From Candidatus Dadabacteria bacterium (GTDB taxonomy: Bacteria > Desulfobacterota_D > UBA1144 > Nemesobacterales > CSP1-2): a stretch of DNA of 64,000 nucleotides. The DNA is taken from assembly GCA_963805855.1 (NCBI GenBank), contig CAWDVW010000007.1, forward strand, positions 391,457 through 455,456. Reading direction: 5' to 3'. The notes beneath the pieces were generated by a model. That model saw only the letters and a program-made list of their open reading frames with translations. It was not told the origin of the DNA and made no database searches. A program made the translations under genes and the position numbers. Numbering within the stretch: the first letter of the stretch is position 1; each line of letters starts with the position of its first letter. Shown here piece after piece: positions 1-64,000 of the stretch.

Positions 1-543
1 CCGAAGGGTACGGAATTCGTTGCACCCAGACACGAGACAATAGAAGAGAACAGTGTCATCAATATCGGGAAGCAACAAATAAATGTCATTTATACGCCGG
101 GTCATTGTCCTGAGCATATTTCATTAATCTTGGGGAGCAATATTTTTGTCGGCGACACATTATTCTTATCCGGTTGCGGCACCACAAAATTCAGGGGGGA
201 TGTTGACGAGCTTTATGAAACTATTGCCTTTAAATTAAGGACCCTTCCGGATAATTTTAGGATTTTCTGTGGGCACAATTATGCTGAGAAAAACTTGCTG
301 TTTGCCCTGAATATTGAGCCTGAAAACAGAGCAGCAAAGGCTAAGCTTGAAGAGGTGAGAAAGTTTTTTGACAAAGGCAAAGAACCTCCACCCACAACCA
401 TTGGAGAAGAAAAGCAATATAATCCATTTCTCAGGTTTGATGAGGCTTCCCTGATTACTGAAATAAAAAAAAGGAAACCTTCTCTTGAACAAGAGCCTGA
501 AACAATATTTCGAGAGCTTCGAGAGATGCGGAATAATTGGTGA
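1..543 (+). CDS. gloB: Hydroxyacylglutathione hydrolase (glyoxalase II, MBL fold), 5'-truncated by the window edge
   Basis: Frame 1 is open from nt 1 and reads ...NVIYTPGHCPEHISLILG... (MBL-fold His motif). The C-terminal GHNYAEKNLLFALNIEPEN...EKQYNPFLR resembles the GloB C-terminus. A C-terminal extension follows NPFLR. Confidence 0.75.
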   Translation, partial: PKGTEFVAPRHETIEENSVINIGKQQINVIYTPGHCPEHISLILGSNIFVGDTLFLSGCGTTKFRGDVDELYETIAFKLRTLPDNFRIFCGHNYAEKNLLFALNIEPENRAAKAKLEEVRKFFDKGKEPPPTTIGEEKQYNPFLRFDEASLITEIKKRKPSLEQEPETIFRELREMRNNW

Positions 544-550
544 CATAAAA

Positions 551-578
551 GTAGGGAACGCATATATGCGTTCCCTAC
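551..578. repeat. Perfect 28-bp palindrome GTAGGGAACGCATATATGCGTTCCCTAC (REP-like hairpin, 12-bp stem and 4-nt loop), copy 1
   Basis: Read directly in the sequence. The identical sequence recurs at 13642-13669. Variants occur at 32416-32443 (loop GATC) and 7699-7748 (loop replaced by a 26-nt insert). It lies between the gloB stop and the metH start. Confidence 0.9.
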
Positions 579-625
579 ACTAATACGCATCCAATAAAAC
601 CACTTTCATCGCAATCGCAATTATT

Positions 626-634
626 TGGTATAAT
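626..634 (+). promoter_or_regulatory. Extended -10 promoter element TGGTATAAT ending 7 nt upstream of the metH ATG (possible leaderless transcript)
   Basis: tggtataat at 626-634 and ATG at 642. No Shine-Dalgarno sits between them. Confidence 0.3.
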
Positions 635-641
635 CTTAGCC

Positions 642-3600
642 ATGGATCAGAAGCTGGAAACGGAAAAATTCAAAATTCTTCGTCAATTGCTCAGAGAGCG
701 CATCCTCATTATGGATGGCGCAATGGGGACCATGATCCAATCTTACAAACTTGACGAGGCGGATTTTAGAGGTGGAAGATTCAAGGATCATCAGAAGGAC
801 CTGAAGGGCAATAACGACATCTTATGCCTTACAAAACCGGATTTGGTCGAAAAAATACACAGTCAATACCTTGATGCCGGAGCGACAATTATTGAAACGA
901 ACTCATTTAACAGCACCGGAATCTCGCAGTCTGATTATGGGCTTGAAGATATTGTCTATGAGCTCAATAAAGAAGCGGCGAGAATTGCGAGAAAAGCCAT
1001 AGATGAATTCTCCGCGCAAAATCGGGGGCTGAACTGTTTTGTAGCCGGGGCCCTGGGGCCGACAAACAAGACGGCTTCTATGTCTCCGGATGTAAACAAT
1101 CCGGCGTACAGGAATATCACATTCGGTGAACTTTCCGATGCATATTATGAACAAATCAGGGGTCTTGTTGAGGGAGGTGTTGATATCTTACTGGCGGAGA
1201 CTGTATTCGACACGCTAAATGTAAAGGCGGTTATTTTCGCGATTGAAAGGTTCTTTGATGAGCATCATTTTAGATTGCCGGTGATGATTTCGGTGACTAT
1301 TACGGATGCGTCCGGCAGGACCCTTTCAGGACAGACCGTTGAAGCGTTTTGGAACTCAGTCAGGCATGCCAGGCCTCTTTCCGTCGGGATAAACTGTTCA
1401 TTAGGTGCTAAAGAAATGCGTCCGTATATGGATGAGTTGTCCGCTATCGTAGATTGCTACACAAGTTGCTATCCGAATGCCGGACTCCCGAATCCCTTGA
1501 GCGAAACAGGATACGATCAAAGCCCCGAAGAGACCTCCACATTCCTTGAGGAGTTTGCAAAAAGTGGGTTTGTAAATATCGTTGGAGGATGTTGTGGCAC
1601 CACACCGGATCATATTAGTGCAATAGCAACAAAAATCAGGGACATTCCTCCTCGAAAAATACCGATAATCCCTCCCGCTACCCGTCTCAGCGGGTTAGAA
1701 CCCCTGAACATAGTAGAGGATCCGGCTCCATTCGTGTTGATAGGAGAGCGGACAAACGTTACCGGATCTCCACAATTTGCTAACCTCATCAAGGCCGACA
1801 GGTTTGAAGATGCTCTCGGAGTTGCCAAACAACAGGTGGAAAACGGTGCGAATATTCTTGACGTCAACTTTGACGAGGCGTTGCTGGATAGCGGCGCCTG
1901 TATGATACGCTTCCTTAATCTGATCGCGTCCGAACCCGAAATCTCAAAGATTCCTATCATGATAGATAGCTCGAAGTGGTCGGTGATAGAGGCCGGACTT
2001 CAATGCGTACAGGGCAAATGCATAGTCAACTCGATCAGCCTAAAGGAAGGTGAGGAAAAATTTCTGGAACAAGCACGGCTCGTCATGCGTTACGGCGCGG
2101 CTACGATTGTTATGGCATTTGATGAGAAAGGACAGGCTGCCGATAAAAAGGACAAGGTACGAATTTGTCAACGCGCCTACAAGCTCTTAACTGAAAAGGC
2201 AGGGATGGATCCTACGGATATAATCTTCGATCCAAATATCCTGACTGTTGCGACGGGAATTGAAGAGCACAACAACTACGCAGTCGATTTCATCGAATCC
2301 CTCGGAGAAATAAAGGCCACATGCCCAGGGGCCCGCACCAGCGGAGGTGTCAGTAATATATCTTTCTCGTTCCGCGGTAACAATCTAGTCAGGGAGGCCA
2401 TGCACTCTGCCTTTTTGTATCATGCCATAAACGCTGGCCTTGACATGGCGATCGTGAATGCAGGAATGCTAGCAGTCTATGAGGAGATCGACAAAGAGCT
2501 TCTTGAGATGGTCGAAGACGTACTCTTGAACAGGAGAACGGATGGTACCGAGCGACTCGTTGAATACGCGGAGAAAATTAGGGGTACAGAAAAAGCAAGG
2601 CTGAAAGACGAAGAGTCGTGGCGAAAGGGAAGTGTTAAGGAACGGCTATCGCACTCACTCGTTAAAGGAATAGTAGACTTTATTGAGGAGGATACCGAAG
2701 AGGCGCGTACGAAATACGAAAAGCCACTTGACGTTATTGAAGGTCCTCTCATGGACGGTATGAAGATCGTTGGGGAACTATTCGGAGAGGGCAAAATGTT
2801 TCTGCCCCAGGTGGTCAAGAGCGCGAGGGTAATGAAGAAAGCAGTTGCATATCTAGAACCCTTCATGGAGGCCGAAAAGAGAAACGCTAATGATCCCAGA
2901 GCTAAGGGAAAGTTTGTGATCGCAACTGTGAGGGGAGACGTACACGACATCGGGAAGAACATTGTATCGGTTGTCCTGGGTTGTAATAATTACGAGGTAA
3001 TAGATCTCGGTGTGATGGTACCGTGCGATAAAATCCTTCAAACGGCCAAAGAGGTAAATGCCAATATAATTGGAATGAGCGGCTTGATAACACCGTCTCT
3101 TGATGAAATGATCCACAATGCAAAAGAGATGGAGAGGAATGGTTTCGAGGTGCCGCTACTCATAGGGGGTGCTACCACCAGTGACGCACATACAGCTATC
3201 AAGATTGCCCCAAATTATAGTGGACCTACAATACATGTTCTGGACGCATCATTGGTGGTAGGAGTATGCAGCAATCTGATGAATCCGGATAAGCGTAAAG
3301 TCCTTGAAGCAGAAACCATTGCAAAACAAAAGGCAACCAGAGAACAATATGCTGCACTATCCCATAAGAAGCATTTCATACCCATTGATGAAGCCCGTCG
3401 AGAGAAATTCAAAACCAATTGGCAAGACATTCACATAGACGTGCCTAAAAGGCTGCGAATCGAGATATCGAAGGATATACCACTCGAAGAAGTAGTACCC
3501 TATATCGACTGGACTCCGTTCTTCTGGGTATGGGATCTAAAGGGAGTCTATCCGAAGATATTCGAGCATAAAAAGTGGGGGGAGCAGGCGCGGGCTCTTT

Positions 3601-4391
3601 ACAATGACGCTCAAGATTTATTAAAAGAGATCATAGCCGAAAAACGATTCCGGGTGGGAGCGGTGACCGGCATCTGGCCGGCCAACAGCGTAGGGGACGA
3701 CATCGAAGTTTATGTTCATGAAAAGAGTAATAAGATTTTAGGTACATTTCACTTCCTCAGACAGCAGCAGGACGACGCCGATAAACACGTATTTCATAGT
3801 TTGGCGGATTTTATAGCGCCCAAAGGTTCAGGGCGAAATGATTACTTTGGGGGTTTTGTAGTGACTGCCGGTTGGGAAGTGGAGACATTCGCGGCTACCT
3901 TTTCTTCTAAACATGATGACTACCATGCAATTATGGTAAAAGCCCTCGGTGATAGATTTGCTGAGGCGCTGGCGGAATTGATGCATAAACGGGCGCGTGA
4001 TAATTGGGGATTTGGAATGGACGAAGGTCTTACCTACGATGACTTAATAAAGGAAAGGTATAGGGGGATACGTCCGGCGCCGGGTTACCCATCATGTCCT
4101 GATCATACGGAGAAAGCCCTGCTATGGAAGCTACTCAAACCGGATGAAAATATTGGTGTAGTTCTTACTGAAAATTTTGCGATGAATCCACCCAGCTCGG
4201 TTTCTGGTTGGTATATCGCTCACCCGGAAGCTAAGTATTTTCATTTAGGAAAAATAGACCGTGATCAGGTTGAGGATTATGCTAAGAGGAAGAACATGCC
4301 TCTGCATGTCGTTGAAAAATGGCTGCAGCCAAATCTCGGATATGAACCTTCGGAATTCTCACAGCAAATAAAAGTAGCAGGGAAGCCCTAA
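642..4391 (+). CDS. metH: Cobalamin-dependent methionine synthase (1249 aa: Hcy-binding, pterin-binding, B12-binding and AdoMet-activation domains)
   Basis: Full-length MetH architecture. The N-terminus [12 protein letters not shown] is Hcy-methyltransferase-like, GCCGTTP is the Zn-site Cys motif, and a B12-binding region (..[10 protein letters not shown].., GGATTS) precedes the C-terminal activation domain. Confidence 0.95.
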
Positions 4392-4436
4392 ATATTTCTG
4401 GTAATTAAGATAAAGTCGAAAGAGTTATCCGTTTAT

Positions 4437-4838
4437 TCAGCCCTCAGCAGGTAGTACGGAATACTTTCTGAGTATCTCCCGGAGATCTATTGAAAATCTT
4501 GATCTGGGAATTACAAGATCACAACCCGCTCTATCAGCTTCCTTTTTTAATTCGATTTGAACGTGCGATAAAAATCCGATCACTGGAATCTGTTTAAGCT
4601 CACTGCTAGATTTAATGCTTTTTATAATTTCGAGAGGGCTGCCGGCTCTGGAATTGAGATCAAATATGATCAGAGAGGGTTTTTCTGATAATATTTTCTC
4701 TTTAAACCCGTCCGGGGTTTTTACAAATTCCAGGTCTATGTCAAGAGTCTTGGCGGCTTCTCTAATCTTCGACGAGAAGAAGAGATCATCCAATACAGCT
4801 AGAATCTTTTTTCTGTGATTTTTCCTTTCACTAATCAT
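4437..4838 (-). CDS. Single-domain response regulator (CheY-like receiver only)
   Basis: 133 aa. Acidic pocket LAVLDD and phospho-acceptor LIIFDLN are present. No output domain and no kinase gene lies adjacent. Confidence 0.7.
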   Translation of the reverse strand: MISERKNHRKKILAVLDDLFFSSKIREAAKTLDIDLEFVKTPDGFKEKILSEKPSLIIFDLNSRAGSPLEIIKSIKSSSELKQIPVIGFLSHVQIELKKEADRAGCDLVIPRSRFSIDLREILRKYSVLPAEG

Positions 4839-5083
4839 TAACCTTTACGTAAATAGAGTGTATATTAAAGGTGTTTTTTATCAATATGATTTAGCCTGCT
4901 CAGATCCACTGAGAAATTTAGCTATTGCAAATCAGCAGTGAGAAGTTAATGATGTCTCTTAAGGGCCCCGAAGTTGTTGAGTTGTTCGAGGATTGATAAT
5001 ATGTGGATTGAAGGATGCCGACTCGCGACTTTGAACGTCTGATGTATGACTATTTCTCTTGATACCTCTGTGGTTGACTGGAA

Positions 5084-5806
5084 TTGCAAGTGAAAGACAA
5101 TAATCGAATCAAGGCTATTTTTTTCGATGCCGCCGATACCCTATTTTATATAAGTGATGGTCTCGGGAATGTCTATTCTTCGGTAGCAGCGAAATACGGA
5201 TCAACCCCGGATCCCAAATTGGTCAAGGCCGCGTTTTCAAATGCCTTCCACTCAGCACCACCTTTAGTTTTTGGTCGACTTTCTTCTGAAGAAAGAAGGG
5301 TATCTGAAAAGAAATGGTGGTACCGCGTGGTTGAAGACGTTTTTCAAGAAGTGGGCATGTTTGACAGATTTGACTCATACTTTGACGAGCTATTTGAGCT
5401 TTTTAGACATGGTGCATGGAAATTATTTCCTGAAACTCATGGTGTATTAAACTCGCTCGAGAAGCGGGGCTTCAAATTAGGCTTAATTTCAAACTTTGAT
5501 ACGAGGGTGTACGATGTCTGCCAAGCGCTGGGTATATATAAATATTTCAGGTCGTTTGTGATCTCTAGTGAAGCTGGATTCGCAAAACCCTCACCCCAAA
5601 TTTTTGAAATCGCCCTTAATGAGCAGGGTGTATTGGCGGAGGAGTCTATTCATATAGGCGATAGTATAGAACATGATATACTGGGGGCAAAAACCCTGGG
5701 CATAAATGCTGTGTTGCTTGATAGGGAAGGAAAACATAAACACAGGGATGATATCTGGAAAATAAAAGATCTGAGAGGCGTTTTTCAAATTTTAGGTGAC
5801 TCTTGA
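5084..5806 (+). CDS. HAD-superfamily hydrolase
   Basis: N-terminal IFFDAADTLFY (motif I variant), ISNFD (motif II-like) and a C-terminal GDSxxHD motif. A TTG start is predicted at 5084, with an alternative GTG at 5090. Confidence 0.7.
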   Translation: MQVKDNNRIKAIFFDAADTLFYISDGLGNVYSSVAAKYGSTPDPKLVKAAFSNAFHSAPPLVFGRLSSEERRVSEKKWWYRVVEDVFQEVGMFDRFDSYFDELFELFRHGAWKLFPETHGVLNSLEKRGFKLGLISNFDTRVYDVCQALGIYKYFRSFVISSEAGFAKPSPQIFEIALNEQGVLAEESIHIGDSIEHDILGAKTLGINAVLLDREGKHKHRDDIWKIKDLRGVFQILGDS

Positions 5807-5836
5807 ACATGTAAATTAATTCCTTGGAGGATCATC

Positions 5837-6277
5837 ATGAAGACTGCAGGATTAGCCTTACTCGTAGCATCAATATGGGGCATTACGCCAATATTTGAAA
5901 AACTAAGTTTGGAAAGGGCTTCCCCTCTTACCGTGATAACGTTGCGTTTTATATTTACGGCTACGTGTTTTGGCGTTTATTCGGCCATAACGGGAGGGTA
6001 TAAGGATTTCGGCTCTTTAGACGGGAAAACTCTACTCTACATCATTCTTGCCGCCGTTTTCGGCGGCATTATTGGTCTACTCATATTTTTCACCGCGCTC
6101 AAGCAGGATTTTACCACGAAGATAGTACCTATAGCTGCTACTTTCCCACTGTTTACCGCCCTCTATGCCTTTATGTTCCTCAACGAGCATATCTCATCTC
6201 CGAGGCTTGTCGGAATTATCCTCATAGTAATTGGATTGATTCTAGTAAATTGGAATAGCCTTAGCTATTCGGATTAG
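5837..6277 (+). CDS. Small EamA/DMT-family membrane protein (single EamA repeat, about 4 TM)
   Basis: 146 aa, strongly hydrophobic, with EamA-like glycine-rich helices. A good SD GGAGGA lies 5 nt upstream. Confidence 0.6.
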   Translation: MKTAGLALLVASIWGITPIFEKLSLERASPLTVITLRFIFTATCFGVYSAITGGYKDFGSLDGKTLLYIILAAVFGGIIGLLIFFTALKQDFTTKIVPIAATFPLFTALYAFMFLNEHISSPRLVGIILIVIGLILVNWNSLSYSD

Positions 6278-6468
6278 TCATGTTTTTTAGTTTTTCCAAT
6301 ACGAGTAAAGAGTACGAACGCCATGGCCGGTCTTTTCGAGGAATCTCTCATAGCAAATTGAACAGTATCTAATTTCCAGCCCTTATTAACCCACGTATTT
6401 ATCACAGCTTCCAGGTCCTCTGCCGTCACGGTTGCTAATTCTACCACCTTGTAAGTAGTCTTTGTCAT
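6274..6468 (-). CDS. Small DUF4177-like protein
   Basis: 64 aa, [11 protein letters not shown]...KGWKL pattern. It overlaps hemB by 4 nt (translationally coupled). Confidence 0.5.
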
Positions 6469-7472
6469 TGCGCGTGCTTGGAAGAGCCCAATAATCTTGC
6501 GGCTTCCTTGGCAAAATAGGAAATAATGATATCTGCCCCCGCTCTCTTTATGCTAGTTAACATCTCCATAACCACTAGTTTTTCATCTATCCAACCGAGC
6601 CTGCCTGCAGCCTTAACCATCGAATATTCACCACTGACGTTATAGGCGGCAAGCGGATAGTCGAACTCTTCCCTGGCCGCTCTTATAACATCAAGATATG
6701 ACATTGCGGGTTTCACCATCACGATGTCCGCACCCTCCTCAATGTCGAGGGCAATTTCACGCAAAGCCTCTCTAACGTTGGGCGGATCCATCTGATATTC
6801 TTTCCTGTCGCCAAATTCGGGCGAGGACTTCGCAGCCTCTCTAAATGGTCCATAGAATGCGGATGCGTATTTCGCTGAATACGACATTATTGCCGTATCA
6901 ATTAAACCATTCTCGTCCAGTGCGCTTCTAATAGCTCCAACACGGCCGTCCATCATGTCAGACGGGGCGACAATATCAGCCCCAGCCCGTGCATGCGATA
7001 ATGCGATCTGTCCCAGATACTCGAGTGTTTCATCGTTATCCACTTTACCCCCTCTGATTATCCCGCAATGGCCGTGACTGGTATATCCACACATGCAAAT
7101 GTCGGTTATTAGCACGATGCTATCAAACCTCTCCCTTATTTCCCTTAACGCCCTCTGGATAATGCCGTTTTCATCGTAAGCCTCCGATCCCAATTCATCT
7201 TTCAACTCAGGAACCCCAAACAAAAGGATCGCCTTAATTCCAAGTTCCTTTAACTGTTTTATCTCCTTTATTGCATTGTCTATTGACTGTCTGAATATTC
7301 CCGGCATAGAGGTAATCTCCTCTTTAAATCTCTTACCGGGAGCGACGAACATCGGATAGACGAAATCATCCACGCTTAATTTAGTCTCACAAACCATTTC
7401 ACGGATGTGTTTATTTTTCCGCAGTCTTCTTGGACGATAATCAGGGAAGTGCATATTAAATCTGATTCTCAA
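6465..7472 (-). CDS. hemB: Porphobilinogen synthase (delta-aminolevulinate dehydratase)
   Basis: RPRRLR N-terminal motif, Zn-binding Cys cluster [14 protein letters not shown], and the active-site region VMVKPA.... Confidence 0.93.
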
Positions 7473-7698
7473 ATAATCTTATTTTAGATTTCAATATAAC
7501 AAGTTTTTATATTTATGAAAAGGCTTGTATGCGATAAATTAGTCAAGCAATCGCAAAAACAGATTGCCCCCATCACCACCCCGAGTGAAATAGTCCTGTA
7601 ATATTTTCGTTGCACCTGTTCCCGCAATTGTAGATGTTAGATACTGCGAGGATAGTCCCTTAGGTGCTAAATGGGCCTTCAAAAATGCCGACGAATTC

Positions 7699-7748
7699 GT
7701 AGGGAACGCATCCTTCGACCGAGCTCAGGACAGGTCTGCGTTCCCTAC
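7699..7748. repeat. Palindrome copy with a nested insert: GTAGGGAACGCA-[TCCTTCGACCGAGCTCAGGACAGGTC]-TGCGTTCCCTAC
   Basis: Both palindrome arms are intact. The 4-nt loop is replaced by a 26-nt module that also occurs at 13286-13307 and 51556-51578. Confidence 0.85.
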
Positions 7749-7768
7749 ATTTCGCCTCATATAATTTG

Positions 7769-7837
7769 TTGGTAACGCTCTGCTAATGTTAAAGGAGGTT
7801 GCTTCGACCGACAAAGTCAGTCTCGCAATGACATGAG
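7769..7837 (-). repeat. Element-1 repeat copy (TGTCATTGCGAGA...CGAAGCAACCTCC...CATTAGCAGAGCG), reverse orientation, adjacent to the palindrome
   Basis: The reverse complement aligns with copies at 29577-29632, 30048-30100, 30133-30200 and 32464-32530. Confidence 0.8.
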
Positions 7838-8026
7838 AGACCACTTCTACTGGTACCGATCCTTTAAACCTAGCCTGAGACTTATTGATTAAATTAATTC
7901 CTTCTTATTGAAATGCCTTCGTCCATTGAGTTAAATATAGCCTATTGAAAATTTAAAATAAAAAAGGACCAATTATTGGTTTAGTATTTTTTTAAGTCAT
8001 ATTTATCCACATAGAAATAATTCTCG

Positions 8027-9181
8027 ATGAAAGCGAAACATAACGAAAATCGACCCATCGTCGGCATCATAGGCGGAGGGCAGCTCGCCAGGATGACAGC
8101 CATTGCCGCATACAGACTCGGTATAGAAATAGCTATTTTGGACCCCGACATAAAAAGTCCTGCAGGACAAATAGTGCGAAAAATCGTGATTGGATCTATA
8201 AATGATATTAGAACGTTGGAAGAGCTATCCAGAATAAGCAGCTTGATTACACTAGAAAATGAGTTTGTCGATGCACCGTTGCTGGAAAAGATTGAGTCGT
8301 CAGGAGCTATTGTCTTTCCTTCGTCGAAGACCTTAGGATTGATACAGGACAAACTCACCCAAAAGCAGACTTTGGAGTCAAGTATGATAGGGGTTCCAAA
8401 ATTCATGGTGGTGTCGGATGAGAATGATATTCTTGAAGGCGGGAGAAAATATGGATGGCCGGTAATTCTCAAGGTTAGGAGGAACGCGTACGACGGTAGA
8501 GGCAATGAATCGATCAACGGTCCGGATGAGATACATTCGGCATGGAATAACCTTTACGGTGATAAACGTGATTTTATGGTTGAAGAATTTATTAGATTTA
8601 AAAAAGAGCTTGCAATTATGGTTGTAAGAAATACAAAGGGTGAGTCAGCAACATACCCTGTGGTTGAAACCATTCAAAAAGACCACATTTGCCACATAGT
8701 GAGGGCTCCCGCAGGTATCGGTGATGATATTAGTACAAACGCGGCAAATATGGCCAAGAAAGCGATTGAAGCGATTGATGGCATAGGGGTATTCGGAGTT
8801 GAAATGTTCCTCCTGGAAGATGATAGGGTACTCATAAATGAAATTGCTCCACGACCCCACAATTCAGGGCATTACACAATCGAGGCCTGCGTTACATCAC
8901 AATATGAAAATCATTTACGTGCCATTCTGGGTTATCCTTTGGGCTCGACCAGTATGGTGAGTCCCGCAGCCGTGATGGTTAACTTACTCGGCAGCGGCGA
9001 TGGAGAATCAGTTGTTAAGGGACTTGATGAGGCTTTAAAGGTTACAGGCGCTCATATTCATATATACTGTAAGGAGCACACTCGGCCGAATCGTAAGATG
9101 GGTCATCTCACAGTACTGGGGCAAAACATTGAAGAATCGTCCGACAGGGCACTTAAGGCTGCAGGCATGATATCCTTCTGA
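8027..9181 (+). CDS. purK: N5-carboxyaminoimidazole ribonucleotide synthase
   Basis: IVGIIGGGQLARM N-terminus, ATP-grasp fold, and the C-terminal MGHL motif. Confidence 0.92.
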   Translation: MKAKHNENRPIVGIIGGGQLARMTAIAAYRLGIEIAILDPDIKSPAGQIVRKIVIGSINDIRTLEELSRISSLITLENEFVDAPLLEKIESSGAIVFPSSKTLGLIQDKLTQKQTLESSMIGVPKFMVVSDENDILEGGRKYGWPVILKVRRNAYDGRGNESINGPDEIHSAWNNLYGDKRDFMVEEFIRFKKELAIMVVRNTKGESATYPVVETIQKDHICHIVRAPAGIGDDISTNAANMAKKAIEAIDGIGVFGVEMFLLEDDRVLINEIAPRPHNSGHYTIEACVTSQYENHLRAILGYPLGSTSMVSPAAVMVNLLGSGDGESVVKGLDEALKVTGAHIHIYCKEHTRPNRKMGHLTVLGQNIEESSDRALKAAGMISF

Positions 9182-9196
9182 AAAATTTCCAAGGAG

Positions 9197-9703
9197 GTGA
9201 GGGTACACGTGAATCCGTTAATAGGAATAGTTATGGGAAGTGATTCAGATTTGCCGACAATGATAGCCGCATCAAAGGTGTGTGGTGAATTCAATATTCC
9301 ATACGAAATGAGGATTCTGTCTGCCCACCGCACACCCGTAGATATGGCTAAATACGCCCAGGAAGCCCACGTGAGAGGTATTAAGGTGATTATCGCAGGC
9401 GCGGGAGGTGCCGCTCATCTTCCGGGAATGATTGCCGCACATTCACCTCTTCCTGTAATAGGTGTTCCTATCAGTACCGAAGCCCTAAGTGGCCTCGACT
9501 CCCTCTTGTCAATTGTACAGATGCCTAGTGGCGTGCCGGTTGCGACAGTCGCAATCGGGGGCGCGAAGAATGCTGCCCTCTTGGCCATCGAAATCCTTGG
9601 TACGTCGGATAAAAAGATACTTAAGAAGATGATAGATTATAAGCAAAATGCGGCGGAAGAATCGAGACAAAAGAATAAACGCATGCCAAAGAGTAAAAAA
9701 TAA
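9197..9703 (+). CDS. purE: N5-CAIR mutase
   Basis: [12 protein letters not shown] and [10 protein letters not shown] signatures. A GGAGGTGAGG SD lies upstream. It follows purK directly. Confidence 0.93.
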
Positions 9704-9783
9704 TATCCCTGACGTATGATCACGTGCGGGTCTGATTACAAAATCGTACCAGACTGATAATTCAGAACTTATAAGGAACTGCT

Positions 9784-12700
9784 ATGCATTCAAAGCCTAA
9801 GTTTAGAAAGAAGGTAAAACATTTTCAAAGAGTCCTGGTGGCAAATCGAGGAGAGATTGCAATTCGAGTATTTCGCGCGTGCACCGAGCTCGGCATAAAT
9901 ACAGTTGCAATCTATTCTGAAGAGGATTCTTTTTCTCTGCACAGAAGCAAGGCCGACGAAGCCTACTTAATCGGGAAAGACAAGGGTCCGGTCGAGGCGT
10001 ATTTGGATATAGATGGGATTATAAGTCTGGCGATTGAAAAGAATGTTGACGCCATTCATCCCGGATACGGATTCTTATCTGAAAATCCAGATCTCGCTAG
10101 GGCATGTATTGATGCGGGGATATCCTTCATTGGTCCCCCTCCAGAGGTGACTGAGCTGATGGGCGATAAGGCGGCAGCGAGGAGATTGGCCACCAGGTCG
10201 GGGGTACCTATCGTTCCCGGAACAGAGGGATTTGTGGAAAATGATGAACAAGCTATCAAGTTTTCAAGAGGCGCCGGGTTCCCGGTGATTATAAAGGCTG
10301 CCCACGGCGGGGGAGGCAGGGGAATTAGAATCAACTATGATCAAAAGTCTCTGATAGAGAACCTTCCACAGGCTAGGTCAGAGGCGAAGGCGGCATTCGG
10401 AAGTGATGCCGTACTACTAGAAAAATACATTGAAAATCCAAAACATGTAGAAGTGCAGGTCCTGGGTGATCAATACGGTAACGTGATTCATTTATTTGAA
10501 CGCGACTGTTCCGTTCAAAGAAGACATCAGAAGGTGACGGAACTGGCGCCCGCATTAACGCTTGACCGTGATTTTAAGGAGAGGATTTATGATGCGGCTC
10601 TCCGATTATCTAATGCCGCGAATTATACAAGTGCGGGCACGGTTGAATTTTTAGTCGACCTAAAGGGAAATTTCTATTTTATCGAGATGAACACCCGCAT
10701 CCAGGTAGAACACACCGTCACAGAACTGATTACCGGTGTGGATCTTGTCCAAGCCCAGATACGAATTGCAGAAGGTCATAGATTGCACGACCCCCAAACA
10801 GGGATTCCCAGGGGTTCCGCGTTAAGATGTAACGGATATGCGCTACAGTGCCGCATTACTACAGAAGATCCGACAAATAACTTTACCCCTGATATAGGTC
10901 GATTAATTGCGTATCGGTCCCCCGGTGGATTCGGAATAAGGCTTGATGCCGCCAGTGCCTATGTAGGTGCCGCGATCACGCCGTATTACGATTCCATGCT
11001 GGTAAAAGTTACCTCTTGGGGTTTAACATTTGATCAGTGTGTCAAGAAGATGGATAGGGCGCTGCAAGAGTTTCGCATCCGAGGGGTTAAAACAAATATC
11101 CCTTTCCTGATTAAGCTGATCAGGCATCCTGTGTTCAAAAGAGGGGAATGCACAACGAGTTTTCTCCAGGATCACCCGGAAGTCTTTGACATAAAGGAAC
11201 CACGGGACAGGGCTACCAGGCTTTTGAACTTTATTGGAGATGTCACTATAAACCAATCCCTTAAGAAGCCCAAGACCTGGGAAGAACATCCACCCCTAAG
11301 ACCGATTTTACCGTCAACAGACCACAACAGGTCAGTGGTTCCTGAACACAGACAGGTTTTTGACCGGGAGGGTCCGGAGGGATTATCAAAGTGGATTTTG
11401 AAACAAAAACGTTTGCTTGTGACAGACACGACATTTCGCGATGCTCATCAATCTCTGCTCGCGACGCGACTGAGAACCTATGATATGCATAATATCGCAA
11501 AGGCAACTGGCCATTTGGGGAGAAATATTTATTCATTCGAGATGTGGGGTGGGGCGACATTCGACGTATGTCTGAGATTTCTCAAAGAATGCCCCTGGAA
11601 CCGAGTTTCAAAGCTCCGGGAATCTATGCCTCACGCCATCCTCCAAATGCTGCTCCGCGGCGCTAATGCTGTCGGATATGCCAACTACCCGGATAATATC
11701 GTAAGAGAATTCATAAGAGAGGCAGCAAGGTGTGGGATAGACCTATTCAGAATCTTTGATTGCTTCAATTGGATCCCGAATATGAAGGTTTCAATAGAAA
11801 CGGCCCTTGACACAGGCAAGATAGTTGAAGCAGCAATATGTTATTCAGGAGATATTACCGACCCAAAACGGGATAAATACACGCTTAAGTACTACGTAGA
11901 TCTCGCGAGGGAACTTTCGAAAATGCATGTCCACCTTATCGCGATCAAGGATATGGCCGGACTATGTAAACCCTTTGCGGCGGAAAAGCTGGTCCGCGCT
12001 ATAAAAGAAGAAACGGGGCTCCCCTTGCATTTTCACACACATGCGACCAGCGGAAACGGGGAGGCAACAGTTCTCAAAGCTGCCGAAGCAGGCGCGGACA
12101 TTGTTGATTCGGCCATCAGCTCATTATCTGGACTGACCTCTCAGCCTAGTTTAAATGCGGTTGTCGCTGCCCTGGAAGGAACTGAGCGGGACACGTTGAT
12201 CGATGTAAAGGACTTAAACAAACTCTCAACATACTGGGAGGCGGTCAGAGGCTATTATGCGCCATTTGAAGGGGATATGAAATCTTCCAATGCAGATGTG
12301 TATCTATACGAAATCCCAGGCGGTCAATACACAAACCTGCGTTCACAGGCCCAATTGCTTGGATTAGGAGATAGGTGGGAAGATATAAAACAGATGTACG
12401 CCGAGGCAAATAAACTCTTTGGCGATATCATTAAGGTGACTCCATCTTCAAAGGCGGTGGGGGACATGGCCCTATTTTTGGTTCAGAACGATCTCAAACC
12501 AGATGATGTTATAGAGAAAGCCGACCAATTGACCTTTCCCAAATCTGTTATCGATATGATGGAGGGACACCTCGGGCAGACCCTGGGAGGATTTCCTCCT
12601 GACATTCAAAAGGCTATTTTAAGAGATAAAACACCGATAAATGTAAGACCAGGGGAGTTAATCCCACCGGCAGATTTCAATGGCAACAGAAAGAGATTAG

Positions 12701-13263
12701 AGCTGGAGCTAAATCATCGCATAACAGATCAGGATTTGGTCTCAGCCTTTCTTTATCCGGGAGTCTTTGAAGAATTCGATAAGCATAGGACGCTCTACGG
12801 AGACATTTCTGTCGTTCCCACATCCGCGTTCTATTATGGGATGGAGCCAGGAGAAGAGACCACTTTAGAGATTGAGGAAGGCAAAACGATTCTCGTAAAG
12901 CTTTTTGCCATTGGGGAAAGCGAGCCTGATGGAAGGGTGCCACTACTGTTTGAGGTTAATGGTCAGCCTCGACCGGTGAGGGTGTTGGATAAATCAGCTA
13001 CAGGCGCATCTATAAAGGCTAGACCAAGAGCAGACATAAAAAACCCTCTGGAAGTTGGGGCACCGCTAGGCGGCAAGGTAGTGAATCTGCTTGTTAAAGA
13101 GGGGGATAAAATAAGCCACGATCAGCCCTTGTTTACGATAGAAGCGATGAAGATGAGAACTAATATCAAAGCCATAAATGAGGGCGTTGTTTCGAAGGTT
13201 CTAATATCCGAGGGGGACAGTGTTGACGCGGGGGAGCTAGTTCTACGGCTGTCTGATGAATGA
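9784..13263 (+). CDS. pyc: Pyruvate carboxylase, single-chain (biotin carboxylase, carboxyltransferase and biotinyl domain)
   Basis: 1159 aa. The N-terminal BC domain reads ILVANRGEIAIRV. The TIM-barrel CT domain contains HFHTHATSGNG. The C-terminal biotin attachment site is EAMKM. Confidence 0.95.
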   Translation: MHSKPKFRKKVKHFQRVLVANRGEIAIRVFRACTELGINTVAIYSEEDSFSLHRSKADEAYLIGKDKGPVEAYLDIDGIISLAIEKNVDAIHPGYGFLSENPDLARACIDAGISFIGPPPEVTELMGDKAAARRLATRSGVPIVPGTEGFVENDEQAIKFSRGAGFPVIIKAAHGGGGRGIRINYDQKSLIENLPQARSEAKAAFGSDAVLLEKYIENPKHVEVQVLGDQYGNVIHLFERDCSVQRRHQKVTELAPALTLDRDFKERIYDAALRLSNAANYTSAGTVEFLVDLKGNFYFIEMNTRIQVEHTVTELITGVDLVQAQIRIAEGHRLHDPQTGIPRGSALRCNGYALQCRITTEDPTNNFTPDIGRLIAYRSPGGFGIRLDAASAYVGAAITPYYDSMLVKVTSWGLTFDQCVKKMDRALQEFRIRGVKTNIPFLIKLIRHPVFKRGECTTSFLQDHPEVFDIKEPRDRATRLLNFIGDVTINQSLKKPKTWEEHPPLRPILPSTDHNRSVVPEHRQVFDREGPEGLSKWILKQKRLLVTDTTFRDAHQSLLATRLRTYDMHNIAKATGHLGRNIYSFEMWGGATFDVCLRFLKECPWNRVSKLRESMPHAILQMLLRGANAVGYANYPDNIVREFIREAARCGIDLFRIFDCFNWIPNMKVSIETALDTGKIVEAAICYSGDITDPKRDKYTLKYYVDLARELSKMHVHLIAIKDMAGLCKPFAAEKLVRAIKEETGLPLHFHTHATSGNGEATVLKAAEAGADIVDSAISSLSGLTSQPSLNAVVAALEGTERDTLIDVKDLNKLSTYWEAVRGYYAPFEGDMKSSNADVYLYEIPGGQYTNLRSQAQLLGLGDRWEDIKQMYAEANKLFGDIIKVTPSSKAVGDMALFLVQNDLKPDDVIEKADQLTFPKSVIDMMEGHLGQTLGGFPPDIQKAILRDKTPINVRPGELIPPADFNGNRKRLELELNHRITDQDLVSAFLYPGVFEEFDKHRTLYGDISVVPTSAFYYGMEPGEETTLEIEEGKTILVKLFAIGESEPDGRVPLLFEVNGQPRPVRVLDKSATGASIKARPRADIKNPLEVGAPLGGKVVNLLVKEGDKISHDQPLFTIEAMKMRTNIKAINEGVVSKVLISEGDSVDAGELVLRLSDE

Positions 13264-13276
13264 AGTGATACGTATG

Positions 13277-13334
13277 GAACACATATCCTTCGACTACGCT
13301 CAGGACAGGTATGCGTTCCCAGGTTTTGTTTTTC
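13277..13334 (+). terminator. Rho-independent terminator for pyc, built from a degenerate palindrome/insert repeat copy
   Basis: Stem GGAACACATATCC ... GGTATGCGTTCC around a loop containing TCCTTCGACTACGCTCAGGACAG. It is followed by CAGGTTTTGTTTTTC, 14 nt after the stop codon. Confidence 0.6.
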
Positions 13335-13641
13335 AATAGATCAGGTTAACCATCGAGTATTTGAATCAGTCTACAAAATTAGCAATTAACTATTTTTCTA
13401 TAGTATTCCTTACTACTCGTACCGATATTAGTCAGATTTTCTATATCGGCTTCCCATTTTAGTGGATTATATCTGATATATTCCCTGATTTTGTTAAAGC
13501 TTCTTTCGGTTCTGATTATATGATCGTAGAATGATTTTTGCCATTGAAATTTACTATGTTCGCATGAATACCTGATTTTACGGGTAACAGATGATTTGTA
13601 TTATTGTACTATAGTCGATAATAGCATCTTTGTCCTGTTGG

Positions 13642-13669
13642 GTAGGGAACGCATATATGCGTTCCCTAC
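13642..13669. repeat. Perfect 28-bp palindrome GTAGGGAACGCATATATGCGTTCCCTAC, copy identical to 551-578
   Basis: Exact match. It lies between the convergent pyc and ICMT-methyltransferase genes and is a candidate bidirectional terminator hairpin. Confidence 0.9.
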
Positions 13670-13675
13670 ATGTAA

Positions 13676-14209
13676 TTATACATCTGTATGTCTGACTTGG
13701 TTTCTCCGTATATTGTCAAGAGCATTTTCTTCGATTTTAATTCTTCTTCGAATCAAAATCAAATTGACGATACTGAATAGTATTGACGTTAAATAACAGG
13801 AGAATATCAATGGGATGACCGCTATCTCCAATATGACTGCTATGTAATTTGGATGTTTAAGGTATTTATAGGGGCCCGTGCTTACGCGCTCGGAGCCTGG
13901 AACGACGAGGACCTTGGTATTCCAATACACCCCTAAGCTCGATATAGCCCAGTACCTGAGTATCTGGGCAATCAAAAAAATAAGCAGGAATACGAGCCAA
14001 AATTTGTTTAACTCCCTTTGAAGCGAAAATTTCTCGAGCACGAGAGAGATAAGAAAGGCAACGTGCGTGACCACAATGTACTTGTAACCATCTCTGTCGA
14101 ATTCGAGAGCCCCTTTTGATTTGACTATTTGCTCATTACGCTTTGCAAGACGTAGCTCTAGAAGGCGCTGTGAAACGAGAAGGGCGAGGAATATCCAAAA
14201 AAAGATCAT
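13676..14209 (-). CDS. ICMT-family (isoprenylcysteine carboxyl methyltransferase-like) integral-membrane methyltransferase, BpsB-like
   Basis: 177 aa, multi-TM, with a C-terminal region typical of ICMT/PEMT-family AdoMet methyltransferases. The start overlaps the type III PKS stop (ATGA). Confidence 0.7.
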   Translation of the reverse strand: MIFFWIFLALLVSQRLLELRLAKRNEQIVKSKGALEFDRDGYKYIVVTHVAFLISLVLEKFSLQRELNKFWLVFLLIFLIAQILRYWAISSLGVYWNTKVLVVPGSERVSTGPYKYLKHPNYIAVILEIAVIPLIFSCYLTSILFSIVNLILIRRRIKIEENALDNIRRNQVRHTDV

Positions 14210-15291
14210 ACAACCTGGAATAAAATTATTTCAGAGCTGAAGCCGGGACCCAGCGCTGAGATAAGACCATAATCGCCGGCGCCGTATTCGCCGCTATCGA
14301 GGAAATCTTTTAAAACATACAGTACAGTAGGTGAGGACATATTGCCATGATCGCGGAGTACGTTTCTGGAATGACCGAGTGCCCCGTCGGCAAGACCAAG
14401 AGATTCTTCATAGGAATTTATGACCTTAATCCCTCCAGGGTGAAAAACATAATGCTTGACATCATTAATCGAGAGGTCATACATTTCAAGTAGCTCTTCA
14501 ATATTCTCATGTACATATTTTCTCACAATTGTGGGGATGTCCTTACTGAAGATTGCCTTGAACCCCGCATCCACTATTTCCCAACCCATTACATCCAAAG
14601 AATCATAGTAAGTCGTAGTCAGGGAATGGATTAGCTTTATGCCTCCTAGTCCGTAAAGGCGGTGTTCGCATCCTGCCACCAGAGTAGCGGCGGCGCCATC
14701 GGAGAATAGAGCCATGGCAACTATATTACTTTTAGAGTAATCTTCCCTCAATATCGAAAGGCTGCAAATTTCCAGTGCGATCAGAAGAACCGCACTCCTC
14801 GGAAAAGCTGTTGTGTACTCCATAGCCCGACTCAGACCTACAGCCCCTCCTACGCAACCCAATCCCCAGACAGGTGATCGTTTCAGGTGAGGATCGAGTC
14901 TTAAGTTATTTATTATTATGGCATCTATGGAAGGGGTTGAAATGCCCGTACTCGATATATATATGATATGATCAAAATCCGACAGGTGGGCATCTATCTT
15001 GCCGATACACTTTCCGATGGCGTCTATTGATAAAGTAGAGGCATTCTTGACGTACTCCTCGTTTTTTTCAACAAAACTGTGAGCCTGAAAAAACCATTCC
15101 GGGGGCTGAGTGAAATGCCTGGATTCTATCATTGAGTTATCAAAAACTCTTATCATTTTATCTATATGATCGCGCTTATCGCTGAAAAGTTGATAGGTGA
15201 AATTCTTAATATCACTCTGAGAAAAGTGATATGGGACGTCAGCAAGTCCTACAGAAATCAGTTTCGGGTTACCCTCTGTCTTTGATAGCAA
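14206..15291 (-). CDS. Type III polyketide synthase (chalcone/stilbene synthase family, BpsA/alkylpyrone synthase-like)
   Basis: Catalytic Cys in GLGCVGG, plus FHPGG and GNMSS(P) motifs characteristic of the CHS-like thiolase fold. 361 aa. Confidence 0.85.
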   Translation of the reverse strand: MLSKTEGNPKLISVGLADVPYHFSQSDIKNFTYQLFSDKRDHIDKMIRVFDNSMIESRHFTQPPEWFFQAHSFVEKNEEYVKNASTLSIDAIGKCIGKIDAHLSDFDHIIYISSTGISTPSIDAIIINNLRLDPHLKRSPVWGLGCVGGAVGLSRAMEYTTAFPRSAVLLIALEICSLSILREDYSKSNIVAMALFSDGAAATLVAGCEHRLYGLGGIKLIHSLTTTYYDSLDVMGWEIVDAGFKAIFSKDIPTIVRKYVHENIEELLEMYDLSINDVKHYVFHPGGIKVINSYEESLGLADGALGHSRNVLRDHGNMSSPTVLYVLKDFLDSGEYGAGDYGLISALGPGFSSEIILFQVV

Positions 15292-15545
15292 TTGGCCTCA
15301 ATCTCGAAGGATAATGTTATTGGTCTAAGTTTACAAATAAAAGTTAGCTGACATATTATACTTATTCAATCAAAGGCTTAGATACGTAATGCATGACTAT
15401 TGGAATATCATTTCATCCTGCTGAGTCCTGTCGTCGATCTTATCAATCCTTTTACCATAGAGAATTTAGATCTGATAACTTGGGTAGAGGCTCTTTATGG
15501 TAAACTGAACTGTAATTATAATATCTTGAAAGGAGGGAAATCAAC

Positions 15546-17015
15546 TTGGACTTTAAGCTAAGCAAACGTGATCCACTGGAAGTGAAATGCGACGTGCTGG
15601 TTTTCGGGAAGTTTGAAAATGAGAGGATTGGAGGGTTGATTAAAAAGGCAGATAAGGCCATGGAGAATGTGCTGGATCGTACATTCGAGCAAGAAAAATT
15701 TAAGGGCGAAATAGGAAAGAGTGTAATGATAAATGCCCTGGGCAAATTAAAGGCTGACCGAATCCTGATAGTCGGCCTCGGGAAAAAGTCTAAATTTAAT
15801 CTCGACGTGTTAAGGAAGCTGGGAATTCACACCGCCAAAAGAACTAATTCACTTTCGCAAAGAACAGCCTTTGCTCTTGAAATCTCGGCGAATAGGGGAA
15901 ATTTCGCAGCAGTTGCTGAGGGAATGATGCTTGGGTGCTATAACTTCAATAAGTACAAGACAAACGATAAAGGCTCTGAGGGGGACCGGACGGTGGAGTT
16001 TATCACCGATAAGGTTAGGGAGAAAATGTTCAGCGGTGAGGTTGAATACGCAAAAATCATCGCAGAAGCGACCAATTTCGCGAGAGACTTGGTGAATGAA
16101 CCTCCCTTGGCCCTGACGCCAAAAAGGCTCGCCGAGATTGCAGCAGAGATTGCAAAAGATGGGAAACTCGGCTGTAAGATTTTCGATACAAAGGAGATCG
16201 AAAAGAGAGGAATGGGGGGTCTGACCGCAGTTTCAAAAGGAAGCGATGAGCCGCCAAAGTTTATACATCTAACATTTGAATCAACAAGAACGCCAAGAAA
16301 AACAGTTGCAATTGTGGGCAAGGGAATTACATTCGATTCGGGTGGCCTATGTATAAAACCCAGCGACAGCATGCGAACGATGAAGATGGACATGAGTGGA
16401 GCGGCCTGCATCCTGGGTGTCATGAAGGCACTTCCAAAGCTAAACCCCCCGGTAAGAGTCCATGGGCTCGTCTCTGCGGCTGAAAACATGCCCGGCGGAA
16501 AGGCGTATAAACCGGACGACATAATCCGCGCACTCGACGGGAAGACAATAGAGGTTGTCAACACAGATGCAGAGGGCAGAATTGTTCTCGCTGACGCCCT
16601 CTGCTATGCCGTTCAACTAAAGATCAAAGAAATAGTAGACCTCGCAACCCTTACCGGGGCATGCATAGTGGGACTGGGGAACTATACTGCGGGTGTAATG
16701 GGTAATAATCAACCATTGATAAATCGGATTCTCGATGCTGCAAACCTGGCAGGCGAAAAGGTATGGCAGCTTCCGCTCGACGAAGAACTCAGAAAGGAGA
16801 TTGATAGTGATGTTGCGGATGTTAAAAATGTTGGCAGTCGATGGGGAGGCGCGATTACAGCAGCAATGTTCTTAGAGAAGTTTGTCGGTGATACCCCGTG
16901 GGCGCACATCGACATTGCCGGACCAGCGTACTTAGAGAAGGGCGGCGATTGGTATCCCAAGGGCGGGACCGGTTTCGGGGTAAGAACAGTTATACGTTAC
17001 CTGCTGGGACGATAA
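15546..17015 (+). CDS. pepA: Leucyl aminopeptidase (M17)
   Basis: NTDAEGRIVLADAL signature and the VGKGITFDSGG motif. TTG start with an AAAGGAGG SD 8 nt upstream. Confidence 0.92.
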   Translation: MDFKLSKRDPLEVKCDVLVFGKFENERIGGLIKKADKAMENVLDRTFEQEKFKGEIGKSVMINALGKLKADRILIVGLGKKSKFNLDVLRKLGIHTAKRTNSLSQRTAFALEISANRGNFAAVAEGMMLGCYNFNKYKTNDKGSEGDRTVEFITDKVREKMFSGEVEYAKIIAEATNFARDLVNEPPLALTPKRLAEIAAEIAKDGKLGCKIFDTKEIEKRGMGGLTAVSKGSDEPPKFIHLTFESTRTPRKTVAIVGKGITFDSGGLCIKPSDSMRTMKMDMSGAACILGVMKALPKLNPPVRVHGLVSAAENMPGGKAYKPDDIIRALDGKTIEVVNTDAEGRIVLADALCYAVQLKIKEIVDLATLTGACIVGLGNYTAGVMGNNQPLINRILDAANLAGEKVWQLPLDEELRKEIDSDVADVKNVGSRWGGAITAAMFLEKFVGDTPWAHIDIAGPAYLEKGGDWYPKGGTGFGVRTVIRYLLGR

Positions 17016-17065
17016 TTAAATACCCAACAATACCAAAATATATCCGATGGAGAACCTTGCTATAA

Positions 17066-18712
17066 ATGCTGCAGAGAATAATTGACTCGCTTGGCAAATA
17101 TAACCTTATTGAGATAGTACTTGAAGGTGAATTGCCCGAAGAAGAAGAAAAATCTCTAATACCATTTTTTCCAAGAAAGAAAAAGCTCACCATATGGGAC
17201 TTAGAAAAAATATTTGATCATGCAGCGAAAAGCCAAAGCGTCAAAGGTGTCCTGCTGATAATTAGGAATCTCAAGATCGGTTTGGCGAGGGCATGGGGAA
17301 TTAGAAGAAATATATGCGAGTTAAGAGAAAGCGGGAAAATGGTTTCTGTCTATCTAGAAGCTGGTGGAAATATTGAATACCTGATCAGCTCGGCCGCTGA
17401 AATGATTTTCTTTTCGCCATGGTCAACACTGAATTTGGTAGGTCTCAAAGCGGAAGTCTCTTTTCTGAAAGACACGTTTGATAGACTCGGTATAGAGGCG
17501 CAGCTCAGGGGCCTTGGTCAGTATAAAAGCGCGGCCGAAACATTTACGAGAACAAGTATGTCAGATCCCCATAGAGAGATGCTGGCTTCAATTCTTGACG
17601 ACTTTTACGAGCAGTTTATTGAAAGTATTTCTCATGGCAGGGGAACCGAAGATAATTCAATAAGAGAATTGGTGGACAGGGGTCCTTTCACGGCGGAAGA
17701 CGCGCTTCGAGAGGGACTTGTGGACGGGATTGGTTATCAAGGTGATTTCGAGGAGAAAATACGGGAGTCGCTAGCCATTCAAATAAGAAAGATAGGTGCA
17801 TTAAGTTTATTGAGACTCATTAATTTTAAGGAGTTTATTCGACGTGTTATTGCAAAGATTAAAGGTAAATCTCAGGTCATCGCAATCGTGGCTGACTCAG
17901 GGATGATTTCTCACGGATCGAGCAAAGGCACCGGAATGGCAAAGATACTGGGTTCCCAGACAATCATTAGCCACCTGAATAATCTGGCCAAAGACCGCGA
18001 TGTAAAGGCGATTGTCTTACGGATTCTCACACCAGGGGGTTCTGGCCTAGCCTCTGATTTGATATGCCACCAGCTTAAGGTCATCGCCGAACAGAAACCG
18101 ATTGTTGTGTCAATGTCTGACGTAGCCGCTTCCGGCGGTTATCTCATTGGATTAGGAGCTAATAAAATAGTGGCCGAACCATTCACCCTAACCGGATCGA
18201 TTGGGATAATATCGGGAAAATTCAACCTACAAAAACTCTACGACAAACTGGGAGTGGTAAAGGAATCTGTTATACGCGGCAAGAGTGCCCTGATGTTTTC
18301 CAGCTCGAGGGGTTTTACGAAGACTGAAGAAGAGAATCTATTAAAAATGATGAAATCCCTCTATAATCGGTTTGTCGAAAGGGTTGCAAGAGAGAGAAAG
18401 AAGGATTTTGAGAATGCTGAAAGCCTGTCACGGGGAAGGGTGTGGACAGGGAGACAGGCGAAAAACCATGGTCTCATAGACGAGATTGGCGGCATGAGAT
18501 TAGCTATCGAAGTGGCGAAGAGAGAGGCCGGCATACCCGAGACTATTTCTCCTATTGTTAAGTTTATTTCAAAGCCAAAAGGACTTCAATTTGATCCTTT
18601 CGCAAAGAGTATTGCATTGAAACAGCAGTTCGAAACACTGATCGAATTAGCGACTAATCTGAACGATGAATCTGCTTTCGCACTGATGCCATTCTGGATC
18701 AGAATAAGATAA
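17066..18712 (+). CDS. sppA: Signal peptide peptidase SppA, 67K type (protease IV, S49)
   Basis: Two tandem S49 ClpP-like domains. The catalytic Ser is in the MSDVAASGGY context. 548 aa. Confidence 0.88.
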   Translation: MLQRIIDSLGKYNLIEIVLEGELPEEEEKSLIPFFPRKKKLTIWDLEKIFDHAAKSQSVKGVLLIIRNLKIGLARAWGIRRNICELRESGKMVSVYLEAGGNIEYLISSAAEMIFFSPWSTLNLVGLKAEVSFLKDTFDRLGIEAQLRGLGQYKSAAETFTRTSMSDPHREMLASILDDFYEQFIESISHGRGTEDNSIRELVDRGPFTAEDALREGLVDGIGYQGDFEEKIRESLAIQIRKIGALSLLRLINFKEFIRRVIAKIKGKSQVIAIVADSGMISHGSSKGTGMAKILGSQTIISHLNNLAKDRDVKAIVLRILTPGGSGLASDLICHQLKVIAEQKPIVVSMSDVAASGGYLIGLGANKIVAEPFTLTGSIGIISGKFNLQKLYDKLGVVKESVIRGKSALMFSSSRGFTKTEEENLLKMMKSLYNRFVERVARERKKDFENAESLSRGRVWTGRQAKNHGLIDEIGGMRLAIEVAKREAGIPETISPIVKFISKPKGLQFDPFAKSIALKQQFETLIELATNLNDESAFALMPFWIRIR

Positions 18713-18743
18713 GACGGTTGAGGAGGTTAAATCTTAGGGTCGG

Positions 18744-19670
18744 TTATCGGTTTAGAAATTCCAGCCATTTAAAAAACTTTTTATCTTTGCCTCGAATTAT
18801 ATCAAAAAATCTAGCCTGCAGTCTTTTTGTGATCCTTCCGGGTTTACCATTACCTATTTTTCTGCCGTCAACCTCCCGTAAGGGGGTAATTTCGGCTGCC
18901 GTGCCGGTGAGAAATGCCTCGTCGGCAATATATAGTTCGTCTCTGGTGAATCTCTCAGTCTCGATCTCAAGTCCCTCATCGTTCGCTATCTCGATGATAC
19001 AATTTCTCGTAATTCCCTCGAGTATTGAGGTGAGAGGAGGAGTCTTCAATCTCCCATTTCTCACGATGAAGATATTTTCACCGCTACCCTCTGCGACGTA
19101 GCCTTCGTTATCCAGCATTATAGCTTCATCGAATCCCAGGGATGTAACCTCAAGCTTCGCCAAAACGGAGTTAACATAGTTTCCGCTAATTTTCGCCTTG
19201 GTCATGAAGGAGTTTACGTTCATTCTGGTGTACGAGGAGATCTTGGCTTTTATGCCCTTTGTCACACCGTCACCACCGAAGTATGCGCCCCATGGGTACG
19301 CAGCGATAGCGACACGCACCGGGTTTTTCCCGGGATGCACTCCCATAATTCCCGAGCCGATGAAAACGATTGGTCTTATATAACCCTCTTGCAGCTTGTT
19401 TTTTATGAGTAGTTCGAATATAGCATTCCTTATTTCCTTTTTCGAGAAAGGTATGGCTATTTGTGCGATATGCGCAGATGAAAAAAGCCTGTCAATATGT
19501 TCAGTCAGTCGGAATATCGCGGGACGGTTATCCTGACATTTATAAGCTCTTATTCCTTCGAACACGCCCAATCCGTAGTGGAGCGTATGTGTAAGTACAT
19601 GTACGTCTGCCCGGTCCCATGGTACAAGTTTCCCATCAAACCAAATTTTATAAGCCTTACGGGACATCAA
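18744..19670 (-). CDS. ilvE: Branched-chain amino acid aminotransferase
   Basis: Fold-type IV PLP enzyme with an EGSGENIF-type motif (ExGxxNxF). 308 aa. Confidence 0.9.
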
Positions 19671-19791
19671 AATCTCCTAGAAAATGGCGAAGAGTAAAAA
19701 AGCACATAGAATATTGCTTACAATATACATGGTTGTCAAGTATATTCTGCCTATTTTCTTGACTACGGCGGTTTTCTGGGAATAATTATAT

Positions 19792-20418
19792 TTGCATATG
19801 CAAGAAAATTTATCCGGACACGTCGTAATTAAGAAATATAGCAACAGACGTCTCTATGATACCAAACATAAAAAATATGTTACCTTAGAAGAGATCGGCG
19901 CACTTATTCGCGAGGGTAGCGAGATTAAGGTGATCGACACTCAGACCGGAGAAGATATATCGAAGCTGATTCTGATTCAGGTGGTTTTGGAAAGCGAAAA
20001 AAATAAAGAAGATATACTTCCGGTATCCTTCCTGCACATGCTTATAAAATATGGCAATAAGATCGCAAGAGACTTTATCGAGAACTCATTCCTCATGATG
20101 TTCCAACCGTATTTATCGTTTCAAGATAGTTTGAAAAAGAACATGAGTTTGTGGAAGGGGACGGGGTTGATGCCGCCAGGGCTCGAGATGCCTTTTCCCT
20201 CTGAGGGACAGGATGTAACGTCAGAAAGAAAAAATGATCATGAGCCCGAGTCTTCGCCCGAGGCGGAAGAATCACAACCTTCGCCTTTGGAACTTGAGGC
20301 GCTGCGACAAAAGATAAAGGAACTCGATAACAAAATTCAGAAGTTGGATAGAGGTCATCGGGTTAAGTCGAAGAAGCGAGTTAGTCGCTCAAAAACTATT
20401 AAAGCCTCAAATCCCTGA
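19792..20418 (+). CDS. phaR: Polyhydroxyalkanoate synthesis repressor PhaR
   Basis: N-terminal IKKYSNRRLYDT is the hallmark PhaR DNA-binding motif, followed by a C-terminal coiled coil. Confidence 0.85.
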   Translation: MHMQENLSGHVVIKKYSNRRLYDTKHKKYVTLEEIGALIREGSEIKVIDTQTGEDISKLILIQVVLESEKNKEDILPVSFLHMLIKYGNKIARDFIENSFLMMFQPYLSFQDSLKKNMSLWKGTGLMPPGLEMPFPSEGQDVTSERKNDHEPESSPEAEESQPSPLELEALRQKIKELDNKIQKLDRGHRVKSKKRVSRSKTIKASNP

Positions 20419-20460
20419 AATTTACGATTTATACGTAAAGAGTCATAATCTGCGGTCACG

Positions 20461-21120
20461 CTATCTAATAGTCAGTGTACCGGCAGTCACAACATTATTT
20501 GATTCGAGGATTCCCCTGACTTTAACTTTTGTACCAATATCTTCACAAAAACAGGGTTCATTCCTGCAACCCGTTATATTGGTTGTGGGGGTAATATTTA
20601 CTATTACGAAAACCTTCGGATTACTGTTTCGCGTTTGTACCTCAAGCGTTCCGGTATTAACATCACAATTATTCTCTATTACAGTACCGTTAAAGTTAGT
20701 GACAATCTGATTAATAAAAATCACATTCCCGTTTTCAATGTTTATCGTACCGAGTTCAAGTGTCGCACCTCTGTAAACATTGAGGAAAGTTGTGGCAAAA
20801 GACGGAGGGTCTAGCTGTTCTCTAAAGTCCAGTCTGGTGGATGACCCTGAAAAAAGGCCCTCAATTATAAAGAATCCCGAGCTAGGCAGAGTGTCGGATA
20901 AGTCGGGGTTGTTATTCACAACTACAAAAGTCCCTTCGACCGGGATACTATCGGGCACTATGCTGGTTACGTTTCCCTGAACGGTCTCAAAGCTGTCCCC
21001 TCCATCCCCTCCACCTCCACCTCCACCAAACTCAATATCACATCCCAATAAGGCAATAAGTGTTATGAATATAATATTGAGCATAACAATTTTAGGTAAA
21101 ATAGAATTTTGAAGACTCAT
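20461..21120 (-). CDS. Lipoprotein of unknown function with a Gly-rich linker (GGGGGGGDGGD) after the lipobox Cys
   Basis: Signal peptide with lipobox LLGC. Beta-strand-rich, Asn/Thr-rich body with conserved Cys pairs (CRNEPCFC). The true start is probably the internal M13 (MLNIIF...). Confidence 0.6.
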   Translation of the reverse strand: MSLQNSILPKIVMLNIIFITLIALLGCDIEFGGGGGGGDGGDSFETVQGNVTSIVPDSIPVEGTFVVVNNNPDLSDTLPSSGFFIIEGLFSGSSTRLDFREQLDPPSFATTFLNVYRGATLELGTINIENGNVIFINQIVTNFNGTVIENNCDVNTGTLEVQTRNSNPKVFVIVNITPTTNITGCRNEPCFCEDIGTKVKVRGILESNNVVTAGTLTIR

Positions 21121-21257
21121 ACAAATCCTCCGATTTCTCGTCTATTTCAGCAGATCCTTAATTATAACCTTGGTAAATGAATTTTCCATTATGTTCGAAA
21201 CTAATCTCATGGTAAATTGATACGGGTAATATCCTGCTGGGTTACTGATCCTATCAA

Positions 21258-22505
21258 ATGAACACATTGGCAAAGGTTCTCTTTATAAACCACTCGGTAA
21301 GAGATGGAGGCCCGGGAAGAAGCCTTTATTATATCCTAAAGTATATTGATAAAACAAAGGTAAGCCCATACGTACTGGTCCCGAAACATGACGTCTTTTC
21401 AGACCTCCTTAGGAATGTCGGCCTAGCCGACAACATAATAGTCGATCGCAGGTTCCCGGAAAACATACTGAGGCCGCGATTCGAAGAAGATAAGCAGTTC
21501 AGGGAAAACGATGGCTCAAGATTATATCCGGGAGCATTGAAATTCATATCTGTTGCTTTAAACGTAATTGACCTACTATCTCTCATATTAACTTCTCCGT
21601 TTTCAAAGACTTTCAGAGACGAAGATCTAATATACTGCAACGGAACATTGGCTAAGATAACAGGCTCACTTATTGGCCTATTAAACCGTCGGCAGGTTAT
21701 CTGGCATGTAAGAAATGTACAACAAACAAAAACACTCCTGGCTACTATCAACCTCCTGTCTTTACTGCCCGTGGTGAAAAGGATTATTTGTGTCTCAACC
21801 GCCGCAGCGAGCCAGTTTCGTTACAGCAAAGACAAGATAACGGTTATTCATAACGGTATTGACACCGAAGAGTACGACCCCCGAAGATCTGTCGGAACGT
21901 TACGGAGAGAATACGATATCAAGAAGGGTACAGTGATCGTGGGCAGTGTAGGAAGGATTGTTCCAAGGAAAGGTTATGAATTTCTGATCGAAGCTGCGAA
22001 TGCAGTTCGCAATGAGCTTGGCGATAAAAACCCCAGGGTTAAATTTGTTGTGGTTGGTGACACACCCCATTTCTTTCGAAATGATCATCTCTATTATATA
22101 AAAGGATTGGTCAGTCAATGCGGTCTGGAGGACTACTTCATATTTACAGGTTACAAAACTGACATACGGCCTTATCTAAAAGATTTCGACATTTTTGTTA
22201 TACCATCGAATTATCCAGACCCTTTTCCACGTACGGTGATAGAAGCAATGTCTTTTGCAATTCCAGTCGTGGGTTTCAGGGTAGGGGGGGTAGTAGAATC
22301 TGTCGCGAATCAAGAAACTGGCCTCTTGAGCGATCCTGGAAATACCGGGGACATGGGCAAAAATATTTCAGATCTCATTCTTGATAAAGCGCTCAGAAAA
22401 AAAATGGGCATCGCGGGCAGGAAAAGGGCAAGCGAGTTATTTTCCGCAGAAGAGAGGTCAAAGGAAATTGAAAAGAACATTCTTGATCTCTTAAAAACCA
22501 CATGA
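21258..22505 (+). CDS. Glycosyltransferase family 4 (GT-B fold)
   Basis: The C-terminal half shows a GT4-like pattern (..VGRIVPRKG.., E-x7-E-like FVIPS..E..PRTVIEAM). Confidence 0.75.
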   Translation: MNTLAKVLFINHSVRDGGPGRSLYYILKYIDKTKVSPYVLVPKHDVFSDLLRNVGLADNIIVDRRFPENILRPRFEEDKQFRENDGSRLYPGALKFISVALNVIDLLSLILTSPFSKTFRDEDLIYCNGTLAKITGSLIGLLNRRQVIWHVRNVQQTKTLLATINLLSLLPVVKRIICVSTAAASQFRYSKDKITVIHNGIDTEEYDPRRSVGTLRREYDIKKGTVIVGSVGRIVPRKGYEFLIEAANAVRNELGDKNPRVKFVVVGDTPHFFRNDHLYYIKGLVSQCGLEDYFIFTGYKTDIRPYLKDFDIFVIPSNYPDPFPRTVIEAMSFAIPVVGFRVGGVVESVANQETGLLSDPGNTGDMGKNISDLILDKALRKKMGIAGRKRASELFSAEERSKEIEKNILDLLKTT

Positions 22506-22523
22506 TTGATACTTAACCTATTA

Positions 22524-23891
22524 TTATCGAGCAATTTGTTTATATCTTTTTCTCCGCGCCCTGAATATGAATTTCACAGGTACACCCTCAAGTGGGAGCT
22601 CATCCCGAAATCGATTTTCCAGATATCTCACATAATTATCAGGCACTCCCTTGATGGAGTTTGTAAATATCACATAAGTGGGAGGATTGCTCATGGGCTG
22701 GGATATATAATAGAACTTGATCTCCTTGCCGCCATAATGAGGAGGAGGATTGATAGACGTGGTCTTGTTGAGTAGATTATTTAGCACCTTGGTGGTGAGC
22801 CGTCGGTATAGGTTGTCGTAAACCAGATCAACCTTTTCAAAAATTTTATTTACGTTTTTCCCGGTCAGTGCTGAAACTAGCATTACAGGCGCGAAGTTTG
22901 TCGCTCTCAGTTTGTCTCTCACAATGTCCTGTATCCCTGGTATTTCAGAAACGTCTCTTGGCACAAGATCCCATTTGTTTAGCAAAATTATACATCCCTT
23001 ACCCTTATCCTTTATTAGTTCCGAGAGTCTGGCATCTTGATGAGTGGGGCCGTCCTGTGGCTCTATCATGTGTAAAACTACGTCGGTTCTCTCTATCGAT
23101 TTTATCGCCCTCATCACACTGAATCTTTCCACCGAAGAAGTGATCTTCGACCTTCTTCTGATGCCCGCTGTATCAATAAAGATGTACTTCTTCCCCCTCC
23201 TATCTAGTATAGTATCCACCGAGTCCCTCGTGGTTCCAGGTAGAGGACTTGTCAGCAATCGCTCCTCTCCGATGATTCGATTTATAAGAGTCGATTTGCC
23301 AACATTAGGTTTTCCTATTACAGCGACCCGTATTTCTTGTTTATCGGCGATATCATCGCTCCTGTATTCAACGACAGCTGTCCTATCCAGAATTGCGTCC
23401 AAGAGCTCGTCTATTTTCCTGCCATGTGCCGCCGATATAGTCATAGGGTCATCAATTCCCAGTGAATGAAAATCGACTGCCCTGATTTCGTGTTTCTCAT
23501 CGTCTATTTTATTGATAACACTTATTACGTTCTTATCTGATTTCCTTAGCATATCTAAGATCTCTCTATCCTGGGGCATCACACCGGACTGACCATCGAG
23601 AAGGAAGATTATCAAGTCGGCTTCTTCAATGGCTATCCGAATTTGGCCCCTAGATAGGGAAAGGTGGAGATCGTCGGTTTCGGGTTCAAACCCTCCTGTA
23701 TCAACGAGCTCAAACTCCAGCCCCCTCCATTCCGCCGTTGCATAATTCCGATCTCTCGTAACACCAGGAATATCCTCGACTATTGCCTTTCTCCACCCGA
23801 TTAGCCTATTAAAAAGAGAGGATTTACCTACGTTGGGTCTTCCAACAATTGCGACAAGAGGCTTTGTTCTCGAAATGGAATTTTGGTTCAT
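22524..23891 (-). CDS. der: Ribosome-biogenesis GTPase Der (EngA), two G domains and a KH-like domain
   Basis: GRPNVGKSSLFN and GKPNVGKSTLIN P-loops in tandem. Confidence 0.93.
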   Translation of the reverse strand: MNQNSISRTKPLVAIVGRPNVGKSSLFNRLIGWRKAIVEDIPGVTRDRNYATAEWRGLEFELVDTGGFEPETDDLHLSLSRGQIRIAIEEADLIIFLLDGQSGVMPQDREILDMLRKSDKNVISVINKIDDEKHEIRAVDFHSLGIDDPMTISAAHGRKIDELLDAILDRTAVVEYRSDDIADKQEIRVAVIGKPNVGKSTLINRIIGEERLLTSPLPGTTRDSVDTILDRRGKKYIFIDTAGIRRRSKITSSVERFSVMRAIKSIERTDVVLHMIEPQDGPTHQDARLSELIKDKGKGCIILLNKWDLVPRDVSEIPGIQDIVRDKLRATNFAPVMLVSALTGKNVNKIFEKVDLVYDNLYRRLTTKVLNNLLNKTTSINPPPHYGGKEIKFYYISQPMSNPPTYVIFTNSIKGVPDNYVRYLENRFRDELPLEGVPVKFIFRARRKRYKQIAR

Positions 23892-23902
23892 GGCAAATAA
23901 AT

Positions 23903-24742
23903 TCAGAACCCGATCCTTATCTTCCCATTAGAGGCTATGAGGTCATAACCTTTATCCGCTTCAAACTCTGACCAGTGATAGGGTACGCCGTCAAAATGTA
24001 GAATATCGCCACCGGCTTCCTTCACAAATAGCACTCCGGCGGCAATATCCCAGAGAGAGATTCGCGTAGTAATGTAGCAATCCGAGCTTCCCATACCCAC
24101 GTAAGCGAGCTCGATTGCCGCCGAGCCAAGCTTACGGGCATCTTTAACATCCAGGAAAACCCGTTTAATTATGCTTAATACACGCTCTTTATCCGTTTCG
24201 CCCCCTTCACAATACAAAACATAGGCTCGCTCAAGCATATCATTTTTGGACACATTAACCATTCTTGATATGCGTCTGAAAAGATCATGGTGATATGCGC
24301 CTTTGTTCCTCATAGCCACAAATCTTTCAGCTAACATTGGGGCCTCAATAACCCCTAGCAATGGCTCGCCATTAACCCACAGGGAAATTGATATTGCGAA
24401 CAGAGGGTTGTGATTTGCAAAGTTGCCTGTCCCGTCTAAAGGGTCAATAATCCAGAGGTAGTCCTTTTGTCTCGCTGTAAATCCGCTTTCTTCGGTAAGA
24501 TAAGAATGGTCCGGAAAATTGTTCTCAATTGCTTCCCTGATAATTTTATCTGAAGTTTCATCTTGAATGGTCTTTAATTCCTTTACAGTCCCCCTTTCAA
24601 CGGGCTCCTCGCTCCTGTAAGATTCCAGGATCTTTCGTCCCGCCTTTTTTGCGATTGATATAGCTCCCCTTAAAAATCGTCCCTCGTTTTTCGAAATCCT
24701 TTTGTAAATCATATCTTCCATAATTCCCATTAGGTTTATCAT
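23903..24742 (-). CDS. Inositol monophosphatase family protein (SuhB-like)
   Basis: WIIDPLDGTGNF metal-binding motif and a WDIAAG motif. It sits immediately upstream of der in the same orientation. The start may be an internal Met. Confidence 0.85.
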   Translation of the reverse strand: MINLMGIMEDMIYKRISKNEGRFLRGAISIAKKAGRKILESYRSEEPVERGTVKELKTIQDETSDKIIREAIENNFPDHSYLTEESGFTARQKDYLWIIDPLDGTGNFANHNPLFAISISLWVNGEPLLGVIEAPMLAERFVAMRNKGAYHHDLFRRISRMVNVSKNDMLERAYVLYCEGGETDKERVLSIIKRVFLDVKDARKLGSAAIELAYVGMGSSDCYITTRISLWDIAAGVLFVKEAGGDILHFDGVPYHWSEFEADKGYDLIASNGKIRIGF

Positions 24743-24946
24743 ACATAAAATTACTACGATACTTAAGTAAGCTTTCGCCGAATATGCGGATTATACATTC
24801 CCAAATCGTCAGAAAATCTGGGCAAACCGAAATCAGGAATCAGCAGATGTCTGGCGGAAGAAATAGATTGGACCTTGAGTTTCAGTTATTGTTAATATGT
24901 TCTTAACTTCTCCTCAAATGATGAAGTGTAAGCGGAGGGATGTGAA

Positions 24947-25876
24947 ATGAGGTTGTCGTACGCCCTGGCTTGGGTACTGATTTCCTTTTTTATTTTCAGA
25001 AATGTAGCCGCTCAACAGGATTTCATTCAAGAATACATTATATCTGGTAAGACTATTGAAGTCGTTTTTGGTGCCTATGGGTTCACTAATTCCGAATGGA
25101 TCGGACGATGTGAGCCTGAAATAGCCAGTAAATTATGCGGCAAAACATACACCGGGAATTACAATAAAGAGCTGCGTACATGGGAATTCAGTAAGCTCGA
25201 TGAAGATACGGGAAACGTCGAAACATTCAGCTCCCAGGCATTAACAAAGGGTGATCCTGCTAACTACAGGATCTTAATTTGGGACGAGGAGTTTAGCTTC
25301 GACGAGAAGGGTAATGTCGTACACTCGGGCGACGGAAAAGTCGCCCACATTTCGCCCGGCGATCTTACGCCGATAGCCCATAGACCCGAGACGGATGAAA
25401 TCGGAAAAACAGATATTAGAAATTACAGACAGGAGGGAATTGATTTTCTCCAAGATTATGAATACCAGAAAGCAATAGAAAGTTTCGACAAGGCGTTAGA
25501 GGCAAACCCAATGGATAAGATTCTTTATTTTTACAGGGGTTACTCATATTTGAGATTAGAAGAATACGAAAAGGCGGTGGCAGACCTGGAAAAGGCGACA
25601 ATCCTGGATCAAACTAATGCAGATGCATTTAGCAGCCTTGCAGCTGCATATCTGGAGCTAAAGGAATATGAAGATGTGATAAGAACCGCTACAAAAGCCA
25701 TTATCCTTAACCCAAAGGACGCCGCTAGCTATTTCAATAGAGGTATCGCATATAATTTCACACATAAATTTGATAAGGCTTACAGTGACTTCAGCGAGGT
25801 CGTTAGCCTGGAACCCACGAATGATGACGCGATCGTAAATCGGGATTTGTTATTAAAAAAGGTTCAGAGCGAATAG
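24947..25876 (+). CDS. Secreted TPR-repeat protein
   Basis: Signal peptide (..FRNVAAQQ). The C-terminal half contains several 34-aa TPR units (AIESFDKALEANP..., AVADLEKATILDQ..., AYSDFSEVVSLEP...). Confidence 0.7.
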   Translation: MRLSYALAWVLISFFIFRNVAAQQDFIQEYIISGKTIEVVFGAYGFTNSEWIGRCEPEIASKLCGKTYTGNYNKELRTWEFSKLDEDTGNVETFSSQALTKGDPANYRILIWDEEFSFDEKGNVVHSGDGKVAHISPGDLTPIAHRPETDEIGKTDIRNYRQEGIDFLQDYEYQKAIESFDKALEANPMDKILYFYRGYSYLRLEEYEKAVADLEKATILDQTNADAFSSLAAAYLELKEYEDVIRTATKAIILNPKDAASYFNRGIAYNFTHKFDKAYSDFSEVVSLEPTNDDAIVNRDLLLKKVQSE

Positions 25877-26241
25877 ATGAATCCTGAAATATCGAGTTCC
25901 ACTCGGGTTTTGTCAACGTTTAAATGGTTTTGAAGATGCCGGGTATAAATCGAACTTCAACTAATACTTTACTGGTTAATTTTTAGATGAAAACTAAGAA
26001 TGGGATAAGATACTTATATTGGAATGCTAAGAAAAAGATTTAGCTTCTTGTACGAAATCTAGGAGGAATTTAATAAAGATTCTAATAGATTACATTACGT
26101 ATATTAATGCTTAATATTAGCGTGTGGGTATAATTATCCTGATTTATGAGACTTTAATGTCAAATATTAAAAGTTAAATAAATATGTTAATAGTGTTTAT
26201 CGAATATTAGGTCTCATTCTCCAGGCATAAGAAAATTCATT

Positions 26242-26934
26242 ATGTTAAAGGCAATACTCTTCGACTTTGATGGAATTATTGTTGATGCCGAACCCGTTCA
26301 CCTGACGGCTTTTCAGGAGGTCTTGGGCTTGAACGGTATTTTTCTCTCCGAAGAGGAGTACTACGAAAGATATTTAGCGCTGGATGACAGGACGCTGTTT
26401 TCAAATATTCTAGGGGATAGGAACATGAATTTTGATGACTCCACAATTGAGGATTTGATGGAAAAAAAATCCGAAACTTATGAAAAATTAATACGAGAGG
26501 ACATTAAAATATTCCCCGGGGTTGTTGATTTTGTAAATTCGGTATATAAAAAGTATCTTTTGGGTATTGGCTCTGGCGCCCTAAAGCATGAGATAGAATT
26601 TATACTAGATTATGTCGGGATAAAAGATAGATTTAGTGTGATCGTGAGTGCCGAAGATGTACAAAAATGCAAGCCTGATCCTGAGGTCTTCGTAAAAGCT
26701 CTTCTCAAGATGAATAAGAAACTTCGCCAAGGATCAAAGCCTATACACCCCTCTGAATGTTTAGTCATAGAGGATTCGTCTGCCGGCATCAGGGCCGCAA
26801 ACCTTGCCGGGATGAGCACACTCGCAATAACTAACTCGTATTCGGCCTGCAAACTTTCCGAGGCAAACCTGATCGCCGCTAGCTTGCTAGAAGTGGAGAT
26901 TGGGCACTTAGAAGAGCTATTTAAGATTCCATAG
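26242..26934 (+). CDS. HAD-superfamily hydrolase, beta-phosphoglucomutase-like subfamily IA
   Basis: LFDFDGIIVD (DxDG motif I) and a C-terminal EDSSAGIRAA motif IV. Confidence 0.8.
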   Translation: MLKAILFDFDGIIVDAEPVHLTAFQEVLGLNGIFLSEEEYYERYLALDDRTLFSNILGDRNMNFDDSTIEDLMEKKSETYEKLIREDIKIFPGVVDFVNSVYKKYLLGIGSGALKHEIEFILDYVGIKDRFSVIVSAEDVQKCKPDPEVFVKALLKMNKKLRQGSKPIHPSECLVIEDSSAGIRAANLAGMSTLAITNSYSACKLSEANLIAASLLEVEIGHLEELFKIP

Positions 26935-27025
26935 ATACAAAGCGTTAATCTTTGTAATAAAATGGGGGAGGTTGTAGACCAATCTTACTTTAAAATTTAA
27001 CTAATATTACAAGTATAATTAAGTA

Positions 27026-27787
27026 TTATACGTAACCCGATGATATTAAATTAATTATTTCTGTAAATTTAGAAACTGTGTGATTAGGATGGTATTTTTG
27101 ATCATAGATTTCTTCATCTTTTCTATTAATCCAAATAACATCCATTCCGACCGCTTTTGCACCTACAACATCCGCATAATAATTATCGCCGACATATAAG
27201 GCGTCGGCGGGGCCTAAATTTAGCAGCTCCAGGGCCTTCAAAAATATCTCAGGCCTCGGCTTTCTCCACCCTACTTCTACCGATATTACAACTCTTTCGA
27301 AGTACCTTCGTATATCAAATTTGTTTAGGAGCATGTAGGCTGCGGGAGCGTAGTCGAAATTTGAGATAATAGCCATCCTATCATTCTTGTCGAAAATAAG
27401 ATCTAATACATCTCTGTTCTTCTCTGGAAACTCCATTGTGCTTGAAAGGCTCTTCATATGCGCCTTAACCATCTCATCTACTACCGGGTCGGCATCTGAA
27501 CTTAATTCAATTCCTAAACTGCTCATCAGAATCTTGAACCTTTCCCCATTGTAAAATTCCTTATTGTCAATGGATTTTAGTTGTTGGAATGTTTCATAGC
27601 TTTCGATGAATGAAACATGAAATTTATCCCTATCGTATCCTTGATAGTATTTTTGAAACACCTTATATACCTCGGTAAATGTCGAATTATGTTTCTCACC
27701 GTCTATAGAAAACTCCGGGAGACGAGATCGATTAAAATCAATAAGGGTATCGAAAAGGTCAAAGACGAATACTTTATAATCCTTCAT
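27026..27787 (-). CDS. HAD-superfamily hydrolase
   Basis: FVFDLFDTLIDF motif I, ISNFD motif II and GDNYYADVVGA motif IV. Confidence 0.75.
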   Translation of the reverse strand: MKDYKVFVFDLFDTLIDFNRSRLPEFSIDGEKHNSTFTEVYKVFQKYYQGYDRDKFHVSFIESYETFQQLKSIDNKEFYNGERFKILMSSLGIELSSDADPVVDEMVKAHMKSLSSTMEFPEKNRDVLDLIFDKNDRMAIISNFDYAPAAYMLLNKFDIRRYFERVVISVEVGWRKPRPEIFLKALELLNLGPADALYVGDNYYADVVGAKAVGMDVIWINRKDEEIYDQKYHPNHTVSKFTEIINLISSGYV

Positions 27788-27832
27788 AGAAATATACGAA
27801 ATGTTTTATAAGAAAGGTTTGTTGGTGATGCT

Positions 27833-28276
27833 TTACTTAAATCCGTTGCCATTTGCCCTCTCGAGAACAACTTTAAGGATTTTATTATGTAACCCAAGAG
27901 GTGCGGTGACTCTGTATGAAACTTGCGGATGCTTTTTTGCGGCTTCTTTCACCATATTCGGTATATCCTGTGTTGAGTGTTTGCCCGGGAAGAGAAAATA
28001 GGGATGCACTATAATTTCGTCTGCGCCATCGGCTACGCATGCGTCGAAGGTCTGCGAGATTGTCGGCTCGGCGAGTTCCATGTGGGAGTAGCGCACTATT
28101 TCAAAGTCGCACTCATGGTCTTCTCTCAACATTTGTATGATTTGCACAAGCATATCATTTGCTTCATCCACAACACTGCCATGATCTACAATTATTAAAG
28201 CCCTTTTCTTTTTTTCCATTTCGATATTTGAACTAACACAGAATACGCGAGGAAGACTATATCCCTCATCATGCAT
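27833..28276 (-). CDS. cbiX: Sirohydrochlorin cobalto/ferrochelatase, small CbiX type
   Basis: ALIIVDHGS N-terminus and HPYFLFPGKH motif. 147 aa. Confidence 0.8.
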   Translation of the reverse strand: MHDEGYSLPRVFCVSSNIEMEKKKRALIIVDHGSVVDEANDMLVQIIQMLREDHECDFEIVRYSHMELAEPTISQTFDACVADGADEIIVHPYFLFPGKHSTQDIPNMVKEAAKKHPQVSYRVTAPLGLHNKILKVVLERANGNGFK

Positions 28277-28302
28277 GGTGCATCATGTATCCTGCATCCT
28301 TT

Positions 28303-29451
28303 TCATTCCCCGCCGGCATTTAATTTTATTGTTTCTATAAGAATCTCTGCGGCTCGATAAAATTCCTCTAACACAAGGTATTCATTGACGGTATGAAGCT
28401 CATACATTCCGGTACCCAGGTTAGCGCATTCGATACCCATTTGATTGAAAAAGTTGGCGTCGCAACCTCCACCGCTGGTATGGTAGTTTATCTTATGTCC
28501 AAGGTCCTTAACTGCCCTGTCAATTATCTTTACAATCCTCGAATCTTCAGGAACATCCATCTTGTCGTAACTTCTTTCAAAAACCTCCTCGACACTGGCA
28601 GCCTGATTCTGACTATCAAGAACTACCTCGTAGTTTGAGACCGCGTTTCTGATACATTCCATCATGTGATTTTTCTGGGCGACCAGTTTAGCTTCATTGT
28701 GGCTTCTGACCTCGCCTACGATTTTCACAAAATTGGGAACTATGTTTGTAGCGATACCACCCTTTATTACTCCGATATTAGCCGTGGTTTCGTGATCTAT
28801 TCTACCAAGCTTCATTTTAGATATTGACTCGCTTGCAATCTTTATAGCATTAATACCGTTTTCCGGACATAAACCTGCGTGAGCTTCGAGACCGTGTACG
28901 TGGAATTCCAGCCTCTCAGCAGACGGGCATCTGAGTACGAGGCGAGAAGGAGAGCTGCTGTCGAGAACTATTCCGTACCTCGAGGTGAATTTTGATATGT
29001 CCATATGCTTTGCGCCCAGAAGGCCTATTTCCTCGCATATAGTAAACGCGACCTCTATATCTCCATGCGGGATATCCCGCTGCCTCAGGGTCCGCAGCGC
29101 TTCGACTATTACGGCTATGCCGCTCTTATCATCGCTTCCGAGAACCGTAGTACCATCGCTCTTAATAAAACCATTATCAATTCTTGGTTTAATTCCCTCC
29201 CCCGGACCAACGGTATCCATATGGGCAGACAGGAAGAAAGGCTCGATATTTGCTTTATTCCCCTTAATCTTTACAATCAGGTTCCCCGTATTTCCATTAA
29301 CCTTATTGCCCGCGTCGTCGAAAAAGCACTCGGCGCCCAGGTCCTCCATGTCGTGTTTCAATTTTAGTGCAACTTCTCTTTCCTTCCGCGAAAGGCTATC
29401 GATCCTGATCAGATCCAGTACGTATTCGGTCATCCTTTCCTTCTCGATCAT
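28303..29451 (-). CDS. M20-family metallopeptidase (peptidase T / tripeptidase-like)
   Basis: HMDTV metal site, the DDKSGIA motif and an EEIG general-base motif typical of M20. 382 aa. Confidence 0.8.
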   Translation of the reverse strand: MIEKERMTEYVLDLIRIDSLSRKEREVALKLKHDMEDLGAECFFDDAGNKVNGNTGNLIVKIKGNKANIEPFFLSAHMDTVGPGEGIKPRIDNGFIKSDGTTVLGSDDKSGIAVIVEALRTLRQRDIPHGDIEVAFTICEEIGLLGAKHMDISKFTSRYGIVLDSSSPSRLVLRCPSAERLEFHVHGLEAHAGLCPENGINAIKIASESISKMKLGRIDHETTANIGVIKGGIATNIVPNFVKIVGEVRSHNEAKLVAQKNHMMECIRNAVSNYEVVLDSQNQAASVEEVFERSYDKMDVPEDSRIVKIIDRAVKDLGHKINYHTSGGGCDANFFNQMGIECANLGTGMYELHTVNEYLVLEEFYRAAEILIETIKLNAGGE

Positions 29452-29576
29452 TATTTCAGTACTACTCCACTTTTTATGGTTTTTATCAAATCAAGTATAA
29501 CTAATTATTATTTGTCGGTTAAATTCAAATGAATAACCCTTGGGTAGGTTATCAAAACATAAAAACGCCTGAACCG

Positions 29577-29632
29577 TCATTGCGAGAAACGTTGTGCTTC
29601 GAAGCAATATCCTTCGGCATTGGCAGAGCGTT
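29577..29632 (+). repeat. Element-1 repeat copy (GTCATTGCGAGAAACG..TGCTTCGAAGCA..CGAAGCAATATCC..CATTGGCAGAGCGTT)
   Basis: Member of a family of six or more copies. It contains the internal palindrome TGCTTCGAAGCA. Confidence 0.8.
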
Positions 29633-29819
29633 TGATTATCCATTCCATTATAGGATTAACCTAGCAGATTGCTTCGCCAGCCGTTCGCTGTGCTCCGGCT
29701 TAGGCTCGCAATTGTAAATGTTAGATATTTCGTGGACAAAATCCTAACAAGAATAAATTTCCTGGAAATCTGCTTATCCGTCATCCTCGAATGTTTTAAT
29801 CGGGGATCCATTGTTTAAT

Positions 29820-30038
29820 CTTTCATTTTCTTTGTCTTGATACAAAGAAACAAAAATCAAGGGCTTACAAAAAATTAGGAATTATTAAATCAATTCCTCC
29901 AGCTAAAAATATTTAATCCAACCACAACCCCAAATCTTTTTTTAACGCTGGAGGAATTGATTTTGGCAATTTTTTGAATGCCCGTTTAAGAACTAAGATA
30001 CTGTCCCCGAATTACGTAACATCTACAGCAATGACAGG
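29820..30038. repeat. Copy 1 of a ~220-310 bp mosaic intergenic repeat unit (hairpin CTTTGTCTTGATACAAAG; CAAGGGCTTACAAAAAAT; TTTTTAACGCTGGAGGAATTGATTTTGGCAATTTTTTGAATGCCCGTTTAA; ACATCTACAGCAATGACAGG)
   Basis: Same module order as 51525-51836 (219 versus 312 nt, the difference being indels between modules). It contains a 17-bp perfect inverted repeat, AAATCAATTCCTCCAGC at 29887-29903 versus GCTGGAGGAATTGATTT at 29947-29963. Confidence 0.75.
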
Positions 30039-30047
30039 AATATGGCG

Positions 30048-30100
30048 TGTCATCGGGAAAAGGAAACCACGAAGCAATCTCCTCCACCTCTGGCAGAGCA
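30048..30100 (+). repeat. Element-1 repeat copy (degenerate left arm)
   Basis: ..CGAAGCAATCTCCTCCACCTCTGGCAGAGCATT.., same orientation as copies at 29577 and 30133. Confidence 0.7.
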
Positions 30101-30132
30101 TTGTGTTTTAGTTGCGATTAAGGACTTTTTAC

Positions 30133-30200
30133 TGTCATTGCGAGAAATCCCGAGCCAGATCGAAGGGCACGAAGCAATCTCCTAAAACATTGGCAGAGCG
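30133..30200 (+). repeat. Element-1 repeat copy (TGTCATTGCGAGAAATC...CGAAGCAATCTCCTAAAACATTGGCAGAGCG)
   Basis: Best-conserved copy. Together with 29577 and 30048 it forms a same-orientation three-copy cluster in the 818-bp gap upstream of the fetAB 3' end. Confidence 0.8.
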
Positions 30201-30269
30201 TCGCACAACGTGTTTTCAATGTTAGGGGGTCAAGACAATCAACGAATTGGGCGTTTTCCCCACCGGCCA

Positions 30270-31067
30270 TTATAGGGCTTCCTCAATAAGCTGATGATCC
30301 TGCGTGAAGTATCTCCTAAATCTGAGATGCGTAAGTATAAAGGATGAAGAAGCCACAGAGAACGCAATCATATACATTATGATGATCTGATACTTAACTG
30401 CTATAATAGGTGAAACACCCGAGAGGATTTGTCCGGTCATTATTCCTGGGAGAGACACTATTCCCACCACCATCATAGAGTTAATTGTTGGAATCATAGA
30501 AGCCTTCATCGCTGCTTTTATACACGAAGAAGCAGCCTGTTTGGCGGTTGCCCCCAGCGCCAGGTAGGCCTCAATCTCGCTTTTCTTATTCCTAATGTCC
30601 GAGTCAATTCTCTCGACCGCTAATGTGGCGCCATTCATGCTATTTCCGATTACCATACCTGCCAGCGGTATCAGATAATGTGGTTCATACCAGGGTTTTA
30701 TTTGCAGGATGACCTGTGTGACCAGAAAAACGCTGATTCCCGATCCTGTTGTCAGTGCGAAACCTACAAGGTACGGCAACTCCTTAGTGTGCTTTACCTG
30801 TCTTTGAGAAACTGTGATAGCAGCGATTATAATCATTACTGCGATCGTAATAAGGATTATGTACCATCTATCTAAAGCGAAAATGTATTTTAATATATAA
30901 CCTATAGCAACCAGTTGAATCAGGGTTCTCAGCGCCCCGATTGCGAATTCTCTTTCGAGCATCAAGTTTTGCCACCTTGACATTCCGATGGCTACAGAGA
31001 TTAATCCAAGTCCGATGAGAAGATCTATATAGCTTATATTTACAAGCGTGTAATTAAACGCTTCCAT
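30270..31067 (-). CDS. fetB: ABC-transporter permease, FetB/YbbM (UPF0014) family
   Basis: 265-aa multi-TM protein with the conserved LIGLGLISVAI..RTLIQL pattern of the YbbM/FetB family. It sits directly downstream of its ATPase gene. Confidence 0.7.
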   Translation of the reverse strand: MEAFNYTLVNISYIDLLIGLGLISVAIGMSRWQNLMLEREFAIGALRTLIQLVAIGYILKYIFALDRWYIILITIAVMIIIAAITVSQRQVKHTKELPYLVGFALTTGSGISVFLVTQVILQIKPWYEPHYLIPLAGMVIGNSMNGATLAVERIDSDIRNKKSEIEAYLALGATAKQAASSCIKAAMKASMIPTINSMMVVGIVSLPGIMTGQILSGVSPIIAVKYQIIIMYMIAFSVASSSFILTHLRFRRYFTQDHQLIEEAL

Positions 31068-31069
31068 AT

Positions 31070-31780
31070 TTATACAGTAATCCCCTGTGTGTTATGAGTC
31101 CTGAAAAACTCCTCCGATAAACCCTCGTGCAGTATCACGCCGTTATCTATCTGGATGATTTGTCCGCCAAAAAATCTCGCATGGGCGAGTTGATGAGTGA
31201 CCATAATAACCGTGATCCCGATGAGGCTGTTCAACTGACTTATTGACCGTAACAGGCTTATTGCGGAAGTGTGATCCAGGGCAGACGTTGGTTCATCCAA
31301 TAGCAGTACTTCAGGCTTGTTGATGAGCGTTCGTGCTATGCTCAGGCGTTGCTTCTCACCGACAGATAGCTCAGATGCTTTGCGTTCGAGAAAATCGACC
31401 TTGAGTTCAGACAACTTAAGAACATGCTTTATTTCGCTTTCATCAGGAGGGTTCTCAACAATCCCAAGTTCGTAAGGAACCATAAGGTTGTCCCTTACAG
31501 TTCCGTCAAACGTCACAGGAATCTGAAAAACCATTCCGACTTTCTTTCTGAGTTCGATAACCGGAATGTCTAAAATGTTTTGTTCATCAATCAATATATC
31601 TCCGGCAGTTGGATCATCCATCCGGTTCAGAAGCCTGAGGAGCGTTGTCTTGCCTGCTCCTGACGGACCCAGTATGTTGTATTTTTTCCCGGAGTGAAAT
31701 TTGAGATTTATATCCCTTAGTATCGGAATCCCGCTTTTGGACTTGCCAACATCTCTTAGCTCAAATTTTATATTGCTCAC
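31070..31780 (-). CDS. fetA: ABC-transporter ATP-binding protein (FetA-like)
   Basis: Walker A GPSGAGKTT, ABC signature LSVGEKQRLSIAR and Walker B LLLDEPTSALD. Confidence 0.85.
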   Translation of the reverse strand: MSNIKFELRDVGKSKSGIPILRDINLKFHSGKKYNILGPSGAGKTTLLRLLNRMDDPTAGDILIDEQNILDIPVIELRKKVGMVFQIPVTFDGTVRDNLMVPYELGIVENPPDESEIKHVLKLSELKVDFLERKASELSVGEKQRLSIARTLINKPEVLLLDEPTSALDHTSAISLLRSISQLNSLIGITVIMVTHQLAHARFFGGQIIQIDNGVILHEGLSEEFFRTHNTQGITV

Positions 31781-31872
31781 TTAATCTCTTTTTTGAGTAC
31801 AAGACCCAAGGCAAAGAAATTGTCTAACGCTCTTTTAAAAATAATTATTCCCGTGCAACAAAGCCATTTTTA

Positions 31873-32241
31873 ATCTATCAATTGTATGGCTTCATCGAAC
31901 TCTTCTGCCATGCCCGGGTGACCGTGCTTGTACGCAGCTTCTATCCCTTTTATATAAGCCTCTTTCGCTTCTTCCTTCCTGTCCAGCTTCAAGAGAGCCT
32001 CAGCCAGCATCCGGTACGCTGCCCCCTCATCGTCTTTTAACGTGAAATAAACCCTGATTTCATCTACAGCTTCCTTATACTTGCCCGCCTTGAAATATTC
32101 GTTAGCAAGTCCATACCTGTTCAGGGAATTACCTGGATTTTTTTCAACGAGCGCTTTGAAGGTTTCGATTCTATTTGTAATTGTTATTTGTCTCCCGTTT
32201 TCATTTTTTCGGATCGCATTCGAAAGAATAATATATGAATT
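31873..32241 (-). CDS. TPR-like helical-repeat protein ORF lacking a canonical start codon (possible ATT start at 32181, or a frameshifted gene)
   Basis: Open frame of 123 codons by my translation (...NRIETFKALVEKNPGNSLNRYGLANEYFKAGKYKEAVDEIRVYFTLKDDEGAAYRMLAEALLKLDRKEEAKEAYIKGIEAAYKHGHPGMAEEFDEAIQLID*). It is absent from the ORF track because the frame contains no ATG, GTG or TTG before Met at about residue 80. A strong SD GGGAGA sits 9 nt upstream of an in-frame ATT. An out-of-frame ATG (MKTGDK*) lies just upstream. Confidence 0.35.
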
Positions 32242-32415
32242 TCATCCGTTAGTACAAAAATGAATTTAGCCTGCGAGCTCCTTGCTGCCTCTACAGGGCT
32301 TCCACTGTCCGATTATTACCTTTCGAGCGCAGCCTAGAGGGTCCTCGCGGGCGACTTCGATTAACTCAGTGCAGGCTCGGCGAAGCAATCCATGATCATT
32401 TGCGTAAATACAATC

Positions 32416-32443
32416 GTAGGGAACGCAGATCTGCGTTCCCTAC
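32416..32443. repeat. Palindrome variant GTAGGGAACGCAGATCTGCGTTCCCTAC (loop GATC)
   Basis: The arms are identical to the copies at 551 and 13642; only the loop differs. It is followed by ACATTT...TTGGTAAC and an Element-1 copy, the same arrangement as at 7699-7837. Confidence 0.9.
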
Positions 32444-32463
32444 ATTTTTTTACATATAGTTTA

Positions 32464-32530
32464 TTGGTAACACTCTGCCTAGCGTGGAGTAGATTGCTTC
32501 GGAAAAAGCGTTTCTCGCAATGACAGTAAA
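32464..32530 (-). repeat. Element-1 repeat copy (reverse orientation), followed by a partial second copy at 32553-32595
   Basis: The reverse complement is CTGTCATTGCGAGAAACGC...CGAAGCAATCTACTCC...GGCAGAGTGTTACCAA. The partial copy is CAATGCTCTGCTAATGTTGAAGGAGAATGCTTC. Confidence 0.8.
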
Positions 32531-32757
32531 AAATATTCAATGGTAGCGGGTGGGCAATGCTCTGCTAATGTTGAAGGAGAATGCTTCAGGACTTTCTCAG
32601 TCCCTCCCAGCGCCGGGAAATTAAGAATTGACACAGTTGCATCTCCGATAGGTATGCGTTACGCTAAATGGATCGATAATGATTTTATGAAATAAGCTAT
32701 ACTCCTTCCGAGTAAAAATATATGATTTAAGAATTTAATTATAATTCATAAAACAAG

Positions 32758-33294
32758 TTGACGAAGGTTCATTTAGGAGGTCACACCATGTTAAAAGTTT
32801 ATAGACTGGTCCACTTGACACTTTTTCTTTGTCTAACTGTCACGTTTATTAGCTGTGGAAAGAAGGCGGCCAAGCCAATTAATCCGGAATCATTACCCCC
32901 TGCATTCTCACAAACTCTTATTCTAAAAAACGAAACTGCGGATGAAGTTCATATATTCCCGGCGCCAGGCTCAATCGGTGAACCTTTGGTATTAAAACCC
33001 GGCGAATCGATCAGCATGAATTTTATGGTTAACAGAAAAGCTTCTCTAGACGAATCCGGCAATCCAACAGAAGGTGGCTGGACCGTAGAGATAGATAAGC
33101 AGCATAAGTTTCTTGGCATGAGAGACACCGATGGTCTTCTGCGGATCAAAACCTCGAAGGGGGAGTTATGGGAGTATAAAATAGATTTGGGCAAGTGCTG
33201 GTTCGAAAATAAACCGCCGACCAAAGATCATGAGCTGACTATTCATGAAAAAGGACCGGATCAGAGTGCTCCCGCTCTTGTACTGTGTGAGTAA
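32758..33294 (+). CDS. Lipoprotein of unknown function
   Basis: Signal peptide with lipobox FISCG. 178 aa with no recognisable catalytic motif. It sits immediately upstream of the M64-like peptidase. Confidence 0.6.
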   Translation: MTKVHLGGHTMLKVYRLVHLTLFLCLTVTFISCGKKAAKPINPESLPPAFSQTLILKNETADEVHIFPAPGSIGEPLVLKPGESISMNFMVNRKASLDESGNPTEGGWTVEIDKQHKFLGMRDTDGLLRIKTSKGELWEYKIDLGKCWFENKPPTKDHELTIHEKGPDQSAPALVLCE

Positions 33295-33495
33295 CATTTA
33301 ATAATAATTAGCACGGGAGGTTAGACCCCATATATTAAGCGTGGCTTTATGTGTTATGAGTGACTATTATCTTAAAAGTCTGTCGTTATTTTGATCTATA
33401 AATCTTCGTAATTTTATACAGAATTTGAAACAATACATCGGCGGCCAGCCTCGACTTATTCGATTTATAAATTCTCAAATGAAGAAACTCTCGTC

Positions 33496-34797
33496 ATGAA
33501 ACACCCCTGGGATACAAGCACACGCTTAAATTTTGAATACCACGATAGAGATATAGAGCTCGTTTCCTGGAACAGGTTAAAGAAGATTTCGCCGCCGTCT
33601 GATCCAATGGAAAATTATGAAGATGAATCTGGATGGTGGGTAATCTTGACTGACGGAAGAGGTAATGTGGTTTATAGACAGGTAATCCACAATCCGATTC
33701 GTATTGACAAGGAATTATTCTCGTATGGAAGGAAAGGGGGTGTTAGCTGGGAGATCCCGAATGCTGCAGAACAAAATGCGGAGTTCTCAGTTTTAGTTCC
33801 TGACATTCCAACGGCTACCCACCTCTCTCTTTACGGCAGTTTTGAAGAGGATGAAGTATCAGTGCCCTCCTGGGAAATATTGACTTTGGAACTTGGGTTG
33901 GAGGATCTTGAATTAGATATTGAAACGCTAGCGGCGCCTCGGGATTTAGAAGAGGGAAGGCTTGTAGGGATTACAAAATTGGTCGATAATGGTTCCTCTA
34001 CCGAACAATGGAACCTTGTATTGCTTTCGGAGGGATATCGAGAGAGTGAGATTCCCGATTTCCGTCAGCATTCAGAGGATTTCGTTTCAAAATTGAAAGC
34101 TACACCTCCCTTTACGGAATTATGGGATTTAATAAATGTGTACCTTGTAAATGTTGCCTCAATAGACAGCGGGATTGCGGATCCAAAAAATCCACAGGAT
34201 AATCCGAGAACGTACTTCGATGCGCGTTTCTACAACTTTGCGCTGAATGACAGATTGATAGTGGCGAATCAGGATCTAGCATTGCTTGTCGTAAGACAAA
34301 ACGTTCCAGAATATAATGTGGCAATGATGATAGTGAATACGAAACTTTATGGTGGTTCAGGTGGAACAGTAGCCGTGTTTTCAGCTCATCCACAATCTGC
34401 TAAAATCGGCATTCATGAAATGGGTCACTCTGCGTTTGGATTGGCAGATGAATATGAATATGCGGGAAGCAATGGGCTGATTGGAAACCACTACTCCGGC
34501 CAGCCACGCTCAGAGTCTAATATCGCCACCTCAATCGAGCGCGCAAAGCTAAAATGGGGTCATTTGATTGATCAAGAGCTTGAAATCCCCTTTTTCCGGA
34601 ATCCCAATTGTAACGACTTCAGTCCTAATCCACCTCCTCATCTAACTGGCAAGGTGGGAGCCTTCGAGGGTGCTTTCCATCATCATTGCGGAGTTTACAG
34701 ACCAGAGGCATTCTGTATTATGCGATCACTGGGTCATAAATCTTTTTGTAAGGTTTGTGCGGACAGGATAAGAAGAATTATTTCATCAAACGTTTAA
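33496..34797 (+). CDS. Peptidase M64 family (IgA-peptidase-like) zinc metalloprotease with a Cys-rich C-terminus
   Basis: Motifs match the M64 family pattern: LVLLSEGY, INVYLVNV, YGGSGG and the zinc site HEMGHSAFGLADEY. C-terminal Cys cluster HHHCGVY..FCIM..FCKVC. No N-terminal signal peptide is evident. Confidence 0.65.
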   Translation: MKHPWDTSTRLNFEYHDRDIELVSWNRLKKISPPSDPMENYEDESGWWVILTDGRGNVVYRQVIHNPIRIDKELFSYGRKGGVSWEIPNAAEQNAEFSVLVPDIPTATHLSLYGSFEEDEVSVPSWEILTLELGLEDLELDIETLAAPRDLEEGRLVGITKLVDNGSSTEQWNLVLLSEGYRESEIPDFRQHSEDFVSKLKATPPFTELWDLINVYLVNVASIDSGIADPKNPQDNPRTYFDARFYNFALNDRLIVANQDLALLVVRQNVPEYNVAMMIVNTKLYGGSGGTVAVFSAHPQSAKIGIHEMGHSAFGLADEYEYAGSNGLIGNHYSGQPRSESNIATSIERAKLKWGHLIDQELEIPFFRNPNCNDFSPNPPPHLTGKVGAFEGAFHHHCGVYRPEAFCIMRSLGHKSFCKVCADRIRRIISSNV

Positions 34798-35900
34798 TTT
34801 GAGCGCCTACTACCTCTGTAGGAAATTTTATAAACTTTACCGCTTCGATCATCTGAAACATAAAGAGAACCATCCGGTCCCACTAATGCATCAACCGGCC
34901 TTCCCAAAACCTTAGTCCCCTGGAGCCAGCCCGTTGCAAAGTCCTCGATCCCCTCCGGTTTACCGTCTTTCATTCGGATACGCACAAGCTTATATCCGGT
35001 TGGGACTGACCTGTTCCAGGAACCATGATAAGCGACGAATAGGTCTCCCTTGTATTCTTCAGGAAATTGATCCGCTCCATAAAACGCGAGTCCTAGTGGA
35101 GCAGAGTGAGCCTGTAATTCAACTATCGGGGCGATGGTATTCTTGCATCTACGCGGGTCATTAAATTTAGGATCGGGAATCCCATTGCCGTAACAATACG
35201 GCCATCCATAATCCTTTCCTTCCCTAACGGTGTTTATCTCATCTGGTGGCAGATTATCCCCTAACCGGTCTCTTCCGTTGTCGCTGGCCCACATTTCCCC
35301 TCTGGCCGGATCCCAGGCCAGGCCTACGGAGTTTCTCAAACCCTCGGCAAATACCTTTCCATCACTTCCATCGGGATTGAATTGTAGAATTGCTGCTCGC
35401 CGTCTGTCTTTCTCTTCACAGACATTGCAGGAGGAGCCAATGGATACGTACATCTTTCCATCCGGGCCAAAGGTGACTGTCCTTGTAAAGTGCCCGCCGG
35501 TAGGGAGGTTTGGAACAATTATTTCTTTCTGACCCGGTTTCGAATTAATACCGCTATATTTATAGCGTACAATCTGATTAGTCTCACCGATATAGAGGTA
35601 ACCCTTGTAAAAGACTATGCCATGCGGACGATTTAGTCCTTTCAAGAACGTAATCTTTTTATCCGATTTACCGTCTTTATCTTTATCAGGAATTGCAACG
35701 ACTTCTCCTTCTCTTATGATAGTTGCAAAAAGAACACCGTCTGGACTAAATGCCATAAATCTTGGGCTGCCGAGACCGGTGGCAAATTCTTCAATAATAA
35801 ATCCTTGTGGTAGTTGGATTTTGTCGGCGAAAGAAAAAAGATCCCCGGAAAAGAACATAAAAAATAAAAATACAACCGAAGTAACAACATGGGTTCTCAT
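34794..35900 (-). CDS. PQQ-dependent sugar dehydrogenase (soluble glucose/sorbosone dehydrogenase beta-propeller family), secreted
   Basis: Signal peptide. GPDGKMYVSIG, GLRNSVGLAWDP and GPDGSLYVSDD propeller-blade motifs typical of the SGL/GDH-B family. Confidence 0.75.
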   Translation of the reverse strand: MRTHVVTSVVFLFFMFFSGDLFSFADKIQLPQGFIIEEFATGLGSPRFMAFSPDGVLFATIIREGEVVAIPDKDKDGKSDKKITFLKGLNRPHGIVFYKGYLYIGETNQIVRYKYSGINSKPGQKEIIVPNLPTGGHFTRTVTFGPDGKMYVSIGSSCNVCEEKDRRRAAILQFNPDGSDGKVFAEGLRNSVGLAWDPARGEMWASDNGRDRLGDNLPPDEINTVREGKDYGWPYCYGNGIPDPKFNDPRRCKNTIAPIVELQAHSAPLGLAFYGADQFPEEYKGDLFVAYHGSWNRSVPTGYKLVRIRMKDGKPEGIEDFATGWLQGTKVLGRPVDALVGPDGSLYVSDDRSGKVYKISYRGSRRSN

Positions 35901-35987
35901 GGAAACTATTCTAAGGCCAACGATTTGTTTATCAAGGTTGTAAGATTTCCTCGGGACTGGAAAGTCCCGACTATCTTTTCAATTCAC

Positions 35988-36665
35988 TCAAAGGGAAAAA
36001 GAATAATCACTTGATACGTGAGGATTCATCTCGAAAACGCGTGAAAAGGATCCGATTATACTATCTTTAACCTCGGACATCTCAATATCCTTTTTATTAC
36101 CTGACAGCTCTCTTATCGATGTCATTTTGATGCCCGGAATTCCGCAAGGCACTATCATCGCGAAATAAGATAAATCCGTATTCACGTTTAGAGCAAATCC
36201 ATGATAGGTTGTCCATTTCTTCACACCAATTCCGATTGATGCAATCTTTTCATCCCCCACCCAAACCCCGGTATAATCCCTTTTTCTCTCACCGGAAATG
36301 TTAAAATCGCCGAGCGCATTGATGATTACCTCTTCTATATTTCTCAAAAAGAGATGAATGTCACATTTGTGATTGTTCAGATCCAGAATCGGATAGCCGA
36401 CTAATTGTCCGGGTCCATGATATGTGATGTCGCCTCCTCTGCCCACAATTTCGAAATAGATACCACTATTCTTCAGTTCCTCGTGGTTCTTCAGGAGATT
36501 TTCCGGTTTGCCTCTTCTCCCCACTGTGAAGGTCGGAGGATGCTCTAGCAGTAAAAGAGTGTCCCCGACCTCGCCGCGCCTTATTTTGTTGAGAAGTGAT
36601 ATTTGGAGTTCTAGAGCCTTCTTATAATTCACTGTGCCTAGGTTGTAAACCGTTAGAACACTCAT
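35988..36665 (-). CDS. lipB: Octanoyltransferase (lipoyl(octanoyl) transferase)
   Basis: LEHPPTFTVGRRG motif, the catalytic Cys region PCGIPG and a Lys in GVKKWTTYHG. Confidence 0.88.
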   Translation of the reverse strand: MSVLTVYNLGTVNYKKALELQISLLNKIRRGEVGDTLLLLEHPPTFTVGRRGKPENLLKNHEELKNSGIYFEIVGRGGDITYHGPGQLVGYPILDLNNHKCDIHLFLRNIEEVIINALGDFNISGERKRDYTGVWVGDEKIASIGIGVKKWTTYHGFALNVNTDLSYFAMIVPCGIPGIKMTSIRELSGNKKDIEMSEVKDSIIGSFSRVFEMNPHVSSDYSFSL

Positions 36666-36745
36666 ACGTCTAGTCTAATCAAATCCCCCGTCCTGCATCG
36701 ACTGCACTCCTGCATCCTGTATCTTGAATCTTGCATCCTGTATCC

Positions 36746-38182
36746 TTACATATTCCGGGCCCGATCTAATGCTGATAAAGCGGCCTCCATGACTGCCTCT
36801 GAAAGAGTGGGATGAGCGTGTGGTGTCAATGCAATCTCCAGTGGAGTTGCCTCCAGGGTCTGTGCAACTCCGATTTCCGCAATGAGTTCTGTTGCGCCAT
36901 GACCAATAATATGGGTACCTATAATTTCACCCGTAATTGAATCTGATATTATCTTGACAAAACCATCAGTTTCACCCGTTGCAACTGCTTTCCCGGATGC
37001 TCTAAACGGGAACTTGCCAACTTTGATCTTGAGTCCTTTCTCCCTGGCTGCATCCTCCGTAATGCCGACGGATGCTATTTCTGGCTGGCAGTAAACACAG
37101 CTTGGTATCCTGTCATAACGGACCCTGTTTTCCTTCTGTCCAGATATCAACTCAACTGTGGTGATTCCCTCTTCTGAAGCCTTGTGAGCTAGGAGAGGTG
37201 GGCCAATCACATCGCCAATTGCGTACACATTGCTGCAGGTTGTTCTATAAGAGCCATCGGTCTTTATGAATCCCTGTTCATTAAGCTCTATATTCAAATC
37301 CTTGAGCCCTAGATCATCGGAGTCTTTATAATAGCTCAACGATGTCGGGGCGGTATTAGCTACAGCCTTCCGACCAACCGCGACCAGTAGCTTTGAAGCT
37401 TCGATTACCTTTAACTCTTTACTTGATATTTGTTCAACCGTTACATTAAGCGAATCCTTTAACCGTTTGTAACTATTATATTTACAGTTTATTAGGACCG
37501 TTATACCGGATTTCTTGAATACCCTTTCAAGCTCCGAAGCTACTTCAGAATCCGCCCCGGGAAGTAGATGACTTTCCATCTCAATAATTGTAACCTTACT
37601 GCCAAATGAATTATATACATAGGCGAATTCCGCACCTATATAACCTCCCCCTATGATGACAATCGATTTGGGAAAATCCTTTGACATGATTGCTTCATCA
37701 CTAGTGATTACCAGCTTCCCATCTATTTCGAGTCCGGGAAGCGTCTTAGGCACAGAACCTGTAGCTATCAGCACGTTCTCAGCCTCGATCTCATTCTGGT
37801 TCTTGTTGGTGATAATTCCTATTTTATTTCTCGTTATTAATTTACCCGTGCCCTGAAGGTGGGCGATTCCGTTTTTCTTGAAGAGAAATTCCACACCCTT
37901 ACTTAAAGTGGATGAGGCTTTTCGGCTTCTATCGATAACCTTTGAATAATCAAATGCAAGCCCCTCGACATTGATTCCATAGGAGTTAGACCTCTTAAAA
38001 TACTCATATATCTCGGCGCACTTGAGGATTGCTTTTGATGGAATGCATCCCCAGTTAAGACAGACTCCCCCAGGCTTATCCCTTTCAATAACGGCAACCT
38101 TCATTCCCAATTGCGCCGCGCGAATCGCCGCAAGATAACCGCCGGGACCCGATCCTATCACCGCTAAATTATATTTTTCCAT
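36746..38182 (-). CDS. lpdA: Dihydrolipoyl dehydrogenase (E3), copy 1
   Basis: FAD motif VIGSGPGGY, redox-active disulfide GGVCLNWGCIPSK, NAD motif IIGGGYIGAEFA and a C-terminal HAHPTLSE interface motif. Confidence 0.92.
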   Translation of the reverse strand: MEKYNLAVIGSGPGGYLAAIRAAQLGMKVAVIERDKPGGVCLNWGCIPSKAILKCAEIYEYFKRSNSYGINVEGLAFDYSKVIDRSRKASSTLSKGVEFLFKKNGIAHLQGTGKLITRNKIGIITNKNQNEIEAENVLIATGSVPKTLPGLEIDGKLVITSDEAIMSKDFPKSIVIIGGGYIGAEFAYVYNSFGSKVTIIEMESHLLPGADSEVASELERVFKKSGITVLINCKYNSYKRLKDSLNVTVEQISSKELKVIEASKLLVAVGRKAVANTAPTSLSYYKDSDDLGLKDLNIELNEQGFIKTDGSYRTTCSNVYAIGDVIGPPLLAHKASEEGITTVELISGQKENRVRYDRIPSCVYCQPEIASVGITEDAAREKGLKIKVGKFPFRASGKAVATGETDGFVKIISDSITGEIIGTHIIGHGATELIAEIGVAQTLEATPLEIALTPHAHPTLSEAVMEAALSALDRARNM

Positions 38183-38348
38183 GGCGTAGTATTATAGCTA
38201 CGGATTATTAATGGTCAATTATCCGCTTTTTTATTTACATTCCGTACTAGGTATAATAGGATAAAATTGAATAAATATGACGATCACTTAAGATAATAAT
38301 GACCGGTACGGTTTAAGATCTCTACATTAGCTTATAAAAGGCAGTAAA

Positions 38349-41033
38349 ATGAGCCGACTTGTAGAAAAAGGTAAAGAAATTTCTCAGCACGAAGCCATCG
38401 AAACCCAAGAGTGGATTGATTCGCTTGAGCAGGTTATAAAGACCAGTACACCCGAGAGGGTCAAACGGCTGATAAAGCAACTACACATCCATGCAAAGAA
38501 AGCGGGAATCGATGCCCCGTACGCCGCGAACACACCCTATATAAACACAATACCCGTAGACAAACAGCCCCCATTTCCAGGTAGCCGTGAAATAGAAAGG
38601 CGAATTAAGAGTCTGATTCGCTGGAATGCTATGGCTATGGTTGTCAGGGCTAACAGAATAGAAGAGGGGATTGGTGGACATATCTCTACTTACGCATCTA
38701 CGGCAACACTTTTTGAGATAGGCTTCAATCATTTCTTTCGAGCTAAGGGGGAAGACCGCGAAGGCGACATTATCTATTTTCAGGGCCATGCATCTCCCGG
38801 GGTTTATGCCAGGGCATTTCTGGAGGGACGCCTTTCAATTGAACAATTGGAAAATTTTCGAAGGGAGTTAAAACCAGGTGGAGGATTGTCATCCTATCCC
38901 CATCCATGGTTAATGCCCAATTTCTGGCAATTCCCTACAGTCTCTATGGGATTGAGTCCGATTATGGCAATCTATCAGGCACGGTTCAACCGTTATCTTG
39001 AGGATCGCGGGCTCAAGAAGCCGTCAGATGCAAAGGTGTGGTGTTTGATGGGAGACGGAGAAACAGATGAACCAGAATCTCTCGGTGCTATTACCTTAGC
39101 AGCAAGGGAGAAATTGGATAATCTGATTTTTGTGATAAATTGCAATTTGCAAAGATTGGATGGCCCTGTTCGGGGGAATGGCAAAATAATACAGGAACTT
39201 GAGACGATCTTCAGAGGAGCGGGCTGGAACGTAATTAAGGTGATTTGGGGAAGCGACTGGGATCCTCTCCTAGCAAAAGATCACGACGGCGTTCTTGTGA
39301 ATCGCATGGAGGAAGCTGTGGATGGCGATTATCAAAAGTATATAGTTGAATCGGGTAAATACATCCGCGATCACTTTTTTGGTACTGACCCTCGGCTATT
39401 GGATCTGGTTAAAAACCTATCCGATGAACAACTCCAAAAACTTAGGCGCGGTGGGCATGATCCCGAAAAGGTATACGCGGCATTCAAGGCTGCGATGGAT
39501 AATACGGGATCACCAACGGTGATCTTAGCTAAGACAATTAAGGGTTATGGTCTCGGCGAGAGCGGTGAGGGTAAAAACATAACTCATCAACAAAAGAAAT
39601 TAAATGAGGAAGAGCTCAGGGAATTTCGAACCCGTTTTGGTATCCCTATCTCTGATGAAGAAGTTTCCAAAGCGCCATTCTATAAGCCCCCTGACGAAAG
39701 TCCCGAAATAAATTATCTTCATGAGAGGCGAAAGGAACTTGGCGGATACATACCTCATAGGTCTGCTAACTGCGAGCCTCTCAAGACTCCTCCTGAAAAG
39801 GTTTTCGAAGAATTTCATAAGGGATCCGGAGATAGGGGTGTTGCCACGACAATGGCGTTTGTAAGACTGCTTTCTAAGTTACTCAAAGACGAGCAGATCG
39901 GGAAATTAATAGTTCCTATTATCCCGGACGAGGCCCGTACATTTGGAATGGAGTCCCTATTCCGCCAAGTTGGTATTTACTCTCATGTTGGACAGCTATA
40001 TGAGCCGGTAGATAAGGAGACCCTTCTCTACTATAGAGAGGCTTCAGATGGGCAGATTCTCGAAGAGGGCATTACGGAAGCTGGCTCAATGTCCTCATTT
40101 ATCGCTGCAGGGACAGCATATTCGACTCATGGCATAAACATGATACCTTTCTTCGTTTTTTACTCCATGTTTGGTTTTCAAAGAATAGGTGATCTTATAT
40201 GGGCTGCGGGTGACATGAGATGCCGAGGATTTTTGATAGGCGGAACCTCCGGTCGCACAACGCTGGCTGGTGAAGGGTTGCAACACCAGGATGGGCACAG
40301 CCACGTCTTGGCATATTCTGTGCCAAACTTAAAGACCTATGATCCGGCATTTGCGTACGAGATAGCCGTAATCATAAGGGACGGCATACGTCGGATGTAT
40401 GAGGAGCAACAGGATGTATTCTATTATCTGACCGTAATGAACGAACCCTATGTTCAACCCCCGATGCCCAAAGGGGTTACGGATGGCATTTTAAAAGGGA
40501 TGTACAAGTTTAGGGCATCTGCCAACAGAGAGACTAAACATCATGCGCAGATACTCGGAAGCGGGTCGATGCTGAACGAGGCTCTTAAAGCCCAGAAGAT
40601 TCTGGAAGAAAAATACGAAGTAGCCGCCGATGTTTGGAGTGTGACTAGCTATAAGGAACTCTATAGGGATGGATTGGATGTCGAGAGGTGGAACATGTTA
40701 CATCCCTCCGAGATAAATAAAATACCGTACATTACTCAATGCCTTGGTGACGCGCCAGGCGTTTTCGTTGCGGCTACAGATTACGTGAAAGCGCTACCGG
40801 ATTCTATCTCGCAATGGCTTCCACGACCCCTTGTCTCGCTGGGAACGGACGGTTATGGAAGAAGCGGTAGCCGATCTGCGCTTCGTGACTTTTTTGAAGT
40901 CGATTTTAGGTTTATAACCTTGGCGACGCTTGCTGCTCTTGCGAGAGAGAAAAAGATTCATACCGATGTAGTTCAAAATGCAATAGAAGACCTTGAAATC
41001 GAGCCAAACAAACCAAATCCAATGATTTCTTGA
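38349..41033 (+). CDS. aceE: Pyruvate dehydrogenase E1 component, homodimeric type
   Basis: 894 aa. ThDP-binding GDGE..E..NL region. Typical AceE N-terminus (..ETQEWIDSLE..). Confidence 0.93.
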   Translation: MSRLVEKGKEISQHEAIETQEWIDSLEQVIKTSTPERVKRLIKQLHIHAKKAGIDAPYAANTPYINTIPVDKQPPFPGSREIERRIKSLIRWNAMAMVVRANRIEEGIGGHISTYASTATLFEIGFNHFFRAKGEDREGDIIYFQGHASPGVYARAFLEGRLSIEQLENFRRELKPGGGLSSYPHPWLMPNFWQFPTVSMGLSPIMAIYQARFNRYLEDRGLKKPSDAKVWCLMGDGETDEPESLGAITLAAREKLDNLIFVINCNLQRLDGPVRGNGKIIQELETIFRGAGWNVIKVIWGSDWDPLLAKDHDGVLVNRMEEAVDGDYQKYIVESGKYIRDHFFGTDPRLLDLVKNLSDEQLQKLRRGGHDPEKVYAAFKAAMDNTGSPTVILAKTIKGYGLGESGEGKNITHQQKKLNEEELREFRTRFGIPISDEEVSKAPFYKPPDESPEINYLHERRKELGGYIPHRSANCEPLKTPPEKVFEEFHKGSGDRGVATTMAFVRLLSKLLKDEQIGKLIVPIIPDEARTFGMESLFRQVGIYSHVGQLYEPVDKETLLYYREASDGQILEEGITEAGSMSSFIAAGTAYSTHGINMIPFFVFYSMFGFQRIGDLIWAAGDMRCRGFLIGGTSGRTTLAGEGLQHQDGHSHVLAYSVPNLKTYDPAFAYEIAVIIRDGIRRMYEEQQDVFYYLTVMNEPYVQPPMPKGVTDGILKGMYKFRASANRETKHHAQILGSGSMLNEALKAQKILEEKYEVAADVWSVTSYKELYRDGLDVERWNMLHPSEINKIPYITQCLGDAPGVFVAATDYVKALPDSISQWLPRPLVSLGTDGYGRSGSRSALRDFFEVDFRFITLATLAALAREKKIHTDVVQNAIEDLEIEPNKPNPMIS

Positions 41034-41049
41034 TATGGACGGATGATCT

Positions 41050-42450
41050 ATGGTAACCGAATTCAAATTGCCTGAGCTGGGCGAAGATATTGCGACAGGA
41101 GACGTCATAAACGTTTATGTCTCTGCTGGCGACCGCGTATCGAAAGACCAGCCCATTATGGAAATTGAAACAGATAAGGCGGCGATTGAGGTTCCGGCAC
41201 CCGTAAGTGGTGTCATAACTGGAGTGCACGTAAAGGAGGGGGAAACTATAAATGTCGGACAATTATTAATTACTATAGAAGAATCCGGAGACGAAAAAAT
41301 AGAGCCTGAAGTTAAAGACGAGATTCACGAAAAGGAAGAACAATCAGCCGAAGAAAAGATCGAGGCTGAAGGGAAGAAGACTGAAGAAAAAATTGCGGAA
41401 GTGAAATCTAAAGTTGAGCCAAAAGGAAGGGACCGGGCAGAGATTGCAGAAGAAGAATACGAAGAGGAATCGGCCTCGAGGGAAGAAGGTAAAGTCGTGG
41501 AATTTGCTCGATCGTCGCAAGCAGATGTTGCGAAAGAATCTCCGAGAAAACTCGTCCCCGCCTCACCCTCGGTTCGGAGACTGGCTCGTGAGTTGGGAGT
41601 GGATATTAATCAGGTTAAGGGTTCGGGCCCGGGGGGACGGATTTCGGAAGAGGATGTAAAACATTATGCAAGCAAAAAGGTCTCAAAAGCCGGCCCAGAA
41701 GAAATTCAAGTTGGGAAAGCTGATACATCTTTACCTGATTTTACAAAGTGGGGAGAAATAGAGCGGAAGCAGATGTCCAAGGTAAGACGACTAACGGCAG
41801 AGCGGATGACCGCTGCCTGGCGGGCTCCTCATGTGACTCAGCATGACAAGGCCGATATTACAGAGTTAGAGAAAACAAGGAAACTCTTTGGCAGGGAAAC
41901 AGAAAAGGCCGGTGGAAAACTGACCGTGACCGCTATTCTAATCAAGGTAGTCGGCTCAGCACTTAAGATTTTCCCGCAATTCAACGCTAGCGTAGATATG
42001 ACAAACAGCGAGGTTATTTACAAGAAATACTATAACATTGCTGTCGCCGTGGACACTGACAGAGGCCTTCTAGCACCCGTCATAAAGGATGTGGATAAGA
42101 AGAATTTGATTGAGCTTGCTGTAGAGCTCACCCAATTGTCTGAAAGAGCGAGAGACAAAAAAGTCTCGGTCGAGGAACTGCAGGGAGGAACTTTTACGAT
42201 TAGCAATCTTGGCGGACTCGGGGGTACCTATTTTACACCAGTTATCTATTCTCCGGATGTTGCCCTGCTTGGGGTATCGCGCTCCAAAATCGAACCGGTC
42301 TTTATTGACGACAAATTTGAACCTCGCCTCATGTTACCGCTTTCACTATCTTATGATCACCGAATTATAGATGGGGCGGACGCGGTTCGTTTCTTACGGT
42401 GGACCGTTGAAGCCTTGGAACAGCCTTTCAAGGTCATGCTGGAGGGATGA
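41050..42450 (+). CDS. aceF: Dihydrolipoamide acetyltransferase E2 (single lipoyl domain, E3-binding domain and catalytic domain)
   Basis: Lipoyl-Lys context IETDKAAIEV, PSBD PSVRRLARELGVD and the catalytic DHRIIDGA motif. Confidence 0.93.
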   Translation: MVTEFKLPELGEDIATGDVINVYVSAGDRVSKDQPIMEIETDKAAIEVPAPVSGVITGVHVKEGETINVGQLLITIEESGDEKIEPEVKDEIHEKEEQSAEEKIEAEGKKTEEKIAEVKSKVEPKGRDRAEIAEEEYEEESASREEGKVVEFARSSQADVAKESPRKLVPASPSVRRLARELGVDINQVKGSGPGGRISEEDVKHYASKKVSKAGPEEIQVGKADTSLPDFTKWGEIERKQMSKVRRLTAERMTAAWRAPHVTQHDKADITELEKTRKLFGRETEKAGGKLTVTAILIKVVGSALKIFPQFNASVDMTNSEVIYKKYYNIAVAVDTDRGLLAPVIKDVDKKNLIELAVELTQLSERARDKKVSVEELQGGTFTISNLGGLGGTYFTPVIYSPDVALLGVSRSKIEPVFIDDKFEPRLMLPLSLSYDHRIIDGADAVRFLRWTVEALEQPFKVMLEG

Positions 42451-42603
42451 AGGGAGTTTTGCCACAAATCTTCAGCGAATTAACACAATTCTGTGAGTGA
42501 ACCCTTAATTCATGAAATTCTCAATGAATAAATGAAAATCTTATTATTAATCCTAATCTCGTGTATGCGAGTGTAACTAAGCCTGGAATGTTGGAATTAG
42601 CTT

Positions 42604-44040
42604 ATGAGCGAGAGAGCAAAAAAAACTCAAATCGCGGTAATTGGAGGGGGTCCTGGGGGATACCCCGCTGCTTTCCTGGCTGCTGATCGTGGACTTAATG
42701 TCACTTTAATTGACAATGAAGCTAACCCGGGAGGAGTATGCCTTTACCGCGGGTGCATACCTTCCAAGGCACTGTTACATGCTGCAAGAGTGATAACTGA
42801 GGCAAAGGAGGCGTCAAACTGGGGGATCGGATTTTCGGAGCCGGTTATCGATATTGATAAACTTCGTAGTTGGAAGGATAACGTCATTAAAAAGATGACT
42901 GGCGGGCTCGGTCAGCTATCAAAGCATCGGAAGATCAACTACATACAGGGTCACGCTAAATTCTCGGACAAAAATACTATTGAAATACAGAATCAAAATG
43001 GAAGCGAATTATTAGGCTTTGAGTACGCAATCGTAGCTACCGGTTCACGCCCTGCAAATCTTCCCGATCTTTCAATCGATTCTCGGCGCATACTGGATTC
43101 CACAACCGGGTTGGAACTACCAGATGTTCCAAAGAATATGCTGATAGTGGGAGGAGGTTACATAGGGCTTGAGCTTGGAACCGTGTATGCGGCTCTTGGC
43201 ACGAAGGTCTCTGTTGTGGAAATGACATCGGGTTTAATGCCTGGTGTTGATCGGGATCTTGTCTTGATTCTCTCAAAGAGGTTAGAGAAGATTTTTGACT
43301 CCATCATGCTGGACACCAAAGTAGTCGATATGAGTGAAGAGAAATCTGGACTGAGGGTTAAATTTGAGGGCTCCAAGGTTAAAAGCAGCGAACAGATATT
43401 CGATAAGGTTCTGGTCTCGGTCGGGAGAAGGCCCAATTCCGAGAACCTGGGTCTGGAAAATACCCGCGTCAAAACCGATTCCAAAGGCTTCATCCAGGTT
43501 GACCAGCAGCGGAAGACTTCGGAACCCACGATATTTGCGATAGGGGATGTTGCGGGCGAGCCGATGCTGGCACACAAGGCAACGCATGAGGGTAGGGTAG
43601 CAGCAGAGGTGATCGCGGGAAACAACGTCGCTTTTGAACCCAATGCAATACCGGCGGTAGTATTTACAGACCCCGAGATAGCATGGTGCGGTTTGACCGA
43701 GACAAATGCAAAAATGGCAAATCGTCCGGTAAAAATTGCTCGGTTCCCTTGGGGAGCTTCCGGCAGGGCAACGACCCTGGATCGAAACGACGGAGTGACC
43801 AAGCTGATAGTAGACCCGGATACCGAACAGATCCTGGGGGTAGGTATTGTTGGAACAGGGGCCGGGGAATTGATCGCAGAGGGGGTATTAGCCATCGAAA
43901 TGGGAGCAAACGTGTCGGATCTCAAGTTGACAATACACCCTCATCCGACCCTTTCAGAGACAATTATGGAAGCAGCTGAGGTATTTTTCGGGGAAAGCAC
44001 CCATGTATATCGGCCGAAAAAATCAGCCGTTAGAAAGTAA
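42604..44040 (+). CDS. lpdA: Dihydrolipoyl dehydrogenase (E3), copy 2, in operon with aceEF
   Basis: VIGGGPGGY, GGVCLYRGCIPSK, VGGGYIGLELG and HPHPTLSE. Confidence 0.92.
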   Translation: MSERAKKTQIAVIGGGPGGYPAAFLAADRGLNVTLIDNEANPGGVCLYRGCIPSKALLHAARVITEAKEASNWGIGFSEPVIDIDKLRSWKDNVIKKMTGGLGQLSKHRKINYIQGHAKFSDKNTIEIQNQNGSELLGFEYAIVATGSRPANLPDLSIDSRRILDSTTGLELPDVPKNMLIVGGGYIGLELGTVYAALGTKVSVVEMTSGLMPGVDRDLVLILSKRLEKIFDSIMLDTKVVDMSEEKSGLRVKFEGSKVKSSEQIFDKVLVSVGRRPNSENLGLENTRVKTDSKGFIQVDQQRKTSEPTIFAIGDVAGEPMLAHKATHEGRVAAEVIAGNNVAFEPNAIPAVVFTDPEIAWCGLTETNAKMANRPVKIARFPWGASGRATTLDRNDGVTKLIVDPDTEQILGVGIVGTGAGELIAEGVLAIEMGANVSDLKLTIHPHPTLSETIMEAAEVFFGESTHVYRPKKSAVRK

Positions 44041-44086
44041 CAACATGATTCAACTTCGTTACGCTACGCCGTAGACCTCCTTTGAT

Positions 44087-44992
44087 TTATGAGTAAGAAT
44101 TAATAAAACTCACAACCTCATTTACCATCACCTCAGGGTTCTCCATACAGTCGTGTCTTGCATTCGGAACAACTCTCAATCTTATGTTTTTATTCCCCGC
44201 CTTTTTCGCTATTTTTACGAGCTCGTCAACCTCCCACTGATCCACGATGAAATCATTTTCACCCCTCAAGAAAAGGATTGGTATTTTGATTTTAGGAATA
44301 TGTTTATGTGCCATAGCACCGCACGCGTGCGGCCCCATCATAAACCACCATGTCTTATAGGTGAAAATTTCGTTATTTTTGGGCTCGGGCGTCGGGCCTC
44401 TAGCTCTATAAACAACAAATATCTCGTCCCGCTTACTCTTGTGGGGATCGTCTCCCAGGACACATTTTGCGCTTTCGAATATTTCCTCATATGTCGGTGA
44501 TCCTCCCCACTTTTCCAAACGGGCCCTCTGTGCTTCAGACGTTGAATAATGAATTCCTTCCAATACGATTCCCCTCACGTTGTGAGGCCTTCTATTTGCT
44601 GTCCAATAAGCAAGCATACTTGCTCCCAGACTATAACCAAGGATATAGATATTATTAAATCCAGTGTCATTGAGAAACTTAAGCGCGGCATCGATATCCA
44701 TCAGAGTGTCATCGAAGATCCCCTTTCCAGTAAACTGTCCGGCGAAAGCAAGCCTGGTGTTTAAAGACATAGAACCAAATCCTCGCTCGAGCAGGGCATG
44801 GGGCAGGAGGCGAGGAGTTCCCCTTGCCAGAAAGTGACCCAACAAGCCATGAATTTGGAGTAAAATCGGACTGTCAAGGATTTCCTCTATTTTAACGTAA
44901 TCCTTGGTGACCAATAGGCTGCTGAGAAAATTCCCATCCGAGGCTCGAAGCCTTATCAATCTCTGTTTTTCGCGGACTCTTGACTCAGTCAT
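44087..44992 (-). CDS. Alpha/beta-hydrolase fold protein (canonical GxSxG: GYSLG), paralog A
   Basis: 301 aa. Nucleophile elbow ILGYSLGASM, with downstream Asp (ENDFIVD) and His (NARHDC). Confidence 0.7.
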   Translation of the reverse strand: MTESRVREKQRLIRLRASDGNFLSSLLVTKDYVKIEEILDSPILLQIHGLLGHFLARGTPRLLPHALLERGFGSMSLNTRLAFAGQFTGKGIFDDTLMDIDAALKFLNDTGFNNIYILGYSLGASMLAYWTANRRPHNVRGIVLEGIHYSTSEAQRARLEKWGGSPTYEEIFESAKCVLGDDPHKSKRDEIFVVYRARGPTPEPKNNEIFTYKTWWFMMGPHACGAMAHKHIPKIKIPILFLRGENDFIVDQWEVDELVKIAKKAGNKNIRLRVVPNARHDCMENPEVMVNEVVSFINSYS

Positions 44993-45031
44993 ATTCCTGC
45001 TTTACCAGGAGCTTAGTTGATGCCTTGATAT

Positions 45032-45946
45032 TTAGAACCTTTCGCCTAACCATTCAATAATTGCTTGCGCCAGTTCCTCATGCTTTCCGTCAAATGAATG
45101 GTTAGCATCGATATTCACATGTGTCACATCTTTATTGCCGCTACGCTTCGCTATTTCGCAAAGGTCCTCAGATTCTCGACCCTCGATTATTTCGTCCTTC
45201 GACGCATGAATTAAAAGTATAGGTGTATGTTTAACATTTCCAACCTGTTTATAAGCCTTAGCGCCTTCAGCCTCCGGGCCGGCAAGAGCCCACCACGTTT
45301 TCAACGTGTAAATCTCGGTATGTTCGGGGAGGCTTGTAGGTCCATGAGCCTTTTTTACTATTATGGTCTCGTCATGGACGCGCTCTTTTTTGTCATCGGG
45401 ATAGAAGGTTCTTCGTACCCTTTCATAAACCTCGTCGTAACTTGGTTGGCTCCCAAAACGTTCCCATCTCCTGCGAGTAGTATCAGGCATTGAAAATGGG
45501 GTCGCAATCGCTATTGCCCCGCTTAAATCGGGATATCTTTCGATGTCGTTTCTAAGCGCGCAGTATCTCAATGCAATACATCCTCCAAGTCCGTGACCTG
45601 CAATGATAATTTTCTTGTAACCAACCTTTCTAAGATATTCGCAGACAGCATCAATTTGGGGAATAGCGTCATCGAATATTCCAAAACCAAAAAAAAGTCC
45701 TAGATTTGCAAGAAGTGTGTTCATCGTAACAGAGGAGAAATCGTTATCAGCAAGTCTGCTTGGGAGGTAGTGTTCTGTCTCATCCAGGAGGTTTCCAAGG
45801 ATCCCGTGAAGACGAACAATCACAGGTTTATGCTCCCGGTGATTTGAATGAGTATCTATATGGTAATGAACGGCGTCAATCTTATGAGAATTAAATGGTA
45901 TCGATATAATCGTGCCTGAGTATTCTTCCATGTCGTTAAAATTCAC
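45032..45946 (-). CDS. Alpha/beta-hydrolase fold paralog B with the nucleophilic Ser replaced by Gly (GHGLGG)
   Basis: 304 aa, collinear with paralog A (LHGILGNLL.. versus IHGLLGHFL..; ..TWW..GP.. conserved). The elbow reads IIAGHGLGGCIA. Asp (SKDEII) and His (DANHSFDG) are retained. Confidence 0.65.
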   Translation of the reverse strand: MNFNDMEEYSGTIISIPFNSHKIDAVHYHIDTHSNHREHKPVIVRLHGILGNLLDETEHYLPSRLADNDFSSVTMNTLLANLGLFFGFGIFDDAIPQIDAVCEYLRKVGYKKIIIAGHGLGGCIALRYCALRNDIERYPDLSGAIAIATPFSMPDTTRRRWERFGSQPSYDEVYERVRRTFYPDDKKERVHDETIIVKKAHGPTSLPEHTEIYTLKTWWALAGPEAEGAKAYKQVGNVKHTPILLIHASKDEIIEGRESEDLCEIAKRSGNKDVTHVNIDANHSFDGKHEELAQAIIEWLGERF

Positions 45947-45967
45947 TTACTTTTATCCTCGAAGTGC

Positions 45968-46732
45968 TTATGCTTTTCCATAAACGGGAATACCGGCACC
46001 GCTTATAGGCTTTGAATCATCCGAAGAGAGAAAGACTATAACCCTCGCAATCTCTTCGGGTTTTACCCATTTTGAAAAATCAGCCTCAGGCATATCCCTT
46101 CTGTTTGCAGGGGTATCGATGGTGCTTGGAAGCACAGCATTCACATTTATCTCATAATCCTTTGTCTCGTCTGCGATTGTTTCCGTCAGGTTCAAAACCC
46201 CGGCCTTTGAAGCGGAGTAGGCACCCACTCCGGCCGAGCCTTTCAGGGCCGGCCGTGAGGATATATTGATTATTTTCCCATAATTTTGCTCAATCATCCG
46301 CGGGAGTACATATTTCGAGCATATAAAAGCAGATTTTAAATTTAAACTCATCATAAGATCCCAGGTTTTCTCATCCGTGTCCTTTATATAGGAGAAAGCA
46401 AAGCCGCCCACAACATTAACAAGGATATCGACCCTTTTAAATTTCCTAGTAGTATTTGTAATCATGTTGAATACATCCTTCTTCTTTGTAACATCAGCTT
46501 TAATAAAAACAATTTTGTCTTTATGCTCACTAGTCAATGAGAGACATTCTTTTTTCTCTTTATCAACAATATAAGTACAAACTACCTTCGCACCCTCTTC
46601 AAGAAACGCTATGGTGATCGCCTTTCCCAGCGCACCTGTGCCGCCGGTTACGATTGCTATTTTATTTTTAAGAGTATTCATTGGTCTCTCCTTAAGCTGT
46701 TCGGGTTTTCCCGGCAAATTCAATGATTTCAA
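45968..46732 (-). CDS. SDR-family oxidoreductase
   Basis: TGGTGALG Rossmann motif, NVVG and a YSASK catalytic Tyr-x3-Lys. Confidence 0.85.
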   Translation of the reverse strand: MKSLNLPGKPEQLKERPMNTLKNKIAIVTGGTGALGKAITIAFLEEGAKVVCTYIVDKEKKECLSLTSEHKDKIVFIKADVTKKKDVFNMITNTTRKFKRVDILVNVVGGFAFSYIKDTDEKTWDLMMSLNLKSAFICSKYVLPRMIEQNYGKIINISSRPALKGSAGVGAYSASKAGVLNLTETIADETKDYEINVNAVLPSTIDTPANRRDMPEADFSKWVKPEEIARVIVFLSSDDSKPISGAGIPVYGKA

Positions 46733-46907
46733 AATTAATTTAATTCAAGGGATTTATTTTAATCAAATAATGCGATGTCGCAATGATTCAGATGACCAGG
46801 GGGAACACATGAACTATGGTTTAATATAGCTTCAATATTCTGCTTGACATCCCAACTCACATGGTCTTAAAATAGAAAAGCTGAAAAATTCTATCGGAAG
46901 GAATAGG

Positions 46908-47243
46908 ATGGATATTCTCATTTCAATGAAGGCAGAAACGATTCAGAAAGGACTATATATGAATTGCAACATAATGCAGATGCCAACCGCTCAAGCAAAA
47001 CCCTACTTTATTATGGAGCTCCGAGAAGATAATGAGGTTAAGCTTAAACTTATCAAACAATATGCTCAAATTCTTCAAGAAAAATTTGATGAAGATGAGG
47101 AGTTTTTGATCGAGCACACAAATATCGGGATCATACTTAAGAAAAGGGTTGATGAAGGCGTGGAATACATGGAAGCGTGGGATAATTGGGTTCTGTTTTC
47201 GAGGAAAGTTTATGAAGAACTGGCGGAAATAGTGGGAGAATAA
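46908..47243 (+). CDS. Hypothetical protein (111 aa)
   Basis: Open frame between convergent and divergent neighbours. No recognisable motif and only a weak SD. Confidence 0.35.
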   Translation: MDILISMKAETIQKGLYMNCNIMQMPTAQAKPYFIMELREDNEVKLKLIKQYAQILQEKFDEDEEFLIEHTNIGIILKKRVDEGVEYMEAWDNWVLFSRKVYEELAEIVGE

Positions 47244-47398
47244 TTAACTAAAGTTATCCATTTTATTTCACAAGTATAACGTATATCTCAACTTGCATTT
47301 CCATCTATCTTGGCTAATATTCTTTTCACTTTATAAAGAATCCGCTAACCAACCATTGATATTTTGGCCAATCAGAAAAGCCGGAGAAAAATCACCAT

Positions 47399-50200
47399 AT
47401 GGCTGATGAGAAAACTATAGATTATAAGAGTACACTGAACCTTCCAAGAACTGATTTTAAGATGAAGGCCAACCTTAATCAGATGGAGCCCGAAATTCTA
47501 AAAGCCTGGGACAAGCACGAACTATATAAACAGATCAGACACACGTCGAAGGGGAATCCCAGATTTATTCTCCATGACGGACCGCCGTATGCGAACGGAC
47601 ACATACACCTTGGTCACTGTTTGAATAAGATACTAAAGGATATTATCGTAAAATCGAAGACAATGAGTGGGATGGATTGTTATTTTGTTCCAGGCTGGGA
47701 TTGCCACGGTCTTCCGATTGAATATCAAGTCACGAAAGATTTAGGATCTAAGAAGGAAGCCAAAACGATATATGAGATCAGAAATATGTGCAGGGAATAT
47801 GCCGATAAATTTGTAAACATTCAGCGTGATGAGTTCAAGCGAATAGGGATTTTTGGAGATTGGGAGAATCCCTATCTCACTATGGACTTTGACTACGAGG
47901 CCACAATAGCCAGTGAGCTCGGAAACTTTATCAAAGCAGGAAACGTGTATCGAGGGAAAAAACCGGTGTACTGGTGTTATCATTGTGAGACAGCACTGGC
48001 AGAGGCTGAGGTTGAATATGACGATAAGATGTCCCCGTCCATCTATGTTAAATTTCCTTTTGATCCTGAGACATTGATTTCAAGATTTCCTTCCCTCAAA
48101 GGTAAGAAGGTTTATGCTTTGATTTGGACAACAACCCCCTGGACACTTCCGGCAAATCTGGCTCTTGCTTTTAATCCCGAGTACACATACGTTGCAGTTG
48201 ATTATAAAGAAGAAGTCCTGATATTGGCAGAAGCACTTGCCGAAAAAGTCTTGGGAAATGAGATTCAAATAATCGAGAGGTTTAAGGGAAACGAAATGGA
48301 GGGGATAGAGGTCAAGCATCCTTTTTATAACAGAAACTCCATGGTGACGCTCGGAACCTTTGTCACCCTTGATGCTGGCACCGGAATCGTTCATATCGCC
48401 CCGGGACATGGACAGGATGACTATGAAATTGGCATGAAGCACAATCTTGAGATTTATGCTCCGGTAGATAAAAAGGGTGTATTTACGAATGAAGTCGAAT
48501 ACTTTGCCGGCATGTTCGTCTATGACGCGAACAAAAGTATTATCGACAAATTAAGAGAGGTTGGAAATCTTCTCGATGAGGGTCATTTGACTCACTCATA
48601 TCCCCACTGCTGGAGATGTAAGAACCCGATTATTTTCAGGGCTACGCCGCAGTGGTTTATATCGATGGAGGAAAACAGTCTGAGGTCGAAGGCGCTAAGG
48701 GAAATTGATAAAGTGAAATGGATTCCCCCGTGGGGTAAGGAAAGGATATACAACATGGTTCAGAATCGCCCGGATTGGTGTGTCTCGAGGCAGAGGGCCT
48801 GGGGTGTGCCGATAGCAATCTTCTATTGTTCAGGATGCGACCACGCATTACTGGATCCGGAAATTGTTTATCATGTCTCCGAAATTTTTAAAGAGCATGG
48901 TTCGGATGTGTGGTTTAAATTAGATGTGAATGAACTTATTCCTGCCGGAACCAAATGCCCCGAATGCGGCAGTGACAATTTTGTAAAGGAAACCGATATC
49001 CTGGATGTCTGGTTTGATTCAGGCGTTAGCTTTTCGTCTGTGCTTGAAAGAAACCCGGAGCTATATATGCCGGCCGATATGTACCTCGAGGGAAGCGATC
49101 AACACCGAGGATGGTTTCACTCAAGTCTGCTTGTGTCGGTGGGAACCAGGGATAAGGCACCTTATAAATCAGTCCTCACGCACGGCTTCGTCGTAGACAA
49201 GGAAGGCGAAAAGATGTCAAAGTCAAAGGGCAATGTGATTTCTCCCTCTGACATTCTCGGTAAGTACGGAGCCGAAATACTGAGGTTATGGGTAGCAGCG
49301 GAGGATTACAGGGGAGATATTAGAATCTCTACTGAGATACTAGATAGACTTATTGAATCGTACAGAAAGATAAGAAATACCTTCCGATACCTCCTCGGAA
49401 ATCTATTTGATTTTGATCCTTCGAAAGAGCTAGTGGAATATGACAACCTTTATGAAATTGACAAATGGATACTCCATAAGCTGGGAACATCAAGCGATAC
49501 GATTTTGACAGCGTTTGATCGCTATGAATTCCATGTCGTATACCATGAGTTGCAAAGGTTTTGCATTGTTGATTTGAGTTCTGTATACATGGATGTTCAA
49601 AAGGATCTTCTATACACTTATCATGCAAATTCGCGAAGGAGAAAATCTTCTCAAACCGCAATGTATATAATCTTGAGCTGGCTCACAAAACTTTCTGCTC
49701 CCATCCTCACATTTACGGCGGATGAGGTTTGGAGATTTATTCCCGGGATCTTCGAGGAAAGTGTCCATCTCACAACATTCCCGGAAGTTGACTTTATTAA
49801 TAATGACCTTGAAGAAAAGTGGAATAAGTTGATAGCCTTCAGAGACGAGATCTTAAAAGCGCTGGAGATGGCAAGAGGCGATAAACTCATAAGGAGCTCC
49901 CTTGAAGCCGGCATTGAGATATACGGCGATCCCGACACTGTCTCGTTTATATCCGAAAACCTTGAACTAATAAGGGTACTTTCAATTGTATCGCATATAG
50001 AAATCCTAGATGAGCCGCCTCAAGGGGTTAATTTCATACATAAAAGCACTGAATTTGAGAGACTGATCGTAAAGGTCGTGAAAGCACCGGGAGAGAAATG
50101 CGAAAGGTGCTGGACCTATAGAATTTCTGTCGGGGACAACCCGGATCATCCAACAATTTGTCATGTATGCTTAGATAATCTTGGGGGAAGGGATATTTAA
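47399..50200 (+). CDS. ileS: Isoleucyl-tRNA synthetase (type 1, C-terminal zinc finger)
   Basis: HIGH-class motif PYANGHIHLGH, KMSKS and the C-terminal CERC...CHVC zinc ribbon. 933 aa. Confidence 0.95.
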   Translation: MADEKTIDYKSTLNLPRTDFKMKANLNQMEPEILKAWDKHELYKQIRHTSKGNPRFILHDGPPYANGHIHLGHCLNKILKDIIVKSKTMSGMDCYFVPGWDCHGLPIEYQVTKDLGSKKEAKTIYEIRNMCREYADKFVNIQRDEFKRIGIFGDWENPYLTMDFDYEATIASELGNFIKAGNVYRGKKPVYWCYHCETALAEAEVEYDDKMSPSIYVKFPFDPETLISRFPSLKGKKVYALIWTTTPWTLPANLALAFNPEYTYVAVDYKEEVLILAEALAEKVLGNEIQIIERFKGNEMEGIEVKHPFYNRNSMVTLGTFVTLDAGTGIVHIAPGHGQDDYEIGMKHNLEIYAPVDKKGVFTNEVEYFAGMFVYDANKSIIDKLREVGNLLDEGHLTHSYPHCWRCKNPIIFRATPQWFISMEENSLRSKALREIDKVKWIPPWGKERIYNMVQNRPDWCVSRQRAWGVPIAIFYCSGCDHALLDPEIVYHVSEIFKEHGSDVWFKLDVNELIPAGTKCPECGSDNFVKETDILDVWFDSGVSFSSVLERNPELYMPADMYLEGSDQHRGWFHSSLLVSVGTRDKAPYKSVLTHGFVVDKEGEKMSKSKGNVISPSDILGKYGAEILRLWVAAEDYRGDIRISTEILDRLIESYRKIRNTFRYLLGNLFDFDPSKELVEYDNLYEIDKWILHKLGTSSDTILTAFDRYEFHVVYHELQRFCIVDLSSVYMDVQKDLLYTYHANSRRRKSSQTAMYIILSWLTKLSAPILTFTADEVWRFIPGIFEESVHLTTFPEVDFINNDLEEKWNKLIAFRDEILKALEMARGDKLIRSSLEAGIEIYGDPDTVSFISENLELIRVLSIVSHIEILDEPPQGVNFIHKSTEFERLIVKVVKAPGEKCERCWTYRISVGDNPDHPTICHVCLDNLGGRDI

Positions 50201-50289
50201 TATAACCCAGCATTCTCTGAGTCAATCAATCACACGTGGTTTGGATAAAAATAAACAGAATGTCCTGTTAGGCTTGACGTAATAATCAA

Positions 50290-51360
50290 CTATTCCAAAC
50301 CTGGCCAGCTCATGATAGGGTCAGTCGAGCTCACAACATGCATCCCGGCGCTCTCAAATCTTTCAAACGCCATATCAGCCTCCTCCGTATAGTCTATAAT
50401 TCCCGGAATCACAACAGGCGATGTGCAATCTTCCAATAGATAGATCTTTTCTACCAGGCTTTTATCGACTTTCATTACTCCATCCAGCAAATCAGATATT
50501 GTCCATGCAACACAATGACTCTTTGCCTGACCGGCTATTACAATTGCGTCAAAGGCCCTAAATTCGTGAAGTATTTCCTCTGACTGGGTACTTTTCTGAA
50601 ATAGGGACTGTGTTCTTAATCCAATGGGTTCACCTTCGGGACCTGATTTCACTTCCGGGGCTAAAACCGAGTAATGCTCAGTAAAAGGATTATCCCCCTT
50701 AACATGAATATGAGGCTGGCTGTACCTTGCGACTGTATGGAAAAAGATTGCCTCCTCAACAGATGAGACTAAGGCGTGACCGATACCGCCCAACATCGCA
50801 TGATAGGGCCAGACTGTGAGTTCATATTTCCCCGTTTTTTTCAGTTCCTCAGTGTAATGAAGTAAATGACTATTAACATACTGTGGACTTCGTTTTATGT
50901 TATGGCTCAGCAACTCATTGAATCGCCAGCGACCCTCCCTGATATCGTCATGTGAGATCAAGGTAAAAGGGGAGGGGTGCTCTCCATTTTCATCTACAAG
51001 AAATATGCTATGGAAAATCTGCATTGCCTGGTGTGTGTCCATCGTCGGCATGATCTGGGTAATTAGATTCAGATTCCGGTATATGAAATCGCATAATTTT
51101 TGATTGTCATGTACCGCGCCTTTTCCAGACCTTCCACCAACAAAAAGCTCAAATTCCGGAATGCAAAAGGTATTCTGAGCGTCGACAATCACGAGGCAAA
51201 GCTTGAAGCTGTCATTACTCGAGGGCTCGATATTATGCTTGTTAGACCAGTCGCTTGCGGCTTTGGCAATTTTTTGATAATCCACCCTCCATACCCTCGA
51301 TACCATGTCTGGATCGAAATGGGGAGGAAGCGGAAGCTCATTTTGGTTCGGCTTAACCAT
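50290..51360 (-). CDS. Cysteine-hydrolase (isochorismatase/nicotinamidase) family protein with a long N-terminal extension
   Basis: LVIVDAQNTFC (Asp motif) and a catalytic Cys in GQAKSHCVAWT. 356 aa, versus about 200 aa for typical family members. Confidence 0.65.
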   Translation of the reverse strand: MVKPNQNELPLPPHFDPDMVSRVWRVDYQKIAKAASDWSNKHNIEPSSNDSFKLCLVIVDAQNTFCIPEFELFVGGRSGKGAVHDNQKLCDFIYRNLNLITQIMPTMDTHQAMQIFHSIFLVDENGEHPSPFTLISHDDIREGRWRFNELLSHNIKRSPQYVNSHLLHYTEELKKTGKYELTVWPYHAMLGGIGHALVSSVEEAIFFHTVARYSQPHIHVKGDNPFTEHYSVLAPEVKSGPEGEPIGLRTQSLFQKSTQSEEILHEFRAFDAIVIAGQAKSHCVAWTISDLLDGVMKVDKSLVEKIYLLEDCTSPVVIPGIIDYTEEADMAFERFESAGMHVVSSTDPIMSWPGLE

Positions 51361-51524
51361 AGAATTGATATTTTACATATCGCCTGTAGAAACGTAAATA
51401 TCATTTCTCGGTGGCGAGGGAGAATATTAGGTTTAATATGAGTGGTGATATCACCGTAGACGTTAGATCTTTGGGGGGCTAGAATCTATAGGTATTTATT
51501 TCAAATTAACCATAACTTTTACAA

Positions 51525-51836
51525 TATTTACTTTGTCTTGATGCAAAGTAACAACCCTTCGACTGTGCTCAGGACAAGGGCTAACAAAAAATGCTTGCGT
51601 ATCGAGCGAATGCGAGATATCAATTGCTAAAATATTTAATTAGTTCTCTCAGTCACTTTGTTCCTTCGAGAGATGACAGTAATGATCGTCACTTTTTTTA
51701 ACGCTTCCGGAATTGATTTTGGTAATTTTTTGAATGCCCATTTAAACCAATTCAATTGGGCGAAGGTTCAGGAAATAGTGCGTTAAAAATTAAGATGTTA
51801 TCCACAAATAATGTGACATCTCCAGCAATGACTGCG
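51525..51836. repeat. Copy 2 of the ~220-310 bp mosaic intergenic repeat unit (CTTTGTCTTGATGCAAAG; CAAGGGCTAACAAAAAAT; TTTTTAACGCTTCCGGAATTGATTTTGGTAATTTTTTGAATGCCCATTTAA; ACATCTCCAGCAATGACTGCGG)
   Basis: Module order and sequence match 29820-30038. It additionally carries the TCCTTCGACTGTGCTCAGGACAAGG module seen inside the palindrome at 7711-7736. Confidence 0.75.
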
Positions 51837-51969
51837 GGGTCGGACGTGATTGACAGCGGGGACACTATAGCAATTTAGAGGGAATTGACTAGTTAAATAA
51901 ATCTTGTACAAACACCGTTTCGATAACATCACGGTTTGTAATCTCTGAAAATCCGCTTCAGGTTATCAT

Positions 51970-52731
51970 TTATTTTTGGGCGAGGAGTTTATCAATTTCT
52001 GCCTTAAACGCCTGAAACGGCTGTGCTCCGCGGATGTATACACCGGTCATTTCATTTTGGTCATCTTCGGTTTTTCCGATGAAGAAACTCGGGGTCCCCC
52101 TCACGCCGTATAATTGACCTTCCTGAAAGTCTTTATTAATCTCGGTTTCTTTTGACTTATCGTTCAGACATTTCTCAAATTTCTCGCGATTTAGATTTAA
52201 CTGATCTGTCGAGCTTAGTATGCTGGCGGTATCGAGCTTATCAGGGTTTTCAAATAAAAAGTCGTGGACTCCCCAGTATTTTCCCTGTTCCTGAGCACAG
52301 TTGGCAGCAATGGCAGCGGGAAGGGCATTTTTATGAAATTCCAGTGGATAGTCTCTGAACACAAGCCTGACTTTCCCTGTGCTGATATATTCTTTATCCA
52401 AAGATGGCAAGACCTGATCATAAAACCTTTTGCAGAACGGACATTGGAAATCACTAAACTCAATTATCGTTACGGGTGCCTTTGGATCCCCCTTTATAGG
52501 GTCGTCATCTACACTAACTTTAACATTTTGAGGACTGGGCGGGGTTGGAGGTGTGGAAGGCCGAGTCGCAGCTAACTTCTTCAACTCTACAACCGCGGTG
52601 GAAATTTCTTGATTCCGCACAGTCATGTCGGTCTTGACTGATTCCAATTCTCGGAGTATCCATGCACTAAGCACGATGCTTATTAAAACACCAACGGTGA
52701 TCAATCCTAAAAATATCTTCATAAATGGCAT
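51970..52731 (-). CDS. Membrane-anchored DsbA-family thiol:disulfide oxidoreductase
   Basis: N-terminal TM helix, Pro/Thr-rich linker (TPPTPPSP), a thioredoxin fold with the CPFC active site, and a conserved GTPSFFIG cis-Pro loop region. Confidence 0.85.
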   Translation of the reverse strand: MPFMKIFLGLITVGVLISIVLSAWILRELESVKTDMTVRNQEISTAVVELKKLAATRPSTPPTPPSPQNVKVSVDDDPIKGDPKAPVTIIEFSDFQCPFCKRFYDQVLPSLDKEYISTGKVRLVFRDYPLEFHKNALPAAIAANCAQEQGKYWGVHDFLFENPDKLDTASILSSTDQLNLNREKFEKCLNDKSKETEINKDFQEGQLYGVRGTPSFFIGKTEDDQNEMTGVYIRGAQPFQAFKAEIDKLLAQK

Positions 52732-52870
52732 CTCCCTAAAAAGTGTTAAGTTATTTTAATTTATCTATGCATAATATCAATACATGTAAAAGCATCCCGC
52801 AGTTCTTGACATTGGGATTCCTAATAGAAATAATCAAGATGGGATCTACAATCAATCGGCTCTTTTTAAC

Positions 52871-53638
52871 TTGCTCTCAAAAAAGGAAGGTACCGAAATA
52901 AAAGCCTACATATTTATAACTTGCCTAGTCGACACCTTTTTTCCCCATGTCGGTGAAAGCATGGTTGCGGTTCTCAGAAGAATTGGGGTAGATTTAGATT
53001 TTCTTGAAGACCAAACCTGCTGCGGACAGCCTGCTTTTAATAGCGGTTATCATTCCGATGCCAAAATACTCGCAAAGAGATTTCTCTCGATATTTGATAA
53101 TGACGACTATATCGTCTGTCCCTCTGGTTCATGCACGAGCATGGTAAAGATTTTTTATAAAGAACTGTTTAAGAATGATCCAGAAATGCATGAGATCACA
53201 CAGAGGGTATCGGCGAGGACTCGTGAATTTTCTGATTTCATCGTTAACGTACTAAACAAGGAGGATGTGGGGGCTTCTTTTAATGGGAAGGTTACCTATC
53301 ACGACTCCTGCCATCTTTTAAGAGAGCTAAGGGTTAAAGATGAGCCACGAAAACTGATTAATTCCGTGAAAGGGATTGATTTTATTGACATGAGCAACAG
53401 CGATACATGCTGTGGGTTCGGCGGAGCATTCTCAATAAAGTTCCCGGAGGTATCCGTCTCAATTTTAGATGAGAAGATAGAAAATATCACAAACACAGGT
53501 GCGGATGCCGTCATATCAGGCGATATGGGATGTCTTATGCAGATTGGCGGAGCGTTAAGGAGAAGAAAGATCCCTATCAAGACGATGCATCTGGCGGAAC
53601 TACTCGCCTCGGATGAAACCCAAAAATCAATAATTTGA
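52871..53638 (+). CDS. lutA: Lactate utilization protein A (CCG-domain Fe-S oxidoreductase subunit)
   Basis: FITCLVD and DQTCCGQP near the N-terminus and DTCCGFGG in the second CCG repeat. The start is uncertain: TTG at 52871 has no SD, whereas the AAGGAAGG at 52883-52890 would serve an ATA at 52898. Confidence 0.85.
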   Translation: MLSKKEGTEIKAYIFITCLVDTFFPHVGESMVAVLRRIGVDLDFLEDQTCCGQPAFNSGYHSDAKILAKRFLSIFDNDDYIVCPSGSCTSMVKIFYKELFKNDPEMHEITQRVSARTREFSDFIVNVLNKEDVGASFNGKVTYHDSCHLLRELRVKDEPRKLINSVKGIDFIDMSNSDTCCGFGGAFSIKFPEVSVSILDEKIENITNTGADAVISGDMGCLMQIGGALRRRKIPIKTMHLAELLASDETQKSII

Positions 53639-55080
53639 TGTTAAAAATGAATGTATATAGTCACGATTTTAAAAAGCACTCGGACAGGGCCTTGAAAAAT
53701 GAAAAGCTCCAGAAGGCCTTGAGATATACCACAGATCGCTTTAGGGAAAGAAGAAAATCCGCAGTAGCGGGCGTGGGTAATTGGGAGGACTTAAGATCCC
53801 TCGCAAGAGAAATAAAACAGGAAACGATTTCAAATCTTGATAAGTACCTGGAGTTGCTGGAAGAAAATGTCGTTAAAGCTGGAGGAATTGTTCACTGGGC
53901 AACCGATGCCGATGAAGCGGCCAAAGTAATCTTAGAAATCGCCTTGAAGTCAGGGGTAAAGTCGGTTGTGAAGAGTAAGTCAATGGCAACCGAAGAAATA
54001 GAACTCAACCACGCACTCAATCAAGCAGGAATAGAGGCTATTGAAACAGACCTTGGTGAGTACATTATTCAACTTGCCAAAGAAACTCCGTCGCATATAA
54101 TCGCTCCTGCTATTCACAAATCGAAAGAAGATATTTCAAAACTATTTTCAGAAACGTTGAATATTCCCTACTACACTGAACCTGAGGATTTAACAAAGAT
54201 AGCCAGGGAAAAATTGAGACAAAAGTTTCTGACTGCAGATATGGGAGTCTCAGGAGCAAACTTTGCCGTGGCGGAGACCGGTACTATCGTGATTGTCGAA
54301 AATGAAGGAAATGCTAGGCTGACAACTACTTTGCCCAGGCTACATGTAGCCTTGATGGGTATAGAAAAGGTTATTCCGCGCTTCGAGGATCTGGCAGTAT
54401 TTCTCAGCATACTGGCAAGAAGCGCCACGGGTCAAAAGATGTCCTCATATGTGTCTCTCATAACCGGTCCGACGAGAAAAGGTGAAAAGGATGGCCCTGA
54501 AGAATTTCACCTCGTTTTACTGGATAATGGACGATCAAATATTCTAGCCACTGATGAAACCAGGGAATCCCTTTATTGTATAAGGTGTGGAGCCTGTCTT
54601 AACATCTGTCCTGTTTACAGAAAGGTTGGGGGACATTCGTATGGATGGGTCTATTCCGGTCCTATTGGTGCGATTATTTCTCCGCAACTCCTGGGGTTTG
54701 ACAAAGCACCTGACCTTCCATTCGCTTCCTCTCTCTGTGGAGCGTGTAAGGATGTTTGTCCTGTGAAAATCGATATACCAAAGGTTTTGCTGGAACTCAG
54801 GAAAAGGGTTATCGAAGAAAAATCCCGAGCGAATAGGGTAGGGGTGGATAAGCTAGAGAAGCTAGGAATAAAGATCTGGCGGTTAGCAATGGAGCATCCC
54901 TGGGTTTATAGTCATTTATTGACATTGGCATATTACGGCCAGCGGCTGTGGCTCCGCGGACTTGGAGATGAAAGGAAATCCCAGCCCCTCGCATTTAAAC
55001 AATGGACAAAAAGCCGGGAGTTTCCGACGATAGCAAAAAGACCCTTCAGAAAGAGATGGAAGGAAATGAGAGAAAAGTAA
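53635..55080 (+). CDS. lutB: Lactate utilization protein B (4Fe-4S ferredoxin-type)
   Basis: CIRCGACLNICPVY and CGACKDVCPV ferredoxin motifs, plus DUF162/LUD domain. Confidence 0.88.
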   Translation: MMLKMNVYSHDFKKHSDRALKNEKLQKALRYTTDRFRERRKSAVAGVGNWEDLRSLAREIKQETISNLDKYLELLEENVVKAGGIVHWATDADEAAKVILEIALKSGVKSVVKSKSMATEEIELNHALNQAGIEAIETDLGEYIIQLAKETPSHIIAPAIHKSKEDISKLFSETLNIPYYTEPEDLTKIAREKLRQKFLTADMGVSGANFAVAETGTIVIVENEGNARLTTTLPRLHVALMGIEKVIPRFEDLAVFLSILARSATGQKMSSYVSLITGPTRKGEKDGPEEFHLVLLDNGRSNILATDETRESLYCIRCGACLNICPVYRKVGGHSYGWVYSGPIGAIISPQLLGFDKAPDLPFASSLCGACKDVCPVKIDIPKVLLELRKRVIEEKSRANRVGVDKLEKLGIKIWRLAMEHPWVYSHLLTLAYYGQRLWLRGLGDERKSQPLAFKQWTKSREFPTIAKRPFRKRWKEMREK

Positions 55081-55082
55081 AT

Positions 55083-55805
55083 ATGGAGTCTGGTTCGAGG
55101 GATAAAGTACTAAGCAGGATAAAGAGCGCCCTTTACAGGCCAAGTGATGACAGCGGGCCCGGCTCTGAACCCGCAGCTCATAAGCCTGGTTGTTTTGTCA
55201 AGGGAAAGATGCGCATCGAGTCTGACAATAACCTTAAGCGAGAAGACCAGAACCTTATTGACATATTCACAAATGAGCTTGGTAAGGTAAACGGGCTATC
55301 TAAAGTCCTGAATAACGAGGATGAACTCGGGCAATATCTATCTAATGTAACTGCCGAACATGATTCAAAATCCTTCATAGTATGGGAAACGCCTCTAATC
55401 AAGCAATTGAAGGTTATTGAATATCTTAAAAGTAATGGACTAAGGGTGATTAAGTCACATGATAAAAAACACCTTGAAAGAGCAGATATAGGCATTACCG
55501 AGGCAGACTATGCAATCGCGGACTCGGGCACATTGGTTTTGTTCTCAAATCCAAAGAAACCAAGGTTGGTATCGCTCATAACGCCGATCCATATAGCTAT
55601 TTTAGACCCGAAAAATGTCGTTCCTAATATTTTTGATTTATTTCAGGTAATAACGCAAGAATCTGATGAGGAATTACACCCTAAAGACATAGTGAGTTGT
55701 ATTACCTTTATCACAGGCCCAAGCAGAACCGCCGACATAGAGCTGAACCTTACATTGGGAGTACACGGGCCCAAGGAAGTTCATATTTTGATATACCAGA
55801 AATGA
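55083..55805 (+). CDS. lutC: Lactate utilization protein C (LUD domain)
   Basis: The ORF track starts this frame at 55002 inside lutB. The ATG at 55083 (MESGSRDKVLSRIKSAL) fits the usual LutC N-terminus and abuts the lutB stop. Confidence 0.75.
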   Translation: MESGSRDKVLSRIKSALYRPSDDSGPGSEPAAHKPGCFVKGKMRIESDNNLKREDQNLIDIFTNELGKVNGLSKVLNNEDELGQYLSNVTAEHDSKSFIVWETPLIKQLKVIEYLKSNGLRVIKSHDKKHLERADIGITEADYAIADSGTLVLFSNPKKPRLVSLITPIHIAILDPKNVVPNIFDLFQVITQESDEELHPKDIVSCITFITGPSRTADIELNLTLGVHGPKEVHILIYQK

Positions 55806-55979
55806 CTGCTAGACCTTAAGCCACGATTAATATAATGGTTCAGGCAGGTTATATCTACCTTATAATCTTATACCTTATTTTGTGAATGAAGATTGCTAAT
55901 AACTGTATTGCGATATAATAGGGCTCTTACATGAGTTATATAATGTAATATATAAGACTATTTATCTATCATCCTGATG

Positions 55980-56729
55980 TTATTGAATACTTTCAGGTTC
56001 GTGCATCCAATCTCTCGCATTGAAGGCTTCACCGGTCACATTAATTGAGTCATCAGATGCTAGATATACAAAAATCGGCGCTATATCATCCGGGGTTGGA
56101 AGCGTTTCAGGATCCTCCTCTGGATAGGCCGCAGCACGCATCTCTGTTCTTGTACCGCCCGGATTGACAGAATTAACCCGTACTTTTGGCTTTAATTCAT
56201 CTGCAAGCACCTGCGTTAAGCCCTCGAGTCCGAATTTTGACGCAGCATAGGCTCCCCAGCCGGCTTTGCCACGTCTCCCCACGCTCGAACTTACGTTGAT
56301 TATCGAGGACTTATTTCCATTCAATAAAAGAGGGAGGAGTGCCTTGGTCACGAAAAATTGAGCGTTCAGGTTTATTTGAATTGTCTTTTCCCAAATATCC
56401 TCATCATAATCCATGATAGGTTTACGAAGCCCAAGTATGCTGGCATTATTCACGAGGATATCAAGCCTGCCAAACCTGTCCTCAATTTCGTCCTTCACTG
56501 ACTTAACCTGATTCCTCTTAGATATGTCTGCTTTGATATATGAGATATTCCCATATTTCGTCAATTCCTCTTGCGTCCTTTTTAAATATCTTTCATTTCT
56601 TCCACAGATAATAACGGTAGCGCCTTCCTCGAGAAAGGCCTTGGCGATACCTTTACCAACGCCTTTGCTACCTCCGGTAATGAGTGCAGTCTTATTATTG
56701 AGCTTCATATAACAGAATATACCACACAT
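55980..56729 (-). CDS. SDR-family oxidoreductase
   Basis: TGGSKGVGKGIA Rossmann motif, NNAS and YAASK. Confidence 0.85.
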   Translation of the reverse strand: MCGIFCYMKLNNKTALITGGSKGVGKGIAKAFLEEGATVIICGRNERYLKRTQEELTKYGNISYIKADISKRNQVKSVKDEIEDRFGRLDILVNNASILGLRKPIMDYDEDIWEKTIQINLNAQFFVTKALLPLLLNGNKSSIINVSSSVGRRGKAGWGAYAASKFGLEGLTQVLADELKPKVRVNSVNPGGTRTEMRAAAYPEEDPETLPTPDDIAPIFVYLASDDSINVTGEAFNARDWMHEPESIQ

Positions 56730-57376
56730 TCGGAAATAATGTTATGTCCGATAAGGTATATTATGTCAACTCATATTATTGGGTTTCCCAGCGTATCCCC
56801 CCTGCTTAGATTAGCTCAGACCTCAAACATAACACATATTCGTGGATCATTGCGGTACATTCGACGTAATTACTTATTCCCCGATATGCTTATTAGTTTC
56901 AATGTTCTATGTAGGTTACAACAGTTTTTGACAGATATTAAGCTAAATCGCTTTGAAATTCCTCGCACTTCCACTCGTTTTACAAGACGTCTCATTTAGC
57001 GCTGTATTGTTAGGTATACTATACTTAAGGCATCTTTACCCACAGAAGCTCTTAAAAGCAGCAAATTTTGAGCCAAGAAGCACTAATGAATCATATTATA
57101 TAATAATATGAGCATGTTAAATAGAGTACGTTATTTAATGGATTAGCTAAGGTAAGACACGCAATTAGGTGTGATACCTAAGTCGCCGTGAGAAATGAAT
57201 ATTATATGAGATTTGTTATAGATTTTCCTTCCGTATCTTAAGTAACATCCGTCGATCTTGAACAGACTTATTTTTTAAAGTTACCCCTACCCTTTCAGAA
57301 TAAAAAATTTTAATCCTTTAGAAATTCGGCGGTTTTGGGTTAATCTAGTAAGGGATCCAATATAGATGAATAACTT

Positions 57377-58372
57377 TTGGTTGAGGATATGACAGAGATT
57401 ATAGGAATTGATGCAGGTGGTTCAAAAACTACGGTGATCCACGCATCTGTCGCAGACACCATTAAGACAGAATTCCAATTAATAAGAGAATCCGACTTGA
57501 ATTCCTATAATTATAGACAGGATGGAATTACCGCTCTCAATAGTCTTATTAAAGAAATCCTGGGCACTTTTCAGATCGGGGACATAAAGAGTACCCGTCT
57601 GCTCGGTGGATTTGCCGGTGCCGGAACGGACAAATGTCATACAGATATTCAAAGATCATTCGAGAAACACGGCTTTCGTAGAAACCTGACCACTATTACA
57701 AGCGATGCAGGGCTGCTTTTAATGGCAATAGGCAATACCGGCATAGTCTTAACTGCTGGCACAGGCTCGATATGTATAGGTAGAGGAAGGGTTTCCGAGG
57801 ACGGGAGGGAAATAAATGGCCGCGCGGGCGGCTACGGCTTTCGGACGTACTCAGAACCGGGGGGATATCAATTGGGAATGAGAGCGATTGATGCTGCGCT
57901 AAAGATAGAAGATGGGAGAGGACACGAACCTACCGTTTTATATACCAGAATTAAGGATTATTTTGGTGTTAGCCGTCTTGAAGAGATAATTCCATTGCTA
58001 TATCCTCAGTCAGGTAAAAACAGTAATGTTAACAGGCAGATAGCGGGTGTTTCTAAGGTCGTACTTAAAGCCGCTCACGAAGGCGACAGAACAGCAATTC
58101 ATCTCGTTAAAGAGCTGGTTTATAATTTTGCGGGCCATATCCATGCCGTGTACCGCAAACTGGGACTAGAAAGCTCTCTAGTCGGGCTGCATGGTGGGCT
58201 TTTTGCCGACCCACACGGTGAGGAACTCCTCATAAAACCATTGACACGACACCGGCTCTTGCATAAATATGATTTGAAATTTATCACACTGGGAGTCAAA
58301 ACAGGCGATACCGATCCCCTGATAGAGGCCATGAAGCACGTGGTAGTAGTGAACGAACACTTGAAGACATAA
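57377..58372 (+). CDS. BadF/BadG/BcrA/BcrD-type ATPase (N-acetylglucosamine kinase-like, ASKHA fold)
   Basis: N-terminal IGIDAGGSKT phosphate-1 motif and a second glycine-rich motif TAGTGS. 331 aa. Confidence 0.7.
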   Translation: MVEDMTEIIGIDAGGSKTTVIHASVADTIKTEFQLIRESDLNSYNYRQDGITALNSLIKEILGTFQIGDIKSTRLLGGFAGAGTDKCHTDIQRSFEKHGFRRNLTTITSDAGLLLMAIGNTGIVLTAGTGSICIGRGRVSEDGREINGRAGGYGFRTYSEPGGYQLGMRAIDAALKIEDGRGHEPTVLYTRIKDYFGVSRLEEIIPLLYPQSGKNSNVNRQIAGVSKVVLKAAHEGDRTAIHLVKELVYNFAGHIHAVYRKLGLESSLVGLHGGLFADPHGEELLIKPLTRHRLLHKYDLKFITLGVKTGDTDPLIEAMKHVVVVNEHLKT

Positions 58373-58655
58373 ATCTAGGCTAAAATAGAACTCATCGGAG
58401 CAATCTTTTTATTTGACTCTGGCCTCCCTTTAGCAGCTTTCAAGGGATTAAATCTAAGTCAAATAGGATTGAATTCAGTGCTCAAAAAGAAGATAATTTT
58501 AAGGCAATGCTGACTTTTAAAAGTACATCAGCCGAAAAGAATTCTCAAAATAGCTCCATGTTATATCGAATGTCATCCTATATTCATTCCTTAAGATTAA
58601 TGCTTATTTCGGTGTTCTTTGCATCGAATGCCTATGCCCAGTTCTCCCCTAACCC

Positions 58656-59027
58656 ATGAAAAATGAATTCGATGTATTTACAGAAATTTGCAAAGAAACC
58701 TTCGAATTCCTTAAAAATCAATATGGGTTTTGCGAATTAATGGAGGAGCGGGAATCTTATGTCGTTTATCTTACTTATAAGAACAATACAACTGGTGTAA
58801 GAATTAGTTATGAGCCTATCGAAGAAGGGGTTTTTGTCCTACTAGCTCGCTCGGTAAGTGGTGAGGTTCCCAAAGAGCCTATTTTCATTAAATCAGATAT
58901 TGAATTGAACTCATTCTATCTTGATGATCTGGTTAAATTAAGAAAACCGGAAATATTGGTTGAACGTAAACCGAAGATTGAATCATCAGGAGAAGGGCTG
59001 AGACAATACTTAGTTATAATCAGCTAA
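58656..59027 (+). CDS. Hypothetical protein (123 aa, acidic)
   Basis: ORF only. It lies within the AT-rich low-density segment and has no recognisable motif. Confidence 0.35.
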   Translation: MKNEFDVFTEICKETFEFLKNQYGFCELMEERESYVVYLTYKNNTTGVRISYEPIEEGVFVLLARSVSGEVPKEPIFIKSDIELNSFYLDDLVKLRKPEILVERKPKIESSGEGLRQYLVIIS

Positions 59028-59272
59028 GGAAATGTGCTGGAGATGTGCTTTCAGGGAAATTCGACGTCTTTAGAAAATTAGATCGTGTTGTAAAGGACAG
59101 ACATAGAGAATTAAATCAAGCCTGATTGTCAATCAATCGGTGAACCGTACCCAAGAAAAAGGAGAAAAAGATAAGGCTAGGGATCACCCACCAGCCAGTC
59201 CCTGTCAATAGAAATTAAAGAGGATGCAGCCCTTTATTTAGAGATGATTCATTCATTCACGCCTGACCCCCT

Positions 59273-59662
59273 CTAATTCTCCACCTTGAGTTGTTTATCA
59301 AAAGTTATCAATTTAGCCTCTTCATCCCTCACAAACTTCAGAAGCAGCACATCATTGTAATTAAGCTCTCCATTACTCTCAATAACCCCATCTGCTACCT
59401 CAGCATGAATTTCCTGCATGTTTTCGAGCCAGATAACATTTATGTTTGCCTCAAGCTCTTTCAACTTTCCTAGGGCTTCTTTACAGTCGTATTTCCTTTC
59501 CCTACACCTTCTTGCTATAACCGAGTATATTTCTGAAAGATTGGTACTAAGAACATAAACTCTCTCATTCCCGAGATCTTCTATTATTCCTACCGCATTT
59601 TTGTGATGGGCGTCTTTTTTATCAAGAAGAGCCACTATGATGTTTGTATCTAGAACTATCAC
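59273..59662 (-). CDS. PIN-domain ribonuclease (VapC-like toxin)
   Basis: MIVLDTNIIV (first acidic residue), central E, and YNDVLL / FDKQL acidic residues in PIN spacing. The GTG start overlaps the upstream gene's TGA (GTGA). Confidence 0.8.
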   Translation of the reverse strand: MIVLDTNIIVALLDKKDAHHKNAVGIIEDLGNERVYVLSTNLSEIYSVIARRCRERKYDCKEALGKLKELEANINVIWLENMQEIHAEVADGVIESNGELNYNDVLLLKFVRDEEAKLITFDKQLKVEN

Positions 59663-60018
59663 TTATACAGCCTCTGTTCATCCTCTACAGCATCACCCCC
59701 CATTGCCAAAGACCCTGCAAGCTTTAAAAGGCTTTTCGCAGTCCCTATTTCTCTTTCTTCTACAATTTCAACATCGAGTTTCCTGAGTATCCTCACCGCA
59801 TCCTGAGTCGTGAAATCGAGGAGCGTCACATCATAACCCTTTTCCTTAAAGACCTCATAAAGCAAGTTTTTGACCGGGATTCTTTTCCCGTCGATTAAAG
59901 CATAATAAGATTTCCCCCTTCCCGGTATTCTTTTCTTGGCAACCTTTTCAATATCTTTCTTTGAGAGGTAAGCTTCTTTACCCCTCAGTATAAATTTCTT
60001 TGCCGATCTAACTGTCAT
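59659..60018 (-). CDS. Atypical PIN-associated partner protein (putative antitoxin, 119 aa from the ATG at 60018)
   Basis: A GGAGGT SD lies 7 nt upstream of the ATG at 60018 (MTVRSAKKFIL...); the GTG at 60033 in the ORF track has no SD. GKRIPVKNLLYEV...GYDVTLL is loosely reminiscent of DUF433-type PIN partners. The acidic C-terminal tail is AVEDEQRLYK. Confidence 0.5.
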   Translation of the reverse strand: MTVRSAKKFILRGKEAYLSKKDIEKVAKKRIPGRGKSYYALIDGKRIPVKNLLYEVFKEKGYDVTLLDFTTQDAVRILRKLDVEIVEEREIGTAKSLLKLAGSLAMGGDAVEDEQRLYK

Positions 60019-60765
60019 GCACTTTACCTCCACTTACAGTTATCAATAAGTGTATATTTATCTCACAATTAATCAAGAAGGGAAGTTTACTCGTTATTCG
60101 AGATATTTAGGAGAACACTCAAGACTAATTCTCAATTAACGTTAGTTAATCGGTACCTCTTCCGCTTTCAACGTTACCCCTTCTTGTAATTAAAGGGGAC
60201 GCATGTAGATGCTCAGTAATTATGTCCCTCTTTTCCAATAACGAAGAAATCTTAATTTAACAAATAGAGGAGCTGAACTTTTATCTCTAAAAACCATATA
60301 ATAATTTATTTAATCAAATAATTGTGTGTCTAAGTAGTGTGTTATCTTAAATTTGTGATTTTCATTTTTGAATTAAGTGATCTAAGAAACCTTTTTTGAA
60401 CGAATAATGAATCACTTACTAATAAGTCGCAAAAAGTTACCGAATTAGTGAGCTAGTACAACGCATGTACTTTATTTGGAGATAACTCATTTATTCGCGA
60501 CACCATTCAGGAAGGAACAATAATTCGAGGTCTGTACGGCATTGATTATCCAGCCTTTTAGAACAAGGTCGGGAATTTGGTGGGTGGAAGTCGATTGATG
60601 TTCCCCATTTTTCTCCCCCTACCCTTTTCACATATCTTCTATAATACGGTCGGTTCTTGCGTTTTTTGTTGAAATCAATTAATCTAAGACCTTGAAAAAT
60701 AAGGTCTATATATATATATTAAAACTATTTAATAACCTGCAACATCGAAATCAGAGGTTCTTAAC

Positions 60766-61113
60766 ATGCCGATATATGAATATGAATGTACTAAATGTGG
60801 TGAGATAACCGAAGCACTCCAGGGCTTTAATGACAAGCCGCTTAAAAGATGCAAGTCTTGTAAGGGAAAACTGGAAAGAATAGTATCCCTCTCTTCCTTC
60901 CACTTAAAGGGGCACGGGTGGTATTCAACTGATTATGCAAAGAATGCTGGAATCCCCCCCATGGCCGAAGCACAGAATAATCCGGCCATTTCTGACAGCA
61001 CAAACGGGACCAAACCGAGTGGGGATATGGATAAGAAACCGGCTGTCGAGCCAAAACCCGCGAGCTCATCCAGAAGGGTTATCCAGAAAAACGGCGTACA
61101 AAGGTCTGAATAG
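60766..61113 (+). CDS. FmdB-family zinc-ribbon protein
   Basis: MPIYEYECTKCG....CKSCKG double CxxC at the N-terminus, followed by a disordered tail. Confidence 0.8.
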   Translation: MPIYEYECTKCGEITEALQGFNDKPLKRCKSCKGKLERIVSLSSFHLKGHGWYSTDYAKNAGIPPMAEAQNNPAISDSTNGTKPSGDMDKKPAVEPKPASSSRRVIQKNGVQRSE

Positions 61114-61297
61114 TATCTCTAAGACAACCCTGTCTTCTTAGTCGTTTCAGCAGAGTTCCAACATACAAAGTTCCTTAAATCGAACTTATCCAATTAGTCT
61201 TTATGTGTACGCCTATTCTTGATATATTCTTTCCCGGTATCCTTTTTCTTCGTTTTCGACTTATACTTTAATTCAAGCAAGGGGGAAAAATCGAAAA

Positions 61298-62089
61298 ATG
61301 GATCTTGGAATAAAAAATAAGGTCGCAATAGTAGCAGCATCCAGTAAAGGCCTGGGTAAAGGGGTCGCGCTTGGACTCGCCGAGGAAGGCGTGAATTTGA
61401 CGATCTGCGCACGGGGCACAGAGGCATTAAAAGCAACCGCCGAAGAAATAAGGTCCAAAACCGGCGTAGGTGTTTTACCGATCCAGGCCGACGTCTCGAA
61501 TACCGATGACATTAAGCGGGTTGTTTCCGAGACGTTGCGTCATTACTCAAAGCTTCACATACTCGTAAACAATGCAGGGGGGCCTCCCCTCGGATATTTT
61601 GCCGATTTCTCTCTTGAGGATTGGAAGCAAGCCTTAGGACTTAACCTTTTGAGCACTATAACCTTCATCAAGGAATCAATTCCGCACATGAGAGAACAGA
61701 AATGGGGAAGGATCGTAAACATTACTTCAGTAGCTGTTAAACAGCCAATCGACGGGCTAATCCTATCGAATACTTCAAGGGCGGGGGTCATAGGCCTCAC
61801 CAAAACATTATCCAACGAATATGCTAAGGATAACATCTTATTCAACAATGTTTGCCCCGGCAGGATACTTACCGACAGGATCATCCAGCTTGCCGAAGCC
61901 AGAGCCAAGACTGCCAATATGAGCGTTGAAGAAGTGTTATCCTCCATGGAAAAAGACATCCCGATTGGAAGGATTGGAAAACCGAAAGAATTGGCTGACC
62001 TCGTTGTATTCCTCTCTTCAGAAAGGGCGAGTTACATAACCGGAACAACGATACAGGTAGACGGAGGAGCTGTGAAAGGAGTATATTAG
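61298..62089 (+). CDS. SDR-family oxidoreductase (FabG-like)
   Basis: VAASSKGLGKGVA Rossmann variant, NNAG, catalytic Ser in ITSVA, and IQVDGG C-terminus. The Tyr of YxxxK appears replaced (SRAG), unusual for an SDR. Confidence 0.75.
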   Translation: MDLGIKNKVAIVAASSKGLGKGVALGLAEEGVNLTICARGTEALKATAEEIRSKTGVGVLPIQADVSNTDDIKRVVSETLRHYSKLHILVNNAGGPPLGYFADFSLEDWKQALGLNLLSTITFIKESIPHMREQKWGRIVNITSVAVKQPIDGLILSNTSRAGVIGLTKTLSNEYAKDNILFNNVCPGRILTDRIIQLAEARAKTANMSVEEVLSSMEKDIPIGRIGKPKELADLVVFLSSERASYITGTTIQVDGGAVKGVY

Positions 62090-62108
62090 ATCCATGGCTT
62101 AATTCAGG

Positions 62109-62636
62109 ATGAAGGACAATTATGAATTCAAAAAATCATACAACAGATCAATCTTGCTTCTGTCTTTGCTCGCGACGGTCTTTTATGTACTGGTTACTTA
62201 CATTCCAAATATAAGTACTCGTGAAGAAAGACCCCCGATTTCCGAACCTGTTTACGTAGAAATAGCAATGGAGAACGAGTCCTCATATATCGTTGAATTA
62301 GATGGTGATAATCAAGCCAATAAATTTGTCGAATCATACCGACTCCGCAGGCTCCCAAGGAATGGTGATAAGTTGATTATCAGCGGGCAAGATAAAATAA
62401 TGCTCTCCAGGATGAACGGAAGAAAGAGCTTAGCCCTGGGAGTTCCCATCGGAATCAATTCCGCTACCGTCGAGGATCTCGTAATACTGCCGGGAATAGG
62501 ACCGAAGTTGGCTAAAAAAATTATCGAGTATAGAGAATTTAACGGCCGTTTTAAAAATCCGTCTGAGCTGCAGAAAGTAGATGGAATAGGAGAGAAGAAG
62601 TTTAAATCGATAAAGCGGCTTATAAGCCTCGATTAA
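62109..62636 (+). CDS. comEA: ComEA-like DNA-binding protein (SLBB plus helix-hairpin-helix)
   Basis: N-terminal TM anchor. C-terminal INSATVEDLVILPGIGPKLAKKIIEYR...FKNPSELQKVDGIGEKKF tandem HhH motifs. Confidence 0.8.
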   Translation: MKDNYEFKKSYNRSILLLSLLATVFYVLVTYIPNISTREERPPISEPVYVEIAMENESSYIVELDGDNQANKFVESYRLRRLPRNGDKLIISGQDKIMLSRMNGRKSLALGVPIGINSATVEDLVILPGIGPKLAKKIIEYREFNGRFKNPSELQKVDGIGEKKFKSIKRLISLD

Positions 62637-64000
62637 TGACGAAATAAGAAGTCAATATTGACCTCGTCATTATCCTTTTTTTTCGCTTCACTAGCGTTCC
62701 CACTGTAACTACTCTGGATGTAGTCATTATTCGAATCTGCAACATCAGTAACTGTCTCACGAATTATCGAATCCGACGTGTATGGAATATTACCATAGGG
62801 CGTATTGGCAATTCGTATTCCATTCGGGACTTCAAATTCGCCACCGGGAATTTTGTTCAAAACTGTCTGCATAAAATCCTTCCATATAGGAAGAGCAGCC
62901 CTCGAGCCAGCCTCACCCTTCCCTAACGAAGTGTGGTTATCCTTACCCACCCAGACACCGGCTGTAATGCGGGGACTAAATCCGATAAACCATGCATCCG
63001 TAAACTCGTTCGTAGTACCTGTTTTCCCGGCGACGGGCGCAATAGAGTTGAGATCACTTGCCCTTCGTCCGGTGCCTTCGTTAATAACTGCTTCCAGTAA
63101 ATCAGTGACGATAAATGCTGTTTCGGGGCTTATAACCTGGTTTTCGGGATTTGAACTTGATAGGCTAATTGATTTTGATCTCAACCCTCTGAGAAAATCT
63201 TGAGGCGATGAATATGTCAACGCTTCATCTCTATAATTGAAGTCTTTATTCGCGACATCTTCCTCCTTCAGGTAATCCTCATCGTCGTCGGATCTGCTCC
63301 TAAATGTACTGCCAATGCTCTTAGCAATCTTCTCTAAAATTTTTATGCGTTTTTTTCCCCTATCTTCCCTATCTTCCCTTGCAATCTCGTCATTGGACCG
63401 TAACTTGCCCGAAACGTTATCCTCTATCATCGTCCCATTCCGATCATATACACGAAGTATTAATCGAGGCTCTACAAGCTTACCGCCGGACGCGAACACA
63501 TTATAAGCATTTACTAATTCTAATAAAGTTACGTCTGAACCTCCGAGTGCAAGGGACGGGTACGGGTATAGATGAGATTTAAATCCAAATCTCTTTGCAT
63601 ATTCTACCACTCGTCTGGCACTTATATCTAAAAGTATCCTCACGGTTGCCATATTCCTCGATCTAGCAAGGGCATTCCGTAGAATCATCGGCCCCAAATA
63701 CTCTCCATCATAGTTCTTAGGAGCCCAGTCCTTGATTGCCACAGGCATGTCATATACGACGGATGTTTCAGTGTACCCTTTAGCAATCGCTGCAGCATAA
63801 ACAAACGGTTTAAATGCAGATCCAGGCTGCCTTAGTGCTTGCGTAACCCTGTTAAATTGAGAATCTAGAAAATCGTAACCGCCCACCAACGCCGTTACAT
63901 TACCGGAGACATCCATGGCCATTAAGGCCCCCTGGACCTTAGGCTTCGCGTCCAATGAAACCCGATAGACCCCATTTTCGCTATCATTAACCTTTACTTT
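62633..64000 (-). CDS. mrcA: Penicillin-binding protein 1A, C-terminal transpeptidase portion, 5'-truncated by the window edge
   Basis: The frame stays open upstream of the annotated Met to nt 64000. Transpeptidase motifs are present (...RQPGSAFKPFVY, the SxxK context and KTGTTN). Confidence 0.85.
   Translation of the reverse strand, partial: KVKVNDSENGVYRVSLDAKPKVQGALMAMDVSGNVTALVGGYDFLDSQFNRVTQALRQPGSAFKPFVYAAAIAKGYTETSVVYDMPVAIKDWAPKNYDGEYLGPMILRNALARSRNMATVRILLDISARRVVEYAKRFGFKSHLYPYPSLALGGSDVTLLELVNAYNVFASGGKLVEPRLILRVYDRNGTMIEDNVSGKLRSNDEIAREDREDRGKKRIKILEKIAKSIGSTFRSRSDDDEDYLKEEDVANKDFNYRDEALTYSSPQDFLRGLRSKSISLSSSNPENQVISPETAFIVTDLLEAVINEGTGRRASDLNSIAPVAGKTGTTNEFTDAWFIGFSPRITAGVWVGKDNHTSLGKGEAGSRAALPIWKDFMQTVLNKIPGGEFEVPNGIRIANTPYGNIPYTSDSIIRETVTDVADSNNDYIQSSYSGNASEAKKKDNDEVNIDFLFRH

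Follow-up and report, generated by a model that had tools for sequence, protein, structure and literature searches.

E1, a dispersed intergenic repeat of Candidatus Dadabacteria, is probably a lineage-specific module of REP-like extragenic DNA

E1 is a dispersed intergenic repeat of about 57-69 nt, present in six full-length copies within three intergenic regions of the 64,000-nt stretch of a Candidatus Dadabacteria genome analysed here (contig CAWDVW010000007.1; hereafter the window). On the balance of the evidence, E1 is probably a lineage-specific module of REP/BIME/REPIN-like extragenic DNA that acts at the level of DNA, and not a gene. It is a module rather than a free-standing element, and is found fused also to a GTAG palindrome. 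On this view it is selfish or structural "junk" DNA of an ordinary kind, the lineage's own version of a hairpin-forming repeat that lies outside genes in many bacterial phyla.

Results

Copies of E1 in the window

Each of the three conserved blocks of E1 exceeded the number of matches expected in the window from dinucleotide shuffles, with 20 matches for block 1 against 7.0 expected, 9 for block 2 against 1.6 and 5 for block 3 against 1.0; the observed count was equalled in none of 100 shuffles for any of the three blocks. Using cmsearch with a covariance model and with the filters off, six copies were called in the window: D (7775-7833, minus strand, 70.7 bits), A (29575-29631, plus strand, 66.2 bits, with a CGTC tag), C (30133-30201, plus strand, 60.1 bits, with a long centre), E (32470-32525, minus strand, 54.2 bits), F (32557-32615, minus strand, 48.1 bits, left out of model building) and B (30048-30101, plus strand, 46.4 bits). 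Every copy is intergenic, and the copies adjoin housekeeping genes, including hemB/purK, M20 peptidase/UPF0014 and an ABC transporter.

The block enrichment and the cmsearch copies confirm the proposal of an earlier note, made on the same DNA, that these sequences form a real family of dispersed repeats, conserved at the ends and variable in the centre. The variable length is confined to the segment between blocks 1 and 2; blocks 2 and 3 always lie 13 nt apart. The copy that had been listed as partial at 32553-32595 does exist, but it is the full-length copy F with a decayed block 1. The internal palindrome TGCTTCGAAGCA (29594-29605) is real, though private to copy A. Beyond the window, 42 more copies were identified in loci of the metagenome-assembled genome (MAG) JBAUII01 and in 12 JGI metagenome contigs, and the core of the repeat extends further still (see below), so the family is not restricted to this locus.

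Most of the six window copies are old. Decayed blocks mark two of them, the majority have weak centres, and a MITE interrupts one doublet. Block 1 (TGTCATCGGGAA) and the centre are decayed in copy B, and blocks 1 and 2 are decayed in copy F, of which the central hairpin GGGACTGAGAAAGTCC is intact. Of the central hairpins in the window, that of copy D (GACTGAC/GTCGGTC) is the best formed, and the DNA fold of this copy recovers both helices described in the following section.

Structure and covariation

E1 begins at the 5' end with an unpaired tag, TGTC or CGTC, followed by an invariant 5-bp stem ATTGC/GCAAT (helix 1), a conserved purine internal loop (GA in the 5' strand, GAA in the 3' strand), an apical hairpin (helix 2) that is free in sequence but keeps its pairing, its stem being 5-7 bp long and its loop or extension between 3 and 27 nt, and finally a 3' tail of fixed length, CTCC-N6-NTT-GGCAGAGCRT. 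Among 48 aligned copies the tag is TGTC in 31, CGTC in 6, AGTC in 4 and GGTC in 2, and is decayed in the other 5.

The pairing of ATTGC with GCAAT, suggested in the earlier note, was borne out: this invariant stem is paired in 94.7% of cells in the E1 alignment and is 100% invariant and 100% paired in 75 distinct units from other phyla. The variable centre, which had been taken for a plain loop, turned out to contain the second helix, with compensatory changes in 7/7 pairs and 86.7% of cells paired; on a MAFFT alignment compensatory changes were found in 6/7 pairs. Helix 2 covaries also in the 75 units from other phyla. For both helices together, the observed level of covariation was matched by 0/500 shuffles, and after sliding of the partners only 17-47% of cells pair. 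The search for compensatory base changes that had been proposed as a check thus gave a positive result. A third helix between CTC of the tail and GAG of block 3, proposed by RNAalifold, was rejected, the columns being without covariation. The apical loops on the E1 strand are 71% purine, including loops of the GAA and GAAAA types, which hints at strand-specific folding and is also compatible with an RNA role. The copies of the window itself fold no better than shuffled sequences (z from -0.6 to +0.9).

Inverted doublets and composites

E1 is normally one arm of an inverted doublet, the partner being a tail-less core unit (U2), GCAGATTGCTTCG..CTCGCAATGAC. In a single-stranded doublet, block 1 pairs with block 1 of the partner and block 2 with block 2 of the partner, forming a long branched hairpin; the doublet at L104:6400-6665 gives a long hairpin of -40.2 kcal/mol as DNA (z -3.0), with z -2.6 as RNA. 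A total of 88 inverted doublets with the tags outside were counted in 116 loci. The doublets end in perfect 11-12-nt inverted termini, GTCATTGCGAG...CTCGCAATGAC, and a target-site duplication was found around none of the 88. Doublets of inverted arms are present alike in the window and in the Thermodesulfobacteriota MAG JBAUII01, of about 90% identity, which has doublets of Types I and III. Besides doublets, single arms and other mosaics are common.

In the window a recognisable partner unit exists for copies A and E only. In the decayed Type I doublet that opens with copy A, the spacer TTGATTATCCATTCCATTATAGGATTAACCTA (29632-29663, plus strand), 94-97% identical in loci L041, L086, L121 and L127, leads to the inverted partner GCAGATTGCTTCG-centre-CTCGCAAT (29664-29712, minus strand), which scored 16.7 bits by cmsearch for the core only and was aligned to intact Type I doublets. 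The Type I composite is bounded by two CCCTGYAGCAAGCTRCAGGG hairpins; no such terminal hairpin was detected within the window. The decayed partner of copy E, ..TTTCGAG-long centre-CGAAGCAATCC, was read from the sequence at about 32320-32392 (plus strand), with approximate boundaries.

The Type II composite carries a GTAG palindrome in the spacer. Next to copy D, a GTAG 'double-foot' palindrome GTAGGGAACGCA...TGCGTTCCCTAC with a 26-nt loop insert (7699-7748) is joined to E1 by a linker (7749-7774), and next to copy E a GTAG palindrome (32416-32443), which also fits a bidirectional terminator-like pattern, is joined by a linker at 32444-32469. The fixed order of palindrome, linker and E1 noticed earlier therefore holds at 7699-7833 and 32416-32525, and it recurs at non-orthologous loci, L062, L080 and L086 of the related MAG and the metagenome contig L122. 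The order E1-linker-palindrome-spacer-U2 of copy E is common to L062, L080 and L086. On the opposite strand, GTAG is also frequently found ahead of the partner unit (GTAGCAGATTGC).

MITE insertion and turnover among relatives

The partner unit of copy A is cut in block 1 by a MITE of 315 bp (29713-30027) with the terminal inverted repeat TGTARATGTTAGATA.TTCG.GGACA, flanked by a 5-bp target duplication GCAAT (29708-29712 and 30028-30032); the remainder of block 1 (GACA) lies at 30033-30036. Copies of the same MITE family sit at the same position of a core unit in L077 (2485-2849) and in L127, and a copy in L009 has the target duplication ATTTC. The site GTC|ATTGC of a unit was the MITE insertion point in at least three independent cases. 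Insertion of IS elements into REPs is a known property (PMC3733652, citing Tobes and Pareja).

The DNA of the window and of JBAUII01 is about 88-91% identical, and the fate of individual copies could be compared. The ortholog of copy A (L077:2890-2944) has identical flanks and blocks, with a wholly different centre and 6-nt box. Copy B is missing from the JBAUII ortholog region (L077), as are copy E and its palindrome (L077:1-340); for neither copy could a clean insertion boundary be defined against these orthologs, the regions being too diverged. Copy C has an ortholog in L077 of about 76% identity, split by a MITE in JBAUII only; for copy D, L009 has an E1 in the same intergenic region with a different centre; and copy F is orthologous to L077:165-223, with the same centre. 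Close relatives differ by gain, loss and recombination of E1 copies and by MITE splitting. Much of this turnover could be explained by gene conversion and recombination, with transposition of E1 itself a candidate only. A JBAUII contig ends inside an E1 copy, and L069 and L101 both start there. E1-type repeats break metagenome assemblies and generate spurious short ORFs.

Distribution of the core

The core GTCATTGCGAG-hairpin-CGAAGCAATC is present in more than 10 phyla and in viral contigs, and the E1 variant with the 3' tail was seen in this lineage only. The alphaproteobacterial versions of the same core are mostly of the form CGTC...GACG, and in Bradyrhizobium-type genomes the core ends in CCA. 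The core is nearly identical across more than 10 phyla, unlike ordinary REPs, which are lineage-specific, and this counts against the REP-like reading. A full-text literature search with the block sequences and the encoded peptides returned primers and unrelated matches only, and ATTGCGAG and its derived peptides were absent from the text and supplements of PMC3733652. The earlier suggestion that the family is possibly undescribed holds with a qualification: the tailed variant was seen in this lineage only, but the core belongs to a very widespread REP-like class that has the tag, the AT-first stem, the doublet arrangement and the absence of an adjacent transposase in common with the CGTC-REPs (PMC3733652).

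RAYT remnant and search for an enzyme

A truncated, stop-interrupted C-terminal half of a gene for a REP-associated tyrosine transposase (RAYT) was identified at 13382-13600 (minus strand; NCBIfam NF047646, E=1.1e-8), 16 kb from E1, flanked by GTAG palindromes at 13642-13669 and, in split form, at 13285-13330. The ortholog L249/P0001 is equally truncated, and no E1 lies beside the remnant either in the window or in L249. The remnant shows that the lineage has had REP machinery, and it belongs to the context of the GTAG palindromes rather than to that of E1.

When 6,753 ORFs from 248 loci were clustered all against all, no transposase emerged near the units, the recurrent families being phage structural modules and histidine kinases only, and no IS bearing the doublet ends appeared. 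By tblastn, an approximate E. coli RayT query matched the window remnant alone, and with 35 RayT-like fragments the only matches were to the window and to L249, its ortholog. Among the loci selected for core units, about 1.9 Mb in total, no RAYT-like gene was detected.

Discussion

The conserved two-helix structure with its strong covariation and the purine-rich apical loops on the E1 strand would also be expected of a structured RNA. Such an RNA could be the product of a small RNA gene, or it could be a hairpin acting in cis within untranslated regions to stabilise mRNAs or to terminate them, a role that has been suggested for many REPs; many REPs have been argued to be transcribed (PMC3733652). 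This reading is nevertheless unlikely. No match was obtained when the whole window was searched against Rfam at gathering thresholds, a search that the earlier note had proposed, and at E up to 10 in 29400-30300 none of the matches overlaps E1, weak matches to miRNA models falling mostly on the MITE hairpin. The orientation of E1 is mixed, the upstream gene being on the same strand in 10 cases and on the opposite strand in 13; the settings are unidirectional in 13, divergent in 5 and convergent in 3, and the 5/21 divergent ones include 3/6 of the window copies. Promoter-like and terminator-like sites show no excess and none brackets an E1. In helix 2, G·U (G·T) pairs are no commoner than A·C pairs (10 against 8), so that neither strand is favoured. 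The window copies fold no better than shuffled sequences, and across the two genomes copies have decayed or, in one of them, been interrupted by a MITE. These observations speak against the small-RNA family that had been envisaged. The same note had offered a MITE family as the other choice, and this is right in the loose sense of a non-autonomous repeat, although a single E1 is without terminal inverted repeats. In the strict sense the doublets would be classical MITEs, deletion derivatives of a DDE-transposase IS moved by cut-and-paste with the terminal inverted repeats TGTCATTGCGAG. Their perfect inverted termini, their dispersal, their differing numbers between relatives and the presence of a genuine MITE in the window would fit such an origin, yet we consider it quite unlikely: the 315-bp MITE has both terminal inverted repeats and a target-site duplication while 0/88 doublets have the latter, the termini belong to an internal hairpin motif that is found also as single units, no IS with these ends appeared among the ORF clusters of the 248 loci, and conservation of the termini across phyla goes beyond the range of any single IS family.

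Selection at particular intergenic positions for binding of a host protein, such as a nucleoid or replication factor, would account for the identity of the blocks at orthologous sites where centre and flanks have diverged, and for a core invariant across phyla; REPs are in fact bound by IHF, gyrase and Pol I (PMC6006769). Against such maintenance, blocks 1 and 2 of copy F and block 1 of copy B have decayed at orthologous sites and the copy number differs between relatives, and concerted evolution by gene conversion accounts for the identical blocks equally well, which leaves a binding-site function improbable. Most improbable is a cassette system in which the doublets would serve as recombination sites, like integron attC, between small accessory cassettes. 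It is suggested by locus L071, where five doublets in the same orientation alternate with small accessory genes, one or two at a time (RTX-repeat protein, PIN toxin, DUF2442 and Nal1_C), and by the folding of doublets into imperfect hairpins with a variable terminal part, as in attC. The core sites RYYYAAC (R'') and GTTRRRY (R') are however absent, the doublet ends being TGTCATTGCGAG and CTCGCAATGACA, and on these motif grounds the attC reading of the L071 array was rejected. The window copies lie moreover between housekeeping genes, single arms and other mosaics abound, and no integrase was noticed in an unsystematic look.

E1 can be compared with the CGTC-tagged REP superfamily, which includes dRS3 of Neisseria, RPE-4 and RPE-6 of Rickettsia and CGTC-1 of Bradyrhizobium (Di Nocera, De Gregorio and Rocco 2013, PMC3733652). 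Shared features are the unpaired 5' tag CGTC/TGTC, a stem that opens with A-T and then T-A pairs, the arrangement mostly in head-to-head inverted dimers with the tags outside, the intergenic location with some in-frame intragenic copies, the occurrence in several phyla, the lack of a neighbouring transposase gene and the role as targets for other mobile DNA. In the published members the stem runs without interruption for 8-9 bp, the loop has 4-5 nt and the short unpaired 3' tail is CCA, although variable loops are recorded for CGTC-1 of Bradyrhizobium. In contrast, the stem of E1 is bipartite, with 5 bp, a GA//GAA loop and a free second stem; its loop or extension ranges from 3 to 27 nt as opposed to the published 4-5 nt; and its tail is CTC(C) instead of CCA, with the extra 3' block GGCAGAGCRT (PMC3733652). 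The core ATTGCGAG...CGAAGCAAT was compared with the families CGTC-1 to CGTC-4 by their described features (PMC3733652).

The REPIN/BIME-RAYT systems (Bertels and Rainey 2011, PMC3116915; PMC6006769, which summarises the work of Ton-Hoang and Quentin on REPIN/BIME and the RAYT, or TnpA-REP, transposases) share with E1 the inverted pair of hairpins with a spacer that forms a long hairpin, the tetranucleotide at the foot of the hairpin, the mosaic clusters with other repeats, and copies that persist but decay at orthologous positions; a RAYT remnant lies in the same window as E1. The tag of E1 is, however, TGTC/CGTC and not GT[AG]G, with GTAG on a separate palindrome family. Unlike a REPtron, in which the RAYT gene is flanked by its own repeats, the remnant is flanked by GTAG palindromes without E1. 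REPINs are specific to a lineage and evolve together with their RAYT, whereas the core of E1 is almost the same in different phyla. Another class for comparison is that of the palindrome-associated non-autonomous derivatives of IS200/IS605 (PATE-like elements). The Type I composite (about 235-240 nt) resembles them in that its borders are two subterminal hairpins, CCCTGCAGCAAGCTGCAGGG and CCCTGTAGCAAGCTACAGGG, which are similar and have the same orientation, and in having neither inverted termini nor an obvious duplication. It differs in that no relative of tnpA or tnpB was found, the window is without these hairpins, and E1 occurs also outside the composite.

For E1 as a REP-like DNA module, the following scheme may be envisaged. 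An enzyme acting in trans would recognise the E1 hairpins in single-stranded form; most likely this would be an HUH/Y1 transposase of the RAYT kind or else whichever enzyme moves the CGTC-type REPs. Its recognition would rest on the tag, the stem foot and the GA/GAA loop, with folding the sole demand on the apical hairpin. The copies would then spread, recombine with each other, receive other mobile DNA and decay.

More tentatively, (C/T)GTC-ATTGC-GA-[any hairpin]-GAA-GCAAT-C could conceivably be one single structured DNA element, with a recognition surface near-invariant across more than 10 phyla and many viral contigs, though we hold this to be a minor possibility. If this were the case, it would imply either that an enzyme of wide distribution recognises these fixed parts (tag, stem foot and GA/GAA loop) or that the element often spreads horizontally, perhaps on phages; one mechanism of mobilisation or maintenance would then be common to the orphan CGTC-type repeats, and E1 would be a local elaboration.

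For the genome studied here, three long and puzzling intergenic regions of the window are explained as mosaics of decaying mobile and repetitive DNA, and no small-RNA annotation is warranted in the window. As a clean REP-like example with a fixed tag, stem foot and purine loop, E1 narrows what any cognate enzyme would have to recognise. That the core is found in many phyla and also in viral contigs, without a transposase close by, sharpens the question posed in 2013, namely what moves or maintains the CGTC-type repeats.

Identification of E1 copies

The conserved segments of the E1 repeat, blocks 1, 2 and 3, were each enriched in the window relative to dinucleotide-preserving shuffles. When a covariance model built from 23 copies was run over the window with filters off, exactly six full-length copies were detected, D (7775-7833, minus strand, 70.7 bits), A (29575-29631, plus strand, 66.2 bits), C (30133-30201, plus strand, 60.1 bits), E (32470-32525, minus strand, 54.2 bits), F (32557-32615, minus strand, 48.1 bits) and B (30048-30101, plus strand, 46.4 bits), confirming the repeat family with conserved blocks described in the earlier note. 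Copy F, which was left out of the model-building set, had been described there as partial; it spans the full length, although its blocks 1 and 2 have decayed. Length variation is confined to the segment between blocks 1 and 2, and a constant 13 nt separates block 2 from block 3. All the window copies fall in three long intergenic regions flanked by housekeeping genes, the neighbours being hemB/purK, M20 peptidase/UPF0014 and ABC ATPase/unknown ORF.

Folding of the single unit

A two-helix model was tested, in which helix 1 is ATTGC/GCAAT and helix 2 is formed by the variable centre between blocks 1 and 2, with GA (5' side) and GAA (3' side) lying between them. In a plain MAFFT alignment, 90% of cells were paired and 6 of the 7 helix 2 pairs showed compensatory changes; the observed covariation score was reached by none of 500 shuffles, and slid partners paired in 15-48% of cells. 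In the model-guided alignment of 48 copies, all 7 helix 2 pairs covaried and 86.7% of the helix 2 cells were paired, the centres including GAGACTT/AAGTCTC, GACTGAC/GTCAGTC, GGGAC/GTCCC and GAAAC/GTTTC. What was previously taken for a loop, the variable centre, thus forms a second stem. Helix 1 is unvarying and so is silent on covariation in either direction.

With G·T and A·C pairs about equally frequent (10 and 8), helix 2 favours neither strand. On the E1 strand, purines make up 71% of the apical loops; this hints weakly at strand-specific folding, but is confounded by the shared descent of the copies. Folding energy was unremarkable for the window copies (z from -0.6 to +0.9), and reached z of -1.9 and -2.7 for well-preserved copies of MAG JBAUII01 (Thermodesulfobacteriota bacterium, MFD09513), a relative with about 88-91% DNA identity to the window.

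Doublets and composite elements

From the flanks of 30 copies and from alignments, at least three recurrent contexts were recognized, and E1 is a module inside larger mosaics. The Type I composite, about 235-240 nt long, is present in at least nine copies in JBAUII01 with a mean pairwise identity of about 85%. It is composed, from left to right, of a hairpin CCCTGCAGCAAGCTGCAGGG, about 30 nt, E1, the spacer TTGATTAYCCATTCCATTATAGGATTAACCTA, an inverted tail-less partner unit GCAGATTGCTTCG..CTCGCAATGAC, a second hairpin CCCTGTAGCAAGCTACAGGG and AATTCACTAGTTA. The Type I loci aligned were L041, L054, L083, L086, L089, L092 and L104. The two bounding hairpins are similar, lie in direct orientation and differ by a compensatory change of C-G to T-A (CTGCAG/CTGCAG versus CTGTAG/CTACAG), and an inner imperfect inverted repeat, GGGTATCATAAC...GTTTGATTACCC, brackets E1. 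This end architecture is reminiscent of IS200/IS605 derivatives; no transposase was found.

In Type II, E1 is followed by a linker of about 28 nt, a GTAG "double-foot" palindrome (GTAGGGAACGCA..TGCGTTCCCTAC), a spacer and the inverted partner, and in Type III (contig L071) by a different spacer and the inverted partner. In the window, Type II is represented by copies D and E. Copy A is a decayed Type I that has lost its left hairpin, and its partner unit (29664-29712) is cut within block 1 by a 315-bp MITE.

The doublet folds into a single long branched hairpin, in which block 1 pairs with partner block 1 and block 2 with partner block 2 (-40.2 kcal/mol as DNA, z -3.0; z -2.6 as RNA), an architecture shared with REPINs and BIMEs. 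On L071 (JBAUII010000112.1, positions 1-8000), five co-oriented partner-E1 doublets follow one another at intervals of 1.2-2.2 kb, with one or two small accessory genes between neighbours; these genes encode an RTX-repeat protein, a PIN toxin, DUF2442 and a Nal1_C-like protein. Their arrangement is similar to a cassette array, but attC core sites are absent from these doublets.

Turnover between relatives

Two of the collected loci are orthologous to parts of the window, L009 to 894-8121 and L077 to 24501-32313. Copy F is orthologous to L077:165-223 with the centre GGGACTGAGAAAGTCC in common, and its blocks 1 and 2 have been lost in the window. The JBAUII01 ortholog of copy C is split there by the MITE. 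Copy A occupies the same site in both genomes, with an upstream flank about 90% identical and identical blocks, whereas its centre and a 6-nt variable box are wholly replaced and the downstream context is different; this recombination-like interior swap is best explained by exchange between dispersed copies, through recombination or gene conversion. The intergenic region of copy D also holds an E1 in L009, with another centre and other neighbours. Copies B and E, together with the palindrome of E, are absent from JBAUII01. The E1 family is thus dynamic at the DNA level, and no clean insertion junction of E1 itself could be defined between the window and JBAUII01.

The MITE at 29713-30027 has the terminal inverted repeat TGTAGATGTTAGATA.TTCG.GGACA and a 5-bp target duplication. 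Its copies (about 315 bp) lie at 29713-30027, 7629-7685 and 51455-51832 in the window and, in relatives, at L077 2485-2849, L009 2650-2962 and L127 ~796-1188. Three insertions fall exactly at the GTC|ATTGC|GAG of a unit: one in the window, with the duplication GCAAT at 29708-29712 and 30028-30032; one in JBAUII01, in a different unit and in opposite orientation; and one on metagenome contig L127. The truncated copy at 7629-7685 also abuts ...CGCAAT. Since different units were hit in opposite orientations in the window and its ~90% identical relative, the insertions are recent and independent. REPs are documented targets of IS element insertion (PMC3733652).

Distribution of tailed E1 and of its core

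Among the matches listed, E1 with its 3' tail was detected only in the window, in JBAUII01 and on 12 JGI metagenome contigs, a total of 48 copies, 42 of them distinct. Loci L069 and L101 (positions 1-120) start identically inside an E1/Type I copy at a contig end, which suggests that these repeats break MAG assembly.

The core GTCATTGCGAG-[hairpin]-CGAAGCAAT is far wider in range. A pattern scan of species-representative genomes gave more than 116 loci among the matches listed, from Thermodesulfobacteriota, Desulfomonilia, Alphaproteobacteria (several Bradyrhizobium and Tardiphaga), Planctomycetota, Chloroflexota, Gemmatimonadota, Bacteroidota (Cytophagales, Arcicella), Ignavibacteriota, Melainabacteria, Schekmanbacteria and one bin labelled Methanobacteriaceae. 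Inverted doublets make up most of the occurrences (88 in the 116 loci listed), and none of these 88 carried a target duplication. Across 75 distinct units from these other phyla, covariation is seen at each of the 7 helix 2 pairs. Helix 1 is 100% invariant in them, an invariance partly imposed because many of the units were chosen by a pattern fixing blocks 1 and 2, with helix 2 left unconstrained.

The core, as GTCATTGCGAG..CGAAGCAATC, was also found on IMG/VR viral contigs (L129-L248; more than 120 among the matches listed, up to 6 copies per contig), many of which have a portal/scaffold/capsid module in common. On L136, a 405-aa ORF at 2505 (plus strand) runs in frame through a doublet (..SLRVERSNP..LLRRAVGASRNDEAI..), recalling the intragenic RPE insertions of Rickettsia.

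RAYT remnant and GTAG palindromes

A search with an E. coli RayT sequence gave the first lead to a remnant of a REP-associated tyrosine transposase (RAYT) at 13382-13600 (minus strand). Its translation contains FQWQKSFYDHIIR...REYIRYNP and matches NCBIfam NF047646 (E=1.1e-8, model positions 80-133), representing the C-terminal half, truncated and stop-interrupted. Lying between a GTAG palindrome (13642-13669) and a split palindrome (13285-13330), it looks like a decayed REPtron. Its ortholog on JGI contig Ga0055451_10025369 (L249) is equally truncated, with 84% amino-acid identity, and each of the 35 relatives found in databases is a short fragment (43-126 aa).

The GTAG...CTAC palindrome, GTAGGGAACGCA-loop-TGCGTTCCCTAC, is perfect and present in four copies (551-578, 7699-7748, 13642-13669 and 32416-32443). 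One copy has a 26-nt loop insert (TCCTTCGACCGAGCTCAGGACAGGTC), recurring at 13285-13320 and 51556-51576, and the copy at 32416-32443 fits the pattern of a bidirectional terminator. The remnant and the palindromes together indicate that the lineage once had REP machinery, which no observation links to E1: no E1 lies beside the remnant in the window, and no RayT-like gene was found near core units in about 1.9 Mb of collected loci. A PIN-domain toxin gene (59273-59662, minus strand) adjoins a small upstream ORF (59659-60033, minus strand); the two (59273-60033) are probably a VapBC-type toxin-antitoxin pair, unrelated to the repeats.

Nature of E1

The earlier note had considered a small-RNA family and called for a search of Rfam, which gave no match. 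The orientation of E1 is mixed with respect to flanking genes: its strand agrees with that of the upstream gene in 10 cases and differs from it in 13. The gene pairs around the copies are unidirectional in 13 cases, divergent in 5 and convergent in 3, and divergent pairs enclose three of the six copies in the window. No excess of promoter-like or terminator-like sites was seen and no such sites bracket an E1; the GTAG palindrome alone has the appearance of a terminator. Given these results, the strand symmetry, the decay and the mosaicism, E1 is unlikely to be a dedicated small RNA. Of the earlier interpretation, the repeat family with conserved ends stands; the small RNA is not borne out, and the plain loop has given way to covariation in helix 2.

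Instead, E1 is best classed as a variant, specific to this lineage, of the REP/REPIN-like extragenic hairpin repeats rather than as an established member of a named family; the six copies here are mostly decaying and ordinary for the locus. CGTC-tagged REPs have a terminal CGTC, often TGTC, an 8-9 bp stem with A-T pairs first, a loop of 4-5 nt (variable in Bradyrhizobium CGTC-1) and a CCA tail, form mostly head-to-head dimers, and occur in several phyla without an associated transposase (Di Nocera et al. 2013, PMC3733652). Like these repeats, E1 has the tag, begins its stem with A-T pairs, tends to form dimers, lies between genes and has no transposase next to it. It differs from them in lacking a continuous stem, in loop size and in its tail, and has a further conserved block on the 3' side. 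Alphaproteobacterial versions of this core end in CCA and are bracketed by CGTC...GACG. Compared with CGTC-1 to CGTC-4 by described features only, the ATTGCGAG...CGAAGCAAT unit behaves as a REP/REPIN-like repeat.

We propose that E1 may be recognized as single-stranded DNA by a trans-acting enzyme, HUH-type or other, which would read the tag, the stem foot and the GA/GAA loop. Units would spread as doublets, and single E1 copies would be their remnants. The GGCAGAG of the E1 tail and the GCAGAG opening the second arm of compact doublets in other phyla are equally far from the core. The tail may thus be a vestige of a truncated second arm, only a suggestion because the spacing of GCAGAG was imposed by the search pattern.

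Follow-up and report, generated by a model that had tools for sequence, protein, structure and literature searches.

Results

The window, which is the entire 64,000-nucleotide stretch of Candidatus Dadabacteria DNA analysed here, carries two neighbouring genes of the alpha/beta-hydrolase fold on its minus strand. Paralog A (44087..44992, stop codon included) encodes a protein of 301 aa, whose translation contains ...IYILGYSLGASML... with the elbow motif GYSLG. Paralog B (45032..45946, stop codon included) encodes a protein of 304 aa, whose translation contains ...IIIAGHGLGGCIA... with the elbow motif GHGLG; its start codon is GTG, and an ATG at residue 6 is a possible alternative. An earlier reading of the letters alone (the sequence-only reading) had proposed tandem paralogs at this site. 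The open reading frames lie exactly there, and BLASTP aligns their products with 34% identity over 262 residues (E = 1e-51). Both proteins exceed the cut-off of Pfam Hydrolase_4 (47.3 bits for A and 36.8 bits for B; cut-off 27), and both also match Abhydrolase_1 above its curated cut-off.

Paralog A possesses a complete catalytic triad (all codons on the minus strand), consisting of the nucleophile Ser121 in GYSLG (AGT, 44630..44632), the acid Asp247 after strand beta7 (GAT, 44252..44254), and His280 in an invariant HDC motif (CAC, 44153..44155). The HG oxyanion motif corresponds to H48 and G49. H48, G49, D247, and H280 are invariant in family A, and Ser occupies the nucleophile position in 120 of 120 A orthologs, where it is encoded only by AGC or AGT. 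The dN/dS of A is 0.169. We presume that A is an active esterase or thioesterase subunit.

In the BLASTP alignment, Gly119 of B (GGA, 45590..45592, minus strand) lies opposite Ser121 of A. The oxyanion-hole HG motif (His47-Gly48, 45803..45808), Asp251 at the canonical acid position (GAC, 45194..45196), and His283 at the canonical histidine position (CAT, 45098..45100; all minus strand) are kept and invariant, in agreement with the sequence-only reading that Gly had taken the place of Ser while the candidate Asp and His were retained. That reading had also called for a structural check of the elbow and for a survey of B orthologs, and both bore it out. In the AlphaFold model of B (AF2, pLDDT 83), the canonical strand-helix order with the sharp beta5-alphaC turn is present, and Gly119 sits between strand 113–118 and helix 120–131, that is, at the nucleophile elbow; strands 243–248 and 274–279 precede Asp251 and His283, respectively. 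Gly is found at this position in 120 of 120 B orthologs. The catalytic Ser residues of the solved esterases 7dq9 (GHSMGG) and Est1E 2wtm (GHSQGG) fall on Gly119 in the HMMER alignment, which, together with the modelled elbow, argues against a true nucleophile of the subfamily lying elsewhere. A switch to another nucleophile, which had been suggested as well, is not supported either: B proteins with Gly (B-Gly) have gained no conserved Ser or Cys relative to those with Ser (B-Ser), and Ser152 and Cys123 also occur in Ser-bearing relatives. B thus has the acid, the histidine, and the HG motif of a serine hydrolase but no nucleophile (Ser, Cys, or Asp) at the Sm-X-Nu-X-Sm elbow and, as judged from the alignments, B orthologs cannot be serine hydrolases.

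The conservation of B is high. Its dN/dS of 0.139 (against locus L005) indicates that B is under purifying selection, and B thereby combines the features of a pseudoenzyme, namely an essential catalytic residue that is lost, a loss that is fixed across orthologs, and purifying selection. Forty-seven residues of B are invariant, corresponding to about 15% of its columns, and 17 of them are located in two loops adjacent to the active site (residues 45–62 and 74–91). These loops are the lowest-confidence regions of both monomer models, a combination that is consistent with loops that may need a partner protein or a bound ligand to become ordered.

The spacer between B and A (44993..45031, minus strand) is 39 nt long, and a search for a terminator-like site within it found none. 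A gene of the short-chain dehydrogenase/reductase (SDR) type lies 21 nt upstream of B (45968..46681, minus strand); translation probably begins at the ATG at 46681, which follows AAGGAG, giving 237 aa. The product is FabG-like with intact Rossmann and YxxxK motifs. It scores 174.5 bits against adh_short, which places it in the SDR superfamily, and 229.2 against the NCBIfam equivalog for FabG 3-oxoacyl-ACP reductase (NF004201), below the cut-off of 288. The transcription order is SDR, B, and A, all on the minus strand, and the SDR gene is therefore upstream (5') of both hydrolases. Of the three-gene operon proposed from the sequence alone, the shared orientation and a probable operon stand; the placement of the hydrolases upstream of the SDR gene does not. 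An SDR gene precedes B only in the window and in two close relatives, L005 (93% identity) and L006 (75% identity), and at no other locus. It is probably a lineage-specific first gene of an SDR-B-A operon and lies outside the conserved cassette; an SDR-B-A operon as a general feature is ruled out by this confinement. The gene group is flanked by genes for the PDH complex and ileS in the window, and by genes for an acid phosphatase and a response regulator in L005. The other B-A loci have unrelated neighbouring genes, and no recurring neighbour family was found beside the pair across lineages. In the lineage with Ser in both genes, CBM48-esterase and Usp genes are often nearby, an observation that is uninformative for the B-Gly clade.

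The order B then A, with a gap of about 15–60 nt, recurs in several phyla, at about 22 genome loci. No complete genome locus departs from it; these loci come from Thermodesulfobacteriota, Nitrospirota, Methylomirabilis, Binatia, Planctomycetia, and Syntrophales MAGs. When metagenome loci were collected starting from A, a B-type gene was immediately upstream in 66 of the 70 testable cases; four metagenome loci carry a solo A-type gene. In a Nitrospirota MAG (bin371, L001/L025), B is intact and the adjoining A is cut to at most 192 aa. In a Nitrospirales chromosome without A, B is a 183-aa remnant, which points to joint decay. Identity across phyla is about 55–65% for the pair and about 60% for B. 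A and B form a self-contained two-gene cassette in which the pairing of the genes is obligate.

The proteins encoded upstream of A fall into two types, 26 with GHG[LIV]G and 27 with GYSLG, and all 53 keep HG, Asp, and His. The second type represents a sister lineage (Dadabacteria-like) whose pair has Ser in both genes; Ser is present in 120 of 120 database relatives of the Ser-type B, which are named Dadabacteria, Deltaproteobacteria, or Thermodesulfobacteriota. A neighbour-joining tree (200 bootstraps) supported the A clade at 99%, the B clade at 80%, and B-Gly and B-Ser at 98% each. The A partners of B-Gly formed a clade with 98% support, and the A partners of B-Ser grouped with the solo A genes (85%). 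The A tree and the B tree thus mirror each other, and the pair is therefore older than the Ser-to-Gly loss, which the trees indicate happened once. The B-A order and the mirrored trees are what is expected of the genes for a heteromer of an active and an inactive paralog, namely co-inheritance, co-transcription, and congruent phylogenies. The coevolution signal between A and B amounts to one clade-level event. B-Ser and B-Gly are separated by nine fixed changes, including F53L, Y118H, S119G, and Y215L, and family A carries the B-Ser residue at all four of these positions. Between the A partners of B-Gly and those of B-Ser, by comparison, no more than two changes are fixed, indicating that the divergence was asymmetric, with B changed and A barely so.

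Two such domains also occur within single polypeptides. Many proteins of 560–640 aa consist of two alpha/beta-hydrolase domains of this kind, one half of which often lacks the Ser; the paired elbows are GYRLG and GYSLG in P0243, GHGQG and GYSLG in P0246, and GHSLG and GYSLG in P0244, and others occur in either order. These uncharacterised fused proteins (P0243, P0244, P0246, P0275, P0283, P0326, and P0373, the last being WP_336951514.1 from Sphingobium) resemble A and B in carrying the family signature (NTR.AN.G and TWW..GP.A) in each half. They differ in that the halves are joined rather than encoded by separate genes, and they vary in which residue replaces the Ser and in whether Asp and His are kept; in some of them the Ser-less half has also lost HG, Asp, and His. 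The closest fusion proteins form a clade of their own (66% support), and the deep placement of the fusions relative to A and B received 34% and 53% support in one tree and 66% in another. The fusions may derive from an independent duplication, and the Rosetta-stone support that they lend to an A-B association is therefore indirect.

Several identities were considered for the pair and rejected. Against the NCBIfam model of BioH (pimeloyl-ACP methyl ester esterase, TIGR01738; cut-off 206.95), A scored 15.6 bits and B gave no match. Scores against the MenH (SHCHC synthase) models were 30.9 for A and 13.0 for B with TIGR03695 (cut-off 208.55), and 31.3 and 17.0 with NF008340 (cut-off 261). BioH and MenH are excluded by these scores, which are far below the cut-offs, as are an intracellular short-chain PHA depolymerase (NF050089), EstD, and lysophospholipase L2. 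The BioH-type name given by JGI to many orthologs is a generic COG label. The PADLOC models for anti-phage defence matched neither A nor B, and profile searches of the PDB found no solved relative closer than E ~1e-6. Full-text searches of the literature yielded no description of a bacterial gene pair with a Ser-less and an active alpha/beta-hydrolase; the text match to 'GHGLG' consisted only of papers on cytomegalovirus gHgLgO.

Discussion

The loss of the nucleophile in B, its fixation and conservation, the obligate pairing of the two genes, the order of events, and the asymmetry of the divergence are firm, and the following course is proposed from them. A and B would have arisen by an ancient tandem duplication and would since then have been passed on jointly as a B-then-A cassette. 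Both copies at first carried the Ser-Asp-His triad, as they still do in the sister lineage. In the ancestry of the clade that includes the window, the Ser of B was replaced once by Gly, simultaneously with Phe53 by Leu, Tyr118 by His, and Tyr215 by Leu, and A stayed essentially as before. The Gly-type B would be unable to form an acyl-enzyme and its joint work with A would be the reason why purifying selection preserves it. B would most likely be the non-catalytic half of a heterodimeric cytoplasmic A-B esterase or thioesterase, serving folding or stability, or else the binding of substrate through its still well-conserved pocket.

Since the loss is permanent and B is nevertheless carefully preserved, a non-hydrolysing partner of A is the most likely role for B. 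We consider it on balance probable that B is a non-nucleophilic partner of an active esterase A, in which we infer that the two proteins associate physically, that B takes no part in catalysis, and that A has esterase activity. The suggestion of the sequence-only reading that B is a pseudoenzyme or a partner subunit, but not its proposal of a switched nucleophile, fits the B-then-A cassette, the mirrored trees, and the two-domain fusions. A purely structural subunit would have no obvious need for the invariant HG, Asp251, and His283. Because some of the fused Ser-less halves have lost HG, Asp, and His and B has not, the pocket of B may still carry out chemistry or bind a ligand. The MAG with an intact B beside a truncated A and the four loci with a solo A-type gene also speak against the partnership.

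B could accordingly still be an enzyme, albeit a nucleophile-free one, in which the His-Asp dyad and the oxyanion hole activate water or stabilise an enolate (as in a decarboxylase, lyase, or isomerase), acting in sequence with A, and here also with the SDR, on the same metabolite. HG, Asp251, and His283 are invariant in a protein in which only about 15% of the columns are, and none of the 53 upstream partners has lost them; the small Gly at the elbow would leave space for water or substrate, enzymes of this fold without a Ser nucleophile exist (for example MKS1), and the FabG-like SDR gene in the window is co-oriented 21 nt upstream of B. However, two Tyr and one Phe common to A and B-Ser vanished together with the Ser, which looks like a site that was dismantled rather than re-tooled. 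Apart from Q58E and Y118H, B-Gly has no new conserved polar or catalytic residues, no known nucleophile-free family was found to resemble B, and the SDR link is limited to one lineage. We regard this alternative as unlikely.

B might instead be a sensor or regulator, whose old pocket accommodates an acyl carrier or some small molecule, so that it controls or targets A, comparable to non-catalytic or slow-turnover receptors of the alpha/beta-fold. The retention of the pocket-forming motifs despite the loss of the nucleophile and the low modelling confidence of the conserved loops next to the site would suit such a role, and the data fit it and the partner reading alike, but neither a regulatory domain nor a conserved regulator gene nearby was found, and we judge it quite improbable. 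The same low probability is assigned to the view that A and B are independent tandem paralogs, with an adjacency left over from their history and a B that is slowly decaying or moonlighting. In favour of this view, paralogs often lie in tandem, A-type genes are also found alone, and one MAG combines an intact B with a truncated A; against it stand the adjacency and order of B and A in about 88 loci of several phyla with varying surroundings, the low dN/dS of B (0.14), its identity of about 60% between phyla, and the mirrored trees. That the Gly, which is a single residue and nothing more, reflects faulty sequencing or assembly, or an inactivating mutation peculiar to the strain, is refuted, because Gly is present in 120 of 120 orthologs and 26 further metagenome loci, all four Gly codons (GGA, GGG, GGT, and GGC) are in use across genome loci, the dN/dS of B is 0.14, and the change from GGC to AGC that the sequence-only reading had named as a refuting outcome of resequencing does not apply to the actual codon, GGA (45592..45590), which no single base change and only two changes would convert to a Ser codon.

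Within the preferred A-B partnership, B need not be inert. It is conceivable, if unlikely, that A and B form a composite machine in which the His-Asp/oxyanion pocket of B performs a nucleophile-free second step (for example decarboxylation, hydrolysis by water, or the handing over of an acyl group) or gates the entry of substrate to the serine of A. If so, the pair would be an alpha/beta-hydrolase heterodimer with two sites, of a kind not described before and common among Nitrospirota, Thermodesulfobacteriota, NC10, and Binatia, and the natural Ser/Ser and Gly/Ser versions would record its emergence.

The B-A pair is an uncharacterised, strongly conserved cassette of bacteria that matter in the environment and are for the most part uncultured, among them Nitrospirota, Thermodesulfobacteriota, Methylomirabilis, and Binatia. 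The pair amounts to a clean natural experiment on the origin of a pseudoenzyme: the Ser/Ser pair and the pair with one Ser lost are both extant, the substitutions that came with the loss can be named exactly, and the catalytic partner is nearly unchanged. The labels 'pimeloyl-ACP methyl ester carboxylesterase' and 'alpha/beta hydrolase' on B orthologs are misleading when taken to denote serine hydrolases. These results do not by themselves overturn existing views, as it is well known that dead paralogs can serve as partners of active enzymes.

Among known systems, the small bacterial and archaeal carboxyl or feruloyl esterases and the monoacylglycerol lipases with solved structures that belong to the Hydrolase_4 type (Est1E 2wtm, LJ0536 3pf8, Pf2001 5g59, PET46 8b4u, and 7qjm/7qjn) share 13–21% identity with A and B, with PDB E-values of about 1e-3 to 1e-6 at best. 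Unlike A-B, they are single-gene enzymes with Ser, and none of them is known as an active/inactive pair. Methylketone synthase MKS1 of tomato is a nucleophile-free enzyme of the alpha/beta-fold with Ala-His-Asn. It resembles B in its small elbow residue and its retained histidine, and it acts downstream of a thioesterase; it differs in having Asn where B keeps Asp, and no sequence similarity was detected between MKS1 and B, nor between B and any other known nucleophile-free family.

The plant complexes EDS1-PAD4 and EDS1-SAG101 are heterodimers of lipase-like alpha/beta-hydrolase paralogs, and SAG101 is without the triad. They share with A-B the paralogous alpha/beta-hydrolase folds, and the heterodimer that exists there is what we infer for A-B. 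The EDS1 heterodimers differ in being eukaryotic immune regulators with an additional EP domain, in which catalysis is dispensable in all partners, and their homology to A-B is at the level of the fold only.

Non-catalytic proteins of this fold in which the nucleophilic Ser is replaced include the neuroligins (Gly), DPP10 (Gly), DPP6 (Asp), and ABHD5/CGI-58 (Asn). They resemble B in the fold, in a loss of the elbow nucleophile that is conserved in orthologs, and in retention by selection for a non-hydrolytic role. DPP10 is described as an inactive peptidase (PMC4350108). No sequence relation of A or B to this group was detected beyond the fold. These proteins are eukaryotic, their partners are unrelated to them (ion channels, neurexins, and a patatin lipase), and no gene for an active paralog lies alongside, whereas the partner of B is its sister paralog in a bacterial two-gene cassette.

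Results

The genes of the two alpha/beta-hydrolase paralogs lie on the minus strand, exactly where the sequence-only reading had placed them: paralog A at 44087-44992 (301 aa; containing IYILGYSLGASML) and paralog B at 45032-45946 (304 aa; containing IIIAGHGLGGCIA), stop codons included. The neighbouring FabG-like SDR gene (46681..45968, minus strand) starts with an ATG preceded by AAGGAG. It had been placed downstream of the hydrolases, but the order of transcription is SDR, a 21-nt gap, B, a 39-nt gap, and A, and no terminator-like sites were found between these genes. Nor is the SDR a general partner of the pair, since only L005 and L006, two loci from close relatives of the window, have it upstream of B. 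The three genes are flanked by ileS and by convergent genes for pyruvate dehydrogenase E1, E2, and E3.

Several other genes of the window were recorded. A second dihydrolipoamide-dehydrogenase-like flavoprotein (Pyr_redox_2 and Pyr_redox_dim; 36746-38182, minus strand) is encoded just upstream of aceE, divergently, in addition to lpdA at 42604-44040. A 111-aa ORF between SDR and ileS (46908-47243, plus strand) has no Pfam or PADLOC match; L006 shows a comparable gap of about 900 nt in this position. A chalcone/stilbene-synthase-like type III polyketide synthase gene (14206-15291, minus strand) is surrounded by what are otherwise housekeeping genes, among them metH, hemB, purK, pyruvate carboxylase, pepA, and sppA.

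A and B share 34% identity over 262 residues (BLASTP, E = 1e-51), with Ser121 of A paired with Gly119 of B, and both score above the Pfam thresholds of Hydrolase_4 and Abhydrolase_1. Inspection of the N-termini revealed no evident signal peptide in either protein. The structures were predicted as monomers from 50 to 51 orthologs (pLDDT 86 and pTM 0.88 for A; pLDDT 83 and pTM 0.86 for B). In the B model, Gly119 forms the nucleophile elbow between strand 113-118 and helix 120-131, while Asp251 and His283 follow strands 243-248 and 274-279, respectively. HMMER alignments place the catalytic serines of the solved esterases 7dq9 (GHSMGG) and Est1E (GHSQGG) on the same Gly119. The replacement of Ser by Gly is therefore correctly described, and the true nucleophile position does not lie elsewhere in B. 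The HG, Asp251, and His283 are nevertheless invariant in B, so that its pocket may still bind or catalyse, which is the main caveat to regarding B as a mere partner of A. We consider it possible, though doubtful, that the pocket catalyses a nucleophile-free step, and improbable that it still binds something; the same invariant residues favour both. Seventeen of the 47 invariant residues of B fall in two loops flanking the active site, 45-62 and 74-91 (about 45814-45761 and 45727-45674, minus strand), which are also present in A. These loops are the most conserved segments of both proteins, yet have the lowest model confidence (pLDDT about 50), which is suggestive of loops that may stay disordered until a complex forms or a ligand binds.

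A pattern scan with the B alignment over 185,579 species genomes yielded 26 loci. They belong to MAGs whose labels include Thermodesulfobacteriota/Desulfobacterota, Nitrospirota, Methylomirabilis, Binatia, Planctomycetia, and Syntrophales. Wherever the sequence extends far enough, B is followed by A, on the same strand and at a distance of about 15-60 nt. When all flanking ORFs were clustered, no further neighbour recurred, and the flanking genes examined were mutually unrelated. In the converse test, which started from A in metagenome contigs, a B-type gene was directly upstream of A in 66 of the 70 testable loci, and the A-type gene was solitary in the other four. It is thus unlikely that A and B are independent of each other. 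Two exceptions are decayed forms of the cassette: a Nitrospirales chromosome carries a 183-aa remnant of B and no A (L026, 5998-6549), and Nitrospirota bin371 has an intact B with A cut to at most 192 aa (L001, 10948-11526). Two MAGs, one of an uncultured bacterium and one of a Planctomycetia, have a three-hydrolase cluster, in which a further alpha/beta-hydrolase, shorter at 256-258 aa, is encoded directly upstream of B (L021, 5217-5987, 16-nt gap; L022, 5231-6007, 10-nt overlap).

Gly occupies the elbow in all 120 B orthologs listed (GHGLG in 113), and Ser in all 120 A orthologs listed. The Gly codon of B is GGA (45592..45590) and not GGC as first read, so that two changes, not one, separate it from Ser; because GGA, GGG, GGT, and GGC are all used across the genome loci and the listed orthologs are uniformly Gly, a sequencing error that resequencing would correct to AGC is extremely unlikely. 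In the genome loci, A encodes its Ser without exception by AGC or AGT, and a single A-to-G transition accounts for the original change. Between the window and the 92%-identical relative L005, dN/dS was 0.139 for B, 0.169 for A, and 0.085 for SDR; mean column identity is comparable for B (64%) and A (66%).

The metagenome loci also contained pairs with Ser in both genes. The upstream partner had GHG[LIV]G in 26 loci and GYSLG in 27, with HG, Asp, and His kept in all 53. When a Ser-type partner was used as a database query, Ser was present in 120 of 120 listed relatives, whose source names are Candidatus Dadabacteria, Deltaproteobacteria, or Thermodesulfobacteriota. The window B shares 49% identity with this Ser-type query, against only 34% with its own neighbour A. 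A neighbour-joining tree (200 bootstraps) recovered A (99%), B (80%), B-Gly (98%), and B-Ser (98%), as well as the A partners of B-Gly (98%) and those of B-Ser together with solo A genes (85%). The tree indicates that the pair is older than the loss of Ser, that A and B co-diverged, and that Ser changed to Gly once. The fixed differences from B-Ser to B-Gly are Q11G, H45R, F53L, Q58E, F82L, S116A, Y118H, S119G, and Y215L. Family A shares the B-Ser residue at F53, Y118, S119, and Y215, so B-Gly lost four shared ancestral-site residues at once. Only M81L and Y130W are fixed between the two groups of A partners, both of which retain the GYSLG elbow, the Asp, and the HDC motif. Compared with B-Ser, B-Gly gained no new conserved Ser or Cys, and the proposed switch of nucleophile is therefore not supported.

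In the Ser/Ser (Dadabacteria-like) lineage, universal stress protein genes lie close to the pair, and the gene directly upstream codes for a 449-aa protein that combines an N-terminal CBM48/AMPK glycogen-binding module with an S9/DLH-type esterase domain (L103, 668-2017; also L072, L073, L081, L089, L091, L094, L096, and L104-L110).

In an exhaustive profile search over 1.84 billion representatives, close relatives were few (33 matches at E ≤ 1e-30), and numerous proteins of 560-640 aa matched the profile in two separate stretches. Each half of the latter is an alpha/beta-hydrolase domain, and one half frequently lacks the Ser. The two elbows read GYRLG and GYSLG in P0243, GHGQG (Asp and His also lost) and GYSLG in P0246, and GHSLG and GYSLG in P0244; more distant fused proteins have Gly, Glu, Asp, or Gln at the Ser position of either half. 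The closest fusions form a clade of their own. As far as sequences can tell, these proteins show a family that would habitually work as two linked domains, one of them able to dispense with the nucleophile. In the large unnamed set P0243-P0385, exemplified by Sphingobium WP_336951514.1, the Ser of one half is often replaced by Gly, Arg, Glu, Asp, or Gln, and either half can be affected.

Discussion

The most economical interpretation, and the one that we favour by a modest degree, is that the two proteins form a heterodimer, in which A is the active esterase or thioesterase and B a partner that lacks the nucleophile. The obligate co-inheritance, mirrored phylogeny, asymmetric divergence, and fused relatives argue for this heterodimer, as does the strong purifying selection on a B protein unable to form an acyl-enzyme. 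The sequence-only interpretation is thus supported in part, as regards a pseudoenzyme or partner. For the window lineage alone, the presence of a FabG-like SDR is a hint that the substrate may be a hydroxy- or oxo-acyl ester.

No close solved structure was found for A or B (best profile E-value about 1e-6), and PADLOC gave no match. BioH, MenH, PHA depolymerase, EstD, and lysophospholipase L2 scored far under the NCBIfam cut-offs, and the name 'pimeloyl-ACP methyl ester carboxylesterase' used by JGI is a generic COG label. No published account of a bacterial pair of this sort emerged from the literature searches. The pair lends itself well to experiments, because its evolutionary history is recorded with unusual clarity. 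The A-B pair is uncharacterised yet conceptually familiar, B being of a known kind, the conserved non-catalytic alpha/beta-hydrolase paralog.

Follow-up and report, generated by a model that had tools for sequence, protein, structure and literature searches.

Probable copies of a modular MITE family with a conserved core and a preference for inserting into another repeat

Prokaryotic MITEs are non-coding, AT-rich, intergenic elements of less than 500 bp with terminal inverted repeats and, at younger copies, flanking direct repeats; they are found in tens to hundreds of copies, many of them truncated, and fold into long hairpins (PMC10969869). All of these features, as described for Chunjie of Geobacter uraniireducens, Correia of Neisseria and Nezha of cyanobacteria, are seen in the repeat family reported here, a likeness that extends to the described features only, no sequence resemblance to the named MITEs having been noticed. 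The host of Chunjie is another Desulfobacterota-type organism. Two traits make the family notable and set it apart from prokaryotic MITEs in general: insertion into another short repeat, where one 5-bp site of that repeat family is strongly favoured, and a very conserved core of 50 bases, constant between interchangeable middle modules and conserved like the ends.

Pneumococcal BOX, RUP and SPRITE and the BIMEs of E. coli are also mosaics of modules, with families that cluster and insert into one another (PMC10969869). In them, as in the present family, individual modules can be missing from a copy or exchanged for others, and the copies lie mostly between tandem and convergent genes (PMC3733652). 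This likeness is one of build, with no sequence similarity noticed, and neither BOX nor BIME has the long TGT...ACA terminal inverted repeats or the 5-bp duplication seen here. Such ends and such a duplication typify integrase-type DDE transposons (IS3/IS481, Mu, Tn7-like elements and the Tn402/Tn5053 "res hunters"), among which Tn7-like and Tn402-like elements pick very specific target sequences, a choice analogous to this family's preference for GTCATTGCGAG. A search of the literature for GTCATTGCGAG or for a named family returned nothing relevant, only general MITE and REP reviews.

The window, by which we mean the whole 64-kb stretch of DNA analysed, contains two copies and one fragment of the family. 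A preliminary description of the two larger regions had reported five shared blocks, and pairwise alignment recovered all five in the same order on the plus strand with indels between them, where chance would be expected to produce none. The best block pairs 29936-29989 (CTTTTTTTAACGCTGGAGGAATTGATTTTGGCAATTTTTTGAATGCCCGTTTAA, the conserved core of copy A, plus strand) with 51692-51745 (the core of copy B, plus strand) at 91% identity over 54 nt, and there are exactly two occurrences of the 31-nt pattern GGAATTGATTTTGGYAATTTTTTGAATGCCC in the window, as compared with 0.00 expected from 100 shuffles. A family profile made from 22 full-length members, all from other genomes, matched both regions in nhmmer searches, at 29705-30036 (E = 1e-101) and at 51525-51832 (E = 1e-31). 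The two copies have no gene neighbourhood in common and their flanking proteins are unrelated, an M20 peptidase and UPF0014 beside copy A and isochorismatase-like and DsbA-like proteins beside copy B. The longest ORF overlapping either copy encodes 51 aa, the small ORFs are not common to both, and copy A has no internal ORF of 20 aa or more.

Copy A is a complete MITE-like element of 315 bp on the plus strand (29713..30027, profile positions 3-333); the earlier left limit, 29820, was too short. Its ends are 26-nt terminal inverted repeats, TGTAAATGT...ACATCTACA, of which the left arm (TGTAAATGTTAGATATTTCGTGGACA, 29713..29738, plus strand) is complementary to the right arm at 21/26 positions and has 5 mismatches to the family end consensus TGTAGATGTTACGTAATTCGGGGACA, and the right arm (TGTCCCCGAATTACGTAACATCTACA, 30002..30027, plus strand) has none. 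The check for flanking direct repeats that had been proposed was positive: the pentanucleotide GCAAT stands on both sides of the element, at 29708..29712 on the left (ctcGCAAT followed by TGTAAATG) and at 30028..30032 on the right (ACATCTACA followed by GCAATgac), both on the plus strand; the final 8 nt of the last block of the preliminary description (GCAATGAC) lie outside the element, in the duplicated target and the flanking host repeat. Copy A is predicted to fold into one long hairpin closed by its own ends (-82.5 kcal/mol, z = -5.5). Inside it are the small hairpin CTTTGTCTTGATACAAAG (29830..29847, plus strand), a conserved island of the family, and an inner inverted repeat whose left arm (AAATCAATTCCTCCAGC, 29887..29903, plus strand) is the perfect 17-bp complement of 29947-29963, with only 11 bp paired in most other copies. 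As an insertion, copy A is recent, almost intact and specific to its lineage.

The sequence around copy A is itself a repeat. The element splits a host REP-like repeat, the larger part of which lies at 29663..29712 on the minus strand and the remainder at 30028-30038; in minus-strand reading, the parts rejoin as CCTGTCATTGC directly followed by GAGCCTAAGCC...CGAAGCAATCTGCT. An intact REP-like repeat (GTCATTGCGAG...CGAAGCAATCTCC...TTGGCAGAGCG) stands nearby at 30134..30200 on the plus strand and constitutes the empty site of an insertion in a relative: in the syntenic contig of the metagenome-assembled genome (MAG) MFD09513 (locus L059, about 89-91% nucleotide identity to the window), a 365-bp family member of opposite orientation interrupts the orthologue of this repeat after GTCATTGC, and the same contig is without copy A. 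At the other site, metagenome contig L090 carries an orthologue of copy B, and L139 and L141, whose flanking gene is 99.4-99.6% identical to that of L090, are without the element. Presence and absence at orthologous sites of related genomes indicate recent mobility.

Across the family, the usual insertion point is ATTGC within a second, shorter dispersed repeat, GTCATTGCGAG...CGAAGCAATC, the target lying within GTCATTGCGAG at the start of that repeat, so the element tends to nest in it. Matching 5-bp flanks, allowing at most one mismatch, were found in 15 of the 35 non-redundant complete copies. This count includes L050 and L110, which carry the rare variant ATTTC on both sides (as does L006, if a 3-nt offset at the left end is allowed); L056 has AGTGC on both sides. 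Since these rare variants match on both sides, a constant element sequence is no explanation for the identity of the flanks. In 6 of the 35 complete copies, the flanks are inverted and not direct, with GTCATYGC before the element and GCAATGAC after it, an arrangement that is not predicted by a single cut-and-paste insertion.

Copy B goes back to an older insertion; decay has affected its ends, and it has gained a short insert. The span given in the preliminary description holds for the part that matches the profile (51525..51832, plus strand), but a decayed left end (CGTAGACGTTAGATCTTTGGGGGGCTAGAATC, 51455..51486, plus strand) lies further out, and the whole copy extends over approximately 51455-51824. 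This left end falls in a weak profile match at 51454-51548 and keeps about 24 of the 32 positions of the left-end consensus of window-type copies by hand count, and left-end remnants are also found at the orthologous site in L128, L131, L136 and L138. The right end (TATCCACAAATAATGTGACATCTCCA, 51799..51824, plus strand) is decayed as well. A 22-nt insert (CCCTTCGACTGTGCTCAGGACA, 51555..51576, plus strand) is missing from copy A, and inserts like it occur in some other family copies and in the window at 7710-7745 and 13285-13320. The folding of copy B is no better than that of shuffled sequence (z = -1.5). It is assigned to a B-type subfamily, in which the middle module is different and which is also seen in L048, L062, L070 and L123. 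The earlier suggestion of a decayed non-autonomous mobile element was thus right in kind and apt for copy B, but copy A is nearly intact.

An exact 24-nt seed from the core, searched against species-representative public genomes, was found at 85 loci at least, and of the matches listed approximately 68 come from the single-cell genome Desulfobacterota AH_259_B03_O07, 12 from the MAG MFD09513 and 3 from the MAG SCS3bin.13. The seed also occurs in 42 further metagenome contigs, 41 of which match the family profile by nhmmer, the exception being L102. The 35 non-redundant complete copies are non-coding and 271-397 bp long, and in their common layout terminal inverted repeats of about 26 nt (TGT...ACA) enclose a left arm of variable length, the hairpin CTTTGTCTTGATACAAAG, a middle module that can be exchanged and, before the right end, a constant core about 50 nt long. 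Left ends read TGTAGATGTYACGTAATTCGRGGACAG in the family alignments, with the inverse sequence at the right; the end consensus TGTAGATGTTACGTAATTCGGGGACA likewise has its inverse at the opposite end.

Conservation is concentrated in islands. Copies without the exact seed keep 82% and 81% identity at the two ends, 84% in the hairpin and 78-82% in the core, with 53-69% in the remainder; the hairpin, the loop of which is a site of short inserts in other copies, reaches 94% in seed-bearing copies. The core is the best-conserved part of the family: subfamilies differ in the exchanged sequence upstream of it but not in the core, it is conserved across genomes that share only about 70-76% identity in their proteins, and the ends are no better conserved than it is. 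Several copies are without the left end and begin just before the hairpin, at a boundary that recurs; these may be plain truncations. Classified by the orientation of the element, the gene contexts are tandem in 22 and 19 cases, convergent in 18 and divergent in 2, with none inside long ORFs, and the family avoids divergent promoter regions without showing an orientation bias.

We observed directly the anatomy and number of the copies, the duplicated target, the presence and absence at orthologous sites and the lack of coding capacity, and the size, ends, direct repeats, AT-rich intergenic placement and frequent truncation agree with how prokaryotic MITEs have been defined (PMC10969869). We therefore consider it highly probable that both regions are copies of a non-coding, non-autonomous DNA transposon family whose transposase is encoded elsewhere. 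That transposase would be supplied in trans; insertion duplicates 5 bp of the target. The TG...CA termini and a short, fixed target duplication of 5 bp were both found. Because IS3/IS481, Mu, Tn7 and Tn402-like elements combine TGT...ACA ends with a duplication of this length, the transposase would be a DDE enzyme of the retroviral-integrase type, and by this analogy the family would be placed in the integrase-type DDE group. In contrast to transposons of that group, no transposase or targeting gene was found beside any copy, and additional end motifs are weak here and confined to sub-terminal regions.

If the family moves in this way, the conserved islands (ends, hairpin and core) are presumably the cis-acting sites needed for transposition. 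The core does not repeat the end motif, so its role in transposition is an assumption. We considered the core as an extra, end-like transposase-binding site and rejected the idea, since it contains no end-like motif and the two weak ones, each with 4 mismatches, lie elsewhere. No autonomous partner with matching ends was found in the 142 fetched loci, in plasmids or in viral contigs, no multi-copy ORF among the 308 ORFs of the fetched loci (about 0.7 Mb), and no left-end/right-end pair more than 600 bp apart in these loci; truncated copies adjoin ordinary host genes. The metagenome loci do contain transposase-like genes, one of rve type (L098), one IS1182/IS5-like (L106) and one IS1595-like (L120), the latter two identified by Pfam only, and no link with the element was established for any of them. 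In the case of the L098 rve gene the ends were read, and they do not match those of the element.

The conservation of the core and the choice of target could also be taken further than this. The family could represent a site-specific, "repeat-hunting" transposon in its non-autonomous form, one whose machinery recognises GTCATTGCGAG...CGAAGCAATC as Tn7-like and Tn402-like elements do their targets, with the core as a distinct functional module, a reading that we regard as possible but unlikely. If it were true, then the core would be more than a slowly decaying piece of the parent element and would serve either as a second site for protein binding or as a regulatory element that acts outward and is spread genome-wide.

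Less likely still, and in our judgement improbable, is that these are REP/BIME-like mosaic repeats spread by a tyrosine transposase (HUH, RAYT, IS200/IS605-type) acting on single-stranded hairpins. The ends of the element do contain GTAG (in the context T-GTAG-ATGT), the tetranucleotide tag typical of REPs, and the family is modular, mosaic, rich in small hairpins and located in REP-like fashion, mostly between tandem or convergent genes (PMC3733652). The same genome has classical GTAG-tagged palindromes, GTAGGGAACGCA...TGCGTTCCCTAC, and a DDE model does not easily accommodate the class with inverted flanks or the one-ended copies. To our knowledge, however, HUH and RAYT-type elements make no target duplication, and the rare 5-bp variants ATTTC and AGTGC match on both sides of their copies. 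The units are also 271-397 bp long with terminal inverted repeats of about 26 nt, not palindromes of 20-40 bp, and no conserved palindrome follows GTAG, the sequence there being TTACGTAA in some copies and TTAGATAT in others. An incidental look at the ORFs of the fetched loci revealed no RAYT gene. What we see is thus not the imperfect palindrome of 20-40 bp, tagged with GTAG or CGTC and lacking a target duplication, that characterises REPs and BIMEs.

The preliminary description had also proposed a duplicated non-coding RNA gene, and a paralogous RNA gene or cis-regulatory RNA, with the core as functional RNA and the remainder as variable scaffold, would account for the core being the best-conserved part across copies and across such divergent genomes. 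Pairing in the core hairpin GGCA-N10-TGCC survives a C-to-T change in copy B (G-C becoming G-U), and both window copies lie upstream of minus-strand genes. Against this, no Rfam family reached its gathering score anywhere in the window, and permissive scans of both spacers (E up to 10) returned only sub-threshold eukaryotic microRNA or snoRNA matches, the microRNA ones being driven by the inverted repeats. In the copy A spacer, promoter and terminator signals do not rise above what shuffled sequence gives, with 3 promoter-like sites against 2.5 expected, none of them in the core, and no terminators. Orientation relative to the neighbouring genes is unbiased (22 versus 19 in tandem contexts), copies with terminal inverted repeats and duplicated targets number in the dozens per genome, and the orthologous spacer is without the core in the close relatives L128, L131, L136, L138, L139 and L141. 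We therefore hold an RNA gene or RNA element to be very improbable. No tRNA or tmRNA gene is present in the 64-kb window. Inspection by eye did not support the core as a sigma-54 or sigma-70 promoter: the sigma-54 spacing is one base short, and an arrangement TTGGCA-18-TAAAAT is found in one subfamily only and in neither window copy.

We give equally little credence to the idea that the host has co-opted copy B for regulation, as a spacer between the DsbA-like and isochorismatase-like genes, and that purifying selection maintains it. The case looked strong, because the 609-nt orthologous spacer in L090 is 89% identical (542/609, with 1- and 2-nt indels in the alignment) and its core matches at 52 of 54 positions, as compared with 50-62% identity at fourfold-degenerate sites of the flanking genes (approximately 58%) and 61-81% in the other spacers of the syntenic block. 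Synonymous-codon identity in the gene adjoining the spacer, however, drops stepwise with distance (87%, 80%, 72%, 57%), and L139 and L141, which over the 3' 800 nt of this gene are near-identical to L090 at the values given above and only 96.7% identical over its first 270 nt, have an unrelated spacer of 210 nt at the site. This gradient, together with near-identical strains that carry a different spacer, points to a tract exchanged by recombination, whose common ancestor is more recent, and not to selection, and we prefer that explanation; among relatives, spacer length at the site varies between 58 and 609 nt, with the core lost in most. That the shared blocks might be common low-complexity motifs can be dismissed, the blocks being specific to this repeat family.

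Taken as a transposon, the family is an unnamed modular MITE family, ordinary selfish DNA and not a new kind of system, present in dozens of copies in some uncultured bacteria of sulfate-reducer type. Insertion mostly into a pentanucleotide of another dispersed repeat would allow it to multiply without hitting genes. Many copies lie at contig ends, as is typical of assembly-breaking repeats, which helps explain the fragmented assemblies of these uncultured Thermodesulfobacteriota, and the family provides a ready marker of strain-level presence/absence polymorphism. Annotators should be wary of labelling hairpin-rich spacers of this kind as RNA genes. The factor that binds the core and the transposase that moves the element make a small, tractable problem in bacterial transposon biology, of modest but real interest.

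The third, partial member in the window lies at 7623..7689 on the minus strand (nhmmer E = 5e-10, profile positions 262-330); it reads caatTGTAGATGTTAGATACTGCGAGGATAG... and comprises the right end and part of the core.

The two similar regions singled out in the preliminary description, 29820-30038 and 51525-51836, each fall within a long intergenic spacer whose neighboring genes are both on the minus strand. Those beside the first (copy A) encode an M20 peptidase and a UPF0014 membrane protein; those beside the second (copy B) encode a protein resembling isochorismatase and a DsbA-like thioredoxin-fold protein. Pairwise alignment (A1) recovered every block that the regions were said to share, on the plus strand of both, in identical order and with indels between. 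An independent repeat finder returned 29936-29989 and 51692-51745 as the best pair (54 nt, 91% identity; hereafter the core) and 29825-29853 and 51526-51554 as the second (29 nt, 90%), and a 31-nt core pattern occurs exactly twice in the window versus 0.00 times expected in shuffles. The similarity is confirmed as real and not chance, and since the flanking proteins of A and B are unrelated, it does not come from a duplicated gene neighborhood. ORFs in both regions reach at most 51 aa, and the short ones are not the same in the two copies.

Both copies belong to a modular MITE family, as yet unnamed, that reaches high copy number in uncultured Thermodesulfobacteriota. An exact scan of one genome per prokaryotic species with a 24-nt core seed, TTGATTTTGGNAATTTTTTGAATG, found at least 85 loci; among those listed, about 68 are in the single-cell genome Desulfobacterota bacterium AH_259_B03_O07, 12 in the Thermodesulfobacteriota MAG MFD09513, and 3 in the MAG SCS3bin.13. 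Two others, in an Omnitrophota and a Gammaproteobacteria MAG, have unrelated flanks and are chance matches. Very many seed matches lie no more than ~150 nt from the end of a contig, the pattern that a repeat disrupting short-read assembly should produce. The seed also occurs in 42 metagenome contigs, 41 of which match the family profile in nhmmer (the exception is L102; L numbers denote fetched loci or contigs of other genomes and metagenomes); it had no match in viral contigs, nor did copy A in plasmids. The window and MFD09513 contig JBAUII010000146.1 are syntenic, with ~89-91% nucleotide identity, so the source of the window is a close relative of MFD09513, and orthologous proteins of AH_259_B03_O07 are ~67-76% identical.

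Aligning copies on the seed revealed the unit boundaries and terminal inverted repeats, with a left end TGTAGATGTYACGTAATTCGRGGACAG and a right end CTGTCCCCGAAWTAYSTAACATCTACA. When the window was searched with a profile of 22 complete copies, three matches came up: a young copy, an old one, and a fragment. Copy A matches at full length on the plus strand (29705-30036, E = 1e-101); the element spans 29713-30027, with arms at 29713-29738 and 30002-30027 that are complementary at 21 of 26 positions, and folds into a single long hairpin closed by its ends (z = -5.5). Copy B matches at 51525-51832 on the same strand (E = 1e-31), with a weak extension to 51454; its ends at 51455-51486 and 51799-51824 are decayed, and it folds no better than shuffled sequence (z = -1.5). 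The fragment, 7623-7689 on the minus strand, holds the right end only (E = 5e-10).

The left arm comes in two kinds and is followed by a small hairpin, CTTTGTCTTGATACAAAG, whose loop sometimes carries 23-30-nt inserts, then by one of three alternative middle modules, by the constant core starting at CTTTTTTTAACGCT, and by an optional hairpin module before the right end. Copy A has the common middle module, and copy B a "B-type" module that also occurs in L048, L062, L070, and L123. This modular build explains the mosaic with indels that had been described. The unit reaches well to the left of the start then assigned to it. Several copies without a left end (L093 at 2900-3118, L097, L105, L098, L108, L092/L117, and L116) all start 10-25 nt before the hairpin and correspond to the ~220-bp unit of the preliminary description. 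These may be simple truncations; truncated copies are common in MITE families (PMC10969869). By our own translation, the left-endless boundary in L093, L097, and L105 lies ~35-50 nt upstream of the start of an apparent glutathione-S-transferase-like gene on the opposite strand.

Two smaller features were seen inside copies. Copy A has a perfect 17-bp inner inverted repeat (29887-29903 and 29947-29963), arising from a 4-nt core change, TTCC to GGAG, that looks like hairpin-templated correction; in most of the family, only 11 bp pair here. Short inserts of 22-30 nt with the form CCCTTCGACnnnGCTCAGGAYAGG (window 51555-51576, L039, L056, L016, L004, L040, and L060), together with the related forms ATACTTCGATAAACTCAGCATGAAACGGGT and TGAAACGAGTTCAGCACAGGTAC, occur within MITE copies at fixed positions, one being the loop of the CTTTGTCTTGATAC^AAAG hairpin, and appear to be one more nested repeat family, a very small one.

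Copy A is flanked by ctcGCAAT on the left and GCAATgac on the right, a 5-bp duplication that on the other strand falls within GTCATTGCGAG. Among 35 non-redundant complete copies, the 5-bp flanks match with at most one mismatch in 15, and 14 have other flanks, several of them off by a mere 1-3-nt indel. Rare variants present on both sides, ATTTC/ATTTC in L050 and L110 (and in L006 if a 3-nt offset at the left end is allowed) and AGTGC/AGTGC in L056, lie beyond the reach of the constant element sequence, which shows that the duplication is real. The sequence hosting the element belongs to a dispersed repeat family of its own, GTCATTGCGAG-N15-35-CGAAGCAATCTCC-N8-TTGGCAGAGCG, whose leading 11-mer has 7 window matches with at most one mismatch versus 0.9 expected, four of them exact (29576, 30134, and, on the minus strand, 7822 and 32514). 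Its window copies lie at 29576-29630, 30049-30100 (partial), 30134-30200, 7780-7832 (minus), 32463-32524 (minus), and 32550-32587. This repeat is the MITE's preferred insertion target, with near-exclusive use of one pentanucleotide. It often starts with (C/T)GTC, resembling the CGTC-tagged REPs of the literature. Classical GTAG-tagged palindromes, GTAGGGAACGCA...TGCGTTCCCTAC, lie at 551-578, 13642-13669, 32416-32443, and 7700-7749; the last carries in its loop a ~25-nt short insert, ATCCTTCGACCGAGCTCAGGACAGGTC, of a type also found at 13285-13320.

Mobility is visible at the copy A site. When its spacer is aligned with the orthologous MFD09513 spacer (A2), the latter contains a 365-bp family member in opposite orientation, inserted after GTCATTGC of a host repeat that is intact in the window at 30134-30200. 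Neither copy A nor the reverse-oriented repeat that houses it is present in the MFD09513 spacer. Each genome provides the other's empty site, and the two members are independent insertions postdating the species split. The preliminary description had correctly flagged a non-autonomous mobile element as a possibility.

Prokaryotic MITEs are defined structurally by a length below 500 bp, terminal inverted repeats, young copies flanked by direct repeats, a location in AT-rich sequence between genes, a stable hairpin, and many partial copies (PMC10969869), and the element shows every one of these features. The family, itself unnamed, is of a known kind, with mildly unusual traits in its near-exclusive targeting of a pentanucleotide in another repeat, its interchangeable modules, and a 50-nt core conserved like the ends. 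No autonomous partner was found in 142 loci. TGT...ACA termini and a 5-bp duplication point to integrase-type DDE transposases (IS3/IS481, Mu, Tn7-like, Tn402-like), and from these two features the mover would be an enzyme of this type. Six of the 35 complete copies (L025, L026, L058, L071, L096, and L119) have inverted, not direct, flanks, GTCATYGC|element|GCAATGAC, which simple insertion does not explain; the simplest idea would be that copies in opposite orientation recombined. Among the six, some have an inverted repeat that continues for 11 to ~40 nt more, into another repeat (CCCTGTAGCTTGCTACAGGG...CCTGTCATTGC). A tyrosine-transposase mechanism (REP/RAYT-like) is a minor rival, to which the unexplained inverted-flank copies, GTAG within the element ends, and the classical GTAG palindromes of the same genome lend some weight, but that mechanism makes no target duplication.

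The core and the hairpin (profile positions 231-280 and 121-150) are the most conserved parts across all family matches. Because loci had been selected by an exact core seed, we recounted on 46 bystander copies lacking it and found 82% conservation at the left end, 81% at the right end, 84% in the hairpin, and 78-82% in the core, versus 53-69% at the remaining positions, so core and ends are under about equal constraint. The core also stays constant while the module upstream is swapped. The most economical reading is that the core would be a cis-acting site required for transposition, but no recognizable copy of the end motif occurs in it.

A duplicated non-coding RNA gene, the other possibility raised initially, finds little in its favor. 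Rfam gave no matches in the whole window at gathering score, and permissive scans of both spacers raised only eukaryotic microRNA and snoRNA hits below threshold, attributable to the inverted repeats. No tRNA or tmRNA gene is present in the window, and a promoter and terminator scan of the copy A spacer stayed at background level. Counted relative to element orientation, gene contexts of core-bearing copies are tandem (22 and 19), convergent (18), or divergent (2), with none inside a long ORF. The absence of any bias in orientation speaks against the element acting directionally as a promoter, leader, or terminator. Few copies in divergent promoter regions are what is expected of tolerated selfish insertions, and the known distribution of REPs matches this scarcity (PMC3733652).

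Relatives of the copy B site were found through the isochorismatase-like protein and then their contigs, with spacers of 58 to 609 nt. Metagenome contig L090 (591 nt) carries, like the window (609 nt), a full B-type copy, orthologous and unchanged in place and orientation. L128 (506 nt) has remnants of both ends around a different interior, L131 and L136 (298 nt) and L138 (170 nt) have a left-end remnant only, and L139 and L141 (~210 nt) and L133 (58 nt) have no trace of the element; the L140 spacer is 408 nt. Window and L090 spacers are 89% identical (542/609; core 52/54), versus 61-81% for other spacers of the syntenic block and only 50-62% at fourfold-degenerate sites of the genes beside copy B. 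This conservation initially suggested purifying selection on a domesticated copy, but the synonymous gradient and L139 and L141 speak against it. Synonymous-codon identity falls stepwise with distance (87, 80, 72, and 57%) in the gene adjoining the spacer and is flat at ~68% in the gene on its other side. L139 and L141 match L090 at 99.4-99.6% over the last 800 nt of the isochorismatase-like gene and at only 96.7% over its first 270 nt, and their ~210-nt spacer without a MITE is wholly different from the 591-nt MITE-bearing spacer of L090. It follows that the spacer, together with the gene's 5' end, is a recombination tract whose common ancestor is younger. The copy B element is a within-species presence/absence polymorphism, and the core is dispensable at this locus. 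Compared with L090, L139, and L141, the tract spans ~51000-51969, covering the DsbA-isochorismatase spacer and the first ~270 nt of the isochorismatase-like gene. Elsewhere, the spacer upstream of the IleRS gene (46733-47398) differs from that of L090 by ~2 kb, and the extra L090 DNA apparently includes a 331-aa ORF.

Follow-up and report, generated by a model that had tools for sequence, protein, structure and literature searches.

The locus described here raises the question whether a gene for a PIN-domain protein and the gene that overlaps it upstream form a toxin-antitoxin module and, if so, what kind of antitoxin is involved. Both open reading frames were found on the minus strand in the list of open reading frames of the window (the whole 64-kb stretch of DNA that was analysed). 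In the reading that we consider best, with a probability of roughly three in four, the pair is an autoregulated chromosomal VapBC module of type II whose antitoxin binds DNA through a domain of a new kind. VapBC is the most abundant type of toxin-antitoxin system, and antitoxins are known to be modular.

The vapC-like toxin gene (59273–59662, minus strand) encodes a 129-amino-acid PIN-domain protein, with a GTG start codon at 59662 and a stop codon at 59275–59273. It overlaps the antitoxin gene by the four nucleotides GTGA at 59659–59662, where the TGA stop of the antitoxin gene (59661–59659) and the GTG start of the toxin gene (59662–59660) can be read directly, as the first-pass annotation had described. 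That annotation gave the upstream protein a length of 119 to 124 amino acids. The gene is real, and according to the sequence comparison the 119-amino-acid version from ATG 60018 (59659–60018, minus strand) is better supported than the 124-amino-acid reading from GTG 60033 (59659–60033, minus strand), because ATG 60018 aligned with the annotated start in all 11 compared loci, a Shine-Dalgarno sequence GGAGG (60027–60031, minus strand) is found 8 nt ahead of it and the alternative GTG sits within this ribosome-binding site. Inside the end of the antitoxin gene there is also a Shine-Dalgarno-like AGAGG (59671–59675, minus strand), located 8 nt before the GTG of the toxin gene. Together with the GTGA overlap, this reads as the classic layout of a translational-coupling arrangement.

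Sequence and predicted structure allow the downstream protein to be assigned with confidence to the VapC-type PIN domains. The protein matched the Pfam model PF01850 with E = 2.8e-16 and 60.6 bits (cut-off 23.6) and the NCBIfam VapC family TIGR00028 with E = 4.5e-8, the latter match being below the strict cut-off of that model. Its close homologues are named 'type II toxin-antitoxin system VapC family toxin' by NCBI, and in PHROGs the only match was a weak one to a PhoH-type PIN. The acidic quartet consists of D5, E44, D104 and D122. In an alignment (A3) of 24 homologues with 39–87% identity, D5, E44 and D104 were invariant and D122 nearly so, and a profile alignment placed the four acids at the catalytic positions of AF_1683, an archaeal VapC. 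These results bear out the VapC-like quartet noticed in the first-pass annotation and run counter to the idea of a PIN protein without conserved catalytic residues. An AlphaFold (AF2) model built on the homologue alignment had a pLDDT of 94.9, and its top Foldseek matches in the PDB were VapC and other stand-alone PIN-domain structures (E = 2e-5 to 1e-3, TM up to 0.78), the best being PAE0151, AF1683, Mtb VapC20 (TM 0.78), R. felis VapC2 and other VapCs. VapC20 cuts the 23S sarcin-ricin loop. The subfamily to which the window protein belongs carries the signature ARRCRERKYDC, the RRC part of which is common to VapC20, and C53, C60 and H86 were invariant among the 24 homologues. An invariant Cys/Cys/His set of this kind is unusual and could be regulatory.

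The upstream partner had been described as lacking an RHH, AbrB, Phd or MazE signature, and the family searches agreed with this. No match to Pfam or NCBIfam was obtained (best E about 0.1, to unrelated families; the Pfam copy used predates PF28009), and none to the PDB sequences (best E = 0.028, to an unrelated family). There was no profile match to RHH/CopG, AbrB/SpoVT/MazE, Phd/YefM or HTH-Xre, and 0 of 54 relatives of the partner matched an antitoxin family. When the partner and the profiles A2 and A4 were searched against the PDB sequences only noise was returned, a search with the tail alone matched designed repeat proteins and nothing else, which is uninformative, and a Foldseek comparison of the antitoxin model with the PDB gave nothing significant. 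The family itself is rare. Among 1.8 billion sequences, 59 cluster representatives were related to the partner at E ≤ 1e-3, the close homologues formed 24 clusters at 90% identity, and 6 loci were found in 185,579 genomes (one genome per species). It is confined to little-studied lineages, including thermophilic groups.

The first-pass annotation had also loosely likened a segment of the partner to DUF433-type proteins. If the partner were a divergent DUF433/COG2442 member, the module would be an ordinary, already-classified VapBC subtype, since pairs of PIN and COG2442 proteins are treated as a recognised VapBC class in a passage of one earlier report (PMC3834315). In keeping with such a reading, one homologue that is 81% identical to the partner (P0007) is labelled 'uncharacterized protein (DUF433 family)' by JGI, and it is the only homologue labelled in this way. 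However, the DUF433 model PF04255 gave no match at E ≤ 10 to the window protein or even to P0007, and none of the 54 relatives matched it. The likeness to DUF433 was consequently dropped, and we regard membership in this family as hardly credible.

Structure prediction suggested that the antitoxin has a two-module layout, with a folded N-terminal domain and a tail modelled at low confidence. The N-terminal domain comprises residues 12–92 in the 124-amino-acid numbering (59758–60000, minus strand) and was predicted by AlphaFold to be compact, with block-mean pLDDT values of 73–90 and the topology bb-a-bb-a-a-a-b. It is basic (pI 9.95, net charge +9.5) and contains the conserved motifs IPVK and LDFTTQDAVRILRKLG. 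The C-terminal tail (residues 93–124, 59662–59757, minus strand) is acidic and has the end sequence EIGTAKSLLKLAGSLAMGGDAVEDEQRLYK; in the model it forms a helix at residues 99–110, and the last 14 residues (111–124) had pLDDT values below 50. The tail motif of the window-type antitoxin is LLKxAGxLxxGGDAVEDExxLY. In the family alignment about 30 members share the tail consensus LLKFAGxLSxGGNAVEDExxLY, and about 20 members are proteins of 77–85 amino acids that consist of the domain alone, without a tail.

The N-terminal domain also occurs in larger proteins. Two copies were found in P0052 and at least three in the 1187-amino-acid protein P0068, and the domain forms the N-terminus of the McrB-like AAA protein P0074, next to which lies a gene with a McrB_lid match. 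Proteins of the McrB family carry a DNA-recognition domain at the N-terminus. Because of this N-terminal position in a McrB-like protein and because of its basic character, the domain is probably the DNA-binding, and presumably operator-binding, part of the antitoxin. Whether it is in addition an unrecognised sequence-specific DNA-binding fold, the half-site CACTT of which could be read from the conserved operators, is a more tentative proposal, to which we give somewhat less than an even chance.

The survey of the gene pairing covered about 45 related loci, which belong to four or five phyla. Where a tail-bearing homologue had enough DNA downstream, it was almost always followed by a PIN gene of the same subfamily on the same strand, mostly with an overlap of 4 nt. 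The tail motif was conserved in all homologues linked to PIN. None of the tail-less homologues, including the 83-amino-acid form, adjoined a PIN gene; they were found either on their own next to a phosphoketolase gene or preceding a gene for an AbiEii toxin. In addition, the related locus L045 encodes a 75-amino-acid protein with an unrelated N-terminus and the same tail (DLLKLSGIVNLGGDAVKDKKALYDR), and its gene is overlapped by a PIN gene. Given that the tail-less forms are never linked to PIN and that L045 has both the tail and PIN, the presence of the tail tracks the presence of PIN in both directions, which is what a toxin-binding segment would be expected to do. The identities of the antitoxins and of the PIN proteins co-varied between loci (r = 0.93, 171 locus pairs), indicating that the two genes are passed on together. 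The labels of the host MAGs were Thermodesulfobacteriota/Deltaproteobacteria, Ca. Dadabacteria, Thermodesulfovibrionales, Aquificota and 'Bacterium HR37'.

The gene pair was found in unrelated neighbourhoods: with an integrase and other toxin-antitoxin genes in L001, in a ParE-rich island in L002, and among housekeeping genes in L006, in L051 and in the window. Since both proteins have conserved homologues and the pair recurs in such different surroundings, its observation here is not due to chance. In the window it is flanked by genes for LutB/LutC-like proteins, two short-chain dehydrogenases, a BadF-type ATPase, a zinc-ribbon protein, a penicillin-binding protein and a ComEA-like HhH protein. 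The module is an insert of two genes that stands by itself. PADLOC gave no defence-system match, Rfam gave nothing at E ≤ 1 over positions 58000–61500, and a scan for tRNA genes found none anywhere in the window. A convergent open reading frame of 123 amino acids (58656–59027) was considered as a third component and rejected, as it belongs to no Pfam family and is dissimilar to the open reading frame upstream of the antitoxin gene in L002.

A location among housekeeping genes, rather than in a mobile or defence island, and the negative PADLOC result would suit a decayed or non-toxic remnant, in which the PIN protein is inactive or has a housekeeping role and merely shares its operon with the partner, a small regulator unrelated to it. 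Broken versions of the pair do exist: in the HR37-type locus, present in three assemblies, PIN is missing in L019 and L027 and is a stub of 58 amino acids in L028, and the Aquificaceae locus L022 has an orphan antitoxin without PIN. In the window, however, both open reading frames are full length and the catalytic residues, start codons and Shine-Dalgarno signals are intact. Relatives with an antitoxin identity of about 40–86% and a PIN identity of about 33–81% keep both genes and the 4-nt overlap, and the parallel occurrence of tail and PIN also argues against a chance association within one operon. A remnant is therefore considered very unlikely. Given the orphan antitoxins and the loci that have lost PIN, the antitoxin partner may nevertheless have a life of its own.

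According to the first-pass annotation, the acidic end of the partner could occlude the PIN active site. [quoted passage not shown] By analogy, the terminal R121-L-Y123 appears a likelier plug of the active site than the DAVEDE run; Y123 is nearly invariant and position 121 varies among the relatives. The DAVEDE run might rather lie opposite the basic RRCRERK helix, which is invariant in this PIN subfamily. The idea of an acidic tail in the active site was thus probably imprecise, and the tail as a whole is presumed to be the segment that binds and neutralises PIN.

In front of the antitoxin gene, the sequence of the minus strand is TTGATT-16 nt-TACACTTATTGATAACTGTAAGTGGAGG-8 nt-ATG. This region contains a putative operator, the palindrome CACTT-N12-AAGTG (60031–60052; minus strand CACTTATTGATAACTGTAAGTG), which had one match in the 64-kb window as compared to 0.04 expected. 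Each of 13 related loci had a single copy of the palindrome, in every case immediately ahead of the antitoxin gene; three further loci (L002, L006 and L029) had it with one or two mismatches, and the Thermodesulfovibrionales locus L051 had it with an N11 spacer. An alignment of 11 upstream regions showed conserved arms and a variable spacer. The palindrome was absent from the divergent clade members L017, L024 and L040–L044; this counts against the operator and is also what would be expected if operators diverge together with the domains that would bind them. A further point against it is that the centres of the half-sites are 17 bp apart, a distance that does not correspond to an integral number of helical turns. 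Near-perfect palindromes at the promoter have been described as a hallmark of toxin-antitoxin operators (PMC3326315).

The palindrome overlaps a putative promoter (60049–60076, minus strand), which we infer from the -35 element TTGATT (60076–60071), a 16-nt spacer and the -10-like hexamer TACACT (60054–60049). The pattern TTGAYW, a spacer of 16 or 17 nt and TACACT was conserved in most of the aligned loci. A consensus promoter scanner did not call a promoter here, TACACT matching the consensus at 4/6 positions, and a scan for intrinsic terminators found none. Of the two arms of the palindrome, the left one falls within the -10-like hexamer and the right one is directly adjacent to the ribosome-binding site. 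A repressor bound at this position would therefore block RNA polymerase.

The same overlaps allow another explanation, that the pair is VapBC-like and its N-terminal domain binds RNA or only dimerises, the palindrome being part of the promoter and 5'-UTR or a weak hairpin. With one arm in the -10-like hexamer and the other next to the Shine-Dalgarno sequence, both arms could be kept for the sake of expression alone. The sole named relative of the domain, SCO5918, is of unknown function, and its gene belongs to a cold-shock operon of Streptomyces that also encodes a homologue of CspA and a DEAD-box RNA helicase, a setting that could suggest RNA binding just as well. No member of the domain family is known to bind DNA. 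Several observations speak against this explanation. L038 and L039 keep the right arm TAAGTG without a GGAGG after it, so its conservation does not depend on the ribosome-binding site. In 13 loci each arm is the exact reverse complement of the other, despite drift in the spacer, and the domain occupies the N-terminal position in a McrB-like protein. If TACACT is the -10 element, transcription would start in the spacer and the left arm would be missing from the mRNA, which excludes an RNA hairpin. Such a hairpin was judged unlikely, as its stem would have 5–7 bp, no compensatory change was seen and the mismatches in L002 and L006 are uncompensated. Altogether, an RNA-binding or purely dimerising domain is considered unlikely, and repression through binding of the palindrome by the antitoxin is preferred.

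In the mechanism that we infer for such an autoregulated VapBC module, which includes toxicity, neutralisation by the tail, DNA binding by the N-terminal domain and the promoter, the PIN protein would be a VapC-type, Mg-dependent endoribonuclease that arrests growth by cutting structured RNA, VapC20 being among its nearest solved relatives. In place of an RHH, AbrB, Phd or HTH domain, the antitoxin would use a basic domain of about 80 amino acids from a poorly characterised family. Its tail, predicted to be unstructured alone, would block the active site by folding onto the groove of the PIN dimer. CACTT-N12-AAGTG would be bound by the antitoxin, most likely in dimeric form and jointly with the toxin, and binding at the -10 element and next to the ribosome-binding site would keep the operon repressed. 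Once the labile antitoxin is lost, the nuclease would be released. A variant VapBC-like module with a non-standard antitoxin, as suggested in the first-pass annotation, is thus backed by the family searches, the structure prediction and the conserved pairing.

If the N-terminal domain is indeed such an unrecognised sequence-specific DNA-binding fold, the pair would define a new class of VapB, marked by a portable tail that neutralises PIN. It would also provide the first functional handle on a domain that is found in three other settings, namely the stand-alone 83-amino-acid proteins, the McrB-like restriction GTPases and the SCO5918 cold-shock operon, with the 'head' of ScoMcrA as a possible further one. 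The domain would be tied to a concrete and testable activity, the binding of CACTT-N12-AAGTG. The case illustrates the separation of an exchangeable, presumably DNA-binding head from a tail that is specific for the toxin, and the family includes natural tail-less members as well as a control with a different head and the same tail. One more antitoxin DNA-binding domain does not by itself change the picture of these systems.

Among known systems the closest are the VapBC modules, such as R. felis VapBC2 (PDB 3zvk), N. gonorrhoeae FitAB and M. tuberculosis VapBC20. Two features of type II VapBC modules were found at the locus, a PIN domain with its conserved acids and an overlapping upstream antitoxin gene that is conserved across genomes. 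The module shares with these systems the four-acid PIN toxin, the model of which superposes on VapC20, VapC2 and FitB, the position of the antitoxin gene immediately upstream of and overlapping the toxin gene, an N-terminal module presumed to bind DNA followed by an unstructured C-terminal tail that would bind the toxin, and a palindrome at the promoter, here a candidate. It differs in that the N-terminal domain of the antitoxin is unlike the known VapB folds (AbrB/SpoVT, RHH, Phd/YefM, HTH and DUF433) and in that the PIN protein belongs to a narrow subfamily with the invariant signature RRCxExxxxC...H. By its sequence, the toxin is an ordinary one and the antitoxin appears to be a new architectural variant, a PF28009-like basic domain joined to a portable tail.

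The link to the Pfam family PF28009 ('SCO5918') comes from relatives of the N-terminal domain at 31–60% identity that have PF28009.1 on record, among them the tail-bearing, PIN-linked proteins P0130, P0033 and P0132 and the 83-amino-acid stand-alone forms; P0053 likewise has this family on record. The strength of these records is 'weak' or 'faint' where marked, and the window protein and its closest relatives carry no such record. No antitoxin role is known for proteins of PF28009, and the antitoxins described here have the C-terminal tail in addition. The type IV restriction endonuclease ScoMcrA (PDB 5zmm) has a small N-terminal 'head' domain that is described as being of 'unknown function' (PMC6224610). 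The likeness of the antitoxin model to ScoMcrA was not significant in Foldseek (E ≥ 2, the aligned one of its four domains being unspecified), and there was no sequence-profile match.

The idea of one neutralising element combined with different N-termini, as exemplified by L045, is the same as in the modular NetFlax/Panacea antitoxins (PMC10440598). In the family described here one alternative architecture of this kind was seen, and the N-terminal domain for its part occurs in tailed and tail-less proteins, and also beside an AbiEii toxin. Unlike in NetFlax/Panacea, where the shared element is a promiscuous globular domain, the element shared between different heads here would be a short toxin-specific tail.

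The acidic C-terminal tail of the antitoxin was also found on a different N-terminal domain. At locus L045 (L045:2435-3107) a gene for a 75-aa antitoxin is overlapped by a gene for a 151-aa PIN protein, and the N-terminus of this antitoxin (MNAYKAKYSNGTVQLLEQP...) is unrelated to that of the window antitoxin while its C-terminal tail (GGDAVKDKKALY) is identical in kind, so that the protein looks like a natural head-swap. We take the L045 N-terminus to be reminiscent of AF2212/DUF104-type antitoxins; a Pfam search with the 75-aa protein gave no match.

The N-domain in turn occurs apart from the tail. At three loci (L011:2275-3607, L012:189-1521 and L013:932-2264) a tail-less 83-aa homologue, P0055, is followed by an AbiEii nucleotidyltransferase toxin gene, with an ORF of 96-122 aa between the two in 2/3 loci and IS605/IS200-type transposase genes nearby. 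In this setting the domain may supply the DNA-binding function of an AbiE-type antitoxin that is split over two proteins. The same N-domain was found fused to a McrB-like AAA module with a DEINR motif in P0074 (L050:90-1361), where the next gene has a McrB_lid match, and at least three copies of it are present in P0068, a repetitive protein of 1187 aa. Its presence in the McrB-like protein and its repetition in P0068 suggest that the N-domain is a general module for nucleic-acid recognition that is used by restriction-type systems.

The loci of 'Bacterium HR37' and of metagenome contigs related to it (L019:2141-3840, L027:2495-4194 and L028:983-1524) have intact antitoxin genes with a missing or truncated PIN gene, and at L028 the PIN gene is broken off after about 45 residues, leaving a 58-aa stub. 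These HR37-type loci are orphan antitoxins adjoining a disrupted toxin, and the disruption is possibly due to insertion. A second type of orphan antitoxin is the tail-bearing homologue in an Aquificaceae MAG (L022:2896-3977), which has no downstream PIN gene; the gene that follows it starts with MKILTVDIGNTN and is presumably similar to type III pantothenate kinase.

In the window, the operon is separated on its upstream side from a divergent zinc-ribbon gene at 60766 by an AT-rich non-coding stretch of 730 bp (60034-60765, 31-35% GC), whose length far exceeds the need of a promoter and operator. Searches of this stretch gave neither an Rfam match nor a long ORF. On the other side, a 123-aa ORF on the plus strand (58656-59027) is convergent to the PIN gene; it matched no Pfam family and had no similarity to the ORFs flanking the module of the related locus L002.

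Residues C53, C60 and H86 of the window PIN protein (59273-59662) are invariant among 24 homologues with identities down to 39%, the cysteines lying in an ARRCxExxxxC segment. This combination of segment and histidine is atypical among VapC toxins, and the three residues could form a metal site, a disulfide/redox switch or a portion of the antitoxin-binding surface. The RRC portion of the segment is common to this PIN subfamily and M. tuberculosis VapC20.
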